A stretch of 64,000 bases of DNA, taken from Patescibacteria group bacterium. GTDB lineage: Bacteria; Patescibacteriota; Patescibacteriia; UBA2591; JAQUPP01. Both the position numbers and the translations under genes were made by a program. How positions within the stretch are numbered: position 1 is the first letter of the stretch; the number at the start of each line of letters is the position of its first letter. The stretch covers positions 267,717-331,716 of the forward strand of contig JAQUPP010000002.1 in the NCBI GenBank assembly GCA_028716665.1, given 5' to 3'. Positions 1 through 64,000 of the stretch are shown piece by piece. The notes beneath the pieces are model-generated. The model was given only the letters and a program-made list of their open reading frames with translations. It did not search any database and had not been told where the DNA came from.

Positions 1-13
1 TAAGCTAACTAAG

Positions 14-1558
14 TTAATAAGTCAAACTCTTTACCATATAAGTTTTTTCCAGTTTATAACCAAGTTTTCTGTAATATTCACGCACACCAACGCCGGCGAT
101 AACGGCGATTTTTTTATAACCTAATTTTTCGCTTATTTCTTCCGCCTCGCGCATTAATTTTTTCCCAAATCCCAAATGTTGGACGGCGACTGATTTTTTA
201 CTGATCGGAATAAGTTCGCCGTAAGTATGAACTTCGCGAATAATGGGATATGGTTTGGAAATTCTTAAACGTAAAAAAGCGGCTAATTTATTCGTTTTGA
301 AATTTTCACAAGAAAGAAAAATTTCTTTTCCGCCGGAAGCAGAATATTCTCTGATCTTCATTTTTAAATTTTTAGCTTCAAATTTTGAATCCTTGATTTC
401 TCTGCAACGGATACATTGGCATTCTTTGCCTAATTTTTTTAAATTTTTATCCAATACTTCGCGCAGATTTGAAATTTTACTTCCGCCCCTGATTTGCCAA
501 GACGGGATATCTCTGATAACCCGATTAATTCTTACGTAATGCGGCACCAGTAATTTCATTTTAACTATAAGATCGATCAATTGGCGATTGGAATAAGGTT
601 TATATTTTTTTTGTTTCCAGATTTTGTATAATTTGGAATTTCTGGTAACCACGCACGGATAGATTTTTAGCATATCAGGCCTGAAATTCGGATCATCAAA
701 TATTCTTTTAAACATTGCCAAATCTTTTTTTACTGAAGAACCGTATAGTCCGGGCATAATGTGATAACAAATTTTAAATCCGGCGTCTTTTAGAAGCTTA
801 GTGGCTTCAATTATTCTTTGAACATTATGTCCGCGTTGATTTTTTTTCAAGATTTTATCATCAATCGCCTGAACGCCGATTTCTACTCTGGTACAGCCTA
901 ATTCTCTCATTTGAATAATTTCTTTGGGATTGATAAAATCAGGTCTTGTTTCAAGCGTTAGGCCAATGATTCTATGATGCGCCCTTTCATTTACTTTTTG
1001 AGCAATGGCCAGATTCTTGCTTGTTCGGCCATTGGCGCCGTCAAAACAACGTTTAATAAACCAATATTGATATTTTTTAGGCAAATAGCTCCAAGTGCCG
1101 CCGATAACGATTAATTCAATTTTATCAGTCGGATGTCCGTTTTGTTCCAGGACTTCAATTCTTTTTTTAACTTGCTGATAAGGATTATATTTTAAGGTTA
1201 AAGCCCGTTCAACCGCGGGTTCGCCGGCCAAATAACTTTTTGGGATATTTTTTTCCGTTGGGCAATAAATGCATTTTCCCGGGCAAGGCCAAGGCTTGGT
1301 TAAAACGGCCACTACAGCCACGCCGGAAAGGCTGCGCACCGGTCTTTTTTTTAGTTGTTTTTCCAGATAAAAACTTTTTTTAATTTTTTTGAGCAATCTT
1401 AATTTTTTGTAAGTATTTAAAATATCAATATTGCCGACAGGCGAGATTGATATTTCATTGCTTAATTTTTGTTTTAATTTCAAAAAATCCTCGCCTGAAG
1501 CGATTGGTTTTTGAGCAAGCTGTTTGACTAATAAATTGATTTTAGATTTATTATTCAT
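14..1558 (-). CDS. Elp3-family radical SAM + GNAT enzyme (tRNA wobble-uridine modification)
   Basis: CPGKCIYC radical-SAM cysteine triad, Elp3-like VEIGVQAIDD...RGH motif, C-terminal GNAT-like segment (IAVIAGVGVREYYRKLGY). Confidence 0.7.
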   Translation of the reverse strand: MNNKSKINLLVKQLAQKPIASGEDFLKLKQKLSNEISISPVGNIDILNTYKKLRLLKKIKKSFYLEKQLKKRPVRSLSGVAVVAVLTKPWPCPGKCIYCPTEKNIPKSYLAGEPAVERALTLKYNPYQQVKKRIEVLEQNGHPTDKIELIVIGGTWSYLPKKYQYWFIKRCFDGANGRTSKNLAIAQKVNERAHHRIIGLTLETRPDFINPKEIIQMRELGCTRVEIGVQAIDDKILKKNQRGHNVQRIIEATKLLKDAGFKICYHIMPGLYGSSVKKDLAMFKRIFDDPNFRPDMLKIYPCVVTRNSKLYKIWKQKKYKPYSNRQLIDLIVKMKLLVPHYVRINRVIRDIPSWQIRGGSKISNLREVLDKNLKKLGKECQCIRCREIKDSKFEAKNLKMKIREYSASGGKEIFLSCENFKTNKLAAFLRLRISKPYPIIREVHTYGELIPISKKSVAVQHLGFGKKLMREAEEISEKLGYKKIAVIAGVGVREYYRKLGYKLEKTYMVKSLTY

Positions 1559-1578
1559 AAGATTTTAAATACGAATCC

Positions 1579-1707
1579 TTACAAATCTAATAGATTACAA
1601 ATTTTTACGAATAATTATTAAATTTGTAATTATTTGTAAAAATAAATTTGTAGTGATTAGCATTTAATTATTATATTTATTATAGATTTTTTTATGAAAT
1701 TTGTAAA
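1579..1707. promoter_or_regulatory. Divergent control region with repeated TTACAAAT / AATTTGTAA half-sites (candidate operator sites)
   Basis: TTACAAAT at 1579 and 1596; AATTTGTAA-like at 1621, 1632, 1645, 1698; perfect inverted pair TTACAAATTT-N15-AAATTTGTAA at 1596-1630. Confidence 0.35.
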
Positions 1708-1716
1708 TCCCGCATC

Positions 1717-1747
1717 TTGACAAAAGTTAAAAATTTGCTATTATAAT
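1717..1747 (+). promoter_or_regulatory. sigma70-like promoter (TTGACA ... TATAAT) for ORF 1764
   Basis: TTGACA at 1717-1722, AAATTTGCT spacer element, TATAAT at 1742-1747, then GGGGG SD and ATG 1764. Confidence 0.5.
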
Positions 1748-1763
1748 ATAAAAGGGGGTAAAA

Positions 1764-2198
1764 ATGATCGTATTATTAATTGCTATTTGTACCAGCGTTG
1801 GTCCGAGTGATTCAACATTCAATAATTTTTTGAATGTCTTGCAGGACCATCCAAGATGTTTAAAGCAGGAAGAAGGTTGGTATTATCAAGACTTTTGGAT
1901 TGAGGGGATGATACCAGACATAAAGTCAGTCGTAGTTACTGTCGGAACAGACCCTATCAGAAAGGGAGAAGAGATAGAGGTGACGGGTCCGTTAATTATG
2001 TATTGTAATGAAGTATTGGGAGACGGAGAAATAAGAATGGAATGCTTTCAAGATAGTAATATGGATGGGAAAGTAGATAAGTATGGTTTCTGCGAAGATG
2101 ATCTTTGGCCGGTGCCGAAGAATAATACAAGCATCCAAAAGCGGTTTGATAAAGAAATTAAATGGATAACCGAATGGATTAAAATATACGAAAGATAA
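1764..2198 (+). CDS. hypothetical protein with hydrophobic N-terminus (possibly secreted)
   Basis: ORF with consensus promoter, SD and downstream hairpin terminator; no recognisable motif. Confidence 0.4.
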   Translation: MIVLLIAICTSVGPSDSTFNNFLNVLQDHPRCLKQEEGWYYQDFWIEGMIPDIKSVVVTVGTDPIRKGEEIEVTGPLIMYCNEVLGDGEIRMECFQDSNMDGKVDKYGFCEDDLWPVPKNNTSIQKRFDKEIKWITEWIKIYER

Positions 2199-2212
2199 AC
2201 AAACAAAAACAA

Positions 2213-2245
2213 GGGATGGTCTAAAAAGACCATCCCCCAATTTTA
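2213..2245 (+). terminator. intrinsic terminator
   Basis: GGGATGGTC-loop-GACCATCCC hairpin followed by T-rich tract. Confidence 0.5.
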
Positions 2246-2250
2246 TCTAC

Positions 2251-2281
2251 TTGACAAAAGCTAAAAAATGTGTTATTGTAT
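2251..2281 (+). promoter_or_regulatory. sigma70-like promoter driving the tRNA-like RNA and small ORF
   Basis: TTGACAAAAGCT at 2251, -10-like TATTGT/TATAAAT about 18 nt downstream; same architecture as promoter at 1717. Confidence 0.45.
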
Positions 2282-2316
2282 AAATATAATAATTTAACAA
2301 TTTTGTTCGTTAAATT

Positions 2317-2398
2317 GGCAGTGACCGGTAAGTACAGGAGTACAACTCGGAAGGGTGACTGGTGAACCGAGTGGGTTCGATTCCCACCACTGCCACCA
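2317..2398 (+). ncRNA. tRNA-like RNA: 7-bp acceptor stem, canonical T-arm (GTGGG-TTCGATT-CCCAC), discriminator A and encoded CCA, but no canonical anticodon arm
   Basis: GGCAGTG...CACTGCC-A-CCA pairing and GGTTCGATTCC T-loop read directly; exhaustive 5-bp/7-nt-loop search of the 45 internal nt finds no anticodon stem; a 6-bp helix ACTCGG/CCGAGT is present instead. Confidence 0.4.
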
Positions 2399-2425
2399 AA
2401 AAAATAATAAAAAAAGGAGGAGATA

Positions 2426-2623
2426 ATGAAAAGGATAGTGGGAATTTTTTTGGCAATAGTAGGGTTTGTACTTTTGGGTTATTGTAGCTGGATGGCAAAC
2501 GAGATGTATACTTTTAGTTTTAAAGTGGGCGTTCTTGCTGGGATAGGGGCAGTAGTCGGGTTGGGAATGATGGCGACGGGTATGTTTACTGCAATTATGA
2601 ATATGTGGCCTTGGCAAAAGTGA
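2426..2623 (+). CDS. small hydrophobic membrane protein (65 aa)
   Basis: AAGGAGG SD 6 nt before ATG; two predicted TM segments; terminator follows. Confidence 0.5.
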   Translation: MKRIVGIFLAIVGFVLLGYCSWMANEMYTFSFKVGVLAGIGAVVGLGMMATGMFTAIMNMWPWQK

Positions 2624-2636
2624 GATTTATAAATAA

Positions 2637-2669
2637 AAAGGGTAATTCTACGGAATTTACCCTTTTTTA
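2637..2669 (+). terminator. intrinsic terminator
   Basis: AAAGGGTAATTC-loop-GAATTTACCCTTTTTT. Confidence 0.5.
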
Positions 2670-2923
2670 ATTGGTTAAAAGTGATAAAATAGAAGGGCTT
2701 TGTCTATAAATTTCAATCCGCCAACTTGGGCGGAGCAGAAATTTTAGCAACAAAACCTTTACCAAGCACTCAGCACTATTTTAACTACTTAAAGAGTAAA
2801 TTTATAAGTGGGTTGAATTATATATAAATTAATAAGTAAAATAATACTGAGTGCTCGGTACGCAAAATTATAGTTAAAAATTTTGCGTTATAAATAACTT
2901 AAATTTTTAAATAATTTTGGTAC

Positions 2924-3634
2924 ATGAAGTTAGAAAAAGCCAAACAAATTTTAGAAAATTCCAAAGATGCCTATAATGAGTCGGCTCAAGAATTTTCCGC
3001 TTCCAGGGCTCGTTATTGGCAGGAAATGGAGTCTTTTTTGGAATACGTTAAAGACGGGGACAAGGTTTTGGATTTGGGCTGCGGAAACGGCAGGTTATTG
3101 GGATTATTGAAAGATAAAAATATTCAATATACCGGACTTGATAAATGCGAACCATTGATTAATGTTGCCAAGCAAAGATTTAATCAGCACCGATTTATTG
3201 TCGGCGATATTATAGATTTACCGTTTCAAAGCGAGCAGTTTGATGTTATTTTCGCCATTGCGTCTTTGCATCATATTCCTTCAGAAGAGCTTCGTTTGAA
3301 AGTTTTAAAAGATTGTTATCAATTGCTTAAAAAAGATGGATATTTAATTTGTACGGTTTGGAATTTGTGGCAGCCGAAATTGATTTTTAAATATAAACTT
3401 TGGCCAGCGATTTTTAATTGGCGATTTAAAAAATTGGACAGGGGAGATTTTTTCATTCCTTGGAAAATACCGCCGCGAAAAATTTGGCGATATTATCACG
3501 CTTTTACTTTTAAAGAGTTGAGAAAATTGATAATATCGGCGGGCGGAAAAATAATTGACGAATATTACACGAAAAAAGGCAAAAAATCCAATTGGACAAA
3601 AGGCCATAATCTTGTTATAATTGCTAAGAAGTAA
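2924..3634 (+). CDS. class I SAM-dependent methyltransferase
   Basis: VLDLGCGNGRLL motif I. Confidence 0.6.
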   Translation: MKLEKAKQILENSKDAYNESAQEFSASRARYWQEMESFLEYVKDGDKVLDLGCGNGRLLGLLKDKNIQYTGLDKCEPLINVAKQRFNQHRFIVGDIIDLPFQSEQFDVIFAIASLHHIPSEELRLKVLKDCYQLLKKDGYLICTVWNLWQPKLIFKYKLWPAIFNWRFKKLDRGDFFIPWKIPPRKIWRYYHAFTFKELRKLIISAGGKIIDEYYTKKGKKSNWTKGHNLVIIAKK

Positions 3635-3643
3635 TTAAAATAT

Positions 3644-4528
3644 ATGGTTGAAGGCAATAGACAATTTGAACAAACAAGAAATCCCAAACACAAATCGGTT
3701 GGTTTGATATTAAGGCAAATATACGAAGACATCAGGACTTTAAAAGTGAAAACAAGTGAGCAGGATTTTGATAAAAAATATGATGAATTACGCGAAAAAT
3801 GCATTAATGAAAATCCCGGAGCCGAGTCTATGATTGCGGCATTTTTAGGCATTAAAGACATGGCGGAAGGTGAAAAAAAATTAGTTGAATTGCCCAGAGA
3901 TGCCCGATGGACGCCGGAACAAAAAAAGAATTTTCAAAAATCTATGCGCGAATTGACCGAATGGCAATTTACCATAACTCATTGCGTTCTTCATGCAGGA
4001 GAAAATAAGGAACTTCTTGGTTCATTTTGGTCAGAGTGTGACAGATTAAATCGTTTATTTTCCGATAATTCATTTTTTATTTATAAAAAAGGGGTTATCG
4101 GCCAAGTCGGAGTTTATAAAATGATGGAACATTTTGGATTAAATCCGGAAATGCCTCCTCCATGGGAAGACGCTTTTGAAAAAACCGATTTAAAGGTTCA
4201 TTTCCCAGGCGATAATCCAAATCCGGTTCAGACTAAATATATTCGCGGCACGGAAAAACCCATTTTTATTTCAACTGATGAAATTTCTCACCCGAATATC
4301 GTCCATTATGGAAAAGAAAAAAATATTCATATTTCCAATAAAGATATTGAAGAAATGATCCATTTAAAAGAAAAATGCGACGCTAGAGCTCAGCGCGAAC
4401 ATAAAGAAGTGGTTGGTTTTTATTTGGCTTGTCCTGATCACAGTTTTGATGATTTAACCGGCAAACCAACTGAAGAATTTTTAGCTCAAATTGAACCTGA
4501 AATTAAAAAGCATTTTCCGGAAAAATAA
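3644..4528 (+). CDS. hypothetical protein
   Basis: 294-aa ORF, no recognised motif. Confidence 0.4.
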   Translation: MVEGNRQFEQTRNPKHKSVGLILRQIYEDIRTLKVKTSEQDFDKKYDELREKCINENPGAESMIAAFLGIKDMAEGEKKLVELPRDARWTPEQKKNFQKSMRELTEWQFTITHCVLHAGENKELLGSFWSECDRLNRLFSDNSFFIYKKGVIGQVGVYKMMEHFGLNPEMPPPWEDAFEKTDLKVHFPGDNPNPVQTKYIRGTEKPIFISTDEISHPNIVHYGKEKNIHISNKDIEEMIHLKEKCDARAQREHKEVVGFYLACPDHSFDDLTGKPTEEFLAQIEPEIKKHFPEK

Positions 4529-4530
4529 AA

Positions 4531-4560
4531 AGCCCCAGTTAAAACCAGGGCTTTATTTTT
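4531..4560. terminator. weak bidirectional hairpin between convergent genes
   Basis: AGCCC...GGGCT stem followed by TTTATTTTTT. Confidence 0.3.
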
Positions 4561-4745
4561 TCCCCTATTGTATCCTCGGCAGAACCAAACCAATAAGCTA
4601 CAAGTAAACAAATAATCATTAAAGCGATAACGCCGAATATTGCGGTGGGATTAAATATTAAAACCAATACGAGACTAATAAGAGCAACAACCGTGAAAAT
4701 AGCAGATACACAGTTATTAAAAAATCTTAAAAAGTGTTTTTTCAT
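4539..4745 (-). CDS. small membrane protein (68 aa)
   Basis: AAGGAGG SD upstream on minus strand; two hydrophobic helices. Confidence 0.45.
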   Translation of the reverse strand: MKKHFLRFFNNCVSAIFTVVALISLVLVLIFNPTAIFGVIALMIICLLVAYWFGSAEDTIGEKIKPWF

Positions 4746-4783
4746 TTTTCCTCCTTTATTTCAAAATAACATATTTTATAAAA

Positions 4784-6181
4784 ATGTCAAGCATAAATCA
4801 AAAAATTTTTCTCGCTTATGATATTCGGGGAATATACCCGAAGGATTTTAATGAAGACGCGGCCTATAAAATAGGTCGTGCTTTTGTTGATTTTCTTTGT
4901 TCCAAATTCCAAATTCCAAATTCCAAATTCAAAGTAGTTGTCGGCCGCGATTGCCGTTTGGCCGCGCCTAAAATTTTCAAGTCATTTTCTAAGGGCGTAA
5001 TTGATCAGGGGGCAAATGTTATTGATATTGGCAAAGTTCCGGTTGATGCTTTGTATTTTGCGCTCCATTATTTTAAAACTGACGCCTCGGCGATGATTAC
5101 CGCCAGTCATAATCCGCCGGAATATATTGGCATTAAAATGATGGCCAAAGATTCCAAATGTCTTTGCGCTGATTGGGGAATTCCGCAAATTAAAGAATTG
5201 GCGCTCAAGAATCAATTTATAAAAGCTAAACATCACGGCAAAGTTATTAAAAAAGATATTGTGCCGCACTATTTGAAATATATTTTGAATTTAGAAGATA
5301 TCAGTTCAATTAAACCGTTAAAAGTGGTGGTTGACGCCAGTAACGGCATGGCCGGTAAAATAGTTAAATCATTGGCGAAAAAGTTGCCCATTAAATTAAC
5401 TTGTCTTTATTGCAATCAAGATGGCTCTTTTTTAAATCATCCGTCGAACCCGCTTCTTCCCGAAAGCACGCGTGATTTACAAAAAGAAGTGATAAAACAG
5501 AAAGCGGATTTCGGATTAATTTATGACGGTGACGGAGACAGAACGATTTTTATTGACGAAAAAGGACAAGCGGTGAGCGGCGATATGCTTATTATTTTGT
5601 TTGCTTCTTATTTTCTTAAGAAAGAGCAGGGAGCGACCATTGGTTATAATTTGATTTGTTCAAAAAGCGTGCCGGAAATAATTCGAGAAATGGGCGGAAA
5701 ACCGTTGCGCACCAAAACAGGCCAATCGTTAGTCAAAGAAATAGCTAAAAAACATCAGGCGATTTTTACCGGTGAAATTTCAGGACACATTTGTTTCCGC
5801 GATACTTTTTATGTTGAATGCGGAGGATTAATTTTGCTTTTAATGTTAAAAATTTTATCAGCGACCAAAACACCGCTTTCGCAAATAATCAATAATTTTA
5901 AACGTTATTACCGCCTCGGAGAAATTAATTTTGAAGTAAAAAATAGCCAGGCAATTATTAAAAAAATAGCTGAAATATATAAAGACGGCAAACAAGATTG
6001 GTTGGACGGTTTGACCGTGGATTATTGGAGTTCTCCCGCCGTAAAGGGCGGGACAAGCTGGTGGTTTAATATTCGTCCTTCAAATACAGAGCCATTATTG
6101 CGACTGGTGATTGAAGCTGAAAATAAAGAAAAAGCAGAAGAGGAATTTAAAAAAATTAGTAGAATTATCAAAACAGCATAA
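4784..6181 (+). CDS. phosphomannomutase/phosphoglucomutase family protein
   Basis: TASHNPPEY active-site serine loop, GDGDRT metal-binding loop. Confidence 0.8.
   Translation: MSSINQKIFLAYDIRGIYPKDFNEDAAYKIGRAFVDFLCSKFQIPNSKFKVVVGRDCRLAAPKIFKSFSKGVIDQGANVIDIGKVPVDALYFALHYFKTDASAMITASHNPPEYIGIKMMAKDSKCLCADWGIPQIKELALKNQFIKAKHHGKVIKKDIVPHYLKYILNLEDISSIKPLKVVVDASNGMAGKIVKSLAKKLPIKLTCLYCNQDGSFLNHPSNPLLPESTRDLQKEVIKQKADFGLIYDGDGDRTIFIDEKGQAVSGDMLIILFASYFLKKEQGATIGYNLICSKSVPEIIREMGGKPLRTKTGQSLVKEIAKKHQAIFTGEISGHICFRDTFYVECGGLILLLMLKILSATKTPLSQIINNFKRYYRLGEINFEVKNSQAIIKKIAEIYKDGKQDWLDGLTVDYWSSPAVKGGTSWWFNIRPSNTEPLLRLVIEAENKEKAEEEFKKISRIIKTA
4901..4935 (+). repeat. heptanucleotide tandem repeat (TCCAAAT)x4 plus degenerate fifth copy inside the PMM/PGM coding sequence
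   Basis: perfect copies at 4901-4928 encoding SKFQIPNSKFK. Confidence 0.8.
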
Positions 6182-6255
6182 AAATAGAAAGGATACAAAA
6201 AGTAACGGCCGTTACAATTCGTATCATCAAAAAAATTAAATACTTACTTAATTAA

Positions 6256-6299
6256 ATAGGGGTTGCTTATTAGCAACCCCTTTATTTTTTATTTTTTTT
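6256..6299. terminator. bidirectional intrinsic terminator
   Basis: AGGGGTTGCT-TAT-TAGCAACCCCT hairpin with T-runs on both sides. Confidence 0.6.
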
Positions 6300-6537
6300 G
6301 CCAGTCCTCATCTATTTCTACGTCCTTAAATATCACCGTGTGGCATACTGCTATATAAGCAGTGCTTTTTTCAACATGAGAGCCGTCAACGTTTACATTT
6401 TTATCTTTGAAGATAATTATGATCGGTTTACCATTGGCGTCTGCTGTAATTTCCAATATTTTTACATTATCGTACTCTTCGTTAATTCCTGCCCCCACGA
6501 TACGAAAACTCTGTATTTTTTCTTTCATTTTTATCAC
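6289..6537 (-). CDS. hypothetical small protein
   Basis: GGGGGTG SD before internal MKEK start; no motif. Confidence 0.4.
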   Translation of the reverse strand: MIKMKEKIQSFRIVGAGINEEYDNVKILEITADANGKPIIIIFKDKNVNVDGSHVEKSTAYIAVCHTVIFKDVEIDEDWQKK

Positions 6538-6611
6538 CCCCTTTTTTTTACTGAAATTATTATAACATTTTTTATAAATCCGTCAACTCTGTTTTTTGTT
6601 TTGTTTATAGT

Positions 6612-8198
6612 TCAAACCTCTTTTAATTCTTGCATTGCTTCCTCAATGCGGGTCAACTCATCTTCGGCTGCTTTTGCTGCAATTTCTTCTGCTCTGGGGA
6701 TGGGGTAACCTTTATTATCAAGTTTGGCCTTACCAGCTTCATAGGTTTTGTGCGGCGTAAAAGCAAGATATATTTCTAAATATCTTTTATATCTTTCTTC
6801 ATATTCTTTTGTTCCATGTTTTAGCCCTGGAGTAAACGCTATTGCTTGAGTAAATTCTTTTTCAATCAGTTCTTTTTCTTTATTATCAAGGCCACTATGC
6901 TCATAAGTTTCATATGGCACCCAGGCGCGGAATTTTTTTAGATATTCTTCTGTCCCAGGTTTTAGCCCCTTAGCAATCATTAATCCATTAAATTCTCTTT
7001 CAAACCAGTTTTCTCCTTTTTCGTCCCGCATATAATAACGCAGGGTATTTTTTATTTTTTCTGATAAATATTCTACACGCTCAGCAGTTTTAATGATTTT
7101 TTCGGTAGGTAGGTTGGGCTGTTCTCCTTCTGGTAGTTCAACATTTTTGCGGTGCCTAAATTTTTTTCCCATCTTTCCTAAAACCCATGAAAAATTATCC
7201 CACCACAAATAGTCATTAGCCCATCGACGATTTTTGCGATATGAGTTTAAACAAATTAAAGACTTTTCAGAAGGGTCTCCGTCGTGAGATTGGTTTGTCT
7301 CTTGGGTTTCTTTTATAATCTCAGTTACTTTCTGTTCAATCTGGGACGCAGGTAAGAAGCACAGTTTAGGAAATTTTTTTATCTCTCGACAATATTCATC
7401 TTCAAATCTAGAAAAAGAACCAGGCTTGCTTGCTTTTGATGCATCAATTAATATTGTAGAGTGATTTTCCCAACATTTTTGTGTCTGAGAGGGTACTGAA
7501 TCGAAAGAGGTATATTTAAGATCCGCATTGGGTGAGGCCTTGGTAGATTTAATCCGAAAATTATTTATACTTAAGACAAGACTATCGATTTTATTATTTT
7601 CTATCCAGGTTTGTGCTGTATTCAGAATAGCCAATTTTTTATTTGATTGCCATTCTTTAGTTTTTTGTACATCTTGAGCAAATTTTTGACGAAGACCATC
7701 AATAAATTTTTGTTTCTGCTCATCGGGAATATTTTCTTTGTCGGATAATTTCTCAAATTGAAAATTAAGTTGGGTATTAAGGGAAGAGGGACCATAACTA
7801 TAAATCGTGCCGGCCCTAGCGTTAAAAATAGCCAATACTGGAGTTCTAGTTTGCCGTGAAAATTCCTGACAAAAATTATTGGTTAAGACTGATTCGTTAC
7901 TAACTGGTTTTATTTGATCTTCTACTTCTATAGTATACCCTAACGTATCAGGGTTATAAAAGAAGTGTTCTATTTCTATATTGTATTTTTTCGCTAATTC
8001 AATTCTTTTTTTAATTTCTTCTTCAGTAGCAAAATTTTTTTGTTTGGCAAATTCTAACGCCTCTTCCCAGGCAGTGGGTAGGACGTCTTGAAGTATTTTT
8101 TCCGGCGTTTTTTGGGGCTCTTTTTCTGGTATAAATTGTGGTTTTTCTAATGTTTCGAGCATAGTTTTATAACAATCCCATTTTTCCCTTGATTTCAA
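6612..8198 (-). CDS. hypothetical protein with C-terminal tandem ~40-aa repeats
   Basis: repeated GLKPGTEEYLKKF / GLKHGTKEYEERY units; start may be the second Met (8162), which removes the 32-nt overlap with trpS. Confidence 0.45.
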   Translation of the reverse strand: MKSREKWDCYKTMLETLEKPQFIPEKEPQKTPEKILQDVLPTAWEEALEFAKQKNFATEEEIKKRIELAKKYNIEIEHFFYNPDTLGYTIEVEDQIKPVSNESVLTNNFCQEFSRQTRTPVLAIFNARAGTIYSYGPSSLNTQLNFQFEKLSDKENIPDEQKQKFIDGLRQKFAQDVQKTKEWQSNKKLAILNTAQTWIENNKIDSLVLSINNFRIKSTKASPNADLKYTSFDSVPSQTQKCWENHSTILIDASKASKPGSFSRFEDEYCREIKKFPKLCFLPASQIEQKVTEIIKETQETNQSHDGDPSEKSLICLNSYRKNRRWANDYLWWDNFSWVLGKMGKKFRHRKNVELPEGEQPNLPTEKIIKTAERVEYLSEKIKNTLRYYMRDEKGENWFEREFNGLMIAKGLKPGTEEYLKKFRAWVPYETYEHSGLDNKEKELIEKEFTQAIAFTPGLKHGTKEYEERYKRYLEIYLAFTPHKTYEAGKAKLDNKGYPIPRAEEIAAKAAEDELTRIEEAMQELKEV

Positions 8199-9162
8199 TC
8201 ATGTTTTTTTGCGCAATCTTTCTGGCTCGCTCAGTTCCGTCAGCCAGAATTTTTTTTATTTTCTCCGGATTTTTTGCCAGTTCTTTTATTTTTTTCTGGA
8301 TTGGCGCCAATTCTTTGGCTAAATTATCAGCTAATAATTTTTTACATTCCAAACAGCCGATTTGCGCTTTTTGACAGCCTTTGGCAATATAATCCAATTC
8401 TTTTGAAGAAGAAACCAATTGATGGAGATGATAAAGGTTGCATTTGTCAGGCGTGCCAGGATCGGTTTTTCTCTGACGAGCCGGATCAGTCATGGCAGTG
8501 GAAAGTTTTTTAAAAATAATTTCCGGCGAATCGGATAAAGAAATATAAGTTTCCGGACCGTGAGATTTTGACATTTTTTTGGTCGGATCAGTCAAACTCA
8601 TAATTCGCGATCCTTGAGTTAAAATTGATTTTGGCTCGGGAAACGTTTGACCGAATGTTTTATTGAATCTTCTGGCAATTTCTCTGGTTAATTCCAAATG
8701 TTGGACCTGATCTTCGCCAACCGGGACAATTCCCGCCTTATAAAGCAAAATATCAGCAGCCATTAAAACTGGATAATCAAAAAGCCCCATATTGACGCTT
8801 TCCGAATGTTCTTGGCTTTTTTCTTTAAATTGAGTCATGCGGCGAAGTTCGCCAATCGGAGTAATCGTATTTAAAATCCAAGCCAATTCGGTTACTTCCG
8901 GAATTTGCGATTGAACAAAAAGAATTGATTTTTTTGGGTCAATACCGCAGGCGATGTAATCCATGGCCAAATCTAAAATTTTATCTTGCATTGTTTTCGG
9001 GTCATAAGGCACAGTGATGGCATGATAATCAACAATACAAAAAATGCTTGGATATTTTTCTCGAAGTTTTACCCAATTTTTAATTGCTCCAAAATAATTT
9101 CCGATATGGAGCATTCCGGTCGGTTGTACTCCGCTGAATAAAGTCATGATTATATTATACAT
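8167..9162 (-). CDS. trpS: tryptophan--tRNA ligase
   Basis: GVQPTGMLHIGNYFG (HIGH-class motif) and KMSKS motif. Confidence 0.9.
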   Translation of the reverse strand: MYNIIMTLFSGVQPTGMLHIGNYFGAIKNWVKLREKYPSIFCIVDYHAITVPYDPKTMQDKILDLAMDYIACGIDPKKSILFVQSQIPEVTELAWILNTITPIGELRRMTQFKEKSQEHSESVNMGLFDYPVLMAADILLYKAGIVPVGEDQVQHLELTREIARRFNKTFGQTFPEPKSILTQGSRIMSLTDPTKKMSKSHGPETYISLSDSPEIIFKKLSTAMTDPARQRKTDPGTPDKCNLYHLHQLVSSSKELDYIAKGCQKAQIGCLECKKLLADNLAKELAPIQKKIKELAKNPEKIKKILADGTERARKIAQKNMIEIKGKMGLL

Positions 9163-9211
9163 AATGATAATAGGCTTGTCAATTTGTGTGAGTAATTTAC
9201 AATAGAAGGGT

Positions 9212-10996
9212 ATGATAAATCAAGAATTAGCAAAAATATTTTACGAAATTGCCGAATACCTTGAAATGCAAGGAGTGTCTTTTAAACCCTATGCTTATCA
9301 AAAAGCGGCCCTTACTTTGGAAACACTGGAAGAATCAGCGGAAGATATTTATCACAAAGACGGACTAAAAGGCTTGGAGAAAATTCCCGGAGTGGGCGAG
9401 AGTATTGCTTTGAAAATGGAAGAATATTTAAAAACAGGCAAAATAAAATATTATCAAAAATTAAAAAAACAAACACCGGTTAAAATAGATGAATTAACGG
9501 CGGTTGAAGGAATGGGTCCTCAAAAAATAAAAATACTTTACGAAAAATTAAAGATTAAAGATTTGAAAGATTTGGAAAAAGCGGCTCAGTCGCACAAAAT
9601 CGCTCCGCTTTTCGGCTTTGGCGAAAAAACTGAAAAAAATATTTTGGAAGGAATTGAGTTTTTAAAAAGGAGTAAGGGGAGATTTCTTTTGGGGGAAATT
9701 TTGCCCATGGCCAAAGAAATTTATCAAAAATTGGAAAATTTAAAAGAAGTGGAAAAAGTGGACATGGCCGGTTCTTTGCGAAGAAGACAGGAAACCATCG
9801 GCGATGTTGATTTTTTGGTAATTTCGGAAAATCCAAAAAAAGTGATGGATTTTTTTGTTTCTTTGCCCGGAGTAATAAAAGTTTGGGGCAAAGGTATGAC
9901 AAAAGCTTCAGTCAGAATGAATAACGGTTTTGATATGGATATTCGAGTTGTGCCAAAAAACAGTTATGGCGCGGCTCTTCAATATTTCACCGGTTCAAAA
10001 GATCATAATATTGTTGTCAGGAAAATAGCCATGGAAAAAGGATTAAAACTTTCCGAATACGGACTTTTTCGCGGTTCAAAAATGATTGCCGGAAAAACCG
10101 AAGAAGAAATTTATAAAGCTCTCAATATGAATTGGATACCCCCGGAGATGCGGGAAAACAGAGGAGAGATAGAGGCGGCTTTAAAAAATAATTTGCCGAA
10201 AATTATCGATTATAATGATATTAAGGGCGATTTGCATTGTCATTCCAATTGGGATGGCGGAGAAAATACGATTCTTGAAATGACTGATAAAGCCATGGAA
10301 ATGGGTTATGAATATATTGGTATTTCCGATCACACAAAATTTTTAAGAATTGAAAATGGATTGGACGAGAAACAACTTTTAAAACAGCACGAAGAAATAG
10401 AAAAATTAAATTCCAAATTTCGGCCTAAGGCCGACCAGCCTCGGGCTGGCAAGATTCTTACCTCCACTAAAGTTATAGTGGATGAGCAAAATTCCAAATT
10501 CCGCATCTTGCACGGCTGCGAAACAAATATTTTAAATGACGGTTCAGTTGACATTAAAGATGAGGTTTTAAAGAAATTAGATTTTGTCATTGCCGGCGTT
10601 CATTCCAATTTTAAATTAAGCAAAGAAAAAATGACGGCCAGAATAATCAAGGCGATGAAAAATCCGAATATTGATATTATCTCGCATCCGACCGGCAGAA
10701 TCATCAAGAAAAGAGAAGAGTATCAAATTGATTTTAACGAAATTTTAAAAGCGGCAAAACAAACAGGCACAATTTTGGAAATTAACGCTCATCCGGTGAG
10801 ATTGGATTTAAACGATCAGAATATCCGCCGAGCAAAAGAAATGGGAGTAAAAATGATTATCAATACGGATGCGCATCACAGAGACCAGATGAAACTTATG
10901 GAATTCGGCATTGCTCAAGCCAGGCGAGGTTGGGCGGAGAAAAAAGATATAATCAATACTCAGCCGCTGGAAAAATTATTGGAATATCTAAAATAA
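9212..10996 (+). CDS. DNA polymerase X family protein with C-terminal PHP domain
   Basis: N-terminal HhH Pol-beta-like region (IPGVGESIALK), nucleotidyltransferase GSLRRRQETIGDVD, PHP histidines (HCHSNWDGG, ISDHT, NTDAHH). Confidence 0.85.
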   Translation: MINQELAKIFYEIAEYLEMQGVSFKPYAYQKAALTLETLEESAEDIYHKDGLKGLEKIPGVGESIALKMEEYLKTGKIKYYQKLKKQTPVKIDELTAVEGMGPQKIKILYEKLKIKDLKDLEKAAQSHKIAPLFGFGEKTEKNILEGIEFLKRSKGRFLLGEILPMAKEIYQKLENLKEVEKVDMAGSLRRRQETIGDVDFLVISENPKKVMDFFVSLPGVIKVWGKGMTKASVRMNNGFDMDIRVVPKNSYGAALQYFTGSKDHNIVVRKIAMEKGLKLSEYGLFRGSKMIAGKTEEEIYKALNMNWIPPEMRENRGEIEAALKNNLPKIIDYNDIKGDLHCHSNWDGGENTILEMTDKAMEMGYEYIGISDHTKFLRIENGLDEKQLLKQHEEIEKLNSKFRPKADQPRAGKILTSTKVIVDEQNSKFRILHGCETNILNDGSVDIKDEVLKKLDFVIAGVHSNFKLSKEKMTARIIKAMKNPNIDIISHPTGRIIKKREEYQIDFNEILKAAKQTGTILEINAHPVRLDLNDQNIRRAKEMGVKMIINTDAHHRDQMKLMEFGIAQARRGWAEKKDIINTQPLEKLLEYLK

Positions 10997-11018
10997 AATA
11001 GAGAATAATTTTAAAATT

Positions 11019-11058
11019 AAAAATCCCCGAACTAAGTTTAGTTCGGGGATTTGTTTTA
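11019..11058. terminator. bidirectional intrinsic terminator
   Basis: AAATCCCCGAACTAA-GTT-TAGTTCGGGGATTT. Confidence 0.6.
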
Positions 11059-11835
11059 TTTTTCAAACATTTCTATTGCCGTTTGCAGATAGGCGATAGC
11101 TTTATCCAATTTCAGATGATCGTTACTGTCTCTGAGTCCACCCTCGGCATCAATGCTCACATTTGGGAAATTCCTAATAATTGGTTCAATCAGATGCAAC
11201 GTATCCGGATTCAAACCGCCGGCTATCCCAATTCCTACATCCATATTTTTTATCGTAGGCATTAGAACATCAAGATATCTTTTCGTCTCCAATATATCCA
11301 ATACTCTGCCATAACCGCCGCTGGAGTCCAATAAAACATGATTCACAAATCCTTTATATTTCATTATTCTATTGGCACATTCTTGAGGATTATGACCAAC
11401 CATTTCGAGAGCATGATTCCCAATCTGCAAGATTATTTTTACTCCGGGATTTTTTGCCCGATACATCTTCAAAACATAAGGATCCGGCCAGGCCATATTA
11501 AGTTGAAAACCATGCAGATATTGACCGCTTATAGCAGTTAATTTTCCCAGCTGGTCATAAAGAATATCCCTCTCTTTGGTGTTAAAATGGATTAAACTCA
11601 GAACTTGTGGGTTGTCGGGGAAAATTTTGTAAATTTGATTCAATGATGGATAGCGGCCGGGAAATTTTTCATTTTTTAAACCCCCTAGGGTTTTGGAATT
11701 TGCCAAAACTCCGACCATGATTTTTCTGTTTTCCGGTATTTTCACCTTTAATAAAATTTCAGAAACTTCCTCCGGTTTCATAAAACCCGTAATTCCAATA
11801 TACGGTTTCTCCATTTTTTCCTCCCTGTCTGCCAA
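11056..11835 (-). CDS. TIM-barrel protein resembling phosphoribosylanthranilate isomerase (TrpF-like), uncertain
   Basis: LLDSSGGYG ... GIAGGLNPDTL pattern reminiscent of TrpF phosphate-binding loops; longer than typical TrpF. Confidence 0.35.
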   Translation of the reverse strand: MADREEKMEKPYIGITGFMKPEEVSEILLKVKIPENRKIMVGVLANSKTLGGLKNEKFPGRYPSLNQIYKIFPDNPQVLSLIHFNTKERDILYDQLGKLTAISGQYLHGFQLNMAWPDPYVLKMYRAKNPGVKIILQIGNHALEMVGHNPQECANRIMKYKGFVNHVLLDSSGGYGRVLDILETKRYLDVLMPTIKNMDVGIGIAGGLNPDTLHLIEPIIRNFPNVSIDAEGGLRDSNDHLKLDKAIAYLQTAIEMFEK

Positions 11836-12018
11836 TAGCAGGCTTTTTTTAAAGTGCTTTTTATTAAAGCGATTATTCGGCTTTAACTTTAGTCATTATT
11901 TTATCATAAAAATCAATTTTTGTCAACCCCCACACCAAATGGCAATATTTTTTTATTTGTGTCCAAAGGCGCTAATCGCCATTCTGGTGTGAGAGTCAAC
12001 CCCGTTTTATTCAATTAA

Positions 12019-12057
12019 AAAAGGGCGAATTATATTTATTCGCCCTTTTATTTTTTT
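12019..12057. terminator. bidirectional intrinsic terminator
   Basis: AAAGGGCGAAT-loop-ATTCGCCCTTTTATTTTTTT. Confidence 0.6.
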
Positions 12058-12358
12058 AATTTTTCAGGATTCTTTTTTTCAATTGTTTCGGCCCGTTTTT
12101 ACAAAATTCTTTTTCAATCGCAATGGTCATACTAAACCCAAAATTGCCTTCTATCATATTAAGCCAACTTCTTAACAACATACAATATTCCGGAGAGCTA
12201 GTATATCCATTCTCTATCCGTTGATAAAGCGTTACTCCATATTTTGGAAATAAGGCAATGAAATCTTTGGCCATCTCTTGAGTAAGTTCTTCTATTTTTT
12301 CAGTATATTTAGAACGTAATTTTGTCGACGCTCTATTAATTTTTTTGATACCATCCAT
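12056..12358 (-). CDS. hypothetical protein
   Basis: AGGAGGTG SD; second gene of a two-gene operon. Confidence 0.4.
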   Translation of the reverse strand: MDGIKKINRASTKLRSKYTEKIEELTQEMAKDFIALFPKYGVTLYQRIENGYTSSPEYCMLLRSWLNMIEGNFGFSMTIAIEKEFCKNGPKQLKKRILKN

Positions 12359-12376
12359 TTTTCACCTCCTTTTTTG

Positions 12377-12997
12377 TTATTTTTCAATCGGATGAGACAT
12401 AATTTTTTTCAAGACAATTTTATTAAGATATTGTCTGAATTCATCCATTACCTTGGCAGTGCTGAATGATTTCGGTTCATTACCTTCAGGGTCATACTCA
12501 CGACCCAAATCATTAGTATGCACCAGAAGAGGAGGTCGGCATCTTGGATGCGTATGCGGTATTCTATCGAATTTGTCTTCACTATTTTTTCCGCAATGGC
12601 ATTCACCTTTGTATTCAAGATACATTCTCGGTTCTTTTCTGAGCTTGCTGTTAACCTTTACGTTATTTATAAATTTATCGCGATCTCGCTCCCAATTGTC
12701 GCCGACATAGAGATAGAAAGTAGGGCCGGATTCGTCTTCATAGACATTGAGTTGCTTTTTGGGAATCACGATTCTGGTTATAAACGCAATAGCGCCATCA
12801 GTTATAGGACGGGGTTTATAATAAAAATAGAGTTCAAAATCTTGTCCTCTGACATACCTCACGCAAAAAAGTTCTTCTTCATCGAATTCCACTTTGATGC
12901 CGGGTACTTGCCAATTACGCTTTTTAAGTTCGTGAAGAATTTTTTCACAAACACAACCAAATGGAAATTGTCGACTGACGGAAATAGGTTTTGCCAT
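12377..12997 (-). CDS. Cys/His-rich hypothetical protein (possible metal-binding)
   Basis: AAGGAGG SD; CVCE, CHCG, HTHPRC clusters. Confidence 0.45.
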   Translation of the reverse strand: MAKPISVSRQFPFGCVCEKILHELKKRNWQVPGIKVEFDEEELFCVRYVRGQDFELYFYYKPRPITDGAIAFITRIVIPKKQLNVYEDESGPTFYLYVGDNWERDRDKFINNVKVNSKLRKEPRMYLEYKGECHCGKNSEDKFDRIPHTHPRCRPPLLVHTNDLGREYDPEGNEPKSFSTAKVMDEFRQYLNKIVLKKIMSHPIEK

Positions 12998-13050
12998 TTT
13001 TCCTCCTTGTCTGCTGATTTGCAGACTTTTTTATTTTTAAGAACTGTTAT

Positions 13051-13080
13051 TATTTAAGCAAATTTTTCGGTTTTTGTCAA
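13051..13080 (-). promoter_or_regulatory. sigma70-like promoter on minus strand for the 12997-12056 operon
   Basis: reverse complement reads TTGACAAAAACCGAAAAATTTGCTTAAATA. Confidence 0.45.
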
Positions 13081-13083
13081 ATT

Positions 13084-15123
13084 TTATTTCAATAAGAATA
13101 AAGGCAATAAAACCAAAGTTAGAGTGGAAAGCAATTTAATCAAAACATGAAGCGAAGGACCGGCGGTGTCTTTAAATGGATCGCCGACTGTGTCGCCGAC
13201 AACTGTGGCTTTGTGCGTGTCTGAACCTTTGCCGCCGAGATTTCCGATTTCAATGAATTTTTTCGCATTATCCCAAGCTCCGCCGCCGTTATTTAAAACC
13301 AAAGCCAATAAAATTCCGGCAATCGTAGCAACCATTAAAAAGGCGCCGATTACTTCGGCTTTGAAAATAATACCGATTAAAGTCGGCAATAAAATCGCCA
13401 CCAAGCCAGGTAAAATCATTTCTTTTAAAGCGCCCTTGGTGGTAATATCAACGCAGCGAGCATAATCCGGTTTAGCCAAACCTTTCATAATATCCGGATT
13501 TTTTTTGAATTGATCACGCACTTCATTAATAATATAGTAAGCACCGCGGCTGACTGCGCGAATAGCCAAAGAAGAAAAAAGGAAAACCAACATTGCTCCC
13601 AATAATCCGCCGGTGAAAACAGCCGGTTTGGCCAAGTCAATACTTGTTAAATGAGCGTCGGTTAAGAAAGCGGAAAAAAGCAAGAACGCAGCCAATGCGG
13701 CAGAACCGACAGCATAACCTTTTGTTAAAGCTTTAGTCGTGTTGCCGACAGAATCCAAACGATCGGTAATTTTGCGCACCTCAGGAGATGCTTGCGACAT
13801 TTCAACAATTCCTCCGGCATTATCGGTAATCGGACCAAAAGTGTCCATGGCTAAAATATAAGCCGCAGTAGATAACATTCCCATTGTGGCAATAGCCGTG
13901 CCATAAAGTCCGCCCTGATTCAAACCTGACATTTTTCCCAGCCAATAAGAACCCAAAAGCGCGGCGCTGATTACAACAGCCGGTAAAGCAGTACTTTCTA
14001 AAGCAACAGCAAAACCGGAAATAATATTTGTCGCAGCTCCGGTTGTTGATGCTTGAGCAATTGATTTAACAGGACGATAACGATATTCGGTATAATATTG
14101 AGTGATTAATAAAAAGGCGACGCCGGTCAATAGACCGACTAGGCCGCAAGTGAAAAATAATAACCAATGTGAATGCAAGAGCCAATGAGTGGCAAAACCA
14201 AAACCGATTGCCGCTAAAACAGCGGTTAAATAAAATCCGCGATTTAAAGATTTCATCGGATCTTCACTGCCTTTAACTTTTACAATCATTATTCCAAAAA
14301 TGGAAGCGATTAATCCGAAAGCGCGGGCAACCAAAGGAAAAATGATTCCGGCTAAACCGAAAATTGGGAACAAAGCAATTCCTAAAATCATGGCGCCGAT
14401 ATTTTCCGCAGCCGTGCTTTCAAACAAATCCGCTCCGCGGCCTGCGCAATCTCCGACATTATCACCAACCAAATCAGCGATAACAGCCGGGTTTCTGATA
14501 TCGTCTTCGGGAATGCCGGCTTCAACTTTGCCGACTAAATCAGCGCCGACGTCAGCCGCTTTGGTGTAAATTCCTCCGCCCAATTGAGCGAATAACGCCA
14601 CCAGTGACGCGCCAAATCCAAAACCGACAATTGTTAATGGAACGATTTCAGGATTTTTTAAACCGCCGTATAAAACAAAAAGTCCGGCTACGCCTAAAAG
14701 CGATAAAGCCACGACTAAAATTCCGGAAACAGCGCCGCCTCGCATTGCCATTTTTACCGCCAAATCAACATTTTTCGTGGAAGCGACGGCAGTGCGCAAA
14801 TTGGCTCGTACTGAAATATACATGCCGATAAAACCGGCTAAGCCGGAACAAAACGCGCCGGCGATAAAAGCGATGGCTGTTTTAACTCCCAAATTAAGAT
14901 CGTCATTAAACGCGTAAAGGCAAAAAATTAAAATGGCGCACAAAGAAGTAATTAAAGCAATGGTTGAATATTGTCTTTTTAAAAATGCCATTGCTCCTTG
15001 TTTGATAGCCAGAGCGATTTCTTGCATTTTATCCGAACCTTGGTCGCTTTTTAAAACAAAGCGCGCTAGAAAAAAAGCAACGATTAGGCCTGTTAAACTG
15101 ATACAAAATACAGTGATCAACAT
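13084..15123 (-). CDS. hppA: membrane-bound H+-translocating pyrophosphatase
   Basis: GDNVGDCAGRGADLFES and VGDTVGDPFKDTAGPSLHVLIKL signature motifs; multi-TM. Confidence 0.9.
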   Translation of the reverse strand: MLITVFCISLTGLIVAFFLARFVLKSDQGSDKMQEIALAIKQGAMAFLKRQYSTIALITSLCAILIFCLYAFNDDLNLGVKTAIAFIAGAFCSGLAGFIGMYISVRANLRTAVASTKNVDLAVKMAMRGGAVSGILVVALSLLGVAGLFVLYGGLKNPEIVPLTIVGFGFGASLVALFAQLGGGIYTKAADVGADLVGKVEAGIPEDDIRNPAVIADLVGDNVGDCAGRGADLFESTAAENIGAMILGIALFPIFGLAGIIFPLVARAFGLIASIFGIMIVKVKGSEDPMKSLNRGFYLTAVLAAIGFGFATHWLLHSHWLLFFTCGLVGLLTGVAFLLITQYYTEYRYRPVKSIAQASTTGAATNIISGFAVALESTALPAVVISAALLGSYWLGKMSGLNQGGLYGTAIATMGMLSTAAYILAMDTFGPITDNAGGIVEMSQASPEVRKITDRLDSVGNTTKALTKGYAVGSAALAAFLLFSAFLTDAHLTSIDLAKPAVFTGGLLGAMLVFLFSSLAIRAVSRGAYYIINEVRDQFKKNPDIMKGLAKPDYARCVDITTKGALKEMILPGLVAILLPTLIGIIFKAEVIGAFLMVATIAGILLALVLNNGGGAWDNAKKFIEIGNLGGKGSDTHKATVVGDTVGDPFKDTAGPSLHVLIKLLSTLTLVLLPLFLLK

Positions 15124-15240
15124 AATTTTTATTAAATTAATTATAAAGTATTGTAAATTTTATCAAATATTTATTTTTTGTCAAGATTATTAAAAATAAA
15201 AAATAGCTAATTAATAATTAAATTAGCTATTTTTTATAAA

Positions 15241-15648
15241 TTATAAAAACTTTATTTTTTCTTTATTTACTGTTAAAAATTCTTTTTTAACCGCTAATTG
15301 CGGGAATTTTTTGCGAATGATTTTCTCGGCTTTTTCCAATTCTTTCTTGTGAAATTCAATTTCTTCTTTTTCTGATTTAAAATTTTTACTTCCGCCATAA
15401 GCTCCGCAATCTATGTGATTCACCAAAATTATTGAGTGCGGGTGATGCAATTTTATAGATATTCCGATATTTTCCAAAAGAGTTATTTTGTTTTCTTTTT
15501 TAGCCGGCGAAGTTAAATTTTTGATCGCTCCGGCTATTGTAATCAAATCAAAGTGGCCGTATTTTTCTTTTAAAAGCGGTAAGGCCTGAGGCCAAAAACG
15601 GTAATCAATACAAGAAATAACAATTGATAAGTTTTTTTGATGCAGCAT
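15241..15648 (-). CDS. small beta-carbonic-anhydrase-like protein (minimal)
   Basis: CIDYR and HIDCG zinc-ligand-like motifs about 57 residues apart, as in beta-CA (CxDxR ... HxxCG); only 135 aa. Confidence 0.35.
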   Translation of the reverse strand: MLHQKNLSIVISCIDYRFWPQALPLLKEKYGHFDLITIAGAIKNLTSPAKKENKITLLENIGISIKLHHPHSIILVNHIDCGAYGGSKNFKSEKEEIEFHKKELEKAEKIIRKKFPQLAVKKEFLTVNKEKIKFL

Positions 15649-15670
15649 ATTATTTTAATAATTTTTTATT

Positions 15671-15757
15671 TGGTGCCGGAGGAGAGATTTGAACTCTCAT
15701 AAGCTTGCGCTTACAGCGCTCTGAACGCTGCGTGTATACCAGTTTCACCACTCCGGC
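15671..15757 (-). tRNA. tRNA-Leu (anticodon CAG), class II with long variable arm
   Basis: minus-strand GCCGGAG acceptor, anticodon stem CAGCG/CGCTG with loop TTCAGAG, T-loop GAGTTCAAATCTC, CCA encoded. Confidence 0.85.
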
Positions 15758-15809
15758 AAAAGTATACCAACTTGCCCCGCTTTTCGCGGCGGGGTTCCAC
15801 CACGTGGGC

Positions 15810-17603
15810 CTACTTCCAAACCATCTTTGTTTTAATATACCAATTTTCAATATTGATAAAACGATCTGATGGTCGGTGAATATAATTGATATCTATCCCT
15901 TTTATTTTTTTATCAACCAGGTAGCTGTAAGTGGTATTGTATAAGAAAACGGCCGGAATATTTTCAGCGATAATTTCTTGAAAGTCGCCCCAATATTTTT
16001 TACCTAAATTATTTCCTTTTGTTTTTTCCGCTTTTTCCAATAATTCATCAGCCTTTCTATTATTAAAACCGCTTAAATTCAAACCCGGAGGCGCGATTTG
16101 CGAAGAATGCCAAAGAAAATAAGGATCGGAATCGGAATTAGCCAAAACGCCATAAAGAAAACTTTGAAAATTACGCGCTTTGATAACTTCAGCAATTTGG
16201 TCCGGTGAAATGGTAATTGATTTTATTTTAATGCCGATATCTTGCCAGGCGGTTTGAATTAATTTAGCAGTTGTTTCCAAATCAGGCTGACTGACCGTAG
16301 TGAGAGTTATTTCCAATTCTTGTCCGTTTTTTTCAAAAATTCCCCGCTGATTTTTTTGCCAACCGGCTTGAGTTAAAGTTTTTTCCGCCAAAGACGGATT
16401 AAAACTGTATTTTGTAATATTCGGATTGTAAGCGGAAGAAAAAGGGAGGATAGCGCTGTCTATAATTTGCCCTTCTTCGTTTAAAACATTTTTAAAAATT
16501 TGATTTTTGGGTGTTAAATAAGCCAATGCTTCTCGAACAGATTTATCTTTTAAAGGAGAATTTTGATCTTTAAGATTAAAAAAGATAACAGTATAATATG
16601 GCAAGTTAAGGGGGTAATGTTTGATATTTTTAAGACCGGACACTTCGTCTCTTATTTTTTTAGGAGCATATCCCAGACCGATAATTTCTTGATTTTTTAA
16701 AGCTTTGGCTGCTTGATTGAAATCGGAATAAATTTTAAAAGTTATTTCTTGTAGATTTGCCACGTGTCCGTAAAATTTTTCATTGCGTTCCAAAGTATAT
16801 ACTTTAATAACATTAGATCTGTCTTGGGTTAAAGATTTAAATTGAAACGGACCACTTCCTATTGGTTTGAGATTAAATTCTGATTGAGAAAAAATTTCCG
16901 GTGTAATATTTTGCCAAATGTGTTTTGGTAAAATTCCCAAGGCAAGGGCGGACATAAAAGCGTCTGAAGGATTTTTTAATTTAAATTGAACGCAATTTTC
17001 ATCAAGCTGTTGAGCTTCTGATTCTTTAATCAAGGATTTAAATTGACTTTTAGAAACATCACTTTGAGCCAAATTAAAAGTGAATAATATGTCTTCAGGG
17101 GTTAATTTTTCTCCGTCATGCCAAAATATATTTTTTTTAAGACAAACTGTGTATTGTTTTTTATCTTGGCTGACCGAAACATTTTCAGCCAAATCAGGTT
17201 TTAATTCCAAGTTTTTATTATATTCTAAAAGTCCGGAAAAAATCAAACGGGATAAATCCAAATCCATGTCATCGGAAGCGAGAAGAGGATTAATAAATTT
17301 TGGCTCACTGACAGATCCTTCAATATAATATCCGCCGCTGATAGGTTTTGTTTGTAAATTAAAAAACCAAAAACGCCCGACAAGAAAAATAAAAGAAAAA
17401 AGAGTCAGGCATGTCAGAACAATAACAACTCTTTTCTCTTGAATAGTCAGAAAACGCCCGACATATTTTATTTGTTTTAAAGTCGGATGTTTTTTATTGA
17501 ATATTTGTTTGAAAATTCGGTGCTCAAATTCCGGAATAGCAACAAACCGATTTTTCAATCTTTGTACAATTTTTTTGATCATGGAGAGTTTTTCTATTGC
17601 CAA
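15810..17603 (-). CDS. ABC transporter substrate-binding protein, family 5 (peptide/nickel type), membrane-anchored
   Basis: N-terminal TM helix, size and FWHDGEKLTPEDILFTF-type SBP_bac_5 region. Confidence 0.55.
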   Translation of the reverse strand: MAIEKLSMIKKIVQRLKNRFVAIPEFEHRIFKQIFNKKHPTLKQIKYVGRFLTIQEKRVVIVLTCLTLFSFIFLVGRFWFFNLQTKPISGGYYIEGSVSEPKFINPLLASDDMDLDLSRLIFSGLLEYNKNLELKPDLAENVSVSQDKKQYTVCLKKNIFWHDGEKLTPEDILFTFNLAQSDVSKSQFKSLIKESEAQQLDENCVQFKLKNPSDAFMSALALGILPKHIWQNITPEIFSQSEFNLKPIGSGPFQFKSLTQDRSNVIKVYTLERNEKFYGHVANLQEITFKIYSDFNQAAKALKNQEIIGLGYAPKKIRDEVSGLKNIKHYPLNLPYYTVIFFNLKDQNSPLKDKSVREALAYLTPKNQIFKNVLNEEGQIIDSAILPFSSAYNPNITKYSFNPSLAEKTLTQAGWQKNQRGIFEKNGQELEITLTTVSQPDLETTAKLIQTAWQDIGIKIKSITISPDQIAEVIKARNFQSFLYGVLANSDSDPYFLWHSSQIAPPGLNLSGFNNRKADELLEKAEKTKGNNLGKKYWGDFQEIIAENIPAVFLYNTTYSYLVDKKIKGIDINYIHRPSDRFINIENWYIKTKMVWK

Positions 17604-17675
17604 GCGAGCGAGGGAAATGAAAATAGTAAATTTTTATTTCCGAGCGAGCACAGGCAAAAAATGGTTTAATAACCT

Positions 17676-17909
17676 TTACTTGGCGATAATTAATTGAACC
17701 ACTCCCAAGATGAGAAAGGCAACTGCGGCTACGGCAGTAATCGCGAAGATAATTTTTTCAAGTCCTCGTTTGGTGTGATAAACATCACCGCCACCGCCTC
17801 CGCCGAATAATCCTGACGCACCTCCGCCTCTTGCTTGCAAAAGCACTCCACTGATAAGAACAGCGGAAACGACGATTTGAACAATGTTGAGAATTTGAGA
17901 TGTAGACAT
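17676..17909 (-). CDS. secG: preprotein translocase subunit SecG
   Basis: 77 aa, two TM helices with Gly-rich loop LLQARGGGASGLFGGGGGG. Confidence 0.55.
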   Translation of the reverse strand: MSTSQILNIVQIVVSAVLISGVLLQARGGGASGLFGGGGGGDVYHTKRGLEKIIFAITAVAAVAFLILGVVQLIIAK

Positions 17910-17930
17910 ATAAATTTTTTTATTAATTAA

Positions 17931-18746
17931 TTATTTCTTAACTGTTGCTAAATAGGTATTTTTTAATAAAAATGCGACGCTTAGCGGACCAATGCCGCCG
18001 GGAACAGGCGAAAAGTAAGAAGCTTTTAAGGCAACTTTTGGATCAACATCTCCGGCCGGTTTGTTATTAACTCGGTTATAACCAACGTCTATGACAATGG
18101 CATTTTTTTTGATTATTTCTGATTTGATAAAATGAGGTTTGCCGATAGCGACAATCACAATATCCGCTTTTTTTATTGCTGTTGGATTTTTTATTTTTCC
18201 TTTAACCAAATAAACGCATTGAGATTTTATTTTTTGGCGAATCAATAATTCGGCCAATGGCTGAGCGAAAATCGGATTCTTGGAAATAATCACCGCTGTT
18301 CTCCCTGCCTGCCGGCAGGCAGGTTTTTTTTCTTTCGCGACTTGAATCAGTTTTAAAACAGCTAAATGAGCAGGTGAAGAGAAAAGAGATTGTTTAACAA
18401 AACCGTCAACATCTTTTTCTGGCAAAATTGATTGAGCGATTAAATTTGAATTCAAATGTTTGGGAAGAGGGAATTGGATAATAATGCCGTGAACATGAGA
18501 ATTGGAATTAAGTTTTTGAATTAAATCCAAAACTTTTTTTTGGCTGACGTTATTTTTCAAATCAAAACGAACAAATTTAATGCCGATTTCTTGGGCCGCT
18601 TTTTCTTTTAATCTGACGTAAACTATTGAGCCCGGGTCTTTGCCGATTAGAATTACTGCCAAGCAGGGTTTTGTCCTTTGCCTTTTAATCGTTGTTTTCA
18701 GGTCCTGAAGTATTGTTTTGGCTATTTTTTTCCCGTTTAAAAACAT
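17931..18746 (-). CDS. folD: bifunctional methylenetetrahydrofolate dehydrogenase/cyclohydrolase
   Basis: MFLNGKKIAK...PCLAVILIGKDPGSIVYVRLKEKA N-terminus, Rossmann GKP region; TATAAT with TGG extension 6 nt before ATG (leaderless-like). Confidence 0.85.
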   Translation of the reverse strand: MFLNGKKIAKTILQDLKTTIKRQRTKPCLAVILIGKDPGSIVYVRLKEKAAQEIGIKFVRFDLKNNVSQKKVLDLIQKLNSNSHVHGIIIQFPLPKHLNSNLIAQSILPEKDVDGFVKQSLFSSPAHLAVLKLIQVAKEKKPACRQAGRTAVIISKNPIFAQPLAELLIRQKIKSQCVYLVKGKIKNPTAIKKADIVIVAIGKPHFIKSEIIKKNAIVIDVGYNRVNNKPAGDVDPKVALKASYFSPVPGGIGPLSVAFLLKNTYLATVKK

Positions 18747-18774
18747 AGAATTATTATACCAGAAAGTTAAAAAT

Positions 18775-18925
18775 AGGGAAGAGGGGCGGCCATTAGGTTG
18801 GCCGCACGAAAAGACTCCGCCAGCTGGCGGACCACTCGGACTCCGTGACGCTTTTCTTTGCGGCGCAATCTGATGGCCTAAGGGGGTAAAAAAAGGAATA
18901 TTGGGAATAATTTTGAAAAATCAAT
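18775..18925. ncRNA. GC-rich structured element (candidate small RNA), class unknown
   Basis: about 60% GC island in AT-rich DNA; nested helices TTAGG/CCTAA, GCCGC/GCGGC, GAAAAG/CTTTTC; perfect 14-nt palindrome CCGCCAGCTGGCGG; followed by plus-strand terminator. Confidence 0.3.
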
Positions 18926-18964
18926 AGCCCTGGCGACGATGCGCCAGGGCTATATTTTGTTTTC
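18926..18964. terminator. intrinsic terminator (copy 1 of a duplicated terminator)
   Basis: AGCCCTGGCG-ACGAT-GCGCCAGGGCT then TATATTTTGTTTT. Confidence 0.7.
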
Positions 18965-18967
18965 GAT

Positions 18968-19366
18968 TTAAATAATAACTGTCACCAACCAAAATCCTAA
19001 CCAGATTAGAATAATTTCGGGGATTACGGAAATAAACAGGGCGCTCTTTTTTATACCCAATTCATTGACAATGTAATCGACTTCAATAATGAATCGACGG
19101 GCAAGAAAGGCAACACCAATAATAAGAATAATAAGAACATCCAGAGAGGTTGCAAAAAAAGTTAAAAAGATAAAAACACTAAAAACAACAGCAGGTAAGA
19201 TGATAGGAATAGCAGTAGTACCAGTAAAGCAAAGTAGAATACAAGGAATAGCAAGAGTTAAACCACCCGCAGACATAACATCTCCACTTCTTAGATTTAA
19301 TGTTATAGCAAATATACTAATCACAACAATAAGACTGATAATCTCAGTCCAAATTAGTTTTTTCAT
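18968..19366 (-). CDS. multi-TM membrane protein, paralog A (MKKLIW ... LIWLGFWLVTVII)
   Basis: shares N- and C-terminal 10-15 aa and 3' flanking DNA with 19507..19926. Confidence 0.5.
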   Translation of the reverse strand: MKKLIWTEIISLIVVISIFAITLNLRSGDVMSAGGLTLAIPCILLCFTGTTAIPIILPAVVFSVFIFLTFFATSLDVLIILIIGVAFLARRFIIEVDYIVNELGIKKSALFISVIPEIILIWLGFWLVTVII

Positions 19367-19464
19367 TTTTTCTCCTTTTGTTGAATTGTTAAATAACTAA
19401 TTTAACGGTTATTATATATAAATATAATAGCAAATTTTTTGGTTTTTGTCAAGTTAAAATCAAT

Positions 19465-19504
19465 AGCCCTGGCGACGATGCGCCAGGGCTATATTTTGTT
19501 TTCG
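19465..19504. terminator. intrinsic terminator (copy 2, identical hairpin)
   Basis: identical AGCCCTGGCGACGATGCGCCAGGGCT hairpin plus T-run. Confidence 0.7.
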
Positions 19505-19506
19505 AT

Positions 19507-19926
19507 TTAAATAATAACTGTCACCAACCAAAATCCTACCCAGATTAAAAATATTTCTAATACAGCCGATATTAAAACATTTTTCTTCTTAAATCCCAGA
19601 CGTAAGACGGCCCTGAAAGAGATTAGGGCAAAAATACCGACAATAAAGAAAAGAATTGAGCGAACGATGGCGGAAGAGAAAGAAGCAAAGATGAAAAGGG
19701 CGGCGAAAGCAGAAACTAGGAAAGCCGCAGAGGATTCATAGGCAAAAAAGTCTTCTTGAATAGCGGCAAAGAATAGGGTAATAAAGCCAGACGTAAAGGC
19801 GGCGATACAGACAGAATCAGCAAGGGTAGCAAACGGAAATTTATATTTTTGAAAGTAAAACCCAATTCCAAAAATTACAATTGTAACGATAATAGCAAAT
19901 AATTCGGCCCAAATTAGTTTTTTCAT
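19507..19926 (-). CDS. multi-TM membrane protein, paralog B
   Basis: same termini as 18968..19366, divergent core. Confidence 0.5.
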   Translation of the reverse strand: MKKLIWAELFAIIVTIVIFGIGFYFQKYKFPFATLADSVCIAAFTSGFITLFFAAIQEDFFAYESSAAFLVSAFAALFIFASFSSAIVRSILFFIVGIFALISFRAVLRLGFKKKNVLISAVLEIFLIWVGFWLVTVII

Positions 19927-19940
19927 CTTTTCCCCCTTTT

Positions 19941-20183
19941 CTACTTTACTAAACCAGTTTTAATAAATATTGAAAGGCTTCCCCAGATAGTCCCAAAGAA
20001 TATCAAGAGAACACTCAGTAGTACTACTATAAACGTTATCATATTTTTTATGTTCTTATCTTTCACTTTATATATTATAAACCAATTGCCACCAAGCGCT
20101 AATCCTATTCCTGCTACCATCATACTAATTGGTATCCAAGTTGATATTTGTATATTCATTTTTCCTCCTTTTGTAAGGAACAA
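19941..20183 (-). CDS. small membrane protein (80 aa)
   Basis: two TM helices; promoter-like TTGACA motif upstream on minus strand. Confidence 0.4.
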   Translation of the reverse strand: MFLTKGGKMNIQISTWIPISMMVAGIGLALGGNWFIIYKVKDKNIKNMITFIVVLLSVLLIFFGTIWGSLSIFIKTGLVK

Positions 20184-20227
20184 AGTTTATCGATTATTAT
20201 ATAAATATTTAAGCAAATTTTTCGCCT

Positions 20228-20388
20228 CTTGTCAACCCCCTCACCAAACACTGATATATTTTTTAAAACACGAAGCCAATTTATTTCTATTTAAGGTATT
20301 TTTTTTATTTATATCAAAATTTTAAATTTAGAGATTTAAAAATACAGAGCTGAGTGTTTATCAGTGTTATAGGTGAGGGGGTCAAGTG
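20228..20388. repeat. imperfect ~30-bp inverted repeat pair flanking a 100-bp AT-rich spacer in the lon upstream region
   Basis: CTTGTCAACCCCCTCACCAAACACTGATA ... TATCAGTGTTATAGGTGAGGGGGTCAAG. Confidence 0.6.
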
Positions 20389-20526
20389 AGAGTCTTGATT
20401 TTAATTTCAAAAGAGTTATAATATAAACAGTTTATAGTTTTTGGTTGATGGTTATGGTTATTCAGTTATTCGTTTATAACCAGAAACTAATAAACTAAAA
20501 CTAAAAACTAATAACTAAGAACTATT

Positions 20527-22845
20527 ATGATTTTTGGCACAAAAAAAGAATATCCGTTAATTCCTCTGCGCAATGAGGTTATTTTTCCCGGGACCACTGT
20601 TCCGGTGGTTTTTAAGAGTTCATATTCTCAAATCGCAGTGGAAGAATCTTTACACAAAGGAAGAATGGCGGTTTTGGCTTGGCGAAAAAGAAATATTCAA
20701 GGGCAAATAAGTTTGGAAGATATTCATTCAATGGGAACATTGGTGAAAATTTTGGAAAACCACAAAATGCCCGACGGAACGATTATCGCCATGGTTGAAG
20801 GTCAGGCGAGGGTGAAAATAGAAAATATTTTTCCAAAAAATGATTGCGCCATAGTTGAAGTCAGAGAAATTTTGGATGTTGAACAATTGACTTTGGAGGG
20901 CGAGGCCTTGCTTCATAATATTGAAGATTATTTTAAGAAATGCGTGGCTTTGGGAATGTCCATTCCGACTGAAACTTTATCAATTATTTTTTCCAGTCCG
21001 AAACAATCAGCAAAAATAGATTTGATCGCTTTTTCATTAAGTTTGGAAGTATCGGAAAAACAAAAAATTTTGGAAGAAATTTCTTTGAAAGAAAGATTAG
21101 AATTGGTTAATGAAGCCATTCGCCATAAATTGGAAGTTTTACAAGTGGCGAAAAAAATAGAAAAAAAGACAAATGAAAGCATTAATAAAGTTCAGCGAGA
21201 AGCAATTTTACATGAACAAATGAAAGCCATTCAAAAAGAGTTGGGAATGGGCGAGCGGGCCGATATCGCGGAATTAAAAAAGAAAATAGAAAAAGCGGAA
21301 ATGCCGGAAAAAGTCAAGAAAGTCGCTCAAGACGAATTGGAAAGATTAATCGCCATGCCTTCTTTTTCTCCGGAAATTTCTTACATCAGAACATATCTTG
21401 ATTGGCTGGTTTCTTTGCCTTGGAACATAAAATCAAAAACCGAACTTGATATTTCAAAAGCGGAAAAATTTTTAAATGAAGATCATTACGGACTTACAGA
21501 TGTTAAAGAAAGAATTTTGGAACATCTGGCTGTTTGCAAATTGGCGAAAAAAATCAGAGGACCGATACTTTGTTTTGCCGGACCTCCGGGCACCGGAAAA
21601 ACTTCAGTCGGCAAATCCATTGCTCGGGCAATGGGCAGAAAATTTGTCAGAATGTCGCTTGGCGGAATCAGAGACGAAGCGGAAATCAGAGGACATCGCC
21701 GAACTTATGTCGGAGCTTTGCCGGGCAGAATTATTCAAGGCGTTAAAAATGCCGGCGCCAATAATCCTATTTTTATGCTGGATGAAATTGATAAAATCGG
21801 AGCTGATTTCAGGGGCGATCCTTCTTCAGCTTTACTTGAAGCTCTTGATCCGGAACAAAATTTCGCTTTTTCAGATCATTATATTGAATTGCCGTTTGAT
21901 CTTTCTGATGTGATGTTTGTCGCCACGGCCAATGTTTTAGACACCATTCCGCCCGCTCTGCGAGACAGAATGGAAATTATTGAATTCCCCGGATATACGG
22001 AAGAGGAAAAATTTCATATTGCCAAAAAGTTTTTAATGCCGAAATTAATTGCCGCTCACGGACTTGATGCCAAAAAATTCACCATTACTGACGAAGCGAT
22101 CAGAGAAGTGGCCACAGGTTATACTCGCGAAGCAGGAGTAAGAAATTTGGAAAGAGAGCTGGCGAAATTATGCCGCAAAATAGCCAAGAAAATTACCGAA
22201 GATTCAAAAGAAGCCAAAAAAAATCAAGTTATCGGACCGAAAGATCTTCACCAATATCTCGGACCGATTGTTTTTCAACCTACTTTGGCCGAGAAAAAAG
22301 ACGAAGTTGGCGTGGCCACGGGTTTAGCATGGACTTCAGCCGGAGGCGAAATTCTTTTTATTGAATCCACAAAAATGCCGGGCAAAGGCAATTTGATTTT
22401 AACCGGTCATTTGGGAGAGGTGATGAAAGAATCTGCTCAGGCCGCTTTTTCTTACGCTCGCAGCCATTGCCAAGAATTAAAAATAAATAAAGATTTTTAT
22501 AAAAATTTTGATTTGCACATTCATGTTCCGGCAGGCGCCACACCGAAAGACGGACCTTCGGCCGGCGTAGCCATGGCCATTTCGCTTATTTCTTGTTTGA
22601 CTAACAGATCAACAAAAAGAGAAGTTGGAATGACGGGTGAAATAACTTTGCGCGGCAAGGTTTTGGAAATCGGGGGAGTGAAAGAGAAAATTTTAGCCGC
22701 TCATCGAGCCGGTTTGAAAAAAATAATTCTTCCCGCGGAAAATAAAAAAGATTTGGAAAAATTGCCGGAAAAAGTTAAAAAAGATTTGCAATTTATTTTC
22801 GTCAAACATATTGATGAAGCGATTAAGGTTGTCTTAAATAAATAA
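20527..22845 (+). CDS. lon: ATP-dependent Lon protease
   Basis: Walker A GPPGTGKTS, DEIDK Walker B, protease PKDGPSAGVAM serine site. Confidence 0.9.
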   Translation: MIFGTKKEYPLIPLRNEVIFPGTTVPVVFKSSYSQIAVEESLHKGRMAVLAWRKRNIQGQISLEDIHSMGTLVKILENHKMPDGTIIAMVEGQARVKIENIFPKNDCAIVEVREILDVEQLTLEGEALLHNIEDYFKKCVALGMSIPTETLSIIFSSPKQSAKIDLIAFSLSLEVSEKQKILEEISLKERLELVNEAIRHKLEVLQVAKKIEKKTNESINKVQREAILHEQMKAIQKELGMGERADIAELKKKIEKAEMPEKVKKVAQDELERLIAMPSFSPEISYIRTYLDWLVSLPWNIKSKTELDISKAEKFLNEDHYGLTDVKERILEHLAVCKLAKKIRGPILCFAGPPGTGKTSVGKSIARAMGRKFVRMSLGGIRDEAEIRGHRRTYVGALPGRIIQGVKNAGANNPIFMLDEIDKIGADFRGDPSSALLEALDPEQNFAFSDHYIELPFDLSDVMFVATANVLDTIPPALRDRMEIIEFPGYTEEEKFHIAKKFLMPKLIAAHGLDAKKFTITDEAIREVATGYTREAGVRNLERELAKLCRKIAKKITEDSKEAKKNQVIGPKDLHQYLGPIVFQPTLAEKKDEVGVATGLAWTSAGGEILFIESTKMPGKGNLILTGHLGEVMKESAQAAFSYARSHCQELKINKDFYKNFDLHIHVPAGATPKDGPSAGVAMAISLISCLTNRSTKREVGMTGEITLRGKVLEIGGVKEKILAAHRAGLKKIILPAENKKDLEKLPEKVKKDLQFIFVKHIDEAIKVVLNK

Positions 22846-22927
22846 TAATTTAAGATTTGACGCAATAAAAATATGCTTATTAATAAGCATATTTTTATTA
22901 TTTGACGTTTATATTGTAATTTATAAA

Positions 22928-22976
22928 GTTAAATCATTTCTCACGGCCGTGAGAAATGATTTAACTTTTTTTATTT
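22928..22976. terminator. intrinsic terminator with CACGGCCGTG core
   Basis: long perfect hairpin AGTTAAATCATTTCTCACGGCCGTGAGAAATGATTTAACT plus T-run. Confidence 0.7.
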
Positions 22977-23040
22977 TAAAAATGACATTATTATTTATAA
23001 AGAATTAGGGACTGGCGTTTTAACGTCAGTCCCTTTTAGA

Positions 23041-23394
23041 TTAGAGTTCTGTGATTGTCTGTATTTGACTTTTATGAATCCGTCCATTTTTAGGCCAGTC
23101 CTCTGGAAATTGACTACGAGCACGAGCAACTCGGTCAATTTCTATGGTAATTAATTCTAACTCCACAGTTTTTAGAATCCCAATTACGTCTAAATAGTTT
23201 GGACCCGGGAAAGCCAAAAGGTCTATACGAACCTTCACTTTTTTACCGATTAATGGCTTAAATTCCTTTTCATTTTCTTTTTCCAAAAATTTGTTTATCT
23301 TCGCTTTCTTTTTTAGAGCCATTTCTGCATTTATCTCTTTTGTTGAACTTTTCCGCGCTTCTCTTAAAGGATAAACCTTTTTCTTTTCTTTCAT
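23041..23394 (-). CDS. hypothetical protein, possibly a paralog of 52548 and 60325 (GKKVKV...D core)
   Basis: AAGGAGG SD; same two-gene arrangement (zinc ribbon then this ORF) as locus 60038-60675. Confidence 0.4.
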   Translation of the reverse strand: MKEKKKVYPLREARKSSTKEINAEMALKKKAKINKFLEKENEKEFKPLIGKKVKVRIDLLAFPGPNYLDVIGILKTVELELITIEIDRVARARSQFPEDWPKNGRIHKSQIQTITEL

Positions 23395-23412
23395 TTTTCC
23401 CTCCTTTTTATT

Positions 23413-23613
23413 TCACCTTGTTCCGCCGCAACTATCTAGATTTCCGCCAACTTTTTTCTTCCAAATTTCTGAAATATCATCTTTATTCATCCATATTTGA
23501 CGAAATTTTGGTTTTATCCATGGACAAAACTCTTTTCCGCAATCTAAACAAATTGTTGTCCAAGCGTCAGTTTCATGAGTATTTTCACTTCCACAATAAT
23601 TACAATGTTCCAT
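23413..23613 (-). CDS. small zinc-ribbon protein
   Basis: CNYC ... CLDC ... C pattern; AAGGAGG SD. Confidence 0.45.
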   Translation of the reverse strand: MEHCNYCGSENTHETDAWTTICLDCGKEFCPWIKPKFRQIWMNKDDISEIWKKKVGGNLDSCGGTR

Positions 23614-23669
23614 TTTTCCTCCTTTTTTAAGTTTAAATAACTGTTATCTATTTTAACATATTTTAAAAA

Positions 23670-24917
23670 TTAGTAAAGTGGAAATTTCTGAGTTAATTTT
23701 TTGATTATTTTTTTCGCTTCTGCTGCTGTTTTTTTATTTTTTGGATTCCAAATTAAATCAGCGATCAGCTTGCCGACAATTTTCATTTCTTTTTCTTTCA
23801 TTCCGCGAGTGGTTAAAGCCGCAGTGCCGATACGAATTCCTGACGGGCTGAACGGGGGATTCGGATCAAAGGGAATAGTATTGCGATTTAAATAAACACC
23901 GACTGCTTCCAATAATTTTTCCGCTTCTTTGCCGTTTAATCCGGTTTTTCTGAGATCGGCCAAAATCAAGTGATTTTCAGTGCCGTCAGTAATCAAATCA
24001 ATTCCGCTTGCTTTTAAGGTTTGTGCCAAAACTTTCGCGTTTGCCAAAACTTGCTTGATATATTTTTTAAAAGACGGTTTTAAAATTTCACTCAAACAAA
24101 CCGCAATCGCGCCGGTAGTGTGATCGTGTGGACCTCCTTGCATTCCGGGAAAAATCATTTTATTTATTTTTTCCGAATATTCGTTTCTGGAAAAAATCAT
24201 CGCTCCGCGCGGACCGCGCAAAGTTTTATGAGTCGTAGTGGTAATAATGTCACAATAAGGAAACGGACTCGGATGAAGTCCGGCCGCGACGATGCCGGCA
24301 ATGTGCGATATGTCAGCCATTAAAATCGCTCCGCATTTTTTGGCGATTTTGCCGAAAGCTTCAAAATCAATTTTTCTTGAATAAGCCGTGGCTCCGCAAA
24401 TAATAAGTTTTGGTTTTTCCTGCAAAGCTATTTTTTCAATTTCTTGATAATTCAAAAGAAAAGTTTTCGGGTCAACGCCGTATTTGATTGCTTTAAAAAT
24501 TTTTCCCGAAAGATTGACCGGATGGCCGTGAGTCAAATGTCCGCCTTGCGGCAAAGCCATGCCCATAATTTTATCGCCCGGATTAAGCAAGGCGAAATAA
24601 ACTTCCAAATTAGCAGGCGAGCCGGAATATGGCTGAACATTAACCGACCAATTATCCCATTGATTTTTGGGCAAAAATATTTTCTTCGCTCTGGCGATGG
24701 CCAATTTTTCTATTTCATCAATAAATTCATTTCCGCCGTAATATCTTTTGTCGGCATAACCTTCGGAATATTTATTGGTTAGAACCGAACCGGAAACCTC
24801 CATAACCGAAGGCGAAGCGAAATTTTCCGAAGCGATTAAAACCAAACCGTTTTTTTGGCGGTTCAATTCTTTTTTGATTAATTTGGCTATTTGCGGGTCG
24901 GTTTGTTGAAGTTTCAT
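23670..24917 (-). CDS. glyA: serine hydroxymethyltransferase
   Basis: GGHLTHGH and TTTTHKTLRGPRG PLP-lysine region. Confidence 0.9.
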   Translation of the reverse strand: MKLQQTDPQIAKLIKKELNRQKNGLVLIASENFASPSVMEVSGSVLTNKYSEGYADKRYYGGNEFIDEIEKLAIARAKKIFLPKNQWDNWSVNVQPYSGSPANLEVYFALLNPGDKIMGMALPQGGHLTHGHPVNLSGKIFKAIKYGVDPKTFLLNYQEIEKIALQEKPKLIICGATAYSRKIDFEAFGKIAKKCGAILMADISHIAGIVAAGLHPSPFPYCDIITTTTHKTLRGPRGAMIFSRNEYSEKINKMIFPGMQGGPHDHTTGAIAVCLSEILKPSFKKYIKQVLANAKVLAQTLKASGIDLITDGTENHLILADLRKTGLNGKEAEKLLEAVGVYLNRNTIPFDPNPPFSPSGIRIGTAALTTRGMKEKEMKIVGKLIADLIWNPKNKKTAAEAKKIIKKLTQKFPLY

Positions 24918-24935
24918 AATTGATAATGTTTTAAT

Positions 24936-25733
24936 TTATAATATTGCGTTTTTTAAGGCCTGACCACAGGAACAATTTTGCTTGTCGGGCAAACCTTTTA
25001 TTATTTCTAAAAATATTTTTTTTACCTTTTCATTGTTGACTCGGAAAACTTCCATAACTTCTTGCGCATTAACAGGTTTAATATCAGGTCTTCCTTGCAG
25101 ACCGGCATCATAGTCGGTGACTAACGAAATGTTCAAATAGCACATTTCCAATTCGCGAGCCAGAATCACTTCCGGATATTGGGTCATATTTATTACGTCC
25201 CAATTCATTTTAGAATAAAAATTAGATTCAGCTTTGGTGGAAAATCTCGGACCTTCAATAACAACCACTGTGCCATTTTTATGGCAGGGGATTTTTAATT
25301 TTCGGCAAGTATCAGCCGCTATTTTTCGTAAATTCGGGCAATAGGGTTCAGCGGCGGAAATATGAACGATTTTCGGCCCGTTAAAATAAGTGCTTTTTCG
25401 GTTATTGGTTTTATCAACAAATTGATCGCAAATTACGAGATCACCCGGTTTTATTTTTTCTTTCAAGCTGCCGACTGCGGTTGAGGTTAAAATTATTTCG
25501 CAACCCAATTTTTTTAAAGCGAATAAATTCGCCTGATAGGGGACTTTGTGCGGCGGAAATTGATGATGTTTGCCGTGCCGCGGAAGAAAGGCGATTTTTT
25601 TGCCCGCGTATTCGGCAAGTAAAATTTTATCAGATGGTTTTCCGTAAGGCGTATTCACGGAAATTTCTTTGCCTTTTAGAAAACTGTAAAATCCAGAACC
25701 GCCGATAATGCCAATTTTTTGTTCATTTTTCAT
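24936..25733 (-). CDS. purine nucleoside / 5'-methylthioadenosine phosphorylase family protein
   Basis: IGIIGGSGFY N-terminus, VINMTQYPEVILARE region typical of MTAP/PNP family 2. Confidence 0.7.
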   Translation of the reverse strand: MKNEQKIGIIGGSGFYSFLKGKEISVNTPYGKPSDKILLAEYAGKKIAFLPRHGKHHQFPPHKVPYQANLFALKKLGCEIILTSTAVGSLKEKIKPGDLVICDQFVDKTNNRKSTYFNGPKIVHISAAEPYCPNLRKIAADTCRKLKIPCHKNGTVVVIEGPRFSTKAESNFYSKMNWDVINMTQYPEVILARELEMCYLNISLVTDYDAGLQGRPDIKPVNAQEVMEVFRVNNEKVKKIFLEIIKGLPDKQNCSCGQALKNAIL

Positions 25734-25737
25734 ATTA

Positions 25738-26274
25738 TTAATATTTTACTAATGATTTAATTGGACAATTTTTTAATTTTCTTTTTCCATTTAAGCCTTT
25801 TAATTCAATAAAAAAAGCGGCGCCGATAATTTTACCGCCGAGCTGTTTGGCCAGTTTGATGCTGGCTTCCATTGTTCCGCCGGTGGCCAAAACATCATCA
25901 ACCAATAAAATTCTTTGACCGGGCAAAATGGCATCGCGATGCATTTCTAAAATGTTTGAGGCGTATTCCAAATCATATTTTGTACTGATGGTTTTATAAG
26001 GCAGTTTGCCTTTTTTTCTTACCAATGCCACGCCGGCGCCCAGTTTATATGCCACAGGCGCGGCCAAAAGAAAACCGCGGGCGTCAATCGCCACCACGAT
26101 GTCAATTTTCTTTTTAAGATACGGTTTGGCAAGTTCGTTGATTAAATCGCGAAACATTTTTTTATCCTGCAGAACAGGAGTAATGTCGCGGAAGGTGACC
26201 CCTTTCTGGGGCCAATCGGAAATTGAGCGGATTTTATTTTCAAATTTGTTAATCATATGGAAGTTATTATACAA
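25738..26274 (-). CDS. apt: adenine phosphoribosyltransferase
   Basis: ILLVDDVLATGGT PRPP-binding motif. Confidence 0.8.
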   Translation of the reverse strand: MYNNFHMINKFENKIRSISDWPQKGVTFRDITPVLQDKKMFRDLINELAKPYLKKKIDIVVAIDARGFLLAAPVAYKLGAGVALVRKKGKLPYKTISTKYDLEYASNILEMHRDAILPGQRILLVDDVLATGGTMEASIKLAKQLGGKIIGAAFFIELKGLNGKRKLKNCPIKSLVKY

Positions 26275-26316
26275 AATTTTATTTTAATTGTCCACACTGA
26301 TTTAGGTTATAAGGGG

Positions 26317-26343
26317 TTTGCCAAGTTTATTAAAAATGTTATA
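26317..26343 (+). promoter_or_regulatory. sigma70-like promoter for tRNA-Glu
   Basis: TTGCCA -N17- TATAAT. Confidence 0.5.
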
Positions 26344-26394
26344 ATATTTCTATAAGTCGCTTTCGCATGGTTGCGTTAGTCCGCCAAAATTTAG

Positions 26395-26469
26395 GGCGTC
26401 TTCGTCTAACGATTAGGACCCATGGTTCTCAACCATGTAACACGGGTTTGACTCCCGTAGACGCTACCA
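26395..26469 (+). tRNA. tRNA-Glu (anticodon CTC) with atypical D-loop (no GG) and T-loop TTTGACT
   Basis: acceptor GGCGTCT/AGACGCT (G1-U72), D-stem GTCT/GGAC, anticodon stem CATGG/CCATG with loop TTCTCAA, T-stem ACGGG/CCCGT, A73 + CCA. Confidence 0.7.
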
Positions 26470-26495
26470 GAAAATTTAAATTAACATTTTAACTT

Positions 26496-27008
26496 ATGTT
26501 TGAAGAAAAAACATCAAAAGATATATTACCAGAACAATTCCCTCCAAAAGAGGAAAAGATTAGAATTGAAAAAGAAAAACTGCCGGAAATTCAGGAAAAA
26601 AGGGAAGAATCAATTTCCAGAGAAGAAGAAACAACAAGAATAAATCCTTTGCGCCGCCACACTCCGATTATTTCTCAAAAAGTAAAAGAACAAGAACTTT
26701 TGGAAGTAAGTGAAACACTTAAAGAAATTGAAGCTATTTTATCCGAAGGAATGGAAGAAACATATCAAAACTTGCCGGAAAATTTAAAAAAACAATTTAA
26801 AGAAGAGGGAAGAGAGACGGCGAGAAAAATAGAAAAAGTTTGTTCGTCGGTAAAAGTAGTCATTCAGAAAATTTTGGATTTGATAAAAAGATGGTTGCTG
26901 ATTATTCCGGCCGTTAATGTATTTTTCTTGGAACAGGAGGCAAAAATAAAAACTGACAAAATTTTAGCTTTAATTGAAAAAAATAAAAAACAAAAAATAC
27001 AATTATGA
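26496..27008 (+). CDS. Glu/Lys-rich hypothetical protein
   Basis: 170-aa ORF, low complexity. Confidence 0.4.
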   Translation: MFEEKTSKDILPEQFPPKEEKIRIEKEKLPEIQEKREESISREEETTRINPLRRHTPIISQKVKEQELLEVSETLKEIEAILSEGMEETYQNLPENLKKQFKEEGRETARKIEKVCSSVKVVIQKILDLIKRWLLIIPAVNVFFLEQEAKIKTDKILALIEKNKKQKIQL

Positions 27009-27355
27009 TTATTTGTTTAACCAGCGAAACTAAAAAAATTAATTCTTTGTTATCTACGCGTTTTGAGCAAAGCAAGTATTTTTTATTTATTGACACTCAA
27101 AACAGACAGATAGAAACAATCGTCAATAATGTTAAAAATGACGGCGCGGCTTATTTGGTCGCCGAGAAGAAACCGGATATTATTATTACCGGCAATATTA
27201 CCGGTAATTCATTTGATTTTTTAAAAGCTTCAGGCATTAAAATAGCTTCGGGCGTTTTCGGCATTACTGCCCAAGAAGCGTTGGAAAGATATCAAACAGG
27301 CATGATTAAAGAAGCGGGAAATTTACCCGGTGCGGCAAAAGGCAGGATACTTTAA
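27005..27355 (+). CDS. NifX/NifB-like (dinitrogenase FeMo-cofactor-binding family) small protein
   Basis: about 115 aa with FLFID...DGAAYLV...IIITGNITGNSFDFLKASGIKI pattern typical of the family; ATGA start/stop coupling with upstream ORF. Confidence 0.45.
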   Translation: MIICLTSETKKINSLLSTRFEQSKYFLFIDTQNRQIETIVNNVKNDGAAYLVAEKKPDIIITGNITGNSFDFLKASGIKIASGVFGITAQEALERYQTGMIKEAGNLPGAAKGRIL

Positions 27356-27558
27356 CGAGCTACGAATTTCGTCTTCACTCAACGCTCCAAATCCTTGAAA
27401 ATTATACTCGTTTTATTCTGAAAAATTCATAACTCCTCCCGAATAGGTCGTCAAACAAATGAATTTTTCAATAAAACTCCTTAATTTTCTAAGGATTTTC
27501 CGCAATATCGTTCAGGCGAAATTCTCCACGATTATAATTAATTTTTTGAATTATAAAT

Positions 27559-30087
27559 ATGGAATCAATAGAAATAGATTTATCATCAGTTGATTTACAA
27601 TTTTTTCAAAGCATTTGGTTTTTTATTATTCTTTTTGTCGTCATCGCGGGAATCATAATTTTTATAATTTTAAGGCAACGTTTGAAAAAATCAGTCAGCA
27701 TGAATTTTGCTTTTCAAAATGTCAGTTTATTGATTACTCTCCCCAAAGAATCAAAAGAAGACGAAAATAAAAAAACGACCATTAAAGAATATTTAATGCC
27801 GATGGAGAATTTTTTTGACAATATCGGCGGACTGAAAGCTCAAAGAGGATGGCATAGTAAATTTGCCGGACGAACAGACAGTTTTTCATTTGAAATAGTT
27901 TCTGATAAAGAGGGGACTATTTCTTTTTATATAGTCGTGCCAAAATATTTGCAGCAATTTTTTGAGCAGCAACTGCACGCGCAATATCCAATGGCGGAAA
28001 TAGAACAAGTGGAAGATTATAATATTTTTACTCCAAAAAGCACTATTGCCGGCGTTAATTTAAAATTAAAAAAGCATTATATTTTTCCGATTAAAACTTA
28101 CGCTAAATCTGAAGTTGATCCTTTAAATGCTATTACCAATGCTTTAAGCAAGATTGCTGAAGGCGACGCGGCGGCGATTCAAATTGTCGCTTGCTCAGCC
28201 AAGAGCGAATGGCATCGCTTGGGAGCAAAAGTAGCTTCGGCTATGCAACAAGGCAAAAAATTAAAAGAAGCAATGTCGTCAATTACGGGCGGCGGACTTT
28301 CAGGATTTTTCAAAGGTTTTGGCGAGGCCGCTTTTCCACAACCCTCCAAACCTGACGCGAAAGGCGAACCGAAAAAACTTTATCAGCTCTCTCCAATGGA
28401 ACAGGAAATAATCAAAACTTTGGAAGAAAAAGCCGGTCGGGCGGGAATGGACGTTAATATCAGAATTATTGTTTCCGCTAAAGATAAAATAAAAGCTGAA
28501 GCGTATCTTAACAATATAGTTAATGCTTTCTCTCAATATAACGCTTACGAATACGGCAACAGTTTTACCGTGGTTAAAGTGAGTCCGGCGGTTGTTGCCA
28601 GACAATTTATTTATCGTCTTTTTAATGAAAAATATAAATTCGTTTTAAATACGGAAGAAATTACCAGTATTTTTCATTTGCCTTTGCCGATTACGGAAAC
28701 CCCGAATATTCATTGGCTGATTGCCAAAAAAGCTCCAGCGCCGGTTAATCTTCCGACTGAAGGAATTATTTTGGGCAAAAATATTTATCGCGGCGAGGAA
28801 AAACTTATCCGCATTCAAACAGACGATCGCCGCCGCCATTTGTACATCATCGGTAAATCCGGTACGGGTAAATCTGTTTTGATTTCCAATATGGCCATTC
28901 AGGATATTAAAAACGGCAATGGAGTTTGCGTTATTGATCCGCATGGCGATTTGGTAAATTCTATTTTAGAAAATATTCCAAAAGAAAGAATGAATGACGT
29001 TATTTATTTTGATCCTTCGGATACGGAACGGCCAATCGGCTTGAATATGCTGGAAGCCAGAAGCATGGATCAAAGAGATTTTGCCGTTCAGGAAATGATT
29101 GCCATATTTTACAAACTTTTCCCGCCGGAAATGATCGGCCCGATGTTTGAACACAATATGCGCAATGTGATGTTAACCTTGATGAACGATATTAAAAATC
29201 CGGGCACGATTGCCGAAATTCCAAGAATGTTTTCCGATGCGGAATTTCAGGCGCTTTGGGTGTCAAAATTAACCGATCCGGTTGTTCGCTCTTTTTGGGA
29301 AAAAGAAATGGCCAAAACGTCAGATTTTCATAAATCGGAAATGCTTGGTTATTTGATTTCCAAAGTCGGACGGTTTGTGGAAAATGAGATGATGAGAAAT
29401 GTCATCGGACAAACACATTCGGGATTTGACGTCAGAGACATAATGGATAATCAAAAAATATTATTGGTTAATTTATCAAAAGGAAAAGTCGGAGAAGTCA
29501 ATGCGAATTTATTGGGTTTGATTATTGTTTCCAAATTGCAAATGGCTGCCATGGGACGAGCCGAGCTTCCGGAATCGGAGCGCAAAGATTTTTATCTTTA
29601 TGTTGACGAGTTCCAAAATTTCATCACTGATTCAATCACCACCATTCTTTCCGAAGCGAGAAAATATCGCTTATGCTTGACAATTGCTCATCAATATATC
29701 GGGCAGCTTTCAAAAGGGGCTGATACTTCCATTCGCGACGCGGTTTTGGGAACTGTCGGCACGTTGGTCGCTTTTAAAATGGGTGTTGAAGACACTGAAA
29801 TTTTGGCCAAAGAATTTGCGCCGGTTTTCAGTTCTTATGATTTGATTAATGTTGAAAAATTCAACGCTTACATCAAATTATTGGTTAACAATCAATCCGC
29901 TCGGCCGTTCAATATGATAACCATACCGCCGCAAAAAGGAGATTCGGAAATTGGGCGCGTTATCAAGGAAGCGTCTCGTTTGAAATACGGAAAACCGAGA
30001 GCCGAAGTGAATAAAGAAATAATGGAACGTTCAAGATTGGGTTCTGTGCCTTTAAATCAAGAAGCTGAAGTAGAAAGAACTCTTTAA
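27559..30087 (+). CDS. membrane-anchored TraD/TraG/VirD4-like (HerA/FtsK superfamily) P-loop ATPase with about 400-aa N-terminal extension
   Basis: N-terminal TM helix; Walker A IIGKSGTGKS, DPHGDL, Walker B YLYVDEFQNF. Confidence 0.5.
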   Translation: MESIEIDLSSVDLQFFQSIWFFIILFVVIAGIIIFIILRQRLKKSVSMNFAFQNVSLLITLPKESKEDENKKTTIKEYLMPMENFFDNIGGLKAQRGWHSKFAGRTDSFSFEIVSDKEGTISFYIVVPKYLQQFFEQQLHAQYPMAEIEQVEDYNIFTPKSTIAGVNLKLKKHYIFPIKTYAKSEVDPLNAITNALSKIAEGDAAAIQIVACSAKSEWHRLGAKVASAMQQGKKLKEAMSSITGGGLSGFFKGFGEAAFPQPSKPDAKGEPKKLYQLSPMEQEIIKTLEEKAGRAGMDVNIRIIVSAKDKIKAEAYLNNIVNAFSQYNAYEYGNSFTVVKVSPAVVARQFIYRLFNEKYKFVLNTEEITSIFHLPLPITETPNIHWLIAKKAPAPVNLPTEGIILGKNIYRGEEKLIRIQTDDRRRHLYIIGKSGTGKSVLISNMAIQDIKNGNGVCVIDPHGDLVNSILENIPKERMNDVIYFDPSDTERPIGLNMLEARSMDQRDFAVQEMIAIFYKLFPPEMIGPMFEHNMRNVMLTLMNDIKNPGTIAEIPRMFSDAEFQALWVSKLTDPVVRSFWEKEMAKTSDFHKSEMLGYLISKVGRFVENEMMRNVIGQTHSGFDVRDIMDNQKILLVNLSKGKVGEVNANLLGLIIVSKLQMAAMGRAELPESERKDFYLYVDEFQNFITDSITTILSEARKYRLCLTIAHQYIGQLSKGADTSIRDAVLGTVGTLVAFKMGVEDTEILAKEFAPVFSSYDLINVEKFNAYIKLLVNNQSARPFNMITIPPQKGDSEIGRVIKEASRLKYGKPRAEVNKEIMERSRLGSVPLNQEAEVERTL

Positions 30088-30198
30088 ACTTCATAATGCA
30101 ATTTTTTATTATTTATTAACGAGTTAACGGATTAACGAATTAATTTTAACTCGTGAACTCATTAATTCGTTAATTTATAATTTGGAATTCTCACAAAA

Positions 30199-30747
30199 AT
30201 GCAAATTTTTTATTATTCAGTTTTATTTTTATTTCTTATAGCAGTTGTTTTTATTTTTACCTCAATCTATCGGGGGATTTTTTTAATTAAGTCCGGAACT
30301 CCTTGGGTGCCGCTTAAAGAAAAAAATATCAGGCGATTGTTAAAACTGGCCAATCTTAATGAAAATAATATTCTTTTTGATTTGGGAAGCGGGGAGGGAA
30401 GAATAGTGATTATTGCCGCCAAGGAATTTAAAGTTAAAAAAGTTTATGGCGTGGAAATCAGTTTGTTTCTGCATTGGCTGGCGAAATTAAAAGTTATTTT
30501 TTCCCGTTTATCCGATAAAGTAAATTTAAAATGCGAGAATTTTTTCAAAACAGATTTAACAGAAGCAGATGTCATTATTTGTTATCTTCTGCCGGCCACA
30601 TTGGAAAAATTAAAAAATAAATTTTTGAAAGAATTAAAACCCGGCGCAAAAATTTTAAGTTTTATGTTTCCGATTAAGGGAATGGATCCGGAAGAAGTGA
30701 ACAGATTATTGCCTGATTCCCCGCCAATTTATGTTTATCGCATTTGA
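30199..30747 (+). CDS. membrane-anchored class I SAM-dependent methyltransferase
   Basis: N-terminal TM helix, DLGSGEGRIVI motif I. Confidence 0.45.
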   Translation: MQIFYYSVLFLFLIAVVFIFTSIYRGIFLIKSGTPWVPLKEKNIRRLLKLANLNENNILFDLGSGEGRIVIIAAKEFKVKKVYGVEISLFLHWLAKLKVIFSRLSDKVNLKCENFFKTDLTEADVIICYLLPATLEKLKNKFLKELKPGAKILSFMFPIKGMDPEEVNRLLPDSPPIYVYRI

Positions 30748-30800
30748 TTTTTTAAAAATGTTACAATGTTATAATGTTAAAATGTTAAAATAAATTTATT

Positions 30801-31892
30801 ATGGTCATTTATCGCAAATACAGGCCTCAAAAATTCAGCGAAGTTATCGGTCAAGATAATGTTGTTAAAATTTTGGAAAACGAAATCAAGCAGGATAAAA
30901 TCGCTCACGCTTTTTTATTAACCGGTCCGCGCGGTTTGGGTAAAACCACTCTTTCGCGCTTGATTGCCAAATCGGTTAATTGCAAAAACAGAAAACCCGG
31001 TCAAAGCGAACCTTGCAACACTTGCGAAAATTGTTTGGATATCACGAAAGGAAGATTTTTGGATTTGATTGAATTGGACGCCGCTTCGCAAACAGGAGTT
31101 GATAATGTCAGGGAAAATATTATTGCTTACAGCCGACTACCCCCGACCATCGGGAAATATAAAGTGTTTGTCATTGATGAATGCCATATGCTTTCCACTT
31201 CGGCTTTTAACGCACTTTTGAAAACTTTGGAAGAACCGCCGTCTTACGTTATTTTTATTCTCGCCACCACGGAAATTCACAAATTGCCGGAAACGATTAT
31301 TTCGCGATGTCAAAGATTTGACTTAACAAAAGTTCCGATTGAAAAAATTTTCAATCGACTTAAAAATATAATGAAATTGGAAAAAATAAAAATTGACGAC
31401 GAAATATTAAAAATTGTTGCTCGAAGATCAGAAGGTTATGTCCGCGACGCGGAAAGTTTGATGAGTCAGATTTTGGCTTTGGGCGGCGAGGAAATTACCA
31501 TGGAAGAGGCGAGTTTGGTTATTCCGCCCACTCAAACAAAATTGCACATTGAATTTATTGATTTGATAATCAATGACAACAGCCAGGAAGCGGTAAAAAT
31601 GGTTAATCATCTTTTGGACGAAGGCGTGGATTTGGAACAATTTATTACTGACTTGATTGAATTTTTGAGAAAAATGATTTTGGTGAAAATCGGCGCGATA
31701 AAAGATGATTTTTGGGAACAATTTGACGATGTCACAACCAAAAAAATGAAAGAGTTTGGCGAAAAAATTGAAACAAAAAAACTCATCACTATTATTGACG
31801 AATTTATAAAAACAAAAATTCAATTGGGCTACAGCGAAATTCCTCAATTGCCAATAGAATTGGCGGTTTTAAAACTTTGCCAGACGAAATAA
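30801..31892 (+). CDS. dnaX: DNA polymerase III subunit gamma/tau (short form)
   Basis: GPRGLGKTT Walker A, zinc module CNTCENC, VIDECHML Walker B, SRCQRF sensor. Confidence 0.8.
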   Translation: MVIYRKYRPQKFSEVIGQDNVVKILENEIKQDKIAHAFLLTGPRGLGKTTLSRLIAKSVNCKNRKPGQSEPCNTCENCLDITKGRFLDLIELDAASQTGVDNVRENIIAYSRLPPTIGKYKVFVIDECHMLSTSAFNALLKTLEEPPSYVIFILATTEIHKLPETIISRCQRFDLTKVPIEKIFNRLKNIMKLEKIKIDDEILKIVARRSEGYVRDAESLMSQILALGGEEITMEEASLVIPPTQTKLHIEFIDLIINDNSQEAVKMVNHLLDEGVDLEQFITDLIEFLRKMILVKIGAIKDDFWEQFDDVTTKKMKEFGEKIETKKLITIIDEFIKTKIQLGYSEIPQLPIELAVLKLCQTK

Positions 31893-31897
31893 ATTAT

Positions 31898-31971
31898 TGC
31901 GGGATCGTCTAATGGTAGGACACATCCCTCTGGAGGATGTTATCTTGGTTCGAATCCAAGTCCCGCAGCCA
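31898..31971 (+). tRNA. tRNA-Gln (anticodon CTG)
   Basis: U1-A72 acceptor TGCGGGA/TCCCGCA, D-loop with GG, anticodon stem CATCC/GGATG loop CTCTGGA, T-arm CTTGG-TTCGAAT-CCAAG, G73 + CCA. Confidence 0.85.
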
Positions 31972-32043
31972 ACAATTTTAGCTATATAGGACAAGGTAAA
32001 GCTGGTTCGATTTCAAGATTATTTTTTTTGATATAATAGAATT

Positions 32044-32283
32044 ATGAAATTGACAAATGATAGTTACATAATTTCTATAGGCACAAAAAACTTCACTGAA
32101 AAATATTTTCGAGATGAAGGGGGTTGGATGAAAATTTCAGCGAAAGGTAAGAAGTTTCGCATGACAGCAGAACAGCTTCTCAATCATCTATTACCAGCCA
32201 TAGCTCATGTAAAACCAGGACTAACATGGAAAGTTGAATACAAATACAAGAAAGAATTAAAATCTGCCAAAAAGAAATCATAA
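32044..32283 (+). CDS. hypothetical protein
   Basis: 79-aa ORF. Confidence 0.35.
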   Translation: MKLTNDSYIISIGTKNFTEKYFRDEGGWMKISAKGKKFRMTAEQLLNHLLPAIAHVKPGLTWKVEYKYKKELKSAKKKS

Positions 32284-32351
32284 ATTTTAAGCGTATTACC
32301 CCATCTAGTGGGACTTTTCTGTTTTTTAACCCATATTTTCCATTAAAAAGG

Positions 32352-32369
32352 TTCCAATATCGTTCCATT
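32352..32369 (+). promoter_or_regulatory. conserved TTCCAATATCGTTCCATT motif (copy 1)
   Basis: one of three near-identical 18-mers upstream of small ORFs. Confidence 0.5.
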
Positions 32370-32526
32370 ACTCCGGTTTATAAATGCAAAATCTTAATTT
32401 TTTTATATTTTTTAAAGAATAAAACAAGGTTGAAAGCCTTGATTTTTCATTAAACAAAGAATATAATAATCAGTATAGAATAATCAGCAAAATTATAAAA
32501 TGTAATTTAAATTTATATAAATAATT

Positions 32527-32748
32527 ATGAATTGGCTTAAACAAAACTGGTCTAAAATACTCTCATATATATTAAAAGGATTTATTTTATATTTATGTGG
32601 GGCAATAATTTATACTTGGCTTAAGTCTGAAGGGAGTGTTGGGGAGAGGTTATGCACTTTTGTTATTGCTATTGCTTTAATTTTTATGCTTACAGCAGAT
32701 TTTCAAAAAGACATTATCGCGTGGTTTAAAAAAATCTTTAAAGAATAA
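32527..32748 (+). CDS. small membrane protein
   Basis: 73 aa, two TM helices. Confidence 0.4.
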   Translation: MNWLKQNWSKILSYILKGFILYLCGAIIYTWLKSEGSVGERLCTFVIAIALIFMLTADFQKDIIAWFKKIFKE

Positions 32749-32889
32749 TTATAAACGTTTTTTAATATAATTTATTTTGTAATTTGTAGGTATTTAAATA
32801 GAAGTAAAAAGTTTATAAACAATACATTGGGCGTAGAGTGGATGTGTTTAAAAATAAGACAAATGAAAGGTCAAATTTTTTTATCTAAA

Positions 32890-32907
32890 TTCCAACATCG
32901 TTCCATT
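32890..32907 (+). promoter_or_regulatory. conserved TTCCAACATCGTTCCATT motif (copy 2)
   Basis: 32 nt before ATG 32939. Confidence 0.5.
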
Positions 32908-32938
32908 TTCTCAGTTTTAAAAATTATTATTAAAATTT

Positions 32939-33631
32939 ATGAAAAAAATTATTTATTACATAATTTGTGTAATAGTTTTCATTGTTTCATTTTTAGCAAC
33001 CCTATTTTTACCAGTAAATGAAATTTTTAAAGGCATTTTAACATTCCCTGGTATTGTTGCTTTGTTATCTGTTTTATATCAACTATGGCGAGATGAACGA
33101 GCCCATGAGCGTGTTATTGAACTACAGAATAAACAGCAAGATTTTATTTTAGGGACAGCATCACATATGGCGGATGTAGTATATAATAAACACGTAGAAT
33201 TTTGTGAAGAATATATAGACAGAGTACAAGAGGGATTCCAAGAATTATTAAGAGATGGTGTTTCTAAAAATGCACTCATTATCGGAGGGGATCTAATCAA
33301 AATAAGACAGAAACATTCTGCCTGGCTTACTCAAGAAATTGAAAAAAACTTAAAACCATTTGAACAAGCATTAATTAAAATAGGAGCCAAGGAAGGTTTT
33401 CTTCAAGATACAAGACTCCTCCCGGGAGAAGAAAGAAAAAAAATAGTTGACGAGGTTTATAGATCTTTCGGTTTAGTATTGGGACATGAAACACCAATGA
33501 GCAAAGAGGAGGCTGATATGAAAATAGATACAGTTATAGAAAAAATTAGAGAAATACTTGGAATAAATATTCTAACTGATTTAAGACTTAAGGCGGCTGA
33601 ATTAGCTAAAAAAAGAATAAGTGATATATAA
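32939..33631 (+). CDS. membrane-anchored hypothetical protein
   Basis: N-terminal TM segments, coiled-coil-like C-terminus. Confidence 0.4.
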   Translation: MKKIIYYIICVIVFIVSFLATLFLPVNEIFKGILTFPGIVALLSVLYQLWRDERAHERVIELQNKQQDFILGTASHMADVVYNKHVEFCEEYIDRVQEGFQELLRDGVSKNALIIGGDLIKIRQKHSAWLTQEIEKNLKPFEQALIKIGAKEGFLQDTRLLPGEERKKIVDEVYRSFGLVLGHETPMSKEEADMKIDTVIEKIREILGINILTDLRLKAAELAKKRISDI

Positions 33632-33670
33632 ATTATAGATAAATAATTTACTTAATTTTAATTACCCACA

Positions 33671-33688
33671 TTCCAATATCGTTCCATT
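33671..33688 (+). promoter_or_regulatory. conserved TTCCAATATCGTTCCATT motif (copy 3)
   Basis: 31 nt before ATG 33719. Confidence 0.5.
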
Positions 33689-33718
33689 GCTTCAGTAAAT
33701 TATTGTAAAATATTATAC

Positions 33719-34165
33719 ATGAACGAAATAAAACTTCACAATCAATGGGTTGTTAAAGCTCCTATAAATGATGTATTCGGAATAATGACCGACTTCGAAA
33801 AATTTCCAAAGAATTTTCCAAAAGTCGCTGAATCAATACAGATTAATAAACGAGAAGGAAATTATGTAGAGATGGACGCAACCGTAAGATCATTCGGTAA
33901 AAAATTTCAGGTGAAGATGAAAACTCAAATTCTTCCGGGGAAAGGCTTTATTTCGGACAATGACAGTTATCAGTTTGGGACTTCCGGACACGAAGAGTTA
34001 TTGCTTTCTGAACACGCCAAAGGAACTTTGATTGACTATACCTATCAAGTCACTATTCATAAAAAATGGCTAGGTATAATCGCCGTGCCATTACTACGCT
34101 GGTATTCAATGAAATACTGGGAAAAAGCAGTTATTGATCAGCTTAAAAAGTTTCTTGAGAAATAA
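33719..34165 (+). CDS. SRPBCC (START/Bet v1-like, polyketide cyclase-type) domain protein
   Basis: WVVKAPINDVFGIMTDFEKFPKNFP N-terminal pattern typical of the fold. Confidence 0.45.
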   Translation: MNEIKLHNQWVVKAPINDVFGIMTDFEKFPKNFPKVAESIQINKREGNYVEMDATVRSFGKKFQVKMKTQILPGKGFISDNDSYQFGTSGHEELLLSEHAKGTLIDYTYQVTIHKKWLGIIAVPLLRWYSMKYWEKAVIDQLKKFLEK

Positions 34166-34207
34166 TGGTTCTAATATTGTCCAAGGCTTCCATGTTTAAT
34201 TAATACT

Positions 34208-34639
34208 ATGAATAATACTGCTAATGAATTAGGAACAAAAATATTGCTGATTGCTGTTATTGAAAAAGATGATGCGATTTTGATGCGAAAAAAACCAGAA
34301 GGTTCATTGCCATATAAAGAAACATGGTATCTGTTCGGCTGCGAACGCGTATTAAATCAAGACGATTCTAAAACAATATCGGAATACATTAAGAAAACCT
34401 TGAATATTGATATTTATTCTATTATACAAATAGGAGAGGATAGTGAAGTTAAGCAAGACCATGATGGAATTGTGAAAAAATTTATTTATATAGATTTTAG
34501 CTGCTTCTACAAGAACGGACTACCTAAAACACCCGAGGGAGCAGAAAAAGTTGAGTGGATACCTAAAGAAAAAATTAAGGAATATGACATTGTGCCTCCT
34601 TCAAAAAAACTTTTAAAGAAAATTGGGTATTTAAATTAG
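34208..34639 (+). CDS. hypothetical protein
   Basis: 143-aa ORF. Confidence 0.35.
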   Translation: MNNTANELGTKILLIAVIEKDDAILMRKKPEGSLPYKETWYLFGCERVLNQDDSKTISEYIKKTLNIDIYSIIQIGEDSEVKQDHDGIVKKFIYIDFSCFYKNGLPKTPEGAEKVEWIPKEKIKEYDIVPPSKKLLKKIGYLN

Positions 34640-34667
34640 TTATTCATATTATATTTATTTTTTAAAA

Positions 34668-34707
34668 AACATTCTCATATTCTCAAGAATATGAGAATGT
34701 TTTTTAT
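34668..34707 (+). terminator. intrinsic terminator
   Basis: 34-bp perfect palindrome AACATTCTCATATTCTCAAGAATATGAGAATGTT plus T-run. Confidence 0.65.
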
Positions 34708-34865
34708 ACACGAAGTTGAATTATAATTATATTATCGCCAAAAGGTGCGGGGTTGACCCCGTCAGAAGTTTGACGCAAGTTTTTATATTTTAAAATATTC
34801 AGAGCCGCAAAGGCGGCTTCGCCTAAAGCCTTTATATATCTATGGTTTATTGATGAACTTCTAAC

Positions 34866-34900
34866 GGGGTTGACAAAAAGTGAAAAATTTGCTTAAATAA
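34866..34900 (+). promoter_or_regulatory. sigma70-like promoter with upstream CGGGG
   Basis: ACGGGGTTGACAAAAAGTGAAAAATTTGCTTAAATA. Confidence 0.5.
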
Positions 34901-34965
34901 TTAATAGCCAAACATAATTAAATATAACGTTTGGTGATAGATGGATTTTTACAAAGGAGGACAAA

Positions 34966-35253
34966 ATGTCATTACTGACAACAATAGCTATAGTGCTGGA
35001 ATTTATAGCTGTTTATTTTCTTATCTGTGCTTTCTGTTTTAAAAATCCCGGAGAAAAAATAGAGGCCATGATTGTTATAACAGGCATTATGTTTATTGAA
35101 TGCCTGCTGTTTAGTATCGGTGATTGGCGGCATAATAGTATAGGGGGTTCTGTATTTTGGGTGATTCTCGCAGTTATCTGTTTGTTAATTTTTAAGAAGG
35201 GCATATCGGAACGCAGAAAGATTGAAAAAATTAATCTTAAAAAGGGGGTGTAA
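34966..35253 (+). CDS. small membrane protein
   Basis: 95 aa, hydrophobic. Confidence 0.4.
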   Translation: MSLLTTIAIVLEFIAVYFLICAFCFKNPGEKIEAMIVITGIMFIECLLFSIGDWRHNSIGGSVFWVILAVICLLIFKKGISERRKIEKINLKKGV

Positions 35254-35254
35254 G

Positions 35255-35524
35255 ATGTATAAACTTTTTGAAGTTAAAATGTTTAACGCATCGTCAACTG
35301 GAGAAGTAGAGGTGATAGAAATTCATGAAAAAAATGGATTTAAAAAACGCGTCGCTTTGCTTGGTGCGCAAGATGCTATTCACGGACATGGATTAATCAC
35401 GGCTATAAATTACCTTGCATTCACATTCAACTTAAAACTTATTGCTGTTCTACCGCCCAAAGAAATAAATTCTTCTATAATTTACATTTTGATTATGGAA
35501 GAAGGGAAATTAATAAAGCATTAA
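35255..35524 (+). CDS. hypothetical protein
   Basis: start chosen at ATG 35255 preceded by GGGGGTG SD rather than the upstream in-frame ATG. Confidence 0.35.
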   Translation: MYKLFEVKMFNASSTGEVEVIEIHEKNGFKKRVALLGAQDAIHGHGLITAINYLAFTFNLKLIAVLPPKEINSSIIYILIMEEGKLIKH

Positions 35525-35620
35525 AATTTCAATTCAAATGGAGATAGTAGTAATAACGCTATCTCCATTTTTTTATTTGTGATATAATATAAAGTATTAA
35601 TTAATTTTAATAAAAATTAT

Positions 35621-35962
35621 ATGGGTATTTCAGTTGAATTTAATCCCGACCTTGCCTTGAGGGATATTTCCGAATTTAAAGCAGGCAGGAGAAAAATTGA
35701 AGAATGCATTCCTGACCCGTTAGAAATAAATAAAGTTTACGACTTTTTAAAAGAGGGCCAGCGTTGTTATTATTTTGGGGAAGAACTGCCGTTGTTGGAA
35801 ACAAAAGGCATGGGAAATTTATCAAAACCAAAAGCAAGCATAATTATTTTGGAAGCGACTCATTTTAAGGAAAACGTTAAAATATACACCAAAGGAAAAT
35901 ATGAAGTGATTAAAATAATTCCAGAAGGAGAAATTTATTTTAACGGGATAAATAAAATTTAA
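35621..35962 (+). CDS. hypothetical protein
   Basis: 113-aa ORF. Confidence 0.35.
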   Translation: MGISVEFNPDLALRDISEFKAGRRKIEECIPDPLEINKVYDFLKEGQRCYYFGEELPLLETKGMGNLSKPKASIIILEATHFKENVKIYTKGKYEVIKIIPEGEIYFNGINKI

Positions 35963-35968
35963 TTTTTT

Positions 35969-36490
35969 ATGGAAATAGAATTAGAACGAACTTTTTTATT
36001 GAAAAATATTCCGGAGAAAATAAAAGATTGCAAATTCATCGAGATTATTGATATTTATATTCCGCAATCAGCGGCGCATCCGGTTTTAAGATTGCGCAAA
36101 AAGGGGAATGTTTTTGAAATGACAAAAAAATTTCCAAAAATTAATAATGACGCGTCGGAGCAGGAAGAACACACAATTGTTTTGTCAGAAGAAGAGTTTA
36201 TCGCTTTGTCAAAATTGAATGGAAAAAAATTAAGAAAATTTCGTTATTATTATCCAATAAGCGATATGACAGCAGAAATTGATATCTATTTAGATGATTT
36301 GGAAGGGTTGGCATTAGCGGATTTTGAATTTAAATCAATTGAAGAAAAAAATATTTTCGTGATGCCGGATTTTTGTTTGGCTGATGTTACGCAAGAAAAA
36401 GTTGCGGCCGGCGGCATGCTGGCCGGTAGAAAATATTCAGATATTGAGCTGACTTTGAATAAATATAATTATAGAAAAATAAATATTTGA
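35969..36490 (+). CDS. CYTH-domain (triphosphate tunnel metalloenzyme) protein
   Basis: N-terminal EIELERTFLL (ExExK-type CYTH signature), size about 170 aa. Confidence 0.55.
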   Translation: MEIELERTFLLKNIPEKIKDCKFIEIIDIYIPQSAAHPVLRLRKKGNVFEMTKKFPKINNDASEQEEHTIVLSEEEFIALSKLNGKKLRKFRYYYPISDMTAEIDIYLDDLEGLALADFEFKSIEEKNIFVMPDFCLADVTQEKVAAGGMLAGRKYSDIELTLNKYNYRKINI

Positions 36491-36561
36491 CAAAAATCGA
36501 AAAAATGCTATAATATTTACATAAAATATAAACTAAATTAGTTATTTAAAAAGGGGGAAAG

Positions 36562-36912
36562 ATGCTTGATAAAATATTACTGATAGTGATTTTGGTAATA
36601 GGATTAGTTGGTTTTGTCTTTTTTGTTTTAGCTCTTAGTAATTTGCCGTGGAACGAAGGAGAATCTAGAATCAATATGACAATTGCCATGACATTTGGTG
36701 CAGTTTTTTTCCTCAGCCTTGGTATTTTTACTATGATTTTTGGCGATAAATACGGACACATTTTTGATGTTGTGAGCCTTAAACATCCTTGCGTTATTGG
36801 CATTACTATCAGCGCTGCATTAATTTGCGCTTTTTTTGCCAAGCAGGGTATAAAGGAACTTAAAGAAATTAAGAAAAAAAAGGAGGCAGAAGATGAATGT
36901 AAGAATTCATAA
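36562..36912 (+). CDS. membrane protein
   Basis: 116 aa, 3 TM helices. Confidence 0.4.
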   Translation: MLDKILLIVILVIGLVGFVFFVLALSNLPWNEGESRINMTIAMTFGAVFFLSLGIFTMIFGDKYGHIFDVVSLKHPCVIGITISAALICAFFAKQGIKELKEIKKKKEAEDECKNS

Positions 36913-37231
36913 AAAGAAAAATGGCTACACAATTGATACTGAAGGATATCGGGTAGATACTTTCTTTGTCAAAAAAGATGGCCATTACGCAATTTGGAGT
37001 GTAGAAAGTCAAAAAGCCGGGCATTGTGAAGTATACGGACGAGAAGCGGAATTGGTAAAAATTTTTGATTCCGAAGGAACAGATAAAGAAATAATGTTGT
37101 TCTGTCTGAAAAATGTGAAGAAAAAATTTAAAAATTGGTGCGCGTCCAAAGAAATACAGTTTACTACAATAAAAGAAGATGAAGGAGATTCCAATATTCT
37201 TGAGATTCCTTCTCCTTTGCAGATTAAGTAA
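36893..37231 (+). CDS. hypothetical protein
   Basis: AAGGAGG SD before ATG 36893. Confidence 0.4.
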   Translation: MNVRIHKKKNGYTIDTEGYRVDTFFVKKDGHYAIWSVESQKAGHCEVYGREAELVKIFDSEGTDKEIMLFCLKNVKKKFKNWCASKEIQFTTIKEDEGDSNILEIPSPLQIK

Positions 37232-37347
37232 AGAAATAATCTTTAAGCCGTTATCTCGCGAGATTTAACGGCTTTTTTATTTGCAAATTTATTTTATCTC
37301 GGCTATAATATTAATAATATGCGGCAGAGTAGAATCTATTTAAATTT

Positions 37348-38952
37348 ATGAAATATAAATTTTTCAACAAAAAAATCAGCGGAATTTTTACAATACCTTC
37401 GGGTATTGTTTCTACTAATGTATCGGTGATTGAAAAAATTATTAAAGAGATTCCTGAAATCGGAATCATTACCACAAAAAGCATCGGATTAAAACCGAAA
37501 ACAGGAAACAAGGAGCCGGTTATCGCGAAATACGCTCCTTTTTCTTTTATCAATGCCGTCGGACTTGCTAATCCGGGAGCGGAAGAATTTGCGAATCAAT
37601 TATCAAAAATAAAAATTCCCGATGATAAATTTTTATTAATTTCAATTTTTGGAGATAGTGTCAGTGAATTCAGAGAAGTCGCGGAAAAATTATTTGATTG
37701 GGCGGATGGTTTTGAACTGAATATTTCCTGTCCGCATTCTGATAAATACGGCCAAGTCATAGGCCAGGATAAAAAATTAATAGGCGAGATAACAAAAAGC
37801 GTTGCTTCTTTTGGAAAACCGGTTTTTGTTAAAATCTCGCCAAGTTTAAATATTAAAGAAACAGTGGAATGCGTTGTGAAAAATGGCGCATCCGGAATAA
37901 CAGCCATAAACACCAAGGGTCCGGAATTATTTTCACAAAATAATTTTTCTGTTCTTTTGAATAAAGTGGGCGGAATTTCCGGAAAAGCAATTTTAAAACT
38001 CGGTTTAAAAAGCGTGAAGGAAGTAAGAAAAATTACCAACTTGCCGATAATAGCCTGTGGTGGAATTTCAACAGCCGAAGACATAAGAAATTACAAGCAA
38101 GCCGGAGGGGATTTTTTCGGAGTAGGTTCTGCTTTAGCCGGAATGAATACGGAAGAAATGAAGCAGTATTTTCATCAATTGTCTTTGGATTTGGAAAAAG
38201 GAACAAATAAATCCGCCAAACTCTTAAAAAACAAGATAAACACGAAATATAAAAAATACAAAGTCATAGAAAATAAGCAAGTAACCGAAGATTTATTTTT
38301 CTTGAAGTTAGACGGGGACATAAAAATAAAAGCGGGGCAATTTATCTTTACTTGGCTGCCGGAAGTGGGGGAGAAACCGTTTTCCGTCTTTGATGACAAG
38401 CCGTTAACTTTATTTATTCAAAAAAGAGGCTGTTTCACGAACGAATTGTCAAAATTAAAAAAAGGAAATGATTTATATATCAGGGGACCTTATGGAAATT
38501 CGCCGATCATGAATGGAAAAATTTTATTGGTAAGCGGAGGGACGGGAATGGCGGCGCTTTATCTGTTCGCCAAAAGAAACAAGAAAACGATTGCGATTTT
38601 GGGAGCAAAAGATAAAAATCATTTGCCTTATATTGAAAAATTCAAATCAGTATGCGAAGAAATTTTTTTAACAACGGAAAATGGCGAAGTTGGACACAAA
38701 GGCTTGGTGACGGATGAATTGGAAAAAATTATAAAAAATACGCGGCCGGATTATTGCATTAATTGCGGTCCGGAAAAAATGGTGAAAGAAGTTATAAAAA
38801 GAGAAATTAAATATATAAATCCGGAAAAAATTTATTCTTCAATAGATTTTTTGACAAAATGCGGAATCGGTTTGTGTGGGAGTTGCGCCACTTCAAAAGG
38901 ATACAGAAGCTGCGTCGACGGAAATTTTTTAAAAATAAAACAAATTCAGTAA
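37348..38952 (+). CDS. dihydroorotate dehydrogenase (class 1 catalytic domain) fused to PyrK-like FAD/[2Fe-2S] electron-transfer domain
   Basis: N-half: NAVGLANPG, ELNISCPHS, IIACGGIST; C-half: FNR-like GGTGMAALY and terminal CGIGLCGSCA cluster motif. Confidence 0.65.
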   Translation: MKYKFFNKKISGIFTIPSGIVSTNVSVIEKIIKEIPEIGIITTKSIGLKPKTGNKEPVIAKYAPFSFINAVGLANPGAEEFANQLSKIKIPDDKFLLISIFGDSVSEFREVAEKLFDWADGFELNISCPHSDKYGQVIGQDKKLIGEITKSVASFGKPVFVKISPSLNIKETVECVVKNGASGITAINTKGPELFSQNNFSVLLNKVGGISGKAILKLGLKSVKEVRKITNLPIIACGGISTAEDIRNYKQAGGDFFGVGSALAGMNTEEMKQYFHQLSLDLEKGTNKSAKLLKNKINTKYKKYKVIENKQVTEDLFFLKLDGDIKIKAGQFIFTWLPEVGEKPFSVFDDKPLTLFIQKRGCFTNELSKLKKGNDLYIRGPYGNSPIMNGKILLVSGGTGMAALYLFAKRNKKTIAILGAKDKNHLPYIEKFKSVCEEIFLTTENGEVGHKGLVTDELEKIIKNTRPDYCINCGPEKMVKEVIKREIKYINPEKIYSSIDFLTKCGIGLCGSCATSKGYRSCVDGNFLKIKQIQ

Positions 38953-39098
38953 GATTTAAATAAAAACATTCCGATATTCTCAAGAATGTCGAATATTCAA
39001 GGATTTGATTAAAATCGATCATCTCCTGATTTTTTTTATATTGCCATTTGCCCGTTTTTTTGGTATAGTAAAGATATAAATAATCATAATTTTATTAT

Positions 39099-39446
39099 AT
39101 GGAAGATGTTATTTTGATTACAAAACCTATTTCTAAACAAGAACTTAAAGAAATTGCCGTCAAAAGATTCGGCGATCTGGTAAAAGCAGTAGTTGATCTT
39201 GAAAAAGGAACAATGGCATTAGGAGCCGATTTGCACTCTGACGAAGAAGCATTTTTATTGAATAACGGTTCTGACCAGCAAAATTTGTGGGGTATCAATC
39301 TTTATCCGGATCTTGAAATGCCGGAAATGGTTGAATTTGATTCTGTTATTAATATTCGTCCAAAACAGAATAATCGCTCGCGTTCAGTTGAAAATGAAGA
39401 AATTAGAGAAAAAATTTTGGCAGTTGTTAAAAATTTTATTATTTAA
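39099..39446 (+). CDS. hypothetical protein
   Basis: 115-aa ORF. Confidence 0.35.
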   Translation: MEDVILITKPISKQELKEIAVKRFGDLVKAVVDLEKGTMALGADLHSDEEAFLLNNGSDQQNLWGINLYPDLEMPEMVEFDSVINIRPKQNNRSRSVENEEIREKILAVVKNFII

Positions 39447-39448
39447 AT

Positions 39449-39784
39449 ATGGATTTTATTCATTCTAATTTGGCAAATGGCCGTTGGTCTGTAATGACGT
39501 TAGCCGAGCAAATGGCCAATGTTGGCAGTGAATTTGAAAGGGCATTGCAATGGAAGAAAAAAAATAATTCGCAATTTTTTGACAATGCCGCGGCAAGAAT
39601 GCTGGATTTAATGGATTTAACCATCAGCGACAAACGTTGGCACAACCATCGCCTTAAAGAATTAACGAGAATAAGAGAGGTGGTTTGCGAAGAATTATTT
39701 AATGAATCACCGAATCAAAAATCAATTGAAGGTTTGGAAAAGTATTTTTTAAGTTTCGGCTATCTGGCCAGATTAAATAAATAA
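39449..39784 (+). CDS. hypothetical protein
   Basis: 111-aa ORF. Confidence 0.35.
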   Translation: MDFIHSNLANGRWSVMTLAEQMANVGSEFERALQWKKKNNSQFFDNAAARMLDLMDLTISDKRWHNHRLKELTRIREVVCEELFNESPNQKSIEGLEKYFLSFGYLARLNK

Positions 39785-39788
39785 GAAT

Positions 39789-40442
39789 ATGAAATTTTTA
39801 CTTACTTCGTCAGGTCTTACAAACAAATCAATTGCCAAAGCTTTATTGGAATTGGTCGGTAAAAAAGCCAAAGAAACAACCATTGCTTTTATTCCAACCG
39901 CGGCCAATCCCATTCAAGACGACAAAACTTGGTTGATTAACGATCTGTACAATATCAAGAAACAAAATTTTAAAAGCATTGATATTGTTGATATTTCCGC
40001 TTTGCCGAAAAAAAATTGGCTGCCGCGGCTTGAAGACGCCGATGTTCTGTTTTTTTCCGGAGGAAATGTTTTTCATTTGATGTATTGGATGAAAAAATCA
40101 GGTTTGGCGAAAATCTTGCCCAAGCTTTTAAAAACCAGAGTTTACGTCGGAATCAGCGCCGGCAGCATGGTTACCACCAAAGACCTCTCATTCAGCTCTG
40201 CTAAACGCCTTTATTATGAAGATTTGAAAGGAAAGCCCGACGAAAAAGGACTCGGGTTTTTTGATTTTTATTTCCGTCCGCATCTCAATTCTCCGCATTT
40301 TCCAAAAGTCCGCAAGAAATTTTTGGAACAAACGAAAAAAGGATTAAAAGATCCCATCTACGCCCTTGATGACCAATCCGCCCTCAAAATTAAAAACAAA
40401 AAAATTGAAATCATCACCGAAGGCAAATATCTAAAAATATAG
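39789..40442 (+). CDS. peptidase S51 family (dipeptidase E-like)
   Basis: FFSGGNVFHL and VGISAGSM serine-nucleophile region. Confidence 0.6.
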   Translation: MKFLLTSSGLTNKSIAKALLELVGKKAKETTIAFIPTAANPIQDDKTWLINDLYNIKKQNFKSIDIVDISALPKKNWLPRLEDADVLFFSGGNVFHLMYWMKKSGLAKILPKLLKTRVYVGISAGSMVTTKDLSFSSAKRLYYEDLKGKPDEKGLGFFDFYFRPHLNSPHFPKVRKKFLEQTKKGLKDPIYALDDQSALKIKNKKIEIITEGKYLKI

Positions 40443-40450
40443 TTTCTAAT

Positions 40451-41425
40451 ATGAGTAAAAAAGAAATAAACAAGAATTTAGTTATTTATCAGGCGAAATC
40501 CGGCGCAATTGAGCTTCGGGGTGATTTTACGCGCGAAACCATATGGGCTACGCAGGCACAGATAGCTGATGTTTTTCAGGCTGAGCGATCAGTTGTGACT
40601 AAACATATTCAAAATATTATTAAAGATAAAGAATTGGATGCTAATTCAGTATGTGCAAATTTTGCACATACTGCGAATGACGGAAAAGTATATAAAGTGC
40701 AGTTTTACAACCTTGATGTAATTTTGGCTGTGGGATACAGAACTAATTCAAAACGAGCTATTGAGTTTCGCCAATGGGCGACCAAAACGCTGCGAAGCTA
40801 TATCATTGATGGTTTTGCCGTGAATAAAAATCGTATTGCGAAAAATTACCAGCAGTTTTTAAATGTAGTTGATGATATTAAAAAATTCCTACCTGCCGGA
40901 CCGGCGATGGAAGCAAGGGATGCAGTTGAGCTTGTTTCGCTTTTTGCCGATACTTGGTTGTCGCTTGATGCATATGATAGAGATTCTTTGCCAAAAGGGA
41001 AACTAACAAAAAAGAAAGTTGAATTAACGGCAGATAAAATCATTGACAGCCTTACTGAATTAAAAACAGAGCTTATTCGCAAGTCAGAAGCGACTGATAT
41101 TTTCGGTATGGAAAGAAGCAGGGGATCTGTGGCGGGAATTGTCGGCAATGTAATGCAATCTTTCGGAGGCAAGGAATTATATGAAAGTGCGGAAGAAAAA
41201 GCGGCGCATTTGTTGTATTTTATGGTTAAAAATCATCCCTTTACTGATGGAAATAAAAGAAGCGGAGCATTTGCTTTTGTCTGGTTTTTAAAACAAGCCA
41301 ATATTTTAAATGTATCAAAACTTACTCCTTCCGCTCTTACGGCACTTACGATTCTTGTCGCAAGTAGCGATCCGAAAGACAAAGATAAAATTGTGGCTTT
41401 AATTTTAAATTTAATTGCTAAATAA
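40451..41425 (+). CDS. Fic/Doc-family protein with N-terminal RhuM-like domain
   Basis: HPFTDGNKRSG Fic motif; RhuM-like YNLDVILAVGYRTNSKRAIEFRQWAT. Confidence 0.7.
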   Translation: MSKKEINKNLVIYQAKSGAIELRGDFTRETIWATQAQIADVFQAERSVVTKHIQNIIKDKELDANSVCANFAHTANDGKVYKVQFYNLDVILAVGYRTNSKRAIEFRQWATKTLRSYIIDGFAVNKNRIAKNYQQFLNVVDDIKKFLPAGPAMEARDAVELVSLFADTWLSLDAYDRDSLPKGKLTKKKVELTADKIIDSLTELKTELIRKSEATDIFGMERSRGSVAGIVGNVMQSFGGKELYESAEEKAAHLLYFMVKNHPFTDGNKRSGAFAFVWFLKQANILNVSKLTPSALTALTILVASSDPKDKDKIVALILNLIAK

Positions 41426-41430
41426 ATTCG

Positions 41431-42021
41431 ATGAGTAAAATAAAAGTTTTAATTCAAGGTTACGCCAAAGAAAAAAACGGACAAGAATTCGCTTCGTCAA
41501 CAACCACGCTGATTCAAGAGAAAGGATTAAACATAATCGTTGACCCGGGAATGAACCGAAAATTATTATTAACGTCTTTGAAAAAACAAGGTTTGACTGT
41601 TTTGGATATAAATTATGTGATTTTAACGCATGATCACTCAGACCATTGTCTTTTGGCCGGAATTTTTGAAAAAGCCAAAATTTTGGACGCGGATGATATT
41701 TATTCATGGGACGGAAAAATCACCGGTCATAACGGTAAAGTCCCCGGAACTGAAATTAAAATTATAAAAACGCCCGGCCACGCCATGTTTCATTGTTCAG
41801 TTTTAGTCCAGACAAAGGAACTCGGAAAAACGGCCATTGTCGGCGATGTTTTCTGGTGGGCAGACGAAGAAAAACAAAAAACAGACCAACAAAGCCTGTT
41901 AAAACACAAAGACCCTTACGTAAAAAATGAAAAATTGCTCCTGGCAAGCAGAAAAAAGATTCTGAAAACCGCGGATTATATCATCCCCGGCCATGGAAAA
42001 ATGTTCGAAACAGGGGATTAA
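41431..42021 (+). CDS. MBL-fold metallo-hydrolase
   Basis: LTHDHSDH metal-binding motif. Confidence 0.7.
   Translation: MSKIKVLIQGYAKEKNGQEFASSTTTLIQEKGLNIIVDPGMNRKLLLTSLKKQGLTVLDINYVILTHDHSDHCLLAGIFEKAKILDADDIYSWDGKITGHNGKVPGTEIKIIKTPGHAMFHCSVLVQTKELGKTAIVGDVFWWADEEKQKTDQQSLLKHKDPYVKNEKLLLASRKKILKTADYIIPGHGKMFETGD
41946..42021 (+). repeat. direct repeat copy 1 (3' end of MBL hydrolase gene)
   Basis: about 90% identical to 43610-43690. Confidence 0.8.
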
Positions 42022-42162
42022 AAATGGGGGATTGATTTAAAAAGCTTGCCCCGTAGCGAACTTGTTCTGCTTCTGGGGTTATCCACAATTCAAATTTGAC
42101 AAATTATAATATGTACGTTATTATGTACATAGAGATTTATAAAAAATAAACAAAAAAATATT

Positions 42163-42525
42163 ATGAATATGAAAACAACTTTGCCCATTTCTGAGGCAAG
42201 AAAACAAATTTTTTTAATCGCAGAAGAGGCCCAAAGGCCCGGCAATTATTATACTTTAACCGAAAAAGGAAGGCCAAAAGTGGTGATGATGTCTGCCGAA
42301 GAGTTTGAATCTTGGCAGGAAACTTTGGAAGTGATGCAAGAATTTCCCAATTTGAAGAAAGACATCGCGCGCGCCGAAGCGGAAATAAAAAAAGGTGATT
42401 ATATCACCTTAGAAGAAATGATGGCCAAAAGCGGTTATATTTTAGCGGATAAATCAAAACAAAAATATGGCATATCAAATAATCATCGCCAAGAGTGTGC
42501 AAAAAGAAATAGAAAAGTTAAATAA
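42163..42525 (+). CDS. Phd/YefM-family antitoxin
   Basis: TLPISEARKQIFLIAEEAQ...VVMMSAEEFESWQETLE pattern; 3' end overlaps the toxin gene by 59 nt. Confidence 0.6.
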   Translation: MNMKTTLPISEARKQIFLIAEEAQRPGNYYTLTEKGRPKVVMMSAEEFESWQETLEVMQEFPNLKKDIARAEAEIKKGDYITLEEMMAKSGYILADKSKQKYGISNNHRQECAKRNRKVK

Positions 42526-42718
42526 TGTTTTTCAGATAAAAATTCAACTTGCGTTAGCTCAATTGGCAATCAATCCTTTCATTGGGAAAAAATTAGAAGG
42601 CGAATATAAAGATTCGTGGTCATATCGCGTTTGGCCGTATCGCATTTTGTATAAAATTCGCAAGCGCGAATTGGAAGTCTGGATAGTCAAAGTCGGACAT
42701 CGACAAGGAGTTTATTAA
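42467..42718 (+). CDS. RelE/ParE-family toxin
   Basis: 83 aa, YRILYKI ... VKVGHRQGVY C-terminus. Confidence 0.6.
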   Translation: MAYQIIIAKSVQKEIEKLNNVFQIKIQLALAQLAINPFIGKKLEGEYKDSWSYRVWPYRILYKIRKRELEVWIVKVGHRQGVY

Positions 42719-42736
42719 TAAAATTAATATAAAAAT

Positions 42737-43552
42737 ATGACAGATGATATAATTATTAATTCCCTTAATAAAGATTTTGAGAGTATTAAAAAAATTACTA
42801 AAAATGGTATTGAGTATTGGCAAGCTCGCGAATTAATGCCTCTTTTAGATTATCCAAATTGGCAAAAAGCAGAAGAAGTGATAGCTAGGGCTGCTAGGGC
42901 CTGTATTAATAGCGGCCAAGCTGTGGATAACCATTTTCACCAAATGGTTAAAATGGTGGAGATTGGCTCAAGTACAATGCGAGAAATAAGAGACTGGAAA
43001 TTAGATCGATATGCTTGTTATTTGGTTGCGCAAAACGGCGATCCTAATAAGCAAGAGATTGCTTTGGCTCAGACTTATTTTGCCATTCAAACAAGAAAAC
43101 AAGAAATATTTGAACAACTTTCTGCTTCCGATAAACGACTTTTTATTCGTGGCGAAGTAACGGCGGAAAATAAAAAGCTTTTCAGCACTGCTAAAAGAGC
43201 CGGTGTAACAAAATTCGGTTCATTTAATGATGCTGGCTATAAAGGATTGTATGGAATGCCTCTTGCGGATATTGAAAATAGAAAAGGAATAAGGAAAGGA
43301 GAACTTTTGGATCGTGCAGGAACAACTGAGCTGGCAGCAAATTTATTTCGAATAACTCAGACTGATGAAAAAATCAGAAAAGATGATATCAGGGGGGATG
43401 ACCTTGCGTCAAGAACGCATTTTATGGTCGGTGGTAAAGTCCGACAGACAATCAAGGATATAGGCGGAACACTTCCGGAAAATCTTCCGCCGGAAAAACA
43501 TATTAAGGAATTAAAAAGTGAGAAAAGAAAAAGTTTAAAAAAAAGAAACTAA
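42737..43552 (+). CDS. DNA-damage-inducible protein D (DinD)-like protein
   Basis: WQARELMPLLDY, DRYACYLVAQNGDP, ALAQTYFAIQTR pattern; C-terminus resembles that of ORF 49384. Confidence 0.45.
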   Translation: MTDDIIINSLNKDFESIKKITKNGIEYWQARELMPLLDYPNWQKAEEVIARAARACINSGQAVDNHFHQMVKMVEIGSSTMREIRDWKLDRYACYLVAQNGDPNKQEIALAQTYFAIQTRKQEIFEQLSASDKRLFIRGEVTAENKKLFSTAKRAGVTKFGSFNDAGYKGLYGMPLADIENRKGIRKGELLDRAGTTELAANLFRITQTDEKIRKDDIRGDDLASRTHFMVGGKVRQTIKDIGGTLPENLPPEKHIKELKSEKRKSLKKRN

Positions 43553-43609
43553 CATATACTTACAAAAAATATCTCGATATTTTTATTGGAAATGATAAAT
43601 AATAATATA

Positions 43610-43690
43610 AACGAAGCAGAAAAAAGATTTTAAAAATCGCGGATTATATCATCCCCGGCCACGGAAAAATGTTCAAAACAGGGGGAATAG
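43610..43690 (+). repeat. direct repeat copy 2 (degenerate duplicate of MBL gene 3' end)
   Basis: AAGCAGAAAAAAGATT ... GCGGATTATATCATCCCCGGCCA(T/C)GGAAAAATGTTC(G/A)AAACAGGGG. Confidence 0.8.
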
Positions 43691-43724
43691 TATTAAAAAT
43701 AAAAAATGATAAAATAAGATAATT

Positions 43725-45611
43725 ATGCGTTTTATTGGTTGTAAAGAAAATTTACTTGGTTTTATAGAAACCTTTGTCAAAAAAAAAGACATAAGAGGTA
43801 ATACCTTTTGTGATCTTTTTGCTGGAACAGGAAGTGTCGCTAAACATTTCAAAAAGCTTGGCTATAAAATTATTTCATCCGACCTTTTATATTTTTCTTA
43901 TGTTTTGCAAAAAGTTTATATTGAACAAAATCAATATCCTAAATTCGCTAAATTATTAAAATATTTAAAAATAAATCCCGTAGAGGAAACTCTTTTTACT
44001 AGTGACAGTCAAAACGCAAAAGAAGTAATCAAATGTCTTAATAATTTAGAAGGAACTGAGGGTTTTATTTATAAAAATTACTCACCTGAAGGCACACGGG
44101 GTCAAACAAATCTTCGTAAATATTTTACTGGCAATAATGCCAAACAAATTGACACGATAAGAGAAAAAATTGAGGAATGGAAAAAATCAAATTTCCTTAA
44201 TGAGCAAGAGTATTTTTTCTTACTTGGCGCACTTATTGAAGCAGTGCCATTTGTCGCAAATATCAGTGGGACTTATTCTGCTTTTCTTAAAAAATGGGAC
44301 AAGCGAGCATTTAAAAAACTAACACTTGAAGTGCCAGAAATTATTAAGAGCAATGAAACACATAAAGTGTTTAATATTAATGGTTTAAATGTTTTTGATC
44401 AGATAAAAGGAATTGATATTTTATATCTTGATCCGCCCTACAATGAGAGACAATACGCACCGAACTATCATATTTTAGAAACTATCGCAAAATGGGATAA
44501 ACCAGAAATTAAAGGTATTACTGGAATGAGAGCTTATGAAAATCAAAAATCTGAATTTTGTAATTCAAAATCTGGTATTAAAGCTCTTGATGAAATTATT
44601 AAAAAAAGCGACTTTAAACATTTAATTTTGAGTTATAATGATGACGGTATTATGCCAGAAAATGAAATATTAAAACTATTTAATAATGCTGGAAAAATTG
44701 AGGTAACAGAACAGGATTATCAAAGGTATAAAAGCAATAATAATGGCGATCAAAAAAATGGAGTAAGGGAAAAACTTTATTATCTTAAAAGAGTAAACCA
44801 TAATAATAAACTTAATGATTTAAGCGGCTCAGAGTGGATTTACTTTTTAAATTCGGTTGATGTAACTCACTATTCAACAAAAGGAATAGACGGCTTTGCC
44901 CATCATTTACGTGGAAAACATCCCTCGCCTAAACCACCTCAATTGATGAAAAAATTTATTGATTTTTTTACAAAAGAAAATCAAATCGTCCTCGATCCAT
45001 TTATGGGCGTTGGCGGAACATTAATTGCTTGCTCATTATCTAATCGAAAAGGAATTGGTATAGATTTATCAAAAAAATATATTGATTTATATAAAAAGGT
45101 TTGTAAAGAACTTAACGTTGTTGAGCAAACAACGATTGTTGGTAATTCCACAGGAATAGATAAATTATTAAAAAAAGGTACGACTATTGATTTTATTCTA
45201 ACTGATCCGCCATACGGTGAAATGTTAAGTAAAAAACGAACAGGACAAAGAAAAAAGAAAACAGGTATAGCCGTAGCCACGCCATTTACTAATCACGAAA
45301 CTGATTTGGGAAATATGGAACGAGAAAATTTTCTTGAATCATTAAAAGAGATAATTGCAAAATCAGCGGAATATCTAAAACCAAAAGGATATATTGCTGT
45401 TTTTGTAAAAGATTTACAACCTAAAAATGGCGAGCATAATATGCTTCATGCTTTTATAACAGATAAATTATTAGAAATTCCAGATATATCTTTTCGGGGT
45501 TATAAAATTTGGTATGACGCAACGCAGAAACTTTATCCTTTTGGCTATCCGCACGCTTTCGTTGCCAACCAATTTCATCAATTTATTATGATATTTCGTA
45601 AAGAAAAGTAG
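43725..45611 (+). CDS. DNA methyltransferase with two amino-MTase modules
   Basis: motif I FAGTGSV then DPPY (YLDPPYNE); second module KPPQL...VLDPFMGVGGT then TDPPYGE. Confidence 0.7.
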   Translation: MRFIGCKENLLGFIETFVKKKDIRGNTFCDLFAGTGSVAKHFKKLGYKIISSDLLYFSYVLQKVYIEQNQYPKFAKLLKYLKINPVEETLFTSDSQNAKEVIKCLNNLEGTEGFIYKNYSPEGTRGQTNLRKYFTGNNAKQIDTIREKIEEWKKSNFLNEQEYFFLLGALIEAVPFVANISGTYSAFLKKWDKRAFKKLTLEVPEIIKSNETHKVFNINGLNVFDQIKGIDILYLDPPYNERQYAPNYHILETIAKWDKPEIKGITGMRAYENQKSEFCNSKSGIKALDEIIKKSDFKHLILSYNDDGIMPENEILKLFNNAGKIEVTEQDYQRYKSNNNGDQKNGVREKLYYLKRVNHNNKLNDLSGSEWIYFLNSVDVTHYSTKGIDGFAHHLRGKHPSPKPPQLMKKFIDFFTKENQIVLDPFMGVGGTLIACSLSNRKGIGIDLSKKYIDLYKKVCKELNVVEQTTIVGNSTGIDKLLKKGTTIDFILTDPPYGEMLSKKRTGQRKKKTGIAVATPFTNHETDLGNMERENFLESLKEIIAKSAEYLKPKGYIAVFVKDLQPKNGEHNMLHAFITDKLLEIPDISFRGYKIWYDATQKLYPFGYPHAFVANQFHQFIMIFRKEK

Positions 45612-45612
45612 T

Positions 45613-47004
45613 ATGAAAAATAAAAATTTGTGGATTTTAACAGAAGAAAGACCAAAGCGAGAAGTTATCGCTAATATTTTAATGATGTTTGCAAAAAATA
45701 ATGAATTTGTCTGCTTTGTTGACACTATCCGCATTTTACCAATTTTAGAGAATGGTAAATTTTCATTTTTATATGAAGTGGTTGGTTTTCGTTGCAATAA
45801 AATTGAGAGAGTTTTTATAAAATCTGTTAGCGGTTTTGGTAGTTTTGTTGATTTTTTAATTTTTTTTCAAGAAAAACAGCCGATACAAACAGATTTACCA
45901 ATATATGCGATAGAAGAAACAAAAACTGATGATAAAGAAAGCAGAAACACAGGCGTATATCAGCGTGCTTCAAAATTTGTATTTATCGAAAAATACTATC
46001 CTAAAATAAAGAAAGTAATGCTTTATAATTTACAGATAGAACAAAAAGAGATACCAACAGCTACTTATATTTTCGGCACACGATTATTATTAACTCTTGG
46101 AGTTGAAATACTCGGTAAAAAACTAGATAGTAAAATTTTTCAGCCATTTCATTCACTTGATGAAATTATTGCTCTTAAAAAAGCAATGAGAAAAGCCCAT
46201 AAAGGCAATGTCCCGATTTTAATTAAAAAAATTGGCAATAAAATTACAGTTTCTGGTAGATTATATAAATCAGATGGGCTTGCTCATGATCCAAATATCG
46301 GGGCATTAAGTTTGATTTGCGCCGTTATTAGGGAATTAGGTTGGGATGGTGAAATTATTATTACTAAACACGGCTTAAAACAAAAACATATTCAAACTGA
46401 TAATAAATTTATAAAAATTGCTAACAAGTTGAATATAAAAATTCATGGACTTTTAATCCCTGTCAGTAAACATAGAGATAATTATTGGAAATATGAAACA
46501 GAGGGCGAAAAACTTGGCACAATTTTTATTCATTTAGTAGTTGAGAATTTTACAGAAGGATATGCAATTTTTGAAAATCATGCTGGATGTGAAAAAGGTT
46601 ATTTTATAACGAGCGATGGCAAACATATTCCACTTGAAAAATACTCAGATAGAAAAGCATACAAAGCCGGAAATAAAAATAAAATAATTAGCATCCCTGA
46701 TTTAATTTTGATTGATTTTGGAAGAAGTGAGATTGTCAATATTGAGGGTAAAAAATATCAATTTCGCCAAGACGGAATTAAAGAATTAAAAGGTTTTGGT
46801 GATATAGAAAAAACTTATATCAAAAAATATTATCCGAAATTTAAAATTACTCGTACTGTCGTTTTATATGGCGGAACTAAAACAAAAATTATTGAAATTG
46901 AAGTAGGTTTTTTACTCAATGAAAACGGCGATCTTATACTAGGAATGAAAGCACCAAAATTATTTAAAGAAGCAATTAAAAACCTTTTAGATTTTTGGTT
47001 GTAA
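45613..47004 (+). CDS. putative restriction endonuclease partner of the methyltransferase
   Basis: 1-nt spacing after MTase gene; PD-(D/E)xK-like segments (AIEETK; IPDLILIDFGRSEIVNIEGKK). Confidence 0.4.
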   Translation: MKNKNLWILTEERPKREVIANILMMFAKNNEFVCFVDTIRILPILENGKFSFLYEVVGFRCNKIERVFIKSVSGFGSFVDFLIFFQEKQPIQTDLPIYAIEETKTDDKESRNTGVYQRASKFVFIEKYYPKIKKVMLYNLQIEQKEIPTATYIFGTRLLLTLGVEILGKKLDSKIFQPFHSLDEIIALKKAMRKAHKGNVPILIKKIGNKITVSGRLYKSDGLAHDPNIGALSLICAVIRELGWDGEIIITKHGLKQKHIQTDNKFIKIANKLNIKIHGLLIPVSKHRDNYWKYETEGEKLGTIFIHLVVENFTEGYAIFENHAGCEKGYFITSDGKHIPLEKYSDRKAYKAGNKNKIISIPDLILIDFGRSEIVNIEGKKYQFRQDGIKELKGFGDIEKTYIKKYYPKFKITRTVVLYGGTKTKIIEIEVGFLLNENGDLILGMKAPKLFKEAIKNLLDFWL

Positions 47005-47041
47005 TAAAAAGATTAAAATTATATAATTAAATCTCAAAATA

Positions 47042-47455
47042 ATGGAGAAGAAAATAACAGAAGATTTTGTTAAACATGCAATAATTAAGTGGCTATCATC
47101 AAATGGTTGGGGATATTTTCAATTTGGAAATTTACATGATCATGGTGTTGATCTTAAGGCTAAAAATTTTAAATACTCTCGATATTTTTTTATTGAAACA
47201 AAAGGGCAAGGAAAAATAAGACAGGCAGATGAGGTCGCTTTTATCTATTCACTCGGGCAGATTATTACAAGAATGAAATCTGGCGGATCAACACGAAATT
47301 ATTATGCATTAGGATTACCTGATGTAAGTGCAAAAATTGCTATTCGGCGTATTCCGTGGCAAGTAGCTAAAAAACTTTTACTTTATGTATTTTCTGTAGA
47401 TAAATCTGGAAAAGTAAAACAATACTCTTGGCAAAATCTTAAAAAAATTCAATAG
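47042..47455 (+). CDS. small PD-(D/E)xK-fold nuclease-like protein (Hjc/Mrr-like core)
   Basis: 137 aa with HGVDLKAK...FFIETKGQ (D ... ExK) arrangement. Confidence 0.4.
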   Translation: MEKKITEDFVKHAIIKWLSSNGWGYFQFGNLHDHGVDLKAKNFKYSRYFFIETKGQGKIRQADEVAFIYSLGQIITRMKSGGSTRNYYALGLPDVSAKIAIRRIPWQVAKKLLLYVFSVDKSGKVKQYSWQNLKKIQ

Positions 47456-47529
47456 GCAGTGCACTAATTTTACTGACAAAAAATTAGGCGAAAAAAAATA
47501 ATATATTATAAAATAATTTTAAAAATTTT

Positions 47530-47718
47530 ATGAGTAAAATTCAAACTAATTCAGGACAAATTAGAAAAAAAAGAGAGGATACTTTAATTAAAAATATTGA
47601 AAAACAATATGGTGTTAATTTTGGCGTGCGAGGCGACGAAAAACTTGGAACATATCTTAGAGACAAAGGACTTCCTTCTCTTTCTAAGGCTCTAGTCAAA
47701 GTGACAAAAAAGAGATAA
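47530..47718 (+). CDS. small basic hypothetical protein (first gene of five-gene operon)
   Basis: CTGACA ... TAATAT promoter-like sequence at 47475-47515; 62 aa. Confidence 0.35.
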   Translation: MSKIQTNSGQIRKKREDTLIKNIEKQYGVNFGVRGDEKLGTYLRDKGLPSLSKALVKVTKKR

Positions 47719-47722
47719 CCAT

Positions 47723-48238
47723 ATGAATATTGATACTTTTTATAAAAATGTTAAATGGAATCTTGAACAAATCGTGGTTCAGGTTGGACATGCAGAAGGA
47801 GTAAAGGGAAGAGCTAGAAGCGGATATTATAAGTCGGCAATTATTTTAGCCGCTTCAATAATAGAAGCACTTGCATATAAAATATTAGAGCAAAATTATT
47901 CTCTAGAAATGCCGTTAGAAGATTGGAAGTGTGTACGTTCAAATTTTTTGCCCGAACAATATAAAAGCGATAAAGGAGAAAGGTTAAGTATTTGTGAGAG
48001 AAAAAGATTTAAGTTTGAGCTAAATAAACAAACTGATTTCAAAAAGGTAAACGAGGTTTGTCATTTCCTTAATGTTTTCTCAACAAAATCATTCAAAAAA
48101 ATAGAAAAGGTAAGAAAATTAAGGAATAGAATACATATTCAAGGATTAGATGATTTGGATAGAAGTTATACAAAAAAAGAATTGGAATTTGTTTCATCTG
48201 TCATGAATGAATTACTAAACAAGATTAATCATGGATAA
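47723..48238 (+). CDS. hypothetical protein, possible HEPN-like domain
   Basis: C-terminal RKLRNRIHIQG fits Rx4-6H; 4-nt gap to the upstream gene. Confidence 0.35.
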   Translation: MNIDTFYKNVKWNLEQIVVQVGHAEGVKGRARSGYYKSAIILAASIIEALAYKILEQNYSLEMPLEDWKCVRSNFLPEQYKSDKGERLSICERKRFKFELNKQTDFKKVNEVCHFLNVFSTKSFKKIEKVRKLRNRIHIQGLDDLDRSYTKKELEFVSSVMNELLNKINHG

Positions 48239-48249
48239 TTTATTAAACT

Positions 48250-48615
48250 ATGATTAACAATATCGAAAAATTAACTGAGTCCCAACTTGTTGAATATACG
48301 GGCGAAAAAGCTAAACTTTCAGGAATGTCGAGCGGACTTGATGCCCAACAAGCTCAGGCTGAACTTACCAAACGTCTAATTGACAGTATTCGAAATTTTG
48401 ATGATGCCTCTTCTAGATATTCCAAAATTTTATTAATACTCACAATGATTTTAATGGAAATTGGTATTTCTCAAATACTTATAACTTTATTTCAATTTGA
48501 ACGGTTATGGGAAAAAATGTTAATATACTTTATTATTCTTTTGGGTTTTATTATATTATTTATATATGCTTATAAATCAATTTTTAATGACGACAAAAAA
48601 TTAAATAATAAATAA
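48250..48615 (+). CDS. small protein with soluble N-terminus and two C-terminal TM helices
   Basis: hydrophobic segments ILLILTMILMEIGISQILITLF and LIYFIILLGFIILFIYAY. Confidence 0.4.
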   Translation: MINNIEKLTESQLVEYTGEKAKLSGMSSGLDAQQAQAELTKRLIDSIRNFDDASSRYSKILLILTMILMEIGISQILITLFQFERLWEKMLIYFIILLGFIILFIYAYKSIFNDDKKLNNK

Positions 48616-48616
48616 T

Positions 48617-49372
48617 ATGTCTGAATATTATAACCCAAACAGAACAAGAAATCTTTACAGTCCTATTTCAAAGGAAGTTTTTCGTTTAAGTCGGTCAAAG
48701 ATTGATTTATTCATAAAATGTCCGAGGTGTTTTTATTTGGATCGCCGGCTTGGCGTCGGCCAACCGCCCGGATTTCCGTTTTCCTTGAATTCCGCCGTGG
48801 ATAAACTTTTGAAAAAAGAATTTGATATTCATCGGGCTAAAGGAGTGGCGCATCCGTTAATGACCGAATATGGCGTGGACGCGGTGCCGTTGGTTCATAA
48901 AAAAATGGAAGAATGGCGTGATTCTTTGCGCGCCGGCATAACTTATCAAATACCCGGCACGAATATAATGATTACCGGCGGCGTGGATGATGTTTGGGTA
49001 AATCCGAAAGGCGAATTTCTGATTGTTGATTACAAAGCCACTTCAAAAAGTGAGGAAGTTAATTTGGATGCCGAATGGCAGATTGGGTATAAACGGCAGA
49101 TGGAAATATATCAATGGTTGTTCAGGCAAAATGGTTTTAAAGTGTCTTCAACCGGTTATTTTGTTTATTGCAACGGCGACGCGGACAAAAAAGCGTTTGA
49201 CGGCAAATTGGAATTTGACATCAAAATTATTCCGTATAAAGGCGATGATTCTTGGGTTGAAAAAACCGTTAAAGAGGCGATAGAGTGCCTTAATTCCGAC
49301 ATTCTCCCTAAACCCGGACCCGACTGCGACTTTTGTAAATACCGCCAAGCGGTCAAAAAATTTGAGAACTAA
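48617..49372 (+). CDS. Cas4/RecB-like PD-(D/E)xK nuclease with four-Cys cluster
   Basis: GGVDDVW ... LIVDYKAT (D/ExK), QMEIYQW (QxxxY), Cys at CPRC (N-terminal) and CDFC (C-terminal). Confidence 0.55.
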   Translation: MSEYYNPNRTRNLYSPISKEVFRLSRSKIDLFIKCPRCFYLDRRLGVGQPPGFPFSLNSAVDKLLKKEFDIHRAKGVAHPLMTEYGVDAVPLVHKKMEEWRDSLRAGITYQIPGTNIMITGGVDDVWVNPKGEFLIVDYKATSKSEEVNLDAEWQIGYKRQMEIYQWLFRQNGFKVSSTGYFVYCNGDADKKAFDGKLEFDIKIIPYKGDDSWVEKTVKEAIECLNSDILPKPGPDCDFCKYRQAVKKFEN

Positions 49373-49383
49373 AATAATAATTT

Positions 49384-50232
49384 ATGATAAATAATAAACA
49401 AATCACGATTTTTGAAGGTCAAAAAATCCGCCGGCTATGGGACGAAAAAAAAGAAAAATGGTATTTTTCAGTTATTGATATTATGGCCGTTCTTACAGAG
49501 CAACCCGATTTTAAAAAAGCGCAAAGCTATTGGACAACGCTTAAAAATCGTTTAAAACAAGAAGGGAATGAGTCTGTCACAAAATGTGACAAACTGAAAT
49601 TACAATCTACTGATGGAAAGTATTATAAAACCGACACAGCCGACGTAGAAACAATTTTGCGCCTTATTCAATCAGTTCCGAGTAAAAAAGCTGAACCGAT
49701 AAAATTATGGCTGGCGCGCGTGGGTTATGAAAGAATACAAGAAACCGTTGATCCGGAAAAATCAATCAATCGGGGCAGAATGAATTGGCAAAGAATGGGC
49801 CGAAGCCAAAAATGGATACAGCAAAGAATGATGGGGCAGGAAATCAGAAATAAATTGACGGATTATTGGAAAAATAACGAAGTCAAAGAGCAGGACGAAT
49901 ACGCTATTTTGACAAATATTATTCATCAAGAATGGATCGATTTGTCGGTTAAGGATCATAAGAATTTAAAAAAATTGAAAACAGAAAATTTGCGCGATCA
50001 TATGACGGATGCGGAATTGGTTTTTTCGGCCTTGGCGGAACTTTCCACACGTGAAATCGCCGAAACAATGAAAACAAAAGGCTTGGAAGAAAATAAAATT
50101 CCGGCGGTTAAGGGAGGCCGCATTGCCAAAAATGCGCGATTGGAATTGGAACAGAAAACCGGCAAAAGTGTTGTCAGCAGAGAAAATTTTTTACAATCTC
50201 CAAAAAATGGAAAAAAATTAATTAAAAAATAA
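49384..50232 (+). CDS. Bro-N-domain protein with DinD-like C-terminal region
   Basis: N-terminal ITIFEGQKIRRLWDEKKEKWYFSVIDIMAVL; C-terminal resembles 42737 ORF C-terminus. Confidence 0.45.
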   Translation: MINNKQITIFEGQKIRRLWDEKKEKWYFSVIDIMAVLTEQPDFKKAQSYWTTLKNRLKQEGNESVTKCDKLKLQSTDGKYYKTDTADVETILRLIQSVPSKKAEPIKLWLARVGYERIQETVDPEKSINRGRMNWQRMGRSQKWIQQRMMGQEIRNKLTDYWKNNEVKEQDEYAILTNIIHQEWIDLSVKDHKNLKKLKTENLRDHMTDAELVFSALAELSTREIAETMKTKGLEENKIPAVKGGRIAKNARLELEQKTGKSVVSRENFLQSPKNGKKLIKK

Positions 50233-50280
50233 TTATAGCTTGATTTTAATTTGCTTTTTTATTAACTTTAAATAAAAATT

Positions 50281-50793
50281 ATGAGACCGACAAAAAATGA
50301 ATACTATTTAATGATTGCCGAGAGAGTAAAAAATCGTGGCACTTGTCTTCGCGCTAAAATTGGAGCGATTATTGTCAGAGATGATCAAATTATCGCTACC
50401 GGTTATTTGGGCAGTCCAAGACAAACAAAAGATTGTCTTGAAAGAAATGATTGTCTAAGAGACAAATTGAATATTCCTCACGGCCAAAGATATGAACTTT
50501 GCCGAAGCGTACATGCTGAACAAAATTGTATTTTAAACGCTGCCCGAGCAGGAGTATCTCTTTTGAATGGCGATATGTATATTTACGGTGAAAATCAGAA
50601 AGGTGAAAAAACCGATGCTTTTCCTTGTTTTATTTGCAAAAAAATGATTATCAATGCCGGTTTAAAAAGAGTGGTTTGCTCCACAAGAGAAGGGGATATA
50701 AAAGTTTTTAATGTTGAAGATTGGGCGCGCGATTGGCAAGAAAAAGATATTATAGACGATCAGCAACAATACGGAAAAGACCAAAATAAATAA
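50281..50793 (+). CDS. dCMP (deoxycytidylate) deaminase family protein
   Basis: HAEQNCI and PCFICKKMI zinc-binding motifs. Confidence 0.7.
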   Translation: MRPTKNEYYLMIAERVKNRGTCLRAKIGAIIVRDDQIIATGYLGSPRQTKDCLERNDCLRDKLNIPHGQRYELCRSVHAEQNCILNAARAGVSLLNGDMYIYGENQKGEKTDAFPCFICKKMIINAGLKRVVCSTREGDIKVFNVEDWARDWQEKDIIDDQQQYGKDQNK

Positions 50794-50807
50794 TAAATAA
50801 AAAATAT

Positions 50808-51299
50808 ATGAATAAAAAAAATGTTATCAAGTTTTTAATTTATTTCGGTTTTTGTGAATGCGCCGGCGCCATTGGCAGTATTTTCACCGTTTCGGCCATC
50901 AAAAATTGGTATGTATTTTTAGAAAAACCGTCTTTCAGTCCGCCAAATTGGTTATTCGGTCCGGCCTGGACCACACTTTATCTATTAATGGCAATTTCCA
51001 TTTTTCTCATTTCGTCCTCTTACGCTAAAGCTACAGAAGGACAGAGCAAAAAAATAAAAATGGTTTCTCGTCTTTTCTGGATTCATTTATTTTTTAACGC
51101 CATTTGGTCATTTTTATTTTTCGGATTGGAGAGCCCATTACTCGGACTTTTTGACATTATAATTTTATGGGTGATGATCGGAATTTTGACTTTTCAATTC
51201 TTCAAAATCAGAAAACTGGCCGGAATTTTATTTATTCCTTATTGGCTTTGGGTTTCTTTTGCCACAATTTTAAACTTTTTTGTTTGGAAATTAAATTAA
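50808..51299 (+). CDS. TspO/MBR family tryptophan-rich membrane protein
   Basis: NWLFGPAWTTLYLLMAIS, five TM helices, Trp-rich. Confidence 0.7.
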   Translation: MNKKNVIKFLIYFGFCECAGAIGSIFTVSAIKNWYVFLEKPSFSPPNWLFGPAWTTLYLLMAISIFLISSSYAKATEGQSKKIKMVSRLFWIHLFFNAIWSFLFFGLESPLLGLFDIIILWVMIGILTFQFFKIRKLAGILFIPYWLWVSFATILNFFVWKLN

Positions 51300-51484
51300 C
51301 CCTTCGACAAACTCAGGATAAATCCTTCGACAAACTCAGGATAAATCCTTCGACAAACTCAGGATAAACCCTTCGACAAACTCAGGATAAACCCTTCGAT
51401 ACTTCAACAGATTCAGTACAAGTAAACTCAGGATAAATCCTTCGATACTTCAACAGATTCAGTACAAGTAAACTCAGGATAAAT
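51299..51484 (+). repeat. tandem direct repeats: 23-bp unit x4 followed by a 46-bp unit x2
   Basis: CCTTCGACAAACTCAGGATAAAT x4, then CCTTCGATACTTCAACAGATTCAGTACAAGTAAACTCAGGATAAAT x2. Confidence 0.85.
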
Positions 51485-51498
51485 CATTTAATAAATTT

Positions 51499-52182
51499 AT
51501 GAAAAATAAAAGACTCATTTTGATTTTTATTTTAATATTTATGGCAATCGGGTGCGGCATTTATTTTTTGATTTTTAAATCAGTTAATAAAGAACCCCCG
51601 AAGCCGCTTACGGCGTCAAAGCCAACTGTTTTTTGGATTGACAACAGGACATTATCAGTACTTTTTAAAATTGAAAATCCCAACAGAAATTACGGATCGG
51701 ATAATTATTCATACACGATCAATCTTTATGACGACCATGAAAATTTGATAAAATCAATTCAGAAATCACTTTTTATTTACAGAGGAGAAACTCAAACTTT
51801 GGCTGAAACAAAAATTGATACGGGCGGAAATATGGTTGGCCGGGCGGAAGTGGTTATTGGCGACACAAATTGGATTCCGGCGATCAATTTTACAAAACCT
51901 ATTTTAAAAACGGAAGCTTTGGAAACGACCAAAGAAAAAAACAGTTCTTATAAAATCAACGTAAAATTATATAATCCGAATGATTTTGATATTTCCAAAC
52001 TTGTTGTCAGCGCGGTTTTGTTCAGCAAAGAAGGACGGGAAATGGCAGTGGTCAGAGCGGACTCGGATTCCATGAAGGCCAAAAGAAGCAAGGGGCTTAT
52101 ATCTTACATAAACATTGATTCTTCCATGGAACAATATCTTGACATGTCGGCTACAAAATTTTACATATACGCCAAAAAATAA
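51499..52182 (+). CDS. membrane-anchored/exported hypothetical protein
   Basis: N-terminal hydrophobic helix ending FMAIGCGIYF. Confidence 0.4.
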   Translation: MKNKRLILIFILIFMAIGCGIYFLIFKSVNKEPPKPLTASKPTVFWIDNRTLSVLFKIENPNRNYGSDNYSYTINLYDDHENLIKSIQKSLFIYRGETQTLAETKIDTGGNMVGRAEVVIGDTNWIPAINFTKPILKTEALETTKEKNSSYKINVKLYNPNDFDISKLVVSAVLFSKEGREMAVVRADSDSMKAKRSKGLISYINIDSSMEQYLDMSATKFYIYAKK

Positions 52183-52203
52183 ATAATTTAAATAATAAAT
52201 TTT

Positions 52204-52485
52204 ATGAAAAATTTTGAAACACCGAATTTATCAGCCGAAACAAAAAGAGAGAAAGCGTTAAATCCCAACGAAACAAAAGAATTGGGACAAGATATGAAGG
52301 AATATACAGAAGGATTAAAATTAAGGATTGAAGAAATTAAAACAGAATTAAAAACAGAAACCAATACGGGGATAAGAGTTGAACTGGAAAACGAATTGGC
52401 GGATTTGGAAGAACAATATGAAGGATTAAAGGGTTTTACCGACGACATTGAATCGGGAAATTTTGAAGAAATTATTGAGAAATAA
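52204..52485 (+). CDS. acidic hypothetical protein
   Basis: 93 aa, Glu-rich coiled-coil-like. Confidence 0.35.
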   Translation: MKNFETPNLSAETKREKALNPNETKELGQDMKEYTEGLKLRIEEIKTELKTETNTGIRVELENELADLEEQYEGLKGFTDDIESGNFEEIIEK

Positions 52486-52547
52486 TCCATTGACGTATTT
52501 TAATTTTTCGGCTATTATATAAAGAAGGTTCTTTAAAAGGAGGAAAA

Positions 52548-52898
52548 ATGAAAAAGAAAAAATATTCATCGTTTTATCGGGAATTTAAGGAAATGCATGC
52601 AATGCGAAAAAAGATTGATGCGAAATGTAAGCAAATAAATAAATTAATGGCAGAAAAAGGCAAGTTAGAGAAAGAAAAGGTTAAAAAACTTAAGAAATTT
52701 GTAGGAAAACGAGTTGAAATATGTTGGGACGACGATTCGCAATGGAAAGGTAAAATAGAGTGTACTTTAGTTAAAATTTTTGAAGATCGTAATTTTGGCT
52801 GGGGATGTAAAATAGAACAGAAATCCATAAAATATATTCGTGGTCCCGAAACAAAAATATTATTTGTGAACGAAATTACGAAGATAGAAAAAGTTTAA
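52548..52898 (+). CDS. hypothetical protein, paralog of 60325..60675
   Basis: shared KRVEICW..D..WKGKI.CTL core; TTGACG-N17-TATTAT promoter and AAGGAGG SD. Confidence 0.5.
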   Translation: MKKKKYSSFYREFKEMHAMRKKIDAKCKQINKLMAEKGKLEKEKVKKLKKFVGKRVEICWDDDSQWKGKIECTLVKIFEDRNFGWGCKIEQKSIKYIRGPETKILFVNEITKIEKV

Positions 52899-52948
52899 TT
52901 TAAAAAAGGTCCGCAATAATTCGCGGGCCTTTTCTTATTGATTTTTTT
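52890..52948 (+). terminator. intrinsic terminator (copy 1 of duplicated terminator)
   Basis: GGTCCGCAATAATTCGCGGGCC hairpin + TTTTCTTATTGATTTTTTT; identical to 60683-60722. Confidence 0.65.
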
Positions 52949-53000
52949 ATATTTATCGTCTGGACAAAAATTTTAAAATTGATATAATTTTAACTCATAT

Positions 53001-53228
53001 ATGTCTAAATTCGCAGATAAACAATATTTAATGGAATCTTTGAAGATATTCAGCCGGTTGTCGGTTTGGATTGTTTTCCCGGCTCTTTTGGGAGCTTTAT
53101 TGGGAAAATGGCTGGATAAAAAATATAACAGTTCGCCGCGTTGGTTTTTAATCGTCATCGGCTTATCTTTTATTTTTTCAATGATTGCTTTGGTCAAAAA
53201 TACTTTAGAAGAATATAAAAAGTATTAA
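53001..53228 (+). CDS. small membrane protein preceding atpB (AtpZ/AtpI-like)
   Basis: 75 aa, two TM helices, position immediately upstream of the atp operon. Confidence 0.35.
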   Translation: MSKFADKQYLMESLKIFSRLSVWIVFPALLGALLGKWLDKKYNSSPRWFLIVIGLSFIFSMIALVKNTLEEYKKY

Positions 53229-53296
53229 CTCTTTGATATCTGCGCTCGCTCGGAAAAGTAATCCACTAGTAAGCGAACTACTTTTCTCTCACTCGC

Positions 53297-54157
53297 TTGA
53301 TAATAAAAAGATTGAAAAACGCAAATAATATGTCTAATAGTGCCGGAGAACAAATTTTGCACGAAAATACTTTATATGCCGAACAGGTTTTTCATGTCGG
53401 TAATTTTCCCATTACTAATTCCATAATTAATTCTTGGATAGTAGTGATTATTTTTGTCGTCGCTTTGGTTTGGTCTTTAAAAGGAAAAATAAAACAAGTG
53501 CCTCGCGGCTTGCAGAATGCCTTGGAAATGGTTTTTGAATCATTTTTTGATATTTTTGATTCGGTTACCGGCAGTCGCAAAAAGACTTTACACTTCGCTC
53601 CGTTTGTTTTATCTTTTTTCTTTTTTGTTTTAATCAATAACTGGATGGGTCTTTTGCCCGGAGTCGGATCTATTGGCCAGATAGTATCCGAAGGAGGGCA
53701 TAAATTATTTATTCCTTATTTTCGCGGCGCTACGGCTGATTTGAACACCACTTTGGCTTTGGCTTCCTTGGCGGTCGTAGTCAGTCATATTATGGGAGTC
53801 GTGGCTGTCGGTTGGTGGAAATATCTGAACAAATTCATCAATTTTAAAATTTTATTGGAAATACCGAAAAAAATTATCAAAGATCCGACTATCTTGCTTA
53901 TTAACCCGATTAAATTTTTTGTCGGCTTGATTGAAATAGTGGGTGAGTTGGCAAAAGTTGCCAGCTTATCTTTTCGTTTATTTGGAAATATTTTTGCCGG
54001 TGAAGTATTACTGGCCTCAATGTCGGCCATATTCGCTTTCGGTTTGCCACTGCCGTTTATGTTTTTGGAAGTTATTGTTGGTTTCATCCAAGCTTTGATT
54101 TTTTCAATTTTAGTGTTAATATATCTATCCATTGCCACTACGGCGGAAGAACATTAA
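53297..54157 (+). CDS. atpB: F0F1 ATP synthase subunit a
   Basis: LINNWMGLLPG and FRLFGNIFAGEVLL motifs; exact start codon uncertain. Confidence 0.85.
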   Translation: MIIKRLKNANNMSNSAGEQILHENTLYAEQVFHVGNFPITNSIINSWIVVIIFVVALVWSLKGKIKQVPRGLQNALEMVFESFFDIFDSVTGSRKKTLHFAPFVLSFFFFVLINNWMGLLPGVGSIGQIVSEGGHKLFIPYFRGATADLNTTLALASLAVVVSHIMGVVAVGWWKYLNKFINFKILLEIPKKIIKDPTILLINPIKFFVGLIEIVGELAKVASLSFRLFGNIFAGEVLLASMSAIFAFGLPLPFMFLEVIVGFIQALIFSILVLIYLSIATTAEEH

Positions 54158-54183
54158 TTAAAGGTCAATTTAAAAAAATATAA

Positions 54184-54411
<228 letters not shown>

Positions 54412-54486
54412 CATCAAATAGCAATTTGACGAACTGCTCCTTTTTCGGGAGCAGAGGTTAAATTATTATTATATTAAATTTTTTAT

Positions 54487-54975
54487 ATGGATTCATTAGT
54501 TTCTATTTTTCACATTGATTTTAAATTATTTTTGGCTCAACTGATTAATTTCGCGATTATCTTTTTTGTGCTTTATAAATTCGCTTTTAAGCCGATTGCT
54601 AAAGTAATGCAAGAAAGAACCGTGACGATTGAAAAAAGTTTGAATGATGCCAAGGAAGTTGAAAAAAAATTGGCCGAAACAAATCTTGAACAAATTAAAA
54701 TTTTAAACAGCGCCAAGAAAGACGCTTTGGCTATTGTTGAAAATGCCAATCAGTCGGCTGAAATCAATAAGCAAAAATTAGTTGAAAAAACCAAATTGGA
54801 AGTGGCGGCTATTTTTGAAAGCGAGAAAGCCAAAATCGCTCAAGAAAAAGAAGAATCAATCAAAGAAATAAAAAATGAAATGACTGATTTGGTGGTTTTG
54901 GCCGTGGAAAAAGTGCTTAAGGAAAAAATGACTGATGTTAAAGATAAAAAAATAATTGAGGATTTAATTAAATAA
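54487..54975 (+). CDS. atpF: F0F1 ATP synthase subunit b
   Basis: single N-terminal TM helix followed by a long charged helix; operon position. Confidence 0.75.
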   Translation: MDSLVSIFHIDFKLFLAQLINFAIIFFVLYKFAFKPIAKVMQERTVTIEKSLNDAKEVEKKLAETNLEQIKILNSAKKDALAIVENANQSAEINKQKLVEKTKLEVAAIFESEKAKIAQEKEESIKEIKNEMTDLVVLAVEKVLKEKMTDVKDKKIIEDLIK

Positions 54976-54994
54976 TAAAAGGGTATAATATATT

Positions 54995-55396
54995 ATGAAA
55001 ATTTCCGCTCGACAATATGCCGAGAGTTTGGCTCAATCCATCTCTTCAAAAAGCAAGCCTGAAATGGCGGTGATTTTGGATAATTTCGCCAAAATTATGA
55101 TGGAAAATCGGGATTTAAATCGATTGAATGAGATTCTGTCTGCTTTTTCCAAAATTTGGGATAAGAATCAGGGAGAATTGGCGGTTGAATTTACCGGCGC
55201 TCGAGCTATTTCGGAAAAAACCAAAAAAGAAATTGAAGAATATTTAAAATTGAAAACCGGCGCACAAAAAATAGTTTTAACCGAAAAAACAGATGAAGAT
55301 ATTCTAGGCGGCCTTGTTCTGCGTTATGAAGACAAAGTGATCAATGCTAGCTTGAAACAATCTTTGCAGGATTTAAAAAACGAAATGAATAAATAG
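54995..55396 (+). CDS. atpH: F0F1 ATP synthase subunit delta (short)
   Basis: operon position; [19 protein letters not shown]-terminal pattern. Confidence 0.6.
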
Positions 55397-55430
55397 AACA
55401 AATAATAAAAATAATAATTTTATAAAAAAT

Positions 55431-56954
55431 ATGTCAAATACGAAAGATTTCATCATTGAACAGCTTAAAAGCCGAATTTCCGGTTATCAAGCTGAAGCCA
55501 AAGAACAGACGGTCGGTCGAGTTTTAAAAATTTCCGACGGTATTGCTTTGATTTCAGGATTGTCCGATGCCATGATGTCTGAAATTTTAATTTTTAAATC
55601 CAACGGACAAGAAATTGTCGGCGTGGCTTTAAACTTGGAAGAAAATTTGGTCGGAGCTATTATCTTGGGTGAATTTGCAGTTATTAAAGAAGGTGATGAA
55701 GTGGTTTGCACCAAAAGAATTTTGGAAGTTCCGGTTGGTCCGAATTTAGTCGGACGCGTAGTTGATCCATTGGGCGCTCCGCTTGACGGAAAAGGAAAAA
55801 TTGAAGCGGCTAAATTTTATCCGGTTGAAAAAATCGCCCCGGGTGTTATTACCCGCGCCAAGGTTAAAGATCCTGTTCAAACCGGTATTAAAGCCATTGA
55901 TGCCATGATTCCAATCGGCCGCGGTCAGAGAGAATTGATTATCGGCGATCGCCAAATCGGAAAAACAGCCATTGCGATTGATGCTATTATCAATCAAAAA
56001 GGCCAGAATATGAAATGTATTTATGTGGCCATTGGACAAAAAGAATCAAAAATAGCCAATATCGTTGCTAAGTTGGAAGAAGCCGGAGCCATGAGTTATA
56101 CGACCATTGTTTTGGCCGGTGCTTCAAATTCAGCTTCATTATTATATATTGCTCCTTATGCCGGTTGCGCCATGGCTGAATATTTTTTAGATCAAGGCGA
56201 AGATGTCTTGATTATTTATGATGATTTATCCAAACACGCGGTCGCTTATCGTGAAATTTCTTTATTATTGCGCAGACCGCCGGGACGCGAAGCTTATCCG
56301 GGTGATGTATTTTATCTTCATTCCAGATTATTGGAACGTTCCTGCAAATTAAATGCTGATTTTGGCGGCGGTTCCATTACCGCTTTGCCGATTATTGAAA
56401 CTCAAGCCGGCGATGTTTCGGCTTATATTCCAACCAATGTTATTTCCATTACTGACGGCCAAATTTATTTGGAACCTGATTTATTTTATCAGGGCCAGCG
56501 TCCGTCCGTAAATGCCGGTTTGTCAGTTTCTCGCGTCGGTTCAACAGCTCAAATTAAAGCCATGAAAAAAGTAGCCGGAAAAATGCGTTTGGAAGCCGCT
56601 CAATATCGCGAACTGGCCGCGTTTGCCCAATTCGGTTCTGACCTGGATACTGATACTAAAAATAAATTGGAAAGAGGCAAGAGATTGTATGAAATTTTCA
56701 AACAAGATCAATATTTGCCCGTTCATGTCGCCAAACAAGTTCTGATTTATTATGCTTTGATTAACGGCTATGTTGATAATGTTCCGGTGGAAAAAACCAG
56801 AGAATTTGAACAAGGACTGATGAAATACGCAGATTTGAATAATCAAGTTTTGAATTTAATTGAAGAAAAAAAAGAATTAACCGAAGAAGTGGAGGTTAAA
56901 ATAAAAAAATTAATTGACGATTATAAAGCCACTCTGGATTATTTGACTAAGTAA
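55431..56954 (+). CDS. atpA: F0F1 ATP synthase subunit alpha
   Basis: [13 protein letters not shown] Walker A, alpha signature. Confidence 0.95.
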
Positions 56955-56957
56955 TAT

Positions 56958-57872
56958 ATGGCCAAGACCAAAGAAATATCTCGGCGCATCAAATCCGTTT
57001 CCAATACCAAAAAAATCACCAAAGCAATGGAAATGGTGGCGGCGTCAAAAATGAGAAAAGCGGTGGAAGCCGTGCTTAAAACTCGCACTTATGCAAATTT
57101 AAGTTGGGAGATGGTTTTACGTTTGGCAAAAATTTCCGCAGGCAATAATGAAATCGGACATCCGCTTTTAACCAAAAAAAAGGAAATAAAAAAAGCCGCC
57201 TTGATTTTAATTTCTTCCAATCGCGGTTTATGCGGCGGATTTAACGCCGCGGTTATCAATAGAGCGAAAGAATCATTAAAAAAACATAATTTGGAAACTG
57301 ATATTATTTTAGTCGGCAAAAAGGGGAGTATTATGGCTCAGCAAAAATATAATATTGCGGCAGAATTTCCCAAATCTGATTTGGTCTTATCAGCAGCCGA
57401 AACCAACCCTATTGCTCGGATGGCAATTAATGATTATTTATCGGGCAAATATGACAAAGTGATGCTTGTTTATACTGATTTTGTCAGCGGTGTAAAACAA
57501 ATTCCTCGAGTCAAACAGCTTTTGCCGATAAATATTGAATTTCAAGATCAATATTTGGGCATGGCTGAAAAAGAAGAAAAAGAAAAAAAACATTTTCAAT
57601 CTGAAGAATTTACATATGAATATACTTTTGAGCCGACTCCGACAGAAGTTTTGGATCGGATTGTGCCTCGCTTGATTGAAGTTCAATTATATCAGGCCTT
57701 GTTGGAATCAAATGCTTCGGAACACAGCGCTCGAATGGCCGCCATGCATCAAGCAACCGAATCAGCGTCTGATATGGTTAACGAATTGACTTTGTTCTAC
57801 AACAAGGCGCGTCAATCAAATATTACGGCTGAAATTGCCGAAATCAGCGCCGGAGCAAATGCCCTGTCCTAA
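56958..57872 (+). CDS. atpG: F0F1 ATP synthase subunit gamma
   Basis: MAKTKEISRRIKSVSNTKKITKAMEMVAASKMRKA N-terminus. Confidence 0.9.
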   Translation: MAKTKEISRRIKSVSNTKKITKAMEMVAASKMRKAVEAVLKTRTYANLSWEMVLRLAKISAGNNEIGHPLLTKKKEIKKAALILISSNRGLCGGFNAAVINRAKESLKKHNLETDIILVGKKGSIMAQQKYNIAAEFPKSDLVLSAAETNPIARMAINDYLSGKYDKVMLVYTDFVSGVKQIPRVKQLLPINIEFQDQYLGMAEKEEKEKKHFQSEEFTYEYTFEPTPTEVLDRIVPRLIEVQLYQALLESNASEHSARMAAMHQATESASDMVNELTLFYNKARQSNITAEIAEISAGANALS

Positions 57873-58034
57873 AAATTAAAAGTGAAAAAATCAAAATGAA
57901 AAATGACAGAGCAAAATTCAAAAATAATAAAAGTCAAAATGAATTTTATTATTTTGATAATTTTACATTTTAATTTGTCATTTTAATCTTTGATTTTTAA
58001 ATTTTGAATTAAAATTAATTAATTATTATTTTAA

Positions 58035-59432
<1,398 letters not shown>

Positions 59433-59438
59433 TTTTTT

Positions 59439-59879
59439 ATGCCAACTGATAAAAAAACAATTGAATTTGAAATTGTTACTCCGGAAAGAGTGGTTTTGAA
59501 AGAAGAAGTTTTTCAAGCTACGATTCCGACTCAATCGGGCGAAATTACCATTTTGCCGGATCATATTCCGTTGGTTTCAATTTTGAATCCGGGCGTTATT
59601 GAACTCAAAAAACCGAGCGGTGAAAATGAAATTATTTCGGTTTCCGGCGGTTTTGTGGAAATCCTGAAAAATAAAATTATTATTTTGGCCGATACGGCAG
59701 AACTGGCCGTTGAACTTGACGAACAAAGGATTGAAGAAGCCAGAAAAAGAGCGGAAGAAATTAAAAAAAGCAAAGACATTGATGATGTTCAATTCGCGGA
59801 AATCAGCAGCAAGATTGAAAAACAATTGGCTCGTTCCAAGGCGGCCAAAAGATGGCGCAATTTAAAAAATATTAAATAA
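59439..59879 (+). CDS. atpC: F0F1 ATP synthase subunit epsilon
   Basis: operon position, beta-sandwich + helical hairpin size. Confidence 0.8.
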   Translation: MPTDKKTIEFEIVTPERVVLKEEVFQATIPTQSGEITILPDHIPLVSILNPGVIELKKPSGENEIISVSGGFVEILKNKIIILADTAELAVELDEQRIEEARKRAEEIKKSKDIDDVQFAEISSKIEKQLARSKAAKRWRNLKNIK

Positions 59880-59898
59880 ATCAAAGTTAAATCACTTG

Positions 59899-59944
59899 AT
59901 ACCACTTTTTCACGGCCGTGAAAAAGTGGTATTTTATTTTTTTG
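59899..59944 (+). terminator. intrinsic terminator of atp operon with CACGGCCGTG core
   Basis: ATACCACTTTTTCACGGCCGTGAAAAAGTGGTAT perfect hairpin + T-run. Confidence 0.75.
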
Positions 59945-59984
59945 CTTATCAACTTATTCGCTTATCAGCTTATTAACTGAAAAC

Positions 59985-60020
59985 GGGGTTGACATTTTTT
60001 AAAAATTTTGTTATATTTTT
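59985..60020 (+). promoter_or_regulatory. sigma70-like promoter with upstream CGGGG
   Basis: ACGGGGTTGACA-N17-TATATT, then AAGGAGG SD. Confidence 0.5.
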
Positions 60021-60037
60021 TTTAAAAGGAGGAAATC

Positions 60038-60328
60038 ATGAGCAAAAAAAATAATATCGATAAGTTCGTTAAAGAAGTCGGGAATACGATAAAAATACTG
60101 ATGACTCGGTGCGAAAAAGCAGGAATGAAGAAAAAGACTATTCAAAAATTTTTTGCCGGGGAAGAAGTTATAAACTGCCCTCATTGCAAGACCATGAATA
60201 TGGTTGAATCGCATTATGACAAAAAAGAAGAATGGTCAATGTATAAATGTTTGGCCTGCAAAAAAACACTTCTTAAAGATTGGAAAAAAATCTCGCCTAT
60301 TATTGTCAAGAAAGGAGGTGAAAAATGA
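60038..60328 (+). CDS. zinc-ribbon protein
   Basis: CPHC ... CLAC; overlaps next gene by 4 nt. Confidence 0.45.
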   Translation: MSKKNNIDKFVKEVGNTIKILMTRCEKAGMKKKTIQKFFAGEEVINCPHCKTMNMVESHYDKKEEWSMYKCLACKKTLLKDWKKISPIIVKKGGEK

Positions 60329-60675
60329 AAGCAGAAAAATGTTCATCGTTTTATCGGGAAAATCAAAAATTAATTGATTTACAGGATAAAATCAATGAGC
60401 AATCTAAAAAAGTGAATGAATTACAGGCGAAAAAAAGCGAGTTGCTGAAAAAAAAGGCTGAAAAATTCAGGGAATTCGCGGGAAAACGGGTTGAAATATG
60501 CTGGAATGAAGGTGACTGGAAAGGTAAAATCAGGTGTACTTTAAGTGAAGTCGTAGAACCTCATGAATTCAGCTTGATATGCAAGATGAATTCTAATAAA
60601 ACCGTACAGTTCCTACGCGGTCCTTACAGACAGATGTTCTTTATAGAAAATATTACAAGGATAAAGGAAGTTTAA
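60325..60675 (+). CDS. hypothetical protein, paralog of 52548..52898
   Basis: KRVEICWNEGDWKGKIRCTL core; identical downstream terminator. Confidence 0.5.
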   Translation: MKAEKCSSFYRENQKLIDLQDKINEQSKKVNELQAKKSELLKKKAEKFREFAGKRVEICWNEGDWKGKIRCTLSEVVEPHEFSLICKMNSNKTVQFLRGPYRQMFFIENITRIKEV

Positions 60676-60682
60676 TTTAAAG

Positions 60683-60722
60683 GGTCCGCAATAATTCGCG
60701 GGCCTTTTCTTATTGATTTTTT
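60683..60722 (+). terminator. intrinsic terminator (copy 2)
   Basis: identical to 52908-52948. Confidence 0.65.
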
Positions 60723-60747
60723 AGCCGAGATTGATATAATTAAAAAT

Positions 60748-62487
60748 ATGAATTCAATAAATAATCCTGAATTAAAACAAAACATTCCTGTTCAAGAAAA
60801 AATAAAAAAACTGCCAAAAGAAATAGAGAGAAAATTTTTTATTTCATCTCTTCCTGAAAATTTGGAAGATTTTCCACACGAAGAAGTAATGCAAGGATAT
60901 ATCGCGCTTGCCGAAGACGGAACCGAAATACGACTGAGAAAAAGAGGAGATAAATATTTTCAAACCGTTAAAAACGGCGCGGGCAAGATCAGAACGGAAT
61001 TGGAAATTGAAATTACCGAAGAACAATTTAACGCGCTCTGGATTACGACCGAAGGCAAAAGATTGGAAAAAATAAGATATAAGATACCTTATGAAGCAGG
61101 TGTTATTGAGCTTGATGTTTATCAAGGCAATTTAAAGGGATTGGTCACTGCAGAAATGGAATTTAAATCAGAAAAAGACAGTGATAAATTCATTCCGCCT
61201 CAATGGTTTGGCGAAGAAGCGACGAATAATGAAAAATATAAAAATCAATATTTGGCGATTCATGGACTTCCTGAAAATAAAAAAATATTGCAGGAAACAA
61301 AAGAGGTCTCAAATATTCCTGAATACGACTTGGAGCAAGGAGTTGGAAAACTTTCTTCTCTGATTAATGAAAAATTATCCCAGCAAACAAATCCGGTTAT
61401 AGTTGAAATTGCCGGCGGTTCCGCTTCTGGAAAAACAAGCGCGGTGGCAAAAAAAGTTAAAGAACTTTTTGACGACAAGGCGCTGATTTTTTCAATGGAT
61501 GATTATTATCGCGGCAAAAAATTCATGGATAAAGAAGCTGAAAAAGGAAATATTTTAAATTGGGACCAACCCGAGGCTTTAAACCTTGAATTGCTTAAAG
61601 AACATTTGCAAAAATTAGAACAAGGAAAATCAATTCAAAAACCGATTTACAATTTTAAAGAAGCCGAATCAACAGGAACGGAAGAAGTACAACCCAATAA
61701 AGTGGTTATCGTTGAAGGATTATTCGCACTTAATGAATCAATAGCGCCGGAAGGCGACATTAAAGCTTTTGTTGATATCGGAACTCATGGCAGAATTTTA
61801 AGAAGACTTTTGCGAGATGTGGAAAGAACGGGTCAAAAACCGATTGATATTTTAAAATATTTTTCAGAAGTGGTGGAACCGATGCACGAAAAACATATTC
61901 AAAATACCAAGAAAAACGCGGATATTATAATAAAAAACGAATATAGTCCCAAAATAGAAGCGCAAAAATCCGGTTTGCACGAGATTCAATTGAAATTCAG
62001 CGCTGAGATTGATCCTGAATTTTTGCGTAAAATGGGCGCGGAACGGCTGGGATCCACTACGCAAACAGATTATTATTATAATCCCAAAGATAGAAATTTA
62101 ATTGAAACTGACGAAGTTTTAAGAATTCGGGATGAAGGCGAATATAAAATTCTCACTTATAAAGGGCCAAGAATTGAATCTGATTTCAGAGAGAGGCCAA
62201 AATTTGAATTTGAAATAGATGCTGAAACGGAGAAAAAATTCTTATCGGTTTATGGAGATAAAATAAAAACAATTAAAAAAGAAAGAGTTTTATATCAACT
62301 CGGTGGTGTGATTTTTTCAGTTGATTCAGTCGCGAAAATAGAAGACGGTAAAAAAATAAATTTGGGAAAATTTGTGGAAATCAGGTCAACGGACAAAGAA
62401 ACAAATGAAAAAGAAATAAAAGAGACCATATCAAAACTGGGATTTTCATTGGACGACAGTATTAAAAAATCTTATTTTGAAATGTAA
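60748..62487 (+). CDS. CYTH - uridine kinase/PRK-like P-loop kinase - CYTH tri-domain protein
   Basis: N-terminal IERKFFIS CYTH signature; central AGGSASGKTS Walker A with DDYY; C-terminal second CYTH-like region. Confidence 0.55.
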   Translation: MNSINNPELKQNIPVQEKIKKLPKEIERKFFISSLPENLEDFPHEEVMQGYIALAEDGTEIRLRKRGDKYFQTVKNGAGKIRTELEIEITEEQFNALWITTEGKRLEKIRYKIPYEAGVIELDVYQGNLKGLVTAEMEFKSEKDSDKFIPPQWFGEEATNNEKYKNQYLAIHGLPENKKILQETKEVSNIPEYDLEQGVGKLSSLINEKLSQQTNPVIVEIAGGSASGKTSAVAKKVKELFDDKALIFSMDDYYRGKKFMDKEAEKGNILNWDQPEALNLELLKEHLQKLEQGKSIQKPIYNFKEAESTGTEEVQPNKVVIVEGLFALNESIAPEGDIKAFVDIGTHGRILRRLLRDVERTGQKPIDILKYFSEVVEPMHEKHIQNTKKNADIIIKNEYSPKIEAQKSGLHEIQLKFSAEIDPEFLRKMGAERLGSTTQTDYYYNPKDRNLIETDEVLRIRDEGEYKILTYKGPRIESDFRERPKFEFEIDAETEKKFLSVYGDKIKTIKKERVLYQLGGVIFSVDSVAKIEDGKKINLGKFVEIRSTDKETNEKEIKETISKLGFSLDDSIKKSYFEM

Positions 62488-62570
62488 TAATATTCGCAGT
62501 AAAATTTTCCACAGGCCAGCCATTGCATTTAATTTTTTTTTATTTTACAATTAACTTACAATTTAATTTA

Positions 62571-62737
62571 GTTTATCAAGAGAGGCGCGGAGTTTCCGAG
62601 TAAAATCGGAATGCGGGAACAAAACCCGATGATGCGTCCGGCAACCCCGGAGACAATAATCCCGGAAGGTGCTAAAGAACCCGAAAGGGAAGATAATAGT
62701 CCAAATCTTTCATTCTTTCGGGAATGAATTTTTTTAA
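62571..62737 (+). promoter_or_regulatory. SAM-I (S-box) riboswitch with intrinsic terminator expression platform
   Basis: UUAUCAAGAGAGGCG...GAUGA...GGCAACC...GGUGCUAAA core; terminator TTCATTC-TTTCGG-GAATGAA + T7; metK directly downstream. Confidence 0.8.
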
Positions 62738-62754
62738 TTATTAAATAAAAATGT

Positions 62755-63738
62755 ATGATGCAAAAAATTAAAACAGCCGAGAGCGTCGCCATCGGCCATC
62801 CGGATAAAATCTGTGATCAAATCAGCGACGCAATTTTAGACGCATGTTTAAAAGTTGACCCTAATTCGCGCGTGGCGATAGAAACCATGGGTGGACATGG
62901 TTGTGTTTATGTAATGGGCGAAATAACCAGTCATGCCAATCCGAATTACGTTTTAATCGCGAAAAAAGTTTATAAAGATTGCGGATACAAAGACAAAGTT
63001 AAAGTTTTTGTTAATGTGGCAAAACAATCGCCGCAAATAAAAGCCGGAGTTGATATTGGTGGCGCGGGTGATCAGGGAATAATGGTCGGTTACGCCTGCG
63101 ATGAAACAAAAGAAATGATTCCTTCGGAAGTTTTAATGTCTCGTCAATTGACAAAAGCAATGGGCGCGCGCGACGGTAAAAGCCAAGTAACGCTCAATGG
63201 TAAAAAAATAGAAAAAATTATTACCAGTGTTTGCGGTGAAAATTACCCAAAAAAATTAATTGATTTATTAACAAAATGGGGGATAAAAAACAATGATAAA
63301 CGTTGGCTTAAAAATCCTGCCGGAAAATGGACGTTTGGCGGATTTAAGGCTGATACCGGATTAACCGGCCGAAAATTAATTGTTGATAATTACGGACCGA
63401 ATATTTCAATCGGCGGCGGAAGTTTTTCGGGTAAAGACGCCACAAAAGTTGACAGATCGGCCGCCTATATGGCGCGCAAAGTAGCCGTGGACTTGCTTAA
63501 AAAATACAAAGCTCAAGAAGTTTTTGTGAAATTGGCTTATGCGATCGGAGTGGCAAAACCGGTTATGGCAACCGCGGAATTGAATTTTAAAAATAAACCG
63601 ACAAAATTCATATCGCACATTGAAGGATATAATTTAACGCCGGCGGAAATTATCAAATATTTGGATTTGCAAAAACCGATTTTCAGAGAAACCGCCAAAT
63701 ACGGACATTTTGGCAATGGGTTTAAATGGGATATTTAA
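62755..63738 (+). CDS. metK: S-adenosylmethionine synthetase (short form)
   Basis: GHPDKICDQISDAILDA, GAGDQGIMVGYA, GGGSFSGKD motifs. Confidence 0.85.
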   Translation: MMQKIKTAESVAIGHPDKICDQISDAILDACLKVDPNSRVAIETMGGHGCVYVMGEITSHANPNYVLIAKKVYKDCGYKDKVKVFVNVAKQSPQIKAGVDIGGAGDQGIMVGYACDETKEMIPSEVLMSRQLTKAMGARDGKSQVTLNGKKIEKIITSVCGENYPKKLIDLLTKWGIKNNDKRWLKNPAGKWTFGGFKADTGLTGRKLIVDNYGPNISIGGGSFSGKDATKVDRSAAYMARKVAVDLLKKYKAQEVFVKLAYAIGVAKPVMATAELNFKNKPTKFISHIEGYNLTPAEIIKYLDLQKPIFRETAKYGHFGNGFKWDI

Positions 63739-63796
63739 TCTTGATTAAAAGATGTTTTTTTGCTACACTTAATTTATAATAATAAAATAAAATAAT

Positions 63797-64000
63797 ATGT
63801 CTGAAGAAAACATCTTAAAACAAAAATGGCCGAACAGATTGGTAATTGTGCGTCACGGCCTGTCTGTTTACAACGAAGAAAGAGAATTAATCAACCGGGG
63901 CGTTTTGAAAACTTATACCAATAAGGTGAAAAGTGTTCGCAACGCCGATGTGCATTTGTCTAAAATCGGGAAAAAACAAGCTTTCAAAACAGGACTGGGA
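63797..64000 (+). CDS. histidine phosphatase (phosphoglycerate-mutase-like) family protein, 5' partial at window edge
   Basis: LVIVRHGLSVYN (RHG catalytic motif); ORF runs off the window. Confidence 0.5.
   Translation, partial: MSEENILKQKWPNRLVIVRHGLSVYNEERELINRGVLKTYTNKVKSVRNADVHLSKIGKKQAFKTGLG

Follow-up and report, generated by a model that had tools for sequence, protein, structure and literature searches.

Gene content of the lon-folD interval

The minus strand of the window (the whole 64-kb stretch of DNA that was analysed) carries three small ORFs between 18.9 and 20.25 kb, bounded by lon (20527-22845, plus strand) and folD (17931-18746, minus strand), and the genes around this array are housekeeping genes of the lon and folD neighbourhood. 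ORF A (18968-19366, minus strand, 132 aa; P0002, PHE59_04415) and ORF B (19507-19926, minus strand, 139 aa; P0001, PHE59_04410) are members of the family described below, with about five transmembrane helices each, and are annotated as hypothetical proteins in a "Patescibacteria group bacterium" MAG. An earlier reading made from the DNA by itself (the sequence-only reading) had placed both ORFs at these positions with the common start MKKLIW, which we confirmed. It had also given them a common C-terminus, which is right for A, ending with LIWLGFWLVTVII, and one residue off for B, ending with LIWVGFWLVTVII. The third ORF (19941-20159, minus strand) encodes 72 aa with two helices and has a strong ribosome-binding site, AAAGGAGG; sites resembling it are located upstream of all three ORFs.

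Promoter and terminator predictions suggested that the interval is read as two transcription units, the 72-aa ORF together with ORF B and ORF A by itself, each closed by an identical hairpin and T-run. Because ORF B starts 14 nt past the 72-aa ORF and no promoter of its own was found for it, these two genes are probably co-transcribed. The promoter-like sequence P1 (20207-20235, minus strand; TTGACA, 17 nt and TTAAAT with TG upstream) would serve this pair through a beta-type 5′UTR. ORF A would be served through an alpha-type 5′UTR by P2 (19424-19452, minus strand; TTGACA, 17 nt and TGcTATTAT, with 11/12 matches and an extended -10), which was the top promoter match within 12-26 kb. The two promoters are connected by a repeat family (D4). 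P1 shares 90% identity with the middle-gene promoter in the corresponding locus of a sister genome (L005, see below), and the P2 region together with the 5′ end of ORF A is 83% identical over 145 nt to the L5_149 gene of that locus.

The possibility that the 72-aa ORF is a core-less member of the same family was unsupported (hhalign against the family profile, E=0.076; no match to the family HMM). Its match to SLATT_5, which was seen for this ORF only, had E=0.015 and was far below the cut-off. Two further MAG assemblies from other samples (GCA_028713475.1 and GCA_028690995.1) were 100% identical to the window across 2 kb, and the locus was identical in all four consensus assemblies of the window's species, which therefore gives no sign of ongoing programmed variation.

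Conserved ends and a free core define the family

Full-length BLASTP comparison of A with B gave 33% identity (E=1e-16), a score that is owed to the conserved ends: the core by itself gave 22% identity over 55 aa with a non-significant E of 0.085. Core nucleotide identity was 44-53%, about background, and core dS was saturated, with alignments too poor for a reliable dS, so that ancient paralogues are not cleanly separable on this measure from very fast local evolution. The cores had been described as unrelated, and in sequence they largely are, but the two proteins remain collinear, with five helices each by hydropathy and by a low-confidence AlphaFold2 model (from a 6-sequence alignment; pLDDT 55, pTM 0.31) that serves for the helix count only.

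An exhaustive HMMER profile scan of 1.84 billion representatives with an A+B profile identified eight proteins of 111-170 aa, every one of them aligned end to end, and these were combined with two further copies from the sister locus into a family alignment. The conserved parts are the first helix (MKKLIWAEL.A.IVTI..F), which has a membrane-embedded Glu, a cytoplasmic Lys cluster in a loop (ELKxKK), and the last helix (..IS.L.E..LIWLGFWLVT..I), which has a second Glu; the loop and the last helix together follow the consensus ELK.KK..V.IS.L.E..LIWLGFWLVT..I. E8 and E124 (B numbering) are nearly invariant, and the sole member without one of them, L5_116, is without both. The middle of the proteins, two or three helices, is hydrophobic, unalignable and varied in length, and in P0008 it approaches poly-Ala/Val. 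Pairwise identities were 24-64% in the ends and 12-44% in the core, the latter being roughly background for such a composition. As the pattern was found across all eight representatives, whose cores could not be aligned, conserved ends around a variable core are a trait of the whole family and not special to the A/B pair. The layout of the unit is likewise constant: every member with DNA has TTGACA-17-TAxxAT, a 40-50-nt UTR, AAAGGAGG and ATGAAAAA, and on the 3′ side a stop codon, a short spacer, a hairpin of the AGCCCTG...CAGGGCT type and a T-run.

The sequence-only reading had named a known family with conserved ends, such as a simple tandem duplicate of a transporter subunit, as the ordinary alternative, and the searches returned no match that would point to one. 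Word-indexed protein searches with A or B found the query only, and Pfam-A, NCBIfam, PHROGs and PADLOC gave nothing above noise for any member. Among the best curated matches was that to Phage_holin_2_3 (E=0.66; 10.5 bits against a cut-off of 28.8), far too low for assignment as a holin. The PDB profile search with the family had 0 matches at E<=1, and the best Foldseek match of the pLDDT-55 model against PDB, to EmrE (E=4.1, TM 0.28), was not meaningful. Scanning public genome contigs with a profile of the family alignment recovered the sister genome only. A scan of metagenome contigs with FolD found the sister contig as the sole close relative, and the other 79 loci carried unrelated FolD (34-42% identity) and zero family members. 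A literature search for the family in Patescibacteria found nothing relevant. The family is undescribed, and both it and its lineage are rare in public data.

Two known classes of small hydrophobic proteins were also considered and rejected. SMR/EmrE transporters have four helices in about 110 aa, with a conserved Glu in TM1 and all helices conserved across the family; the proteins described here have a Glu in helix 1 but no Pfam match, and hhalign against EmrE gave E=0.59 with 1 aligned column. Type I toxin-antitoxin repeats of the Ldr/Rdl or Ibs/Sib type pair a hydrophobic toxin peptide of less than about 60 aa with an overlapping antisense RNA, and here the products have 111-170 aa and about five helices, with no Rfam sRNA above noise.

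Regarding location, an N-in, C-out topology is predicted from the N-terminal MKK and from the Lys cluster that precedes the last helix. Hydrophobic residues make up 61-76% of the proteins, and the loops are very short. Thus, of the proposal that they are surface or membrane proteins, membrane location agrees with the data and surface exposure is doubtful. We infer that the products are highly expressed, abundant inner-membrane proteins, in which function or assembly would centre on the two end helices and their paired Glu. The variable helices between them may be a drift-tolerant spacer or may carry intramembrane specificity, and neither is strongly favoured.

A shared 3′ block extends into the terminator

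Near-identity of about 90 bp between the 3′ coding ends and terminators of the two genes had been reported, and we found it as a direct repeat of 102 nt at 96% identity (18917-19018 and 19456-19557), including a perfect stretch of 83 nt (18917-18999, equal to 19456-19538). This stretch comprises 51 nt of 3′ non-coding DNA (spacer, hairpin and T-tail), the stop codon and the final 29 coding nt. The first copy of the repeat, on the minus strand, spans the final 16 codons of A, the stop, the spacer, the hairpin (18924-18953) and the T-tail; the second, on the same strand, spans the final 16 codons of B, the stop, a 16-nt spacer, the hairpin (19463-19492) and the T-tail. The four mismatches (T/A, A/T, C/T and T/G) are all at the coding edge, and identity ends abruptly at either side. 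A second, shorter identical stretch of 18 nt covers the start codon and five codons (19349-19366, equal to 19909-19926). Short-read de Bruijn Logan unitigs were observed to end exactly inside the repeat.

The 30-nt hairpin, ATAGCCCTGGCG-ACGATG-CGCCAGGGCTAT (loop CATCGT on the other strand), occurs in exactly two copies in 64 kb, with 0 expected from 100 shuffles. Both copies are the top terminator-like sites in 12-26 kb and are terminator-like on both strands, with a folding z of -3.7. Neither a gathering run nor a run at E<=10 against Rfam assigned the repeat, the intergenic sequences or the GC-rich hairpin to an RNA family. Other GC-rich palindromic insertions lie nearby in this 35% GC genome and are absent from the sister genome. 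A diversity-generating retroelement target, which would have a reverse transcriptase nearby and template and variable repeats that differ at adenines, was also considered and rejected, given that there is no reverse transcriptase within ~8 kb among the called genes, that the repeat is the conserved and not the variable part, and that the mismatches are of the kinds listed above.

A sister genome carries a scrambled array between similar flanks

The MAG SO_2017_LW4_32 contains a 9.3-kb contig (JBAZMD010000024.1, here L005) that bears the family member P0004 and is syntenic with the window, with lon, three small genes, folD, secG and an SBP_bac_5 gene. The small genes, of 149, 141 and 116 aa, all encode family members, and each has its own promoter, ribosome-binding site and terminator. 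The flanking DNA is 90-93% identical between window and L005. Lon is 98.8% identical in amino acids (dN 0.006, dS 0.19), SecG 100% (dN 0, dS 0.23), SBP 94% (dN 0.029, dS 0.36) and FolD 90% (dN 0.043, dS 0.38). The family proteins of L005, in contrast, are only 30-45% identical to A or B, and even the best array pairs (B with L5_141, A with L5_149) reach 40-45%, with dN 0.44-0.54, saturated dS and about 50% nucleotide identity in the core. Neutral drift at the rate of the flanks would leave at least 70-80% nucleotide identity, so the cores are not simple orthologues that diverged since the species split; they would instead be old paralogues or alleles that were differentially retained or imported, or be under some local process.

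The order of the units also differs. Alpha 5′UTRs precede A, L5_149 and a further family gene, P0007, and beta 5′UTRs precede the unit of the 72-aa ORF and B and also L5_141; the order of alpha and beta is reversed between the window and L005, which indicates that units were reordered, lost or gained. The closer counterparts of A are the alpha-UTR genes L5_149 and P0007, and that of B is L5_141 (43-45%). With A and B each nearer to a counterpart in the sister genome, their duplication is older than the species split. The terminators are homologous at matching places in the two genomes, with compensatory changes in the stems.

Concerted evolution of the junctions

We compared 3′ segments made up of 45 nt at the end of the CDS and the 58 nt that follow it. 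Identity was 91% between A and B and 92% between L5_141 and P0007, against 66-76% for pairs across genomes, and core nucleotide identity of the compared pairs was 39-59%; thus the 3′ segment is closer between paralogues of one genome than between counterparts across genomes. The same holds further downstream in L005, where ~90 nt of terminator-promoter spacer downstream of gene 1 match those downstream of gene 2 at 91-92% identity. Non-coding identity across genomes was 70-76%, and that of the 83-nt block within the window was 100%. Synonymous, loop and spacer sites therefore vary between genomes and are frozen within one, which argues for gene conversion and not for selection on the protein and stem alone. 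Comparison of the tract with the terminators of L005 favoured neither conversion from A to B nor conversion from B to A. This history of recombination is drawn from few comparisons, between two related genomes and a small number of short contigs.

Cassette polymorphism in the sister lineage

In one sample (ENA ERZ27247363, assembled with MEGAHIT at k=141), two contigs, L007 and L092, represent alternative versions of the sister locus. L007 is 100% identical to positions 5095-5841 of L005. Both contigs begin with the same 141 nt, which take in a unique part of the 149-aa gene's 3′ coding sequence together with terminator 1 and the -35 box; they also end with the same 141 nt, made up of the final 9 codons, terminator 2 and a unique stretch that lies upstream of the 116-aa gene. 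The middles (~470 nt) differ, with a beta-UTR and P0004 in L007 and an alpha-UTR and P0007 in L092, two proteins that are 41% identical overall and 31% identical in the core. Within this divergent middle, the ribosome-binding site, the ATG and the first 8 codons are still nearly identical.

These contigs show that two haplotypes, 149-P0004-116 and 149-P0007-116, co-exist. They may have arisen by replacement, or a longer array may have given rise to both through different deletions, and under either origin the breakpoints lie in the conserved junction modules. The population variants in the core that the sequence-only reading had suggested looking for are thus present as haplotypes with identical flanks in the sister lineage, and only there was one locus seen to carry different alleles of the middle segment; the four assemblies of the window's species are identical.

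Origin of the array

We consider it likely, with a probability of about 0.65, that the locus is a modular tandem array evolving through gene conversion and recombination at conserved junctions. A and B would be two units of a lineage-restricted tandem array in the lon-folD interval of a small Patescibacteria group, each module running from a putative sigma-70-type promoter through a 5′UTR, a strong Shine-Dalgarno sequence and the gene for a small polytopic membrane protein to a GC-rich hairpin terminator. The near-identity of 83-102 nt between A and B would reflect recent short-tract gene conversion between anciently diverged paralogues. Two kinds of homology arms may be used, the C-terminal codons with the terminator and the terminator with the promoter -35, and recombination at these arms would delete, reorder or replace whole units, which would yield both the scrambled sister array and haplotypes that differ only in the middle gene. 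The exchange would proceed by RecA-type homologous recombination (gene conversion) or by unequal crossing-over, possibly fed by DNA uptake, as natural uptake is widely predicted for CPR bacteria (PMC6744442). The adjacency of A and B with an identical 3′ module would be exactly the substrate for such exchange.

Several other explanations were weighed. A recent tandem duplication followed by very rapid divergence of the core, as earlier proposed, would leave the identical 3′ block as the not-yet-diverged remainder and would fit two genes in tandem and in the same orientation with the same helix layout and a common start and end. A single age, however, cannot yield cores of 44-53% nucleotide identity with saturated dS next to 83 perfect nt, and the split of A and B predates the species split, with A going with L5_149 and P0007 and B with L5_141; the results contradict this proposal and we regard it as very unlikely. 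It is improbable that the ends are identical through selection by itself, with a regulatory RNA from the 3′UTR as its target, for example, or a terminator working in both directions together with a C-terminal helix that is essential. Purifying selection does act on this helix across the family, and the hairpin is stable and terminator-like on both strands, but synonymous, loop and spacer bases that are free between genomes (70-76%) are 100% identical within this one, and no Rfam family matches. The block might also be a small mobile or repetitive element, a MITE- or REP-like terminator cassette that landed independently behind A and B, as its sharp boundaries, its GC-rich palindrome in a 35% GC genome and the other nearby palindromic insertions missing from the sister genome would allow. 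We find this highly improbable: the 64 kb contain just two copies, each at the 3′ terminus of a family gene, the block includes C-terminal codons that are homologous in all members including distant ones, and the terminators of the sister genome are homologous, in the same places and with compensatory stem changes. That the arrangement is a collapsed or chimeric MAG join is hardly credible. Logan contigs do break right inside the repeat, but two more MAG assemblies from other samples have the identical 2-kb arrangement, the repeat of 83-102 nt is shorter than ordinary reads, and the sister genome independently has the modular layout.

Cassette-like diversification, the interpretation put forward in the sequence-only reading, fares better as a description of how the family evolves, given the family-wide ends and core, the homogenisation of ends within a genome and the L007/L092 haplotypes, than as programmed variation, which was not seen. 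In programmed antigenic or phase variation of the pilE/pilS, msp2 or vlsE type, silent cassettes would rewrite an expressed gene through its conserved ends, and the conserved ends around a variable core, the 3′ conversion tract and the within-sample cassette polymorphism of the sister lineage would be consistent with it. However, the further silent or expressed copies for which the sequence-only reading had suggested a search are not present in the 64-kb window, where six-frame motif and HMM scans for silent-cassette donors gave A and B only and zero promoterless or truncated copies were found. Moreover, every copy has its own promoter, ribosome-binding site and terminator, no recombinase, invertase or reverse transcriptase lies within ~8 kb, the four assemblies of the window's species are identical, and the proteins have almost no extramembrane sequence that could serve as an antigen. 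We judge such a system to be improbable here. The locus is not the product of a recent duplication, and programmed variation is not demonstrated for it.

Another reading, rather unlikely and offered as a tentative one, is that cassettes are naturally exchanged at the array and that the transmembrane helices themselves are the diversified specificity determinant, for example in immunity to, or recognition of, membrane-inserting toxins, phage proteins or the host-cell partners of an episymbiont; the invariant end helices would then serve insertion and assembly, and the terminator-promoter junctions would be standardised homology arms for swapping whole units between strains through DNA uptake and recombination.

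Comparison with known systems

The closest likeness in evolutionary behaviour is to the Helicobacter pylori outer-membrane protein genes babA/babB and homA/homB, which have conserved 5′ and 3′ segments and an allele-defining middle, with alleles swapped between loci and the 3′ segment kept concerted within a strain through intragenomic gene conversion (PMC2795765). The family described here likewise has a concerted 3′ segment and an allelic middle, and the likeness is in evolutionary behaviour only. H. pylori Hop proteins are large outer-membrane beta-barrel adhesins at dispersed loci with a surface-exposed variable domain, whereas the present proteins have 111-170 aa, are nearly all helical and hydrophobic, are encoded in tandem and have no sequence homology to them; homology to Hop beta-barrels was accordingly rejected, with no Pfam match. 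The conserved junction, unlike that of the Hop genes, reaches into terminators and promoters. Neisseria pilE/pilS, Anaplasma msp2 and Borrelia vlsE share with the array a variable core between conserved, recombination-guiding sequences. They differ in that each copy here forms a complete transcription unit, silent cassettes were absent from the 64-kb window, the product is not exposed, and the four assemblies of the window's species have no variation.

Immunity proteins against pore-forming colicins and other membrane toxins are small polytopic inner-membrane proteins of 110-180 aa with 3-5 helices, often found in orphan arrays. Their specificity lies in intramembrane helix-helix contacts, and they evolve fast, are polymorphic between strains and sometimes occur in tandem. 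In contrast to these, the present array has no toxin gene near it and no match to an immunity family in Pfam, NCBIfam or PADLOC; an immunity-like role for its proteins would be a functional guess by analogy. The proteins also resemble the CPR-enriched membrane families (Meheust et al. 2019, PMC6744442) in being Patescibacteria-restricted, unannotated and multi-helix membrane proteins. Those families are widespread across CPR, whereas this one has only eight representatives among 1.84 billion, and a modular recombining array, as seen here, is undescribed in that work.

Implications

The genomes of Patescibacteria are tiny and encode many unannotated membrane proteins, and the cells live attached to others. 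Fast-evolving interface loci are usually sought among their pili and large surface proteins. The present locus, set amid housekeeping genes, differs in its entire gene content between genomes with flanks of 90-93% identity, and it is polymorphic within one community. If the variable helices carry specificity, diversification would take place inside the membrane and not on exposed loops, and the array would open a way to study host specificity or conflict between strains in a lineage that is uncultivated. If they carry none, the array would still lend itself, as a small and clean case, to the study of how concerted evolution and birth-and-death proceed in a minimal genome.

GC-rich palindromic sequences in and near folD

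A GC-rich, imperfect long hairpin of ~92 nt was located on the minus strand at 18788-18879 (MFE -43 kcal/mol, z=-2.8), flanked on one side by the terminator of ORF A, one of the two genes in the window for small membrane proteins with conserved first and last helices and a variable core, and on the other side by the -10 box of folD. The hairpin is included in a ~135-nt insertion relative to L005, the contig of the sister genome that carries the syntenic lon-folD site, and it had no match in Rfam, hits up to E<=10 included. The hairpin may be a gene for a small RNA, or else a palindromic element that inserted here. Within folD itself, a perfect GC palindrome of 20 nt, CCTGCCTGCCGGCAGGCAGG, was found at 18304-18324, where it forms an in-frame insertion of 21 nt that adds the residues PACRQAG; the FolD of the sister genome, 90% identical, does not contain this insertion. 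Taken jointly, the folD palindrome and the hairpin suggest active insertion of small GC-rich palindromes in this genome of 35% GC.

The stretch ahead of folD, TGGTATAAT (18747-18775; 6262-6289 in L005), does not differ between the two genomes. Only 7 nt separate its end from the folD ATG, and folD has no Shine-Dalgarno sequence; the folD mRNA looks leaderless.

The ARAGORN call of a tRNA-Leu(CAG) at 15671-15757 on the minus strand was not among the Rfam calls at the gathering threshold over the whole window, where the only tRNAs were those at 26395 and 31898.

Family members and their neighbors

A 72-aa ORF with two helices and a strong RBS was observed on the minus strand at 19941-20159, and it had no detectable relationship to the family (hhalign E=0.076). 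The same position in the sister genome is occupied by a full-length family member of 149 aa.

Contigs carrying family members (L003, L004, L007, L009, L010 and L092) were mostly very short, 0.6-1.6 kb. The Logan unitigs L003 and L004 stop 31 nt inside the perfect 83-nt block, and both ends of L007 and of L092 fall within the repeated junction modules. Short-read metagenomes may for this reason assemble family arrays incompletely and count too few of them.

The 116-aa gene of L005 (5855-6205) is the sole family member without the conserved first-helix Glu, and its last helix is likewise missing the Glu conserved there. That both are absent from one protein is a hint that the pair acts in concert.

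Follow-up and report, generated by a model that had tools for sequence, protein, structure and literature searches.

What is a strongly GC-rich, strongly folding piece of DNA doing in the spacer ahead of folD in an otherwise AT-rich genome of the Patescibacteria? In the window (the whole 64-kb stretch of DNA that was analyzed) this element is bounded on one side by the terminator of the membrane-protein gene upstream and on the other by the -35 region of the folD promoter, and it represents the 100-nt GC maximum of the entire window (0.62). The original prediction described an island of ~150 nt and ~60% GC, and proposed that it encodes an independent small RNA or, as a fallback, another structured element. 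The composition is as predicted (GC 0.598 over 18776-18892 and 0.615 over 18788-18878, with 0.335 and 0.358 in the flanks at 18600-18775 and 18897-19100, respectively), but the GC-rich island is ~115 nt long.

The folding potential of the element is real. Its core is a long, branched hairpin of 91 nt (18788..18878, + strand), in which an 18-bp outer stem with one bulge, formed by the arms GGCCATTAGGTTGGCCGC and GCGGCGCAATCTGATGGCC, encloses a GAAAAG/CTTTTC helix followed by two apical hairpins. On the + strand this core folds with -48.9 kcal/mol (z -6.3; 0 of 200 shuffles were as good) and on the - strand with -41.8 kcal/mol (z -3.4), the difference arising from two G.U pairs in the outer stem; the structure thus exceeds chance, and the element has the most negative absolute folding energy among all 110-nt windows scanned. 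Two of the three nested helices proposed earlier, GCCGC/GCGGC and GAAAAG/CTTTTC, are contained in the minimum-free-energy fold, while the TTAGG/CCTAA register is not used; the same fold pairs GGCCAUUAGGUUG with CAAUCUGAUGGCC. Taken as DNA, the arms are imperfect inverted repeats of 18-19 nt that are 85% complementary, differ by two transitions and one 1-nt indel, and both fit a single arm-consensus pattern; the left arm GCGGCCATTAGGTTGGCCGC forms a 7-bp hairpin even on its own. The perfect 14-nt palindrome noticed earlier is present as CCGCCAGCTGGCGG and extends to a perfect 16-nt palindrome, TCCGCCAGCTGGCGGA, of which it is the inner part (hairpin A, 18816..18831). The repeated GACTCCG motif was likewise found where it had been read in the sequence (18813..18819 and 18839..18845, + strand), as a perfect 7-nt direct repeat on either side of CCAGCTGGCGGACCACTCG with the central palindrome inside. 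This bracketing suggests that the centre of the element may itself have been inserted, in nested fashion, into a GAAAAG...CTTTTC hairpin that was there before.

A fold of this quality invites comparison with known RNAs, and no relationship was found. A scan of the whole window at the Rfam gathering thresholds returned two tRNAs only, and scans at E<=10 over 401 nt and 136 nt produced nothing but noise at the element, the best being AaHKsRNA20 with 15.3 bits (threshold 43) and raiA-hairpin with 10.9 (threshold 43.7), so that the label "unclassified" stands. Compared by eye, the element also did not seem to fit the SRP, 6S, tmRNA, RNase P, ZTP or THF RNAs, nor did it resemble CRISPR repeats, integron attC sites, retron RNA or group II intron domain V. 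CsrA-type GGA motifs and anti-Shine-Dalgarno-like flanks, considered as possible signs of regulatory function, did not exceed expectation. A protein-coding reading of the 51-aa (+) and 43-aa (-) open reading frames was rejected, as they have no homologue and overlap the promoter or the terminator; moreover, a six-frame translation of the element, submitted as one concatenated query against 5.8 billion proteins with the aim of catching spurious open reading frames called over other copies of the element, gave no match.

Searches at the nucleotide level told much the same. Blastn against plasmids and phages revealed no homologue of the element, two patterns had no matches in viral contigs, and neither did a metagenome pattern with exact loops and purine/pyrimidine stems. 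The arm-consensus pattern had 36 metagenome matches, all of them single, unpaired and limited to the seed and most of them within GC-rich coding sequence (IS3-type transposase genes, for example), which we judged to be chance occurrences; no autonomous insertion sequence with the ends of the element was detected via this pattern in either the metagenome or the viral contigs. With a covariance model of the element, no second copy emerged from the 64-kb window (filters off), none from 93 related loci apart from one weak match that led to the PolX hairpin described below, and nothing from the folD loci, with 3 kb flanks, of 86 other genomes. A contig scan based on FolD reached distant FolD loci only (<=43% identity), in which the model again finds no element.

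Could the element still be a 5' leader of folD, for instance a riboswitch of the ZTP, THF or another class? It does adjoin a folate-cycle gene, and on the - strand the repeated motif could compete for one pairing partner next to a terminator-like hairpin. We nevertheless regard this reading as effectively refuted. The core promoter and start of folD (18744..18761, - strand) consist of TGG-TATAAT (18761-18753), AATTCT and the ATG (18746-18744), that is, an extended -10 element, TGGTATAAT, positioned 6 nt ahead of the start codon exactly as originally predicted and invariant in all six aligned sequences. This would imply that the folD mRNA is near-leaderless, and the alignment of FolD with its homologues begins at M1. 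The element thus lies upstream of a conserved promoter which relatives possess without it, neither ZTP-pfl, THF nor any other riboswitch matched at E<=10, and the folD loci of the 86 other genomes lack it, all of which bears out the earlier view that this is not a folD leader.

The distribution of the element among relatives argues for an origin as inserted DNA. It is absent from the four closest lineages (L081, L088, L089 and L082), whose FolD is 89-91% identical to that of the window and which share with it the gene order lon / membrane-protein / folD / secG / substrate-binding-protein. Their folD spacer of ~88 nt consists of terminator and promoter, such that the upstream terminator directly adjoins the invariant TGGTATAAT-N6-ATG. 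The element is also missing upstream of folD in the more distant L083-L086, and spacers at more distant folD loci measure 66-68 nt. Every copy found outside the window is 100% identical to it; L087 and L090, which carry such copies, match the window at 99.98-100%. Given its absence from four near relatives with the same gene order, the element is, as far as these alignments can tell, dispensable; a lack of conservation in relatives was among the findings that the original prediction had named as grounds for rejecting the small RNA.

The site itself carries the signature expected of an insertion. In the alignment with the four relatives the extra DNA sits between TTGATTTTTCA and (C)CTATTTTTAAC, and it is flanked by a 10-nt direct repeat with 9/10 matching positions, the left copy of which (TAAAAATAGG, 18768..18777) overlaps the folD -35 region and the right copy of which (TAAAAAAAGG, 18887..18896) begins 119 nt further on, start to start. 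The relatives have a single TAAAAAAAGG at this place, and the repeat thus behaves like a target-site duplication. The whole unit would accordingly span 119 nt (18778..18896; GC 0.588) and include, besides the GC-rich hairpin, the purine-rich sequence on either side of it and a single copy of the direct repeat; the inverted repeats start within the duplicated target, 8-10 nt from its edge. That the element is an artefact of assembly or a chimera, which might be envisaged given that amplification or assembly errors can make palindromes, is scarcely credible: the same sequence is found in the independently deposited GCA_028713475.1 and GCA_028690995.1 and in a 334-kb contig, and the related palindromes inside genes, described below, keep the reading frame and differ from lineage to lineage by ordinary substitutions.

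We therefore consider it probable, with some reservation, that the element originated as an insertion of compound, GC-rich palindromic DNA (~119 nt) in one population of a bacterium of the Patescibacteria (candidate phyla radiation). Its appearance is that of palindromic DNA which is selfish or was generated by repair, and not that of a conserved small RNA gene, so that the fallback of the original prediction, another structured element, proved the right one. Several observations weigh against reading it as an insertion. The polarity of the event is ambiguous: the lineage of the window is the outgroup of the four relatives (91% versus 92.5-97% identity), and one deletion in their common ancestor would account for the pattern as well as one insertion does. 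Furthermore, there is a single full-length copy in 64 kb, the pieces shared with other loci are short (16-27 nt), flanking duplications are not universal, no transposase or other mobilizing enzyme was identified, and the better fold of the + strand is what selection on a + strand RNA would be expected to produce. The same strand bias would also follow from two C>T changes, with a probability of about 1/4.

The RNA reading deserves to be spelled out at this point. A species-specific, trans-acting small RNA of ~195 nt would start divergently from the AT-rich folD promoter region at ~18765, pass along the + strand across the 91-nt hairpin and then an A-rich linker, and end at the bidirectional terminator at 18924-18964. 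The greater stability of the + strand fold, the T-run behind the terminator hairpin on that strand, the + strand TATTAT opposite the folD -10 and the purine-rich single-stranded flanks are all consistent with such a transcript. The promoter scan, however, found no acceptable sigma-70-type promoter adjoining the element on either strand; weak candidates can be picked out by eye, namely the TATTAT just mentioned and, on the - strand, TTGATT-N16-AATATT. The plus-strand terminator noted earlier does exist as a hairpin (18924..18953, scoring on both strands), but it is not the element's own: it lies outside the inserted DNA and is assigned to the minus-strand membrane-protein gene (18968-19366), because the 54 nt at 18917-18970 recur identically at 19456-19509, downstream of a membrane-protein paralogue, and because a homologous terminator occupies the same place in relatives without the element. 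In addition, no homologue appeared in any collection searched, the exclusively identical copies make a test for covariation impossible, and the central hairpin occurs within the coding sequence of relatives as well (PolX, see below). Together with the absence from the four nearest lineages, this makes an independent small RNA unlikely in our view.

A different possibility is that the element acts in cis on neighboring transcription, either on the - strand, where TCCGCCAGCTGGCGGA with GUCUUUUCGU behind it could serve as an additional terminator or insulator and keep transcripts of the membrane-protein genes from reading through into folD, or as DNA that weakens the folD promoter through loss of AT-rich upstream sequence. 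The scan did report a terminator-like site on the - strand at 18831-18816, and the insertion occurred directly upstream of the -35, where it swapped ATTGATTTTTCATTTGCC for GC-rich DNA. On the other hand, the U-tract of this site comprises just four U and is enclosed by the long outer hairpin, the relatives, which have the same strong 12-bp terminator, do without the element, and any effect may be incidental; we hold a role in cis to be quite improbable. With TTCCCT-N16-TGGTATAAT retained and only AT-rich DNA upstream of the -35 replaced, the local effect of the insertion on folD is likely small.

What gives the palindromic insertion its generality is that related modules occur elsewhere, both between genes and inside them. 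Within folD itself, a perfect 20-nt palindrome, CCTGCCTGCCGGCAGGCAGG (18304..18323), is inserted in frame and encodes the peptide PACRQAG; it is absent from L082 and from distant FolD, and in L081 and L088 it has decayed by four G>A changes. In the PolX gene, ~70 nt of GC-rich hairpins (10420..10491) are inserted in frame into a loop of the PHP domain and bordered by a perfect 12-nt direct repeat, AAATTCCAAATT. At the very same site L127-L129 carry hairpin A instead, also in frame, such that a 16-17-mer, GTCCGCCAGCTGGCGGA, is identical between the element and their PolX gene. A 27-nt unit of the PolX insert in the window, GCCCGAGGCTGGTCGGCCTTAGGCCGA, is found again, 4 edits apart, in the phosphoglucomutase gene of relatives, where it is read in a different frame (SAQGRSTSDG, as compared with RPKADQPRAG in PolX); the idea that the two inserts encode the same peptide was accordingly dropped. 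The phosphoglucomutase gene of the window has an insertion of its own (6034..6053), TCCCGCC-GTAAAG-GGCGGGA, which stems from a 12-nt in-frame insertion that L127, L128 and L129 lack. No clear flanking duplication was found at the FolD insert or at either phosphoglucomutase insert.

Between genes, an insert of 52 nt carrying CCCCGCCGC-GAAAA-GCGGGG (15758..15809) separates the stop codon of the substrate-binding-protein gene from tRNA-Leu and is bordered by a degenerate 15-nt copy of the tRNA 5' end; this insert is absent in L082 and present in L127-L129. A further intergenic module (2717..2734) forms the hairpin TCCGCC-AACTTG-GGCGGA, and its orthologous site in L130 and L131 is exactly TCCGCCAGCTGGCGGA. 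The palindrome of hairpin A is thus known at two further loci in the clade, PolX (L127-L129) and the 2717 orthologue (L130/L131). Its presence as a perfect 16-bp palindrome at three loci, two of them intergenic and upstream of genes, together with the CAGCTG that it contains, could conceivably mark it as a protein-binding site (an operator, or a recombinase or restriction-modification site) around which the larger hairpin is incidental. Yet the third locus lies within PolX coding sequence, the replacement of AGCT by the loop AACTTG at position 2717 of the window would destroy a site sensitive to spacing, and no candidate binding protein was identified, so that we give this explanation very little credence.

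The PolX loop extends the pattern beyond the immediate clade, since many Patescibacteria have unrelated inserts in this same loop. In two distant lineages the insert DNA consists of GC-rich hairpins, with 0.61 GC against 0.35 for the gene, a folding energy of -42.4 kcal/mol (z -7.3) and a perfect 13-nt direct repeat on its flanks.

How much of this could arise from base composition alone? Shuffled windows gave 0 matches for any shared unit, of the 20 indels that measure 9 nt or more, 5 contain a palindrome of a kind seen in <=2.2% of random windows, and a perfect stem as long as that of the folD palindrome occurs in 0.3% of random windows. The sheer abundance of hairpins is far less telling. 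There are 14 GC-rich 6-bp hairpins in the window and 7, 12 and 8 in the mirror, direct and complement controls, respectively, an excess of 1.2-2 times only, which is modest because G and C are clumped; a seemingly huge enrichment (14 versus 0.65 in shuffles) was discarded once composition-preserving controls gave 7-12. An excess of k-mers resembling uptake sequences was set aside on similar grounds, as clumped G+C codons explain the GC-rich k-mers. Given the modest excess over controls, the case rests on the coincidence of indels with palindromes and on shared modules, and not on abundance.

With presence and absence among close relatives, direct repeats flanking the element, modules common to unrelated loci and insertions that recur at one PolX loop in distant lineages, the following picture emerges. 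The element appears to have been assembled from short palindromic modules, of the GGCC-TTA-GG type at its ends and TCCGCC-AGCT-GGCGGA at its centre. Such modules are gained and lost at many sites of these AT-rich genomes, usually with a target duplication of 7-15 nt, and lie between genes and, in frame, in loops of housekeeping proteins. They may spread by a copy-and-insert process, be it transposition in the manner of MITEs or repair synthesis that is templated or primed by a hairpin. In that case the stable hairpin would simply belong to the element as DNA, and no RNA function would be under selection.

This palindromic type of insertion is similar in kind to three known systems, the Rickettsia palindromic elements, MITEs and mitochondrial GC clusters. 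Rickettsia palindromic elements are hairpin-forming palindromic repeats that occur between genes and in frame within unrelated housekeeping genes, where the host protein tolerates them (PMC10969869). Both systems combine palindromic repeats, the small AT-rich genome of a host-dependent bacterium, and intergenic as well as in-frame insertion, the latter exemplified here by hairpin A in the PolX gene of relatives and by the 27-nt unit in PolX and phosphoglucomutase. The Rickettsia elements, however, are about 100-150 bp long and form defined multi-copy families with a conserved peptide, whereas the units that recur here are 16-30 nt long, of low copy number in the DNA examined, variable in frame and markedly GC-rich relative to the genome.

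The resemblance to MITEs (Correia, ERIC, RUP, BOX) lies in the size of ~120 nt, in imperfect terminal inverted repeats that form one long hairpin, in the 9-10 bp flanking repeat resembling a target-site duplication, in the intergenic location near promoter and terminator, and in presence or absence between close strains. Unlike MITEs, the element has no second full-length copy in 64 kb, only sub-modules at two or three loci each; its inverted repeats are set back 8-10 nt into the target instead of forming the very ends; neither a parent insertion sequence nor a transposase came to light; and the duplications at related sites vary from 7 to ~15 nt. REP sequences and REPINs, mobilized by RAYT, are likewise short GC-rich palindromes, two inverted units of which make a ~100-nt hairpin in the REPIN architecture, but REPs are strictly extragenic, number tens to hundreds of copies and are tied to a RAYT gene, whereas the modules described here also occur inside genes and at low copy in 64 kb.

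A more remote parallel is provided by yeast mitochondrial genomes, for which mobile DNA has been reported (PMC4478555). By analogy, the yeast GC clusters could be likened to our modules as GC-rich palindromes in a very AT-rich genome that lie between genes and are optional between strains, but they belong to a eukaryotic organelle, are unrelated in sequence, and consist of 30-60 bp units with short specific targets. Such clusters are also found within a coding gene, var1, and duplicate their AT-rich target.

On these grounds we tentatively suggest, as a possibility to which we give somewhat less than even chances, that the Patescibacteria harbor insertion modules of a hitherto undescribed class, very small, palindromic and rich in GC, which may derive from templated repair and not from a transposase. 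Units of 16-30 nt would nest into compound hairpins of ~120 nt, insert into AT-rich DNA while duplicating 7-15 nt of the target (as much as 21 nt in PolX), a duplication that can stay behind after loss of the module, and be tolerated between genes and in frame, in predicted surface loops of PolX, FolD and phosphoglucomutase. Such a class would be a bacterial counterpart of the mitochondrial GC clusters and the Rickettsia palindromic elements.

For genome annotation, the immediate consequence is that a false small-RNA candidate is removed; a GC-rich, strongly folding island in an AT-rich genome of the candidate phyla is not, by itself, evidence for a structured RNA gene. If the broader pattern is true, the tiny genomes of Patescibacteria are subject to a process, mutational or mobile, by which GC-rich hairpins are introduced again and again, even within the coding sequence of conserved enzymes. 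This would affect protein-length variation, strain typing, recombination hotspots and the evolution of promoters and terminators, as well as screens for non-coding RNAs in Patescibacteria that use GC content or folding energy, and it would offer a tractable case for the spread of palindromic selfish DNA where recognizable mobile-element genes are very few.

As for how the fillers themselves could arise, the nearly precise excision of Tn10 and end-joining insertions, whether templated or by P/N nucleotides, are known processes that leave palindromic filler behind. Their remnants resemble our sites in having two copies of a target duplication around a short palindromic filler. The fillers described here differ in being GC-rich and common to several loci, for which reason local hairpin opening does not explain them, and no transposon with matching ends was seen. 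The "empty" PolX sites, for their part, still keep a tandem LNSKFxI duplication, which resembles an excision footprint.

The spacer between folD (17931-18746, minus strand) and the first of two paralogous small membrane-protein genes (18968-19366 and 19507-19926, both minus strand and both without a Pfam match; lon starts at 20527 on the plus strand) measures 221 nt and houses a GC-rich island. Its GC content is 0.60 at 18776-18892 versus 0.34-0.36 in both flanks and 35% in the window, of which it forms the top 100-nt GC peak; its length is about 115 nt rather than the ~150 nt originally predicted. Upon folding, the 91-nt core (18788-18878) forms a long hairpin in which an 18-bp outer stem, interrupted by one bulge, gives way to a GAAAAG/CTTTTC helix and then to two apical hairpins, one of them the perfect 16-nt palindrome TCCGCCAGCTGGCGGA; the TTAGG/CCTAA helix drawn previously is replaced by another register in the best fold. 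Compared with shuffled sequences, the core's advantage in folding is large for the plus strand (-48.9 kcal/mol, z -6.3) and moderate for the minus strand (-41.8 kcal/mol, z -3.4), and thus the original prediction of a folded GC-rich island beside folD is borne out. The window belongs to a metagenome-assembled genome of Patescibacteria; its FolD is also encoded on contig JAQTOE010000017.1 of GCA_028713475.1, whose identity with the window is 99.98% across 13 kb.

The best-supported reading of this element is that of a compound GC-rich palindromic DNA insertion, for which dispensability, a flanking duplication, modules common to unrelated loci and recurrence across lineages are shown here; the "another structured element" to which the original prediction fell back is, on this reading, palindromic insertion DNA. 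The element is flanked by the direct repeats TAAAAATAGG (18768-18777) and TAAAAAAAGG (18887-18896), spaced 119 nt apart, whose sequence is single-copy in relatives. A looser alignment extends the duplicated stretch to about 14-15 nt, giving ATATTCCTTTTTTTA and CTTCCCTATTTTTA at the two borders, both similar to a single ancestral ATTTGCCT(T/A)TTTTTA, the -35 region. Since both copies resemble this region, the core promoter of folD persists as TTCCCT-N16-TGGTATAAT; an incidental effect of the element on folD transcription is possible. Inside the element, the repeated GACTCCG motif recognized earlier is a perfect 7-nt direct repeat on either side of CCAGCTGGCGGACCACTCG, which looks to us like the trace of one insertion nested within an older GAAAAG...CTTTTC hairpin.

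A FolD search returned two clusters at 90% identity, followed by a gap to 57%. Gene order around folD is the same as in the window in all four close lineages (L081/L129, GCA_028717225.1; L088/L127, ENA; L089/L128, JGI 3300014208; L082, JGI 3300029288), and in each the spacer is about 88 nt long, consists of a terminator followed by TTGCCT-N16-TGGTATAAT-N6-ATG and, when aligned, is free of the element; more distant folD loci have spacers of 66-68 nt. The sole other copies, on contigs L087 and L090, share 99.98-100% identity with the window, and covariation analysis of the element is therefore impossible. Because the window lineage stands as outgroup to these four (91% identity versus 92.5-97% among themselves), an insertion and an ancestral deletion, at one event each, are equally parsimonious; judged from these alignments, the element is dispensable under either history. 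The lon gene of L081/L129 is 99.3-99.6% identical to the window (region 20155-22856), whereas the adjoining folD-secG-substrate-binding-protein block (15246-18780) is only about 91% identical, which marks the lon-folD spacer as a recombination boundary and, on these identities, its breakpoint as recent. This spacer holds one to three membrane-protein paralogues, depending on the lineage.

An alternative, close to the independent small RNA originally proposed, is a species-specific plus-strand RNA, whose transcription would begin at the folD promoter in the divergent direction and stop at a bidirectional terminator. This is possible, and two G.U pairs favoring the plus strand provide weak evidence for it; however, neither conservation (the four nearest lineages lack the element), nor a terminator of its own, nor any family match supports it. 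The hairpin at 18924-18953, which had been taken as a plus-strand terminator, scores on both strands. It lies within a 54-nt stretch (18917-18970) of which 19456-19509, downstream of the membrane-protein paralogue, is an exact repeat, and a homologous hairpin directly follows the membrane-protein gene in every relative aligned; on this duplication and homology, it is the terminator of the minus-strand membrane-protein genes and is uninformative on a plus-strand RNA. The tandem paralogues have 102 nt in common at 96% identity (18917-19018 and 19456-19557), including the identical 54-nt 3' end with the terminator, and a third stretch of the tandem lies at 19941-20183.

When scanned against Rfam, as had been suggested, the element was without a known class at the gathering threshold, and scans to E<=10 (401 nt and 136 nt) returned only noise over it, with no match to the ZTP or THF riboswitches. 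No homologue was found by blastn against plasmids and phages, with two patterns in viral contigs, or by searching 5.8 billion proteins with the six-frame translation as one concatenated query. Among metagenome contigs, a pattern with exact loops and degenerate stems had no match, and an arm-consensus pattern gave 36 single matches, most in GC-rich coding DNA and none extending past the seed. The view that this is no folD leader, on the other hand, held: none of the relatives aligned shows any variation in the extended -10 TGGTATAAT, the 6-nt spacer or the ATG, and FolD aligns with homologues from residue 1, so that folD is expressed from a promoter sited between the element and the gene. This arrangement (18744-18761), with the extended -10 6 nt ahead of the ATG, lacks a Shine-Dalgarno sequence and does not vary among five lineages; the folD transcript appears to have little or no leader.

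A covariance model of the element, run against the window (filters off) and 93 related loci, found no homologue apart from one weak match within the relatives' PolX gene. The insert there, GTCCGCCAGCTGGCGGA (L127 16821-16853), has 17 nt identical to the centre of the element and separates, in frame, the two copies of a duplicated 15-nt target (12/15 positions match). At the same codon position, PolX of the window (gene 9212-10996, plus strand) has its own, different insert, about 70 nt long (10420-10491), with three GC-rich hairpins bounded by perfect 12-nt repeats, AAATTCCAAATT. A 27-nt unit of it, GCCCGAGGCTGG-TCGGCCTTAGGCCGA, parallels GTCCGAG-TGG-TCCGCCAGCTGGCGGA of the element and reappears with four edits, translated in a different frame, as a 30-nt GC-rich in-frame insert in the relatives' phosphoglucomutase gene (L127 20289-20318, peptide SAQGRSTSDG; window site about 5217). 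This lies about 800 nt upstream of a 12-nt in-frame insertion of the window in the same gene (4784-6181, plus strand), which forms TCCCGCC-GTAAAG-GGCGGGA (6034-6053). The intergenic hairpin TCCGCC-AACTTG-GGCGGA (2717-2734), which precedes a UbiE-type methyltransferase gene by about 190 nt, is exactly TCCGCCAGCTGGCGGA at the orthologous site in L130 and L131 (L131 5342-5357). Together with the element and the relatives' PolX, the central palindrome therefore occurs at three loci in the clade.

Window folD itself contains an in-frame perfect 20-nt palindrome, CCTGCCTGCCGGCAGGCAGG (18304-18323, minus strand), encoding the 7-residue insert PACRQAG; in L081 and L088 it has decayed via four G>A changes (PTYRQAR), and L082, like distant FolD proteins, is without it. 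A 52-nt insert (15758-15809) separates the stop codon of the substrate-binding-protein gene from tRNA-Leu; it contains the hairpin CCCCGCCGC-GAAAA-GCGGGG and is bordered by a degenerate duplicate of the tRNA-Leu 5' end; L082 lacks it, and the tRNA there begins right after the stop codon. ARAGORN identified this tRNA as tRNA-Leu(CAG) with a long variable arm (15671-15757, minus strand), while the Rfam gathering-threshold scan listed only the other two tRNAs. The substrate-binding protein has 590 aa as called in relatives and on the near-identical L087, and the longest window ORF 597 aa with a TTG start. The interval between its gene and secG holds a window-only, non-palindromic insert of 81-84 nt (17593-17676) with the direct repeat CTCGCTCG, where relatives have a gap of about 10 nt.

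Among the 20 indels that distinguish the window from its relatives and measure 9 nt or more, five carry a palindrome matched in no more than 2.2% of random windows. GC-rich 6-bp hairpins were first counted at 14 versus 0.65 in shuffles, which overstates the case: G and C cluster strongly in this genome, and composition-preserving controls yield 7-12 such hairpins. The case therefore rests on the indel coincidence and the common modules, not on abundance. With at least 8 paired bases there are 8 hairpins versus 3, half of the 8 being terminators.

Alignment of 33 PolX homologues revealed that the loop holding these PolX inserts, part of the PHP domain, is a hypervariable site of insertion in many Patescibacteria. 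In the common 574-aa form, the two copies of a tandem duplication, LNSKFxI-LNSKFxI, adjoin directly (an "empty" allele), and other lineages have unrelated inserts of 6-27 residues between them. The insert DNA was examined in two distant lineages: in L132 (Nealsonbacteria) it comprises 66 nt of GC 0.61 in a gene of GC 0.35, with two GC-rich hairpins (-42.4 kcal/mol, z -7.3) bounded by a perfect 13-nt repeat, and L133 has the same design. The insert of L131, a closer relative, has an altered first-hairpin loop and a decayed third hairpin, which suggests mutational drift rather than selection on structure.

The modules might have spread by transposition, or by templated or hairpin-primed repair synthesis. 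No mobilizing enzyme was identified in the DNA examined, about 64 kb of this genome and about 60 kb of relatives, and flanking duplications are not universal among the related inserts. On the best-supported reading, the element is similar in kind to the Rickettsia palindromic elements, which are likewise palindromic insertions, both in-frame and intergenic (PMC10969869), and can be placed alongside MITEs; its likeness to the mobile GC clusters of yeast mitochondria is by analogy only. A limited literature search returned no description of GC-rich palindromic inserts in Patescibacteria, which is not proof of novelty. Palindromes of another composition occur downstream of lon, where perfect AT-rich ones vary by lineage: the window has a 36-nt palindrome of two 18-nt arms without a loop within a window-only 70-nt insert (22864-22933), and L127 has ACACTTATTTTACACGG|CCGTGTAAAATAAGTGT (6530-6565). 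These are probably variable terminators.

Follow-up and report, generated by a model that had tools for sequence, protein, structure and literature searches.

To our knowledge, Patescibacteria (CPR) cannot be grown alone, and how they gain genes is little understood; as far as we know, they also largely lack the classical mobile-element machinery. In a Patescibacteria genome, the 3' end of a gene for an MBL-fold hydrolase occurs twice, the second time 1.6 kb downstream of the gene. What kind of event left this repeat? An earlier note had read it as a target-site or att-type duplication produced by the insertion of a small mobile cassette at the end of the gene. We addressed the question in the whole 64,000-nucleotide stretch of DNA that contains the locus, hereafter called the window, and in related loci.

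The end of the MBL gene is present twice in the window

Copy 1 of the repeat translates as SRKKILKTADYIIPGHGKMFETGD, followed by the stop codon of the MBL gene (Table 1). Positions 41946-42016 and 43614-43684 form an ungapped direct repeat with 66 of 71 nt identical (93%). If one G insertion and a few bases are allowed, the alignment reaches the stop-codon position (42021 and about 43689), giving ~76 nt at ~90% identity, which agrees with the length and identity described earlier. The previously proposed start of copy 2, at 43610, is 4 nt too early: MBL homology begins sharply at 43614. In frame, copy 2 translates as SRKKILKIADYIIPGHGKMFKTGG and is then read through because of the extra G. The five differences between the copies are located at 41962, 41964, 41969, 41994 and 42007, and three of them are synonymous (CTG>TTA, CAT>CAC). 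A tblastn match seemed to extend as far as 43522, but this extension was rejected: read from the sequence, it crosses a stop codon, and it probably reflects low-complexity, Lys/Glu-rich similarity.

The repeat contains a 24-nt identical core, CGCGGATTATATCATCCCCGGCCA, that occurs exactly twice in 64 kb with up to 3 mismatches tolerated, and shuffled sequences predict no occurrence. Three long direct repeats were found in the window, namely, the MBL-end repeat and two pairs of paralogues, and only two copies of the MBL end are present. Scans with blastn, tblastn and motifs detected no further decayed copies deeper in the variable region that follows the gene. The repeat might have been a generic element, but all other matches to it in 1.9 Mb of related loci were MBL gene ends, which speaks against this possibility. 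No known RNA or regulatory element was detected at or around the repeat, the single Rfam match being below threshold and located elsewhere.

Table 1. Features of the MBL locus (positions in the window)
Feature	Position	Strand	Evidence or remark
MBL-fold hydrolase gene, 196 aa	41431-42021	+	Pfam Lactamase_B; stop codon is the left island border
Copy 1 of the repeat, end of the functional MBL gene, last 25 codons	41946-42016	+	Private lineage substitutions at 41969, 41994, 42007
'Alpha' 3' tail of the window's MBL allele (TAAAAATGGGGGATTGA...)	42022-42077	+	Motif comparison across fetched loci
Phd/YefM-ParE/RelE toxin-antitoxin module	42078-42723	+	Pfam; promoter scan; 90% nt identity to L089 1746-2402
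Phd/YefM	42163-42525	+	PF02604
ParE/RelE	42467-42718	+	PF05016
DinD module, ORF 42737-43552	42721-43558	+	Bro-N; NCBIfam PRK11525, E 1e-100
AT-rich spacer	43559-43613	+	No match in any fetched locus; putative illegitimate joint at its 3' end, 43613/43614
Copy 2, non-functional 3' end apparently displaced from another MBL allele, with the 'beta' tail of that allele	43614-43703	+	MBL match 43614-43684, to the stop position at ~43689 after the extra G
Two-gene R-M module, abuts copy 2	43704-47031	+	Pfam; 87% nt identity to L186 7980-11304
Fused D12/N6_N4 DNA methyltransferase	43725-45611	+	Pfam
R-M partner, 463 aa, no family match, presumed restriction enzyme	45613-47004	+	Neighbor of the methyltransferase
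Remaining variable island: ORFs of 137, 62, 171 and 121 aa, no confident family	47042-48615	+	
PD-(D/E)XK (Cas4-like) gene, conserved right border	48617-49372	+	Homology with relatives resumes at ~48597

The MBL gene is conserved in CPR bacteria as well as in DPANN archaea, with 1,600 homologues of about 70% identity. The gene content previously assigned to the segment between the copies, a Phd/YefM antitoxin, a RelE/ParE toxin and a DinD-like gene, was borne out by matches to PF02604 (50.7 bits, cut-off 29.8), PF05016 (45.7 bits, cut-off 23) and PRK11525. The first two ORFs overlap, and as adjacent genes that both exceed their family cut-offs they constitute a predicted type II toxin-antitoxin pair. 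The promoter scan predicts that this module has its own promoter (TTGACA-17-TATTAT, 42096-42124), and an operator-like palindrome is also present. Beyond copy 2, the G+C content drops to 0.27 to 0.31 in the R-M module.

The repeat lies at the edge of a hypervariable defense island

The region from 42022 to 48596 is a variable island that starts right after the MBL stop codon, where homology with the loci L008, L087, L089, L090 and L004 ends. In seven related lineages, homology is lost at the MBL stop and returns at ~48597 in all seven, and the seven cargos are all different. They include a type I R-M system with RadC, MazG with a Schlafen-type helicase and a methyltransferase, DpnI, LexA-Eco57I with ThsB-TIR, and HinfI with Dcm. 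In the remainder of the island, the gene for the 121-aa ORF is common to the window and L090 only. Among close relatives, the MBL and PD-(D/E)XK genes are 92 to 94.5% and 93 to 94.6% identical, respectively, compared with 99% for the neighboring RhuM gene. The PD-(D/E)XK gene of the window is 92 to 93% identical to those of the close relatives, similar to the relatives among themselves, and the backbone genes of the window are 81 to 90% identical to theirs. These differences between the border genes and the RhuM or backbone genes suggest that the ancestry of the border genes is scrambled.

The modularity of the cargo was observed directly. The Phd-RelE module recurs at 90% identity in L089, where the context is different and both DinD and repeats are absent, and a weaker match is found in L097. 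DinD occurs alone elsewhere in CPR genomes as an ORF-sized insert between housekeeping genes, and its 79 to 81% nucleotide identity with L171 and L175 is limited to the ORF ± ~15 nt. The closest homologue of the R-M module (L186, 93% identity at the amino acid level) sits at an unrelated locus, between DUF218 and DUF389 genes. As each of the three is present alone elsewhere, the modules appear to move separately. The idea of a single small mobile cassette, put forward in the earlier note, is not supported, given the solitary Phd-RelE and DinD modules. A search for this cassette at other loci, which had been suggested as a check, did not recover it as a whole, with the exact DinD and Phd proteins found on this genome's contigs only; its Phd-RelE part was recovered from L089 and, as the weaker match, from L097.

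Remnants of the MBL gene end recur in related lineages

We observed a leftover MBL 3' end in four of the nine lineages whose MBL gene is at least 75% identical, and in none of ~115 more distant loci. The window remnant, with Phd-RelE-DinD as cargo, spans 71 nt, from -75 to -5 relative to the stop codon. In L004 the remnant spans 100 nt (-98 to +1) and the cargo is Fic, and in L005/L006 it spans 49 nt (-41 to +7) and the cargo is AbiEi/AbiEii. A divergent remnant in L170 (ASRQKVLDMADWIIPGHGERYGVR, then a stop codon) begins ~30 nt past the stop, with no cargo. The left edges of the four remnants, at -98, -75, about -80 and -41, thus differ in each lineage. No remnant was present in the 67 to 343 nt of downstream sequence held by two short contigs, P0004 and P0006. 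The duplication points to an insertion-type event at the MBL 3' end, as had been surmised, and the gene was kept intact. It is not an isolated case, as relatives have duplications of this kind with other cargo. Judging from the L004 letters by themselves, the Fic stop and the edge of copy 2 possibly overlap by GTTA.

The sequences that follow the two copies, their tails, differ in three of the four loci (alpha/beta in the window, gamma/alpha in L004, alpha/other in L170); in L005 the copies are 98% identical and have the same tail type. Copy 2 of the window is 97% identical to the gene end of L090 and 93% identical to copy 1, a comparison that covers 71 nt and amounts to 2 versus 5 to 7 mismatches. 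It is also 89% identical over 100 nt to the gene end of L087 together with 21 nt of the tail behind it. None of the three private substitutions of copy 1 is seen in copy 2, which has the non-private state at these sites, and the Ile and Lys residues of copy 2 agree with the consensus of the MBL family. The two copies thus look like different MBL alleles in three of the four loci.

Two other candidates were discarded. A foreign origin of the 3' end of copy 1 might have been revealed by an excess of private substitutions, and there is no such excess (6 of 32 in the last 87 nt). The alpha tail was considered as a general junction motif; in all fetched loci it directly follows MBL ends or remnants (window, L170, L004 copy 2 and L005), except for one unrelated match in L028.

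Neither a transposon target duplication nor a single-cassette att site accounts for the repeat

Transposon target-site duplications are exact, measure ~2 to 15 bp and flank terminal inverted repeats. The MBL-end repeat has 71 nt and is imperfect, its copies look like different alleles with different tails, and no terminal inverted repeats were found at 42022 or 43613. The target-site duplication proposed earlier is therefore not supported in the transposon sense. The absence of an integrase gene, also noted earlier, was confirmed: phmmer searches of the window, L004, L005, L008, L087, L089 and L090 with XerD and resolvase queries detected neither tyrosine nor serine recombinases, and a regex scan was negative as well. 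The same queries found recombinases in five other loci, which served as positive controls. No attC-like fold was detected, with DNA folds of 43553-43700 (both strands), 42010-42100 and 41940-42030 similar to those of shuffled sequences (z -0.7 to +0.4). The locus has no attC-type palindrome and no intI/attI platform, both of which characterize integron cassettes.

As in an integrative element or a cis-mobilizable element (CIME), the direct repeats come from the 3' end of a target gene that is kept intact. However, neither a tyrosine nor a serine recombinase is encoded within or next to the element, the edges vary from one lineage to the next where a fixed att extent would be expected, and the separate occurrences of Phd-RelE and DinD do not fit unitary movement. 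The att-type duplication of the earlier note, taken as a fixed att site, is not supported, given these varying left edges. The empty site that had been proposed, with the MBL gene followed directly by this methyltransferase, was not found among 166 MBL loci; relatives have one MBL end with other cargo behind it.

In a looser form, the att-type reading holds that the MBL 3' end, with a core around ATCCCCGGCCACGGAAAAATGTTC, is an attachment site for CIME- or integron-like, non-autonomous cassettes that carry an MBL-like attP and are moved by a tyrosine or serine recombinase acting in trans. It would account for four independent events at one gene end, all in direct orientation and all leaving the gene intact, and integrases directed at gene ends are classically recognized by the 3' end that they replace. 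The segment from -41 to -5, shared by all remnants, encodes an invariant PGHG motif and is locally the most G+C-rich and best conserved, and the cargo genes (TA, Fic, AbiE) are typical of integrative elements. We nevertheless consider this reading unlikely. No recombinase lies in the window or within 10 kb of the MBL gene in close relatives, and the five loci that do have a tyrosine recombinase nearby show no duplication. A fixed attP extent is lacking, since no two left edges coincide. The L170 remnant has no cargo, the cargo is otherwise a composite of parts found separately, there is no attC-like structure, and a search for attP yielded no match to the MBL-end motif in 2.9 million viral contigs.

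Homology-anchored insertion as the favored explanation

The repeat is most likely a recombination scar of a known kind at the left edge of the hypervariable defense island, rather than the end of a self-mobile cassette. With a confidence slightly better than even, we attribute it to a homology-anchored, recombinase-independent insertion, be it an insertion with long target duplication, homology-facilitated illegitimate recombination (HFIR) or the product of a single crossover, which displaced the gene end of another allele. Related lineages would swap and stack small modules (TA pairs, DinD, Fic, AbiE, R-M) between the MBL and PD-(D/E)XK borders. Usually, an incoming island would replace the resident one through homologous crossovers in both border genes, which would leave no scar. 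Occasionally, incoming DNA would recombine homologously at one end only and be joined illegitimately at the other, or, equivalently, a circular fragment that includes a small part of the MBL end would integrate through a single crossover. We infer that the pathway combined RecA-type homology with an illegitimate joint, probably after DNA uptake.

The outcome would be additive, with the intact MBL gene followed by new DNA and then by a short 3' fragment of a second allele, copy 2, left ahead of the cargo that formerly came directly after that allele. Because copy 2 and its own tail abut the R-M module, this module probably once stood directly behind an intact MBL gene. The ancestry of the flanks leans slightly toward copy 2 and the R-M block through the PD-(D/E)XK gene as the newcomer, rather than Phd-RelE-DinD. 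Neither a donor nor a true empty-site genome was found among the fetched loci. That the four independent scars all fall within the final 100 nt of a single gene could also hint at a site-directed process; alternatively, it may be that longer duplications are unstable or recombine legitimately, and that joints outside the gene leave no visible duplication.

The conserved 3' end of a core gene thus forms the fixed edge of a defense island whose content turns over completely while its flanks differ by 5 to 12%. The four independent scars at the gene end indicate that the island occasionally gains DNA in addition to exchanging it, with no recombinase gene nearby. Short orphan copies of border-gene ends might serve as a simple signature to date and order island acquisitions in metagenomes.

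Alternatively, the MBL 3' end or the whole gene might have been duplicated within the genome by slippage or unequal crossing-over, with decay of the second copy and arrival of the cargo through unrelated events. The L005 copies, with their near identity and shared tail type, are consistent with such a local duplication, and tandem MBL paralogues are present in two archaeal loci, L043 and L060. These were rejected as intermediates, as they are full-length, distinct paralogues and not decaying copies. The different tails in three of the four loci, the closer similarity of copy 2 to the gene of another lineage than to its own, and the failure to find pseudogene pieces or more extended remnants ahead of any copy 2 make this scenario improbable.

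We attach a similarly low probability to the MBL 3' end being a dedicated capture site, or platform, where CPR bacteria stack defense modules by means of a recombinase in trans or a specialized homology-driven route. Phd-RelE, DinD and R-M are ORF-precise modules, each 80 to 90% identical across distant CPR genomes. If this were true, the locus would represent an integron-like system without an integron, with these modules as substrates.

Comparison with known systems

Read as a homology-anchored insertion, the locus stands close to described systems, and no new type of mobile element emerges from it. Insertions with long target duplication have repeats of 30 to >400 bp, no mobility genes and sometimes an overlap with a gene 3' end, and they occur mostly in competent species (PMC2853133; Furuta, Abe & Kobayashi 2010). 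The likeness lies in a segment of a few kilobases between direct repeats of tens to hundreds of base pairs, of variable lengths, with no integrase or transposase and with R-M genes nearby. The repeats exceed 30 bp in the window (71 nt), L004 (100 nt) and L005 (49 nt), and the 1.6-kb insert is well below 20 kb and contains only Phd, ParE/RelE and DinD, none of them a mobility gene. In such insertions the repeats are single-copy in relatives; here, L008, L087, L089 and L090 have one MBL-end copy, with the left flank aligned and different cargo after it. Most known cases are from naturally transformable bacteria. The class was defined on inserts with the R and M genes inside, whereas here the TA pair and DinD are inside and the R-M module lies just beyond the downstream copy, outside the repeats. 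In addition, the copies look like different alleles and not like a duplicated target, no clean empty site was found, and the same gene end was struck repeatedly in sister lineages.

Displacement arrays of the HFIR type offer a second parallel, as in Vibrio T6SS effector-immunity arrays, where effector 3' ends are displaced (PMC5361080), and in Rhs/CDI orphan arrays. In both those arrays and this locus, new modules are added beside a conserved upstream anchor, older content is pushed downstream with displaced 3' fragments kept beyond the added DNA, and no recombinase is involved. The apparent origin of the copies from different alleles, with different tails in three of the four loci and a copy 2 close to L090 and devoid of private substitutions, also fits displacement. 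The arrays, however, displace a variable toxin tip together with an immunity gene, and selection retains the orphan immunity genes. At our locus it is the conserved end of a housekeeping-like hydrolase that appears displaced, with no apparent function, and the cargo is unrelated to the anchor. Insertion with long target duplication and HFIR-type displacement would thereby be extended to a new phylum and to non-R-M cargo.

In 56 of 60 Escherichia coli clones, the homologous end was duplicated over 109 to 950 bp through a single crossover with a circular molecule (PMC3240628). The products of this Campbell-type event at the lacZ end resemble our locus in having an intact first copy, an insert and a truncated second copy, with variable lengths. 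Unlike in that laboratory plasmid system, no circular intermediate or plasmid is known here, and the repeats are shorter (41 to 100 nt) and 2 to 10% diverged. At the phylum level, Patescibacteria have comEC, pili, homologous-recombination genes and many genomic islands (PMC12455944).

A further comparison is with the integrase elements that replace the 3' ends of protein genes, such as e14 and phage 21 at icd, and islands in tRNA or tmRNA genes. As at icd, the 3' end of the target gene is duplicated with synonymous-type differences and the gene is functional. Unlike in icd-type elements, there is no integrase next to an att site, no fixed att extent and no unitary movement. Insertion with long target duplication is said to have been described also by Nobusato et al. 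in 2000.

The structure is not an assembly artefact

As the source is a metagenome-assembled genome (MAG), the assembly might have joined two strain variants at their common MBL end, and one contig (L169) of an independent Logan assembly of SRR22315505 indeed begins within copy 2, at 43649; such a chimera is extremely improbable, since another contig of the same assembly (L168) is 100% identical from DinD through copy 2 to the methyltransferase, the L005/L006 structure was seen in two unrelated samples and assemblies, and the non-MBL sequence joined to copy 2 on its left is not what a mis-join of k-mers in a shared repeat would create.

An orphan copy of the MBL gene end in the window

The earlier note had described a 76-bp direct repeat of the 3' end of the MBL-fold hydrolase gene (MBL) bracketing what looked like a small mobile cassette. 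Aligning the copies confirmed the repeat, with 66 of 71 bases identical (93%) without a gap. Its coordinates were right except for the start of copy 2, at 43614 rather than 43610, and the three genes called between the copies were correct (see the table). The identical 24-nt core occurs exactly twice in 64 kb with up to three mismatches permitted, and shuffled sequence gave no match. In a whole-window self-comparison the repeat was one of three long direct repeats, the other two being paralogue pairs. The window belongs to a metagenome-assembled genome of Patescibacteria. The repeat structure is not an assembly chimera, since DinD, copy 2 and the methyltransferase are all present at 100% identity in a Logan assembly made independently from run SRR22315505.

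Translated in frame, copy 2 gives SRKKILKIADYIIPGHGKMFKTGG, after which the reading frame continues. It has GGGGG for the GGGG of copy 1, and with one G removed it would end in ...TGE*, comparable with ...IGE* in the gene of L008, a close relative. Since three of the five differences between the copies are synonymous (CTG>TTA, CAT>CAC) and the two replacements from copy 1 to copy 2 (Thr>Ile, Glu>Lys) are to family-consensus residues, copy 2 descends from a functional gene end.

Coordinates and content of the features (L-numbers are related loci compared with the window)
Feature	Locus	Position	Remarks
MBL gene	window	41431-42021	196 aa
Copy 1	window	41946-42016	last 25 codons of MBL; reads SRKKILKTADYIIPGHGKMFETGD*
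Copy 2	window	43614-43684	orphan
Identical core	window	41970-41993 / 43638-43661	24 nt
Phd/YefM	window	42163-42525	between copies
ParE/RelE	window	42467-42718	between copies
DinD	window	42737-43552	between copies; NCBIfam PRK11525, E 1e-100
Island cargo	window	42022-48596	Phd-RelE, DinD, R-M pair, four small ORFs
Island cargo	L004		Fic, then methyltransferase, HinfI, Dcm, HATPase protein
Island cargo	L005		AbiEi/AbiEii
Island cargo	L089		65-aa ORF, RadC, Phd-RelE, type I R-M system
Island cargo	L087		MazG, Schlafen-type helicase, RadC, methyltransferase
Island cargo	L090		SDH-type protease, DpnI
Island cargo	L008		LexA-Eco57I-type methyltransferase, ThsB-TIR/8xMP
Remnant	L004 (same contig as L007, L088)	-98 to +1 from stop	100 nt, 90% identical; brackets Fic
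Remnant	L005/L006 (two unrelated samples)	-41 to +7 from stop	49 nt, 98% identical; brackets AbiEi/AbiEii
Remnant	L170 (MBL 76% aa)	begins ~30 nt past stop	divergent; reads ASRQKVLDMADWIIPGHGERYGVR*; no intervening cargo
Promoter, Phd, RelE	window / L089	42078-42723 / 1746-2402	90% identical
Lone DinD	L171 / L175	6001-6816 / 6001-6819
R-M pair	window / L186	43704-47031 / 7980-11304	87% nt identical
GTTATCCACA-N8-TTGAC	window / L089 / L005	42078-42100 / 1746-1768 / 2340-2362
Second TTATCCACA	window	42922-42930	minus strand, inside dinD
MazG-like gene	L087 / L005	10602-10936 / 1263-1597	77% nt identical; directly downstream / directly upstream of MBL
Tandem MBL paralogues	L043 / L060	10001-11178 / 9414-10597	archaeal
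Non-coding DNA	L170	1196-1590	unannotated
Paralogue repeat	window	18917-19018 / 19456-19557	small genes, 132/139 aa, minus strand; includes shared terminator hairpin
Paralogue repeat	window	52536-52947 / 60311-60722	small genes, 116/116 aa, plus strand; includes shared terminator hairpin
Tandem array	window	51286-51507	between TspO gene and following ORF
Part of array	window / L089	51292-51323 / 9485-9516	island right border in L089
Palindrome	window	34648-34721
Palindrome	L087	17060-17096
Palindrome	L089	9445-9483, 10304-10368	also several sites in L090, L008

The two copies represent different MBL alleles

The sequence directly 3' of the MBL stop falls into distinct tail types (alpha, beta, gamma). 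The alpha tail (TAAAAATGGGGGAYTGA) follows copy 1 of the window, the L170 gene, both L005 copies and copy 2 of L004; its single match elsewhere in 1.9 Mb of loci is at an unrelated site in L028. Copy 2 of the window carries the beta tail, as in L087 and L008, and 43614-43713 is 89% identical to L087 over the gene end and 21 nt of tail. Copy 1 of L004 has a gamma tail, with 62 nt in common with L089. Tails differ between the two copies in three of the four remnant loci.

Relative to five relatives, the window MBL has 32 private substitutions, evenly distributed along the gene; copy 2 is non-private at all three that fall in copy 1 (41969, 41994, 42007). Together with the beta tail and an identity of 97% to the L090 gene end versus 93% to copy 1, these states identify copy 2 as the 3' end of a different MBL allele with its tail, rather than a recent duplicate of the window's own gene end. 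The beta tail directly adjoins the R-M module, with homology to L186, an unrelated Patescibacteria locus, starting at 43704. The R-M pair must formerly have stood directly behind an intact MBL gene.

MBL borders a hypervariable island

The MBL protein is small and very conserved in CPR bacteria and DPANN archaea (1600 homologues, mostly ~70% identical). We compared 166 MBL-carrying loci, plus several added by exact-protein look-up. The six close relatives (L004, L008, L087, L089 and L090, MBL 87-88% aa identity; L005, 78%) have a common left flank, S51 peptidase, RhuM/Fic or MazG, then MBL, and those with long enough contigs share a PD-(D/E)XK gene, a Bro-N gene and dCMP deaminase on the right. 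Nucleotide homology ends at the MBL stop codon in all pairwise comparisons and returns shortly before the PD-(D/E)XK gene, at window ~48597 (48249 in L090). Given this gap between shared borders and the different cargo of each lineage, the interval is a hypervariable defence island whose left border is the MBL stop codon.

Variation extends upstream of MBL as well, where the slot after the S51 peptidase holds a RhuM/Fic-DOC gene in the window, L008, L087 and L090 and a MazG-like gene in L005. The MBL protein of CPR bacteria is 65-73% identical to that of DPANN archaea (Aenigmatarchaeota, Woesearchaeota and Nanoarchaeota MAGs; window, L009-L086), its downstream neighbours are almost never alike (239 proteins in 181 clusters), and Pfam records a weak match to anti-Pycsar Apyc1. 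Taken as a whole, this pattern suggests frequent transfer across domains.

The cargo consists of separate modules

In L089, the Phd-RelE segment lies between RadC and a type I R-M system, with neither DinD nor an MBL remnant. Homologues of DinD number in the thousands among CPR proteins, at 80-88% identity; the closest examined, in L171 and L175, are lone ORF-sized inserts among housekeeping genes (YebC/RuvC and ABC transporter/peptidase intervals), where nucleotide homology with the window stops at most ~15 nt from the ORF and flanking repeats are absent. As Phd-RelE, DinD and the R-M pair are each found separately in other contexts, the island is a string of ORF-precise modules with separate histories.

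The R-M pair is a two-gene module. Its methyltransferase is 71-94% identical in Firestonebacteria, Poribacteria and Thermodesulfobacteriota too, and no Pfam or NCBIfam model matched the 463-aa partner. The motif GTTATCCACA-N8-TTGAC, a perfect DnaA-box 9-mer just upstream of a -35 hexamer, is confined within 1.9 Mb of loci to the 5' edges of Phd-RelE and AbiE, two unrelated TA modules.

Orphan MBL ends recur in related lineages

Remnants were sought by comparing the MBL 3' end of each locus with the remainder of that locus. They are present in four of nine lineages with an MBL at least 75% identical to that of the window, and in none of ~115 more distant loci having usable downstream sequence. 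The duplication is the sole internal repeat in L004 and L005.

Apparent remnants in L043 and L060 were rejected as full-length tandem paralogues. The L043 pair is 56% identical over the query gene's last 39 residues, yet 96% over the last 50 nt, and the L060 pair is 76% identical over the last 91 nt; gene conversion may act at this conserved 3' end. In L170 the cargo-less remnant precedes a non-coding stretch of ~400 nt that contains a long hairpin (CCCCCACACCAAACCT … AGGTTTGGTGTGGGGG); this stretch may encode a small RNA or represent a MITE-like element.

Tests for site-specific recombination and transposition

Phmmer searches with E. coli XerD and a gamma-delta-type resolvase (approximate query sequences) found no recombinase in the window or close loci, nor did a motif regex, in agreement with the earlier note that no integrase is present. 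The same phmmer search detected tyrosine recombinases in five other loci, none with the duplication, and these acted as positive controls. The MBL-end motif was found in no viral contig, junction regions folded no better than shuffled sequence, terminal inverted repeats were absent, and Rfam gave no relevant match.

The earlier interpretation is partly supported. An insertion-type scar at the gene's 3' end gains support from orphan MBL ends in three more lineages. It is not a single mobile cassette, as the cargo is composite, with Phd-RelE occurring without DinD and DinD alone, nor is it a target-site duplication, as the copies are allelically different and terminal inverted repeats are absent. 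An integrase-borne element fails its defining tests on the absence of a recombinase, a fixed att extent and unit mobility; a transposon and an integron cassette failed theirs too. It is unlikely that the MBL end is an att site recognised by a recombinase supplied in trans.

How the scar may have arisen

The close relatives are 92-94.5% identical to one another in MBL and 93-94.6% in the PD-(D/E)XK gene, as against ~99% in RhuM next door. In the PD-(D/E)XK gene the window is as near to these relatives (92-93%) as they are to one another, while in backbone genes it is only 81-90% identical to them. Scrambled ancestry of this kind in the border genes is what frequent exchange of islands by homologous crossovers there would give. 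Ordinary double crossovers in both border genes would replace the island without a scar, and we infer that remnants record rarer additive events, in which incoming DNA would recombine homologously at one end and be joined illegitimately at the other. Equivalently, a circular fragment with only a short MBL-end piece could integrate by a single crossover. Either route would leave a short 3' fragment from a second MBL allele next to older cargo. The short, variable remnant lengths (41-100 nt) fit additive events; longer overlaps would presumably recombine legitimately or, once formed, be deleted again, and joints outside MBL would leave no visible scar.

Both copy 2 and the PD-(D/E)XK gene are similar to their counterparts in the close relatives, and G+C is low across 43600-48600; on these grounds the more economical reading is that everything from copy 2 through the R-M pair to the PD-(D/E)XK gene arrived in one import. 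Phd-RelE-DinD would then be resident cargo rather than the insert.

In anatomy the locus matches the "insertion with long target duplication", in which direct repeats of variable length (30 to >400 bp), sometimes overlapping a gene's 3' end, occur without mobility genes, mostly in competent species (PMC2853133). In E. coli, a single crossover of the chromosome with a circle whose homologous end had been trimmed duplicated 109-950 bp of that end in 56 of 60 clones (PMC3240628). For Vibrio T6SS arrays and for Rhs loci, events resembling homology-facilitated illegitimate recombination are the proposed cause of a sequential displacement of effector 3' ends (PMC5361080). The window locus differs from these precedents in the cargo between its repeats, in the reuse of a single gene end across sister lineages and in its allelically different copies. 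In Patescibacteria, comEC, pili and genes for homologous recombination are reported, as are numerous genomic islands, R-M islands among them (PMC12455944). The MBL locus would be a clear natural example of additive island growth without a recombinase in an uncultivated phylum.

Intergenic repeats

The tandem array consists of about five 23-nt units (AAACTCAGGATAAATCCTTCGAC) followed by a 46-nt pair. The palindromic intergenic element has arms of ~36 nt (…AAAAAACATTCTCATATTCT / AGAATATGAGAATGTTTTTT…) and recurs between genes in relatives, where its sites include the island's right border in L087 and L089; it resembles a dispersed repeat of the bidirectional-terminator or REP-like kind.
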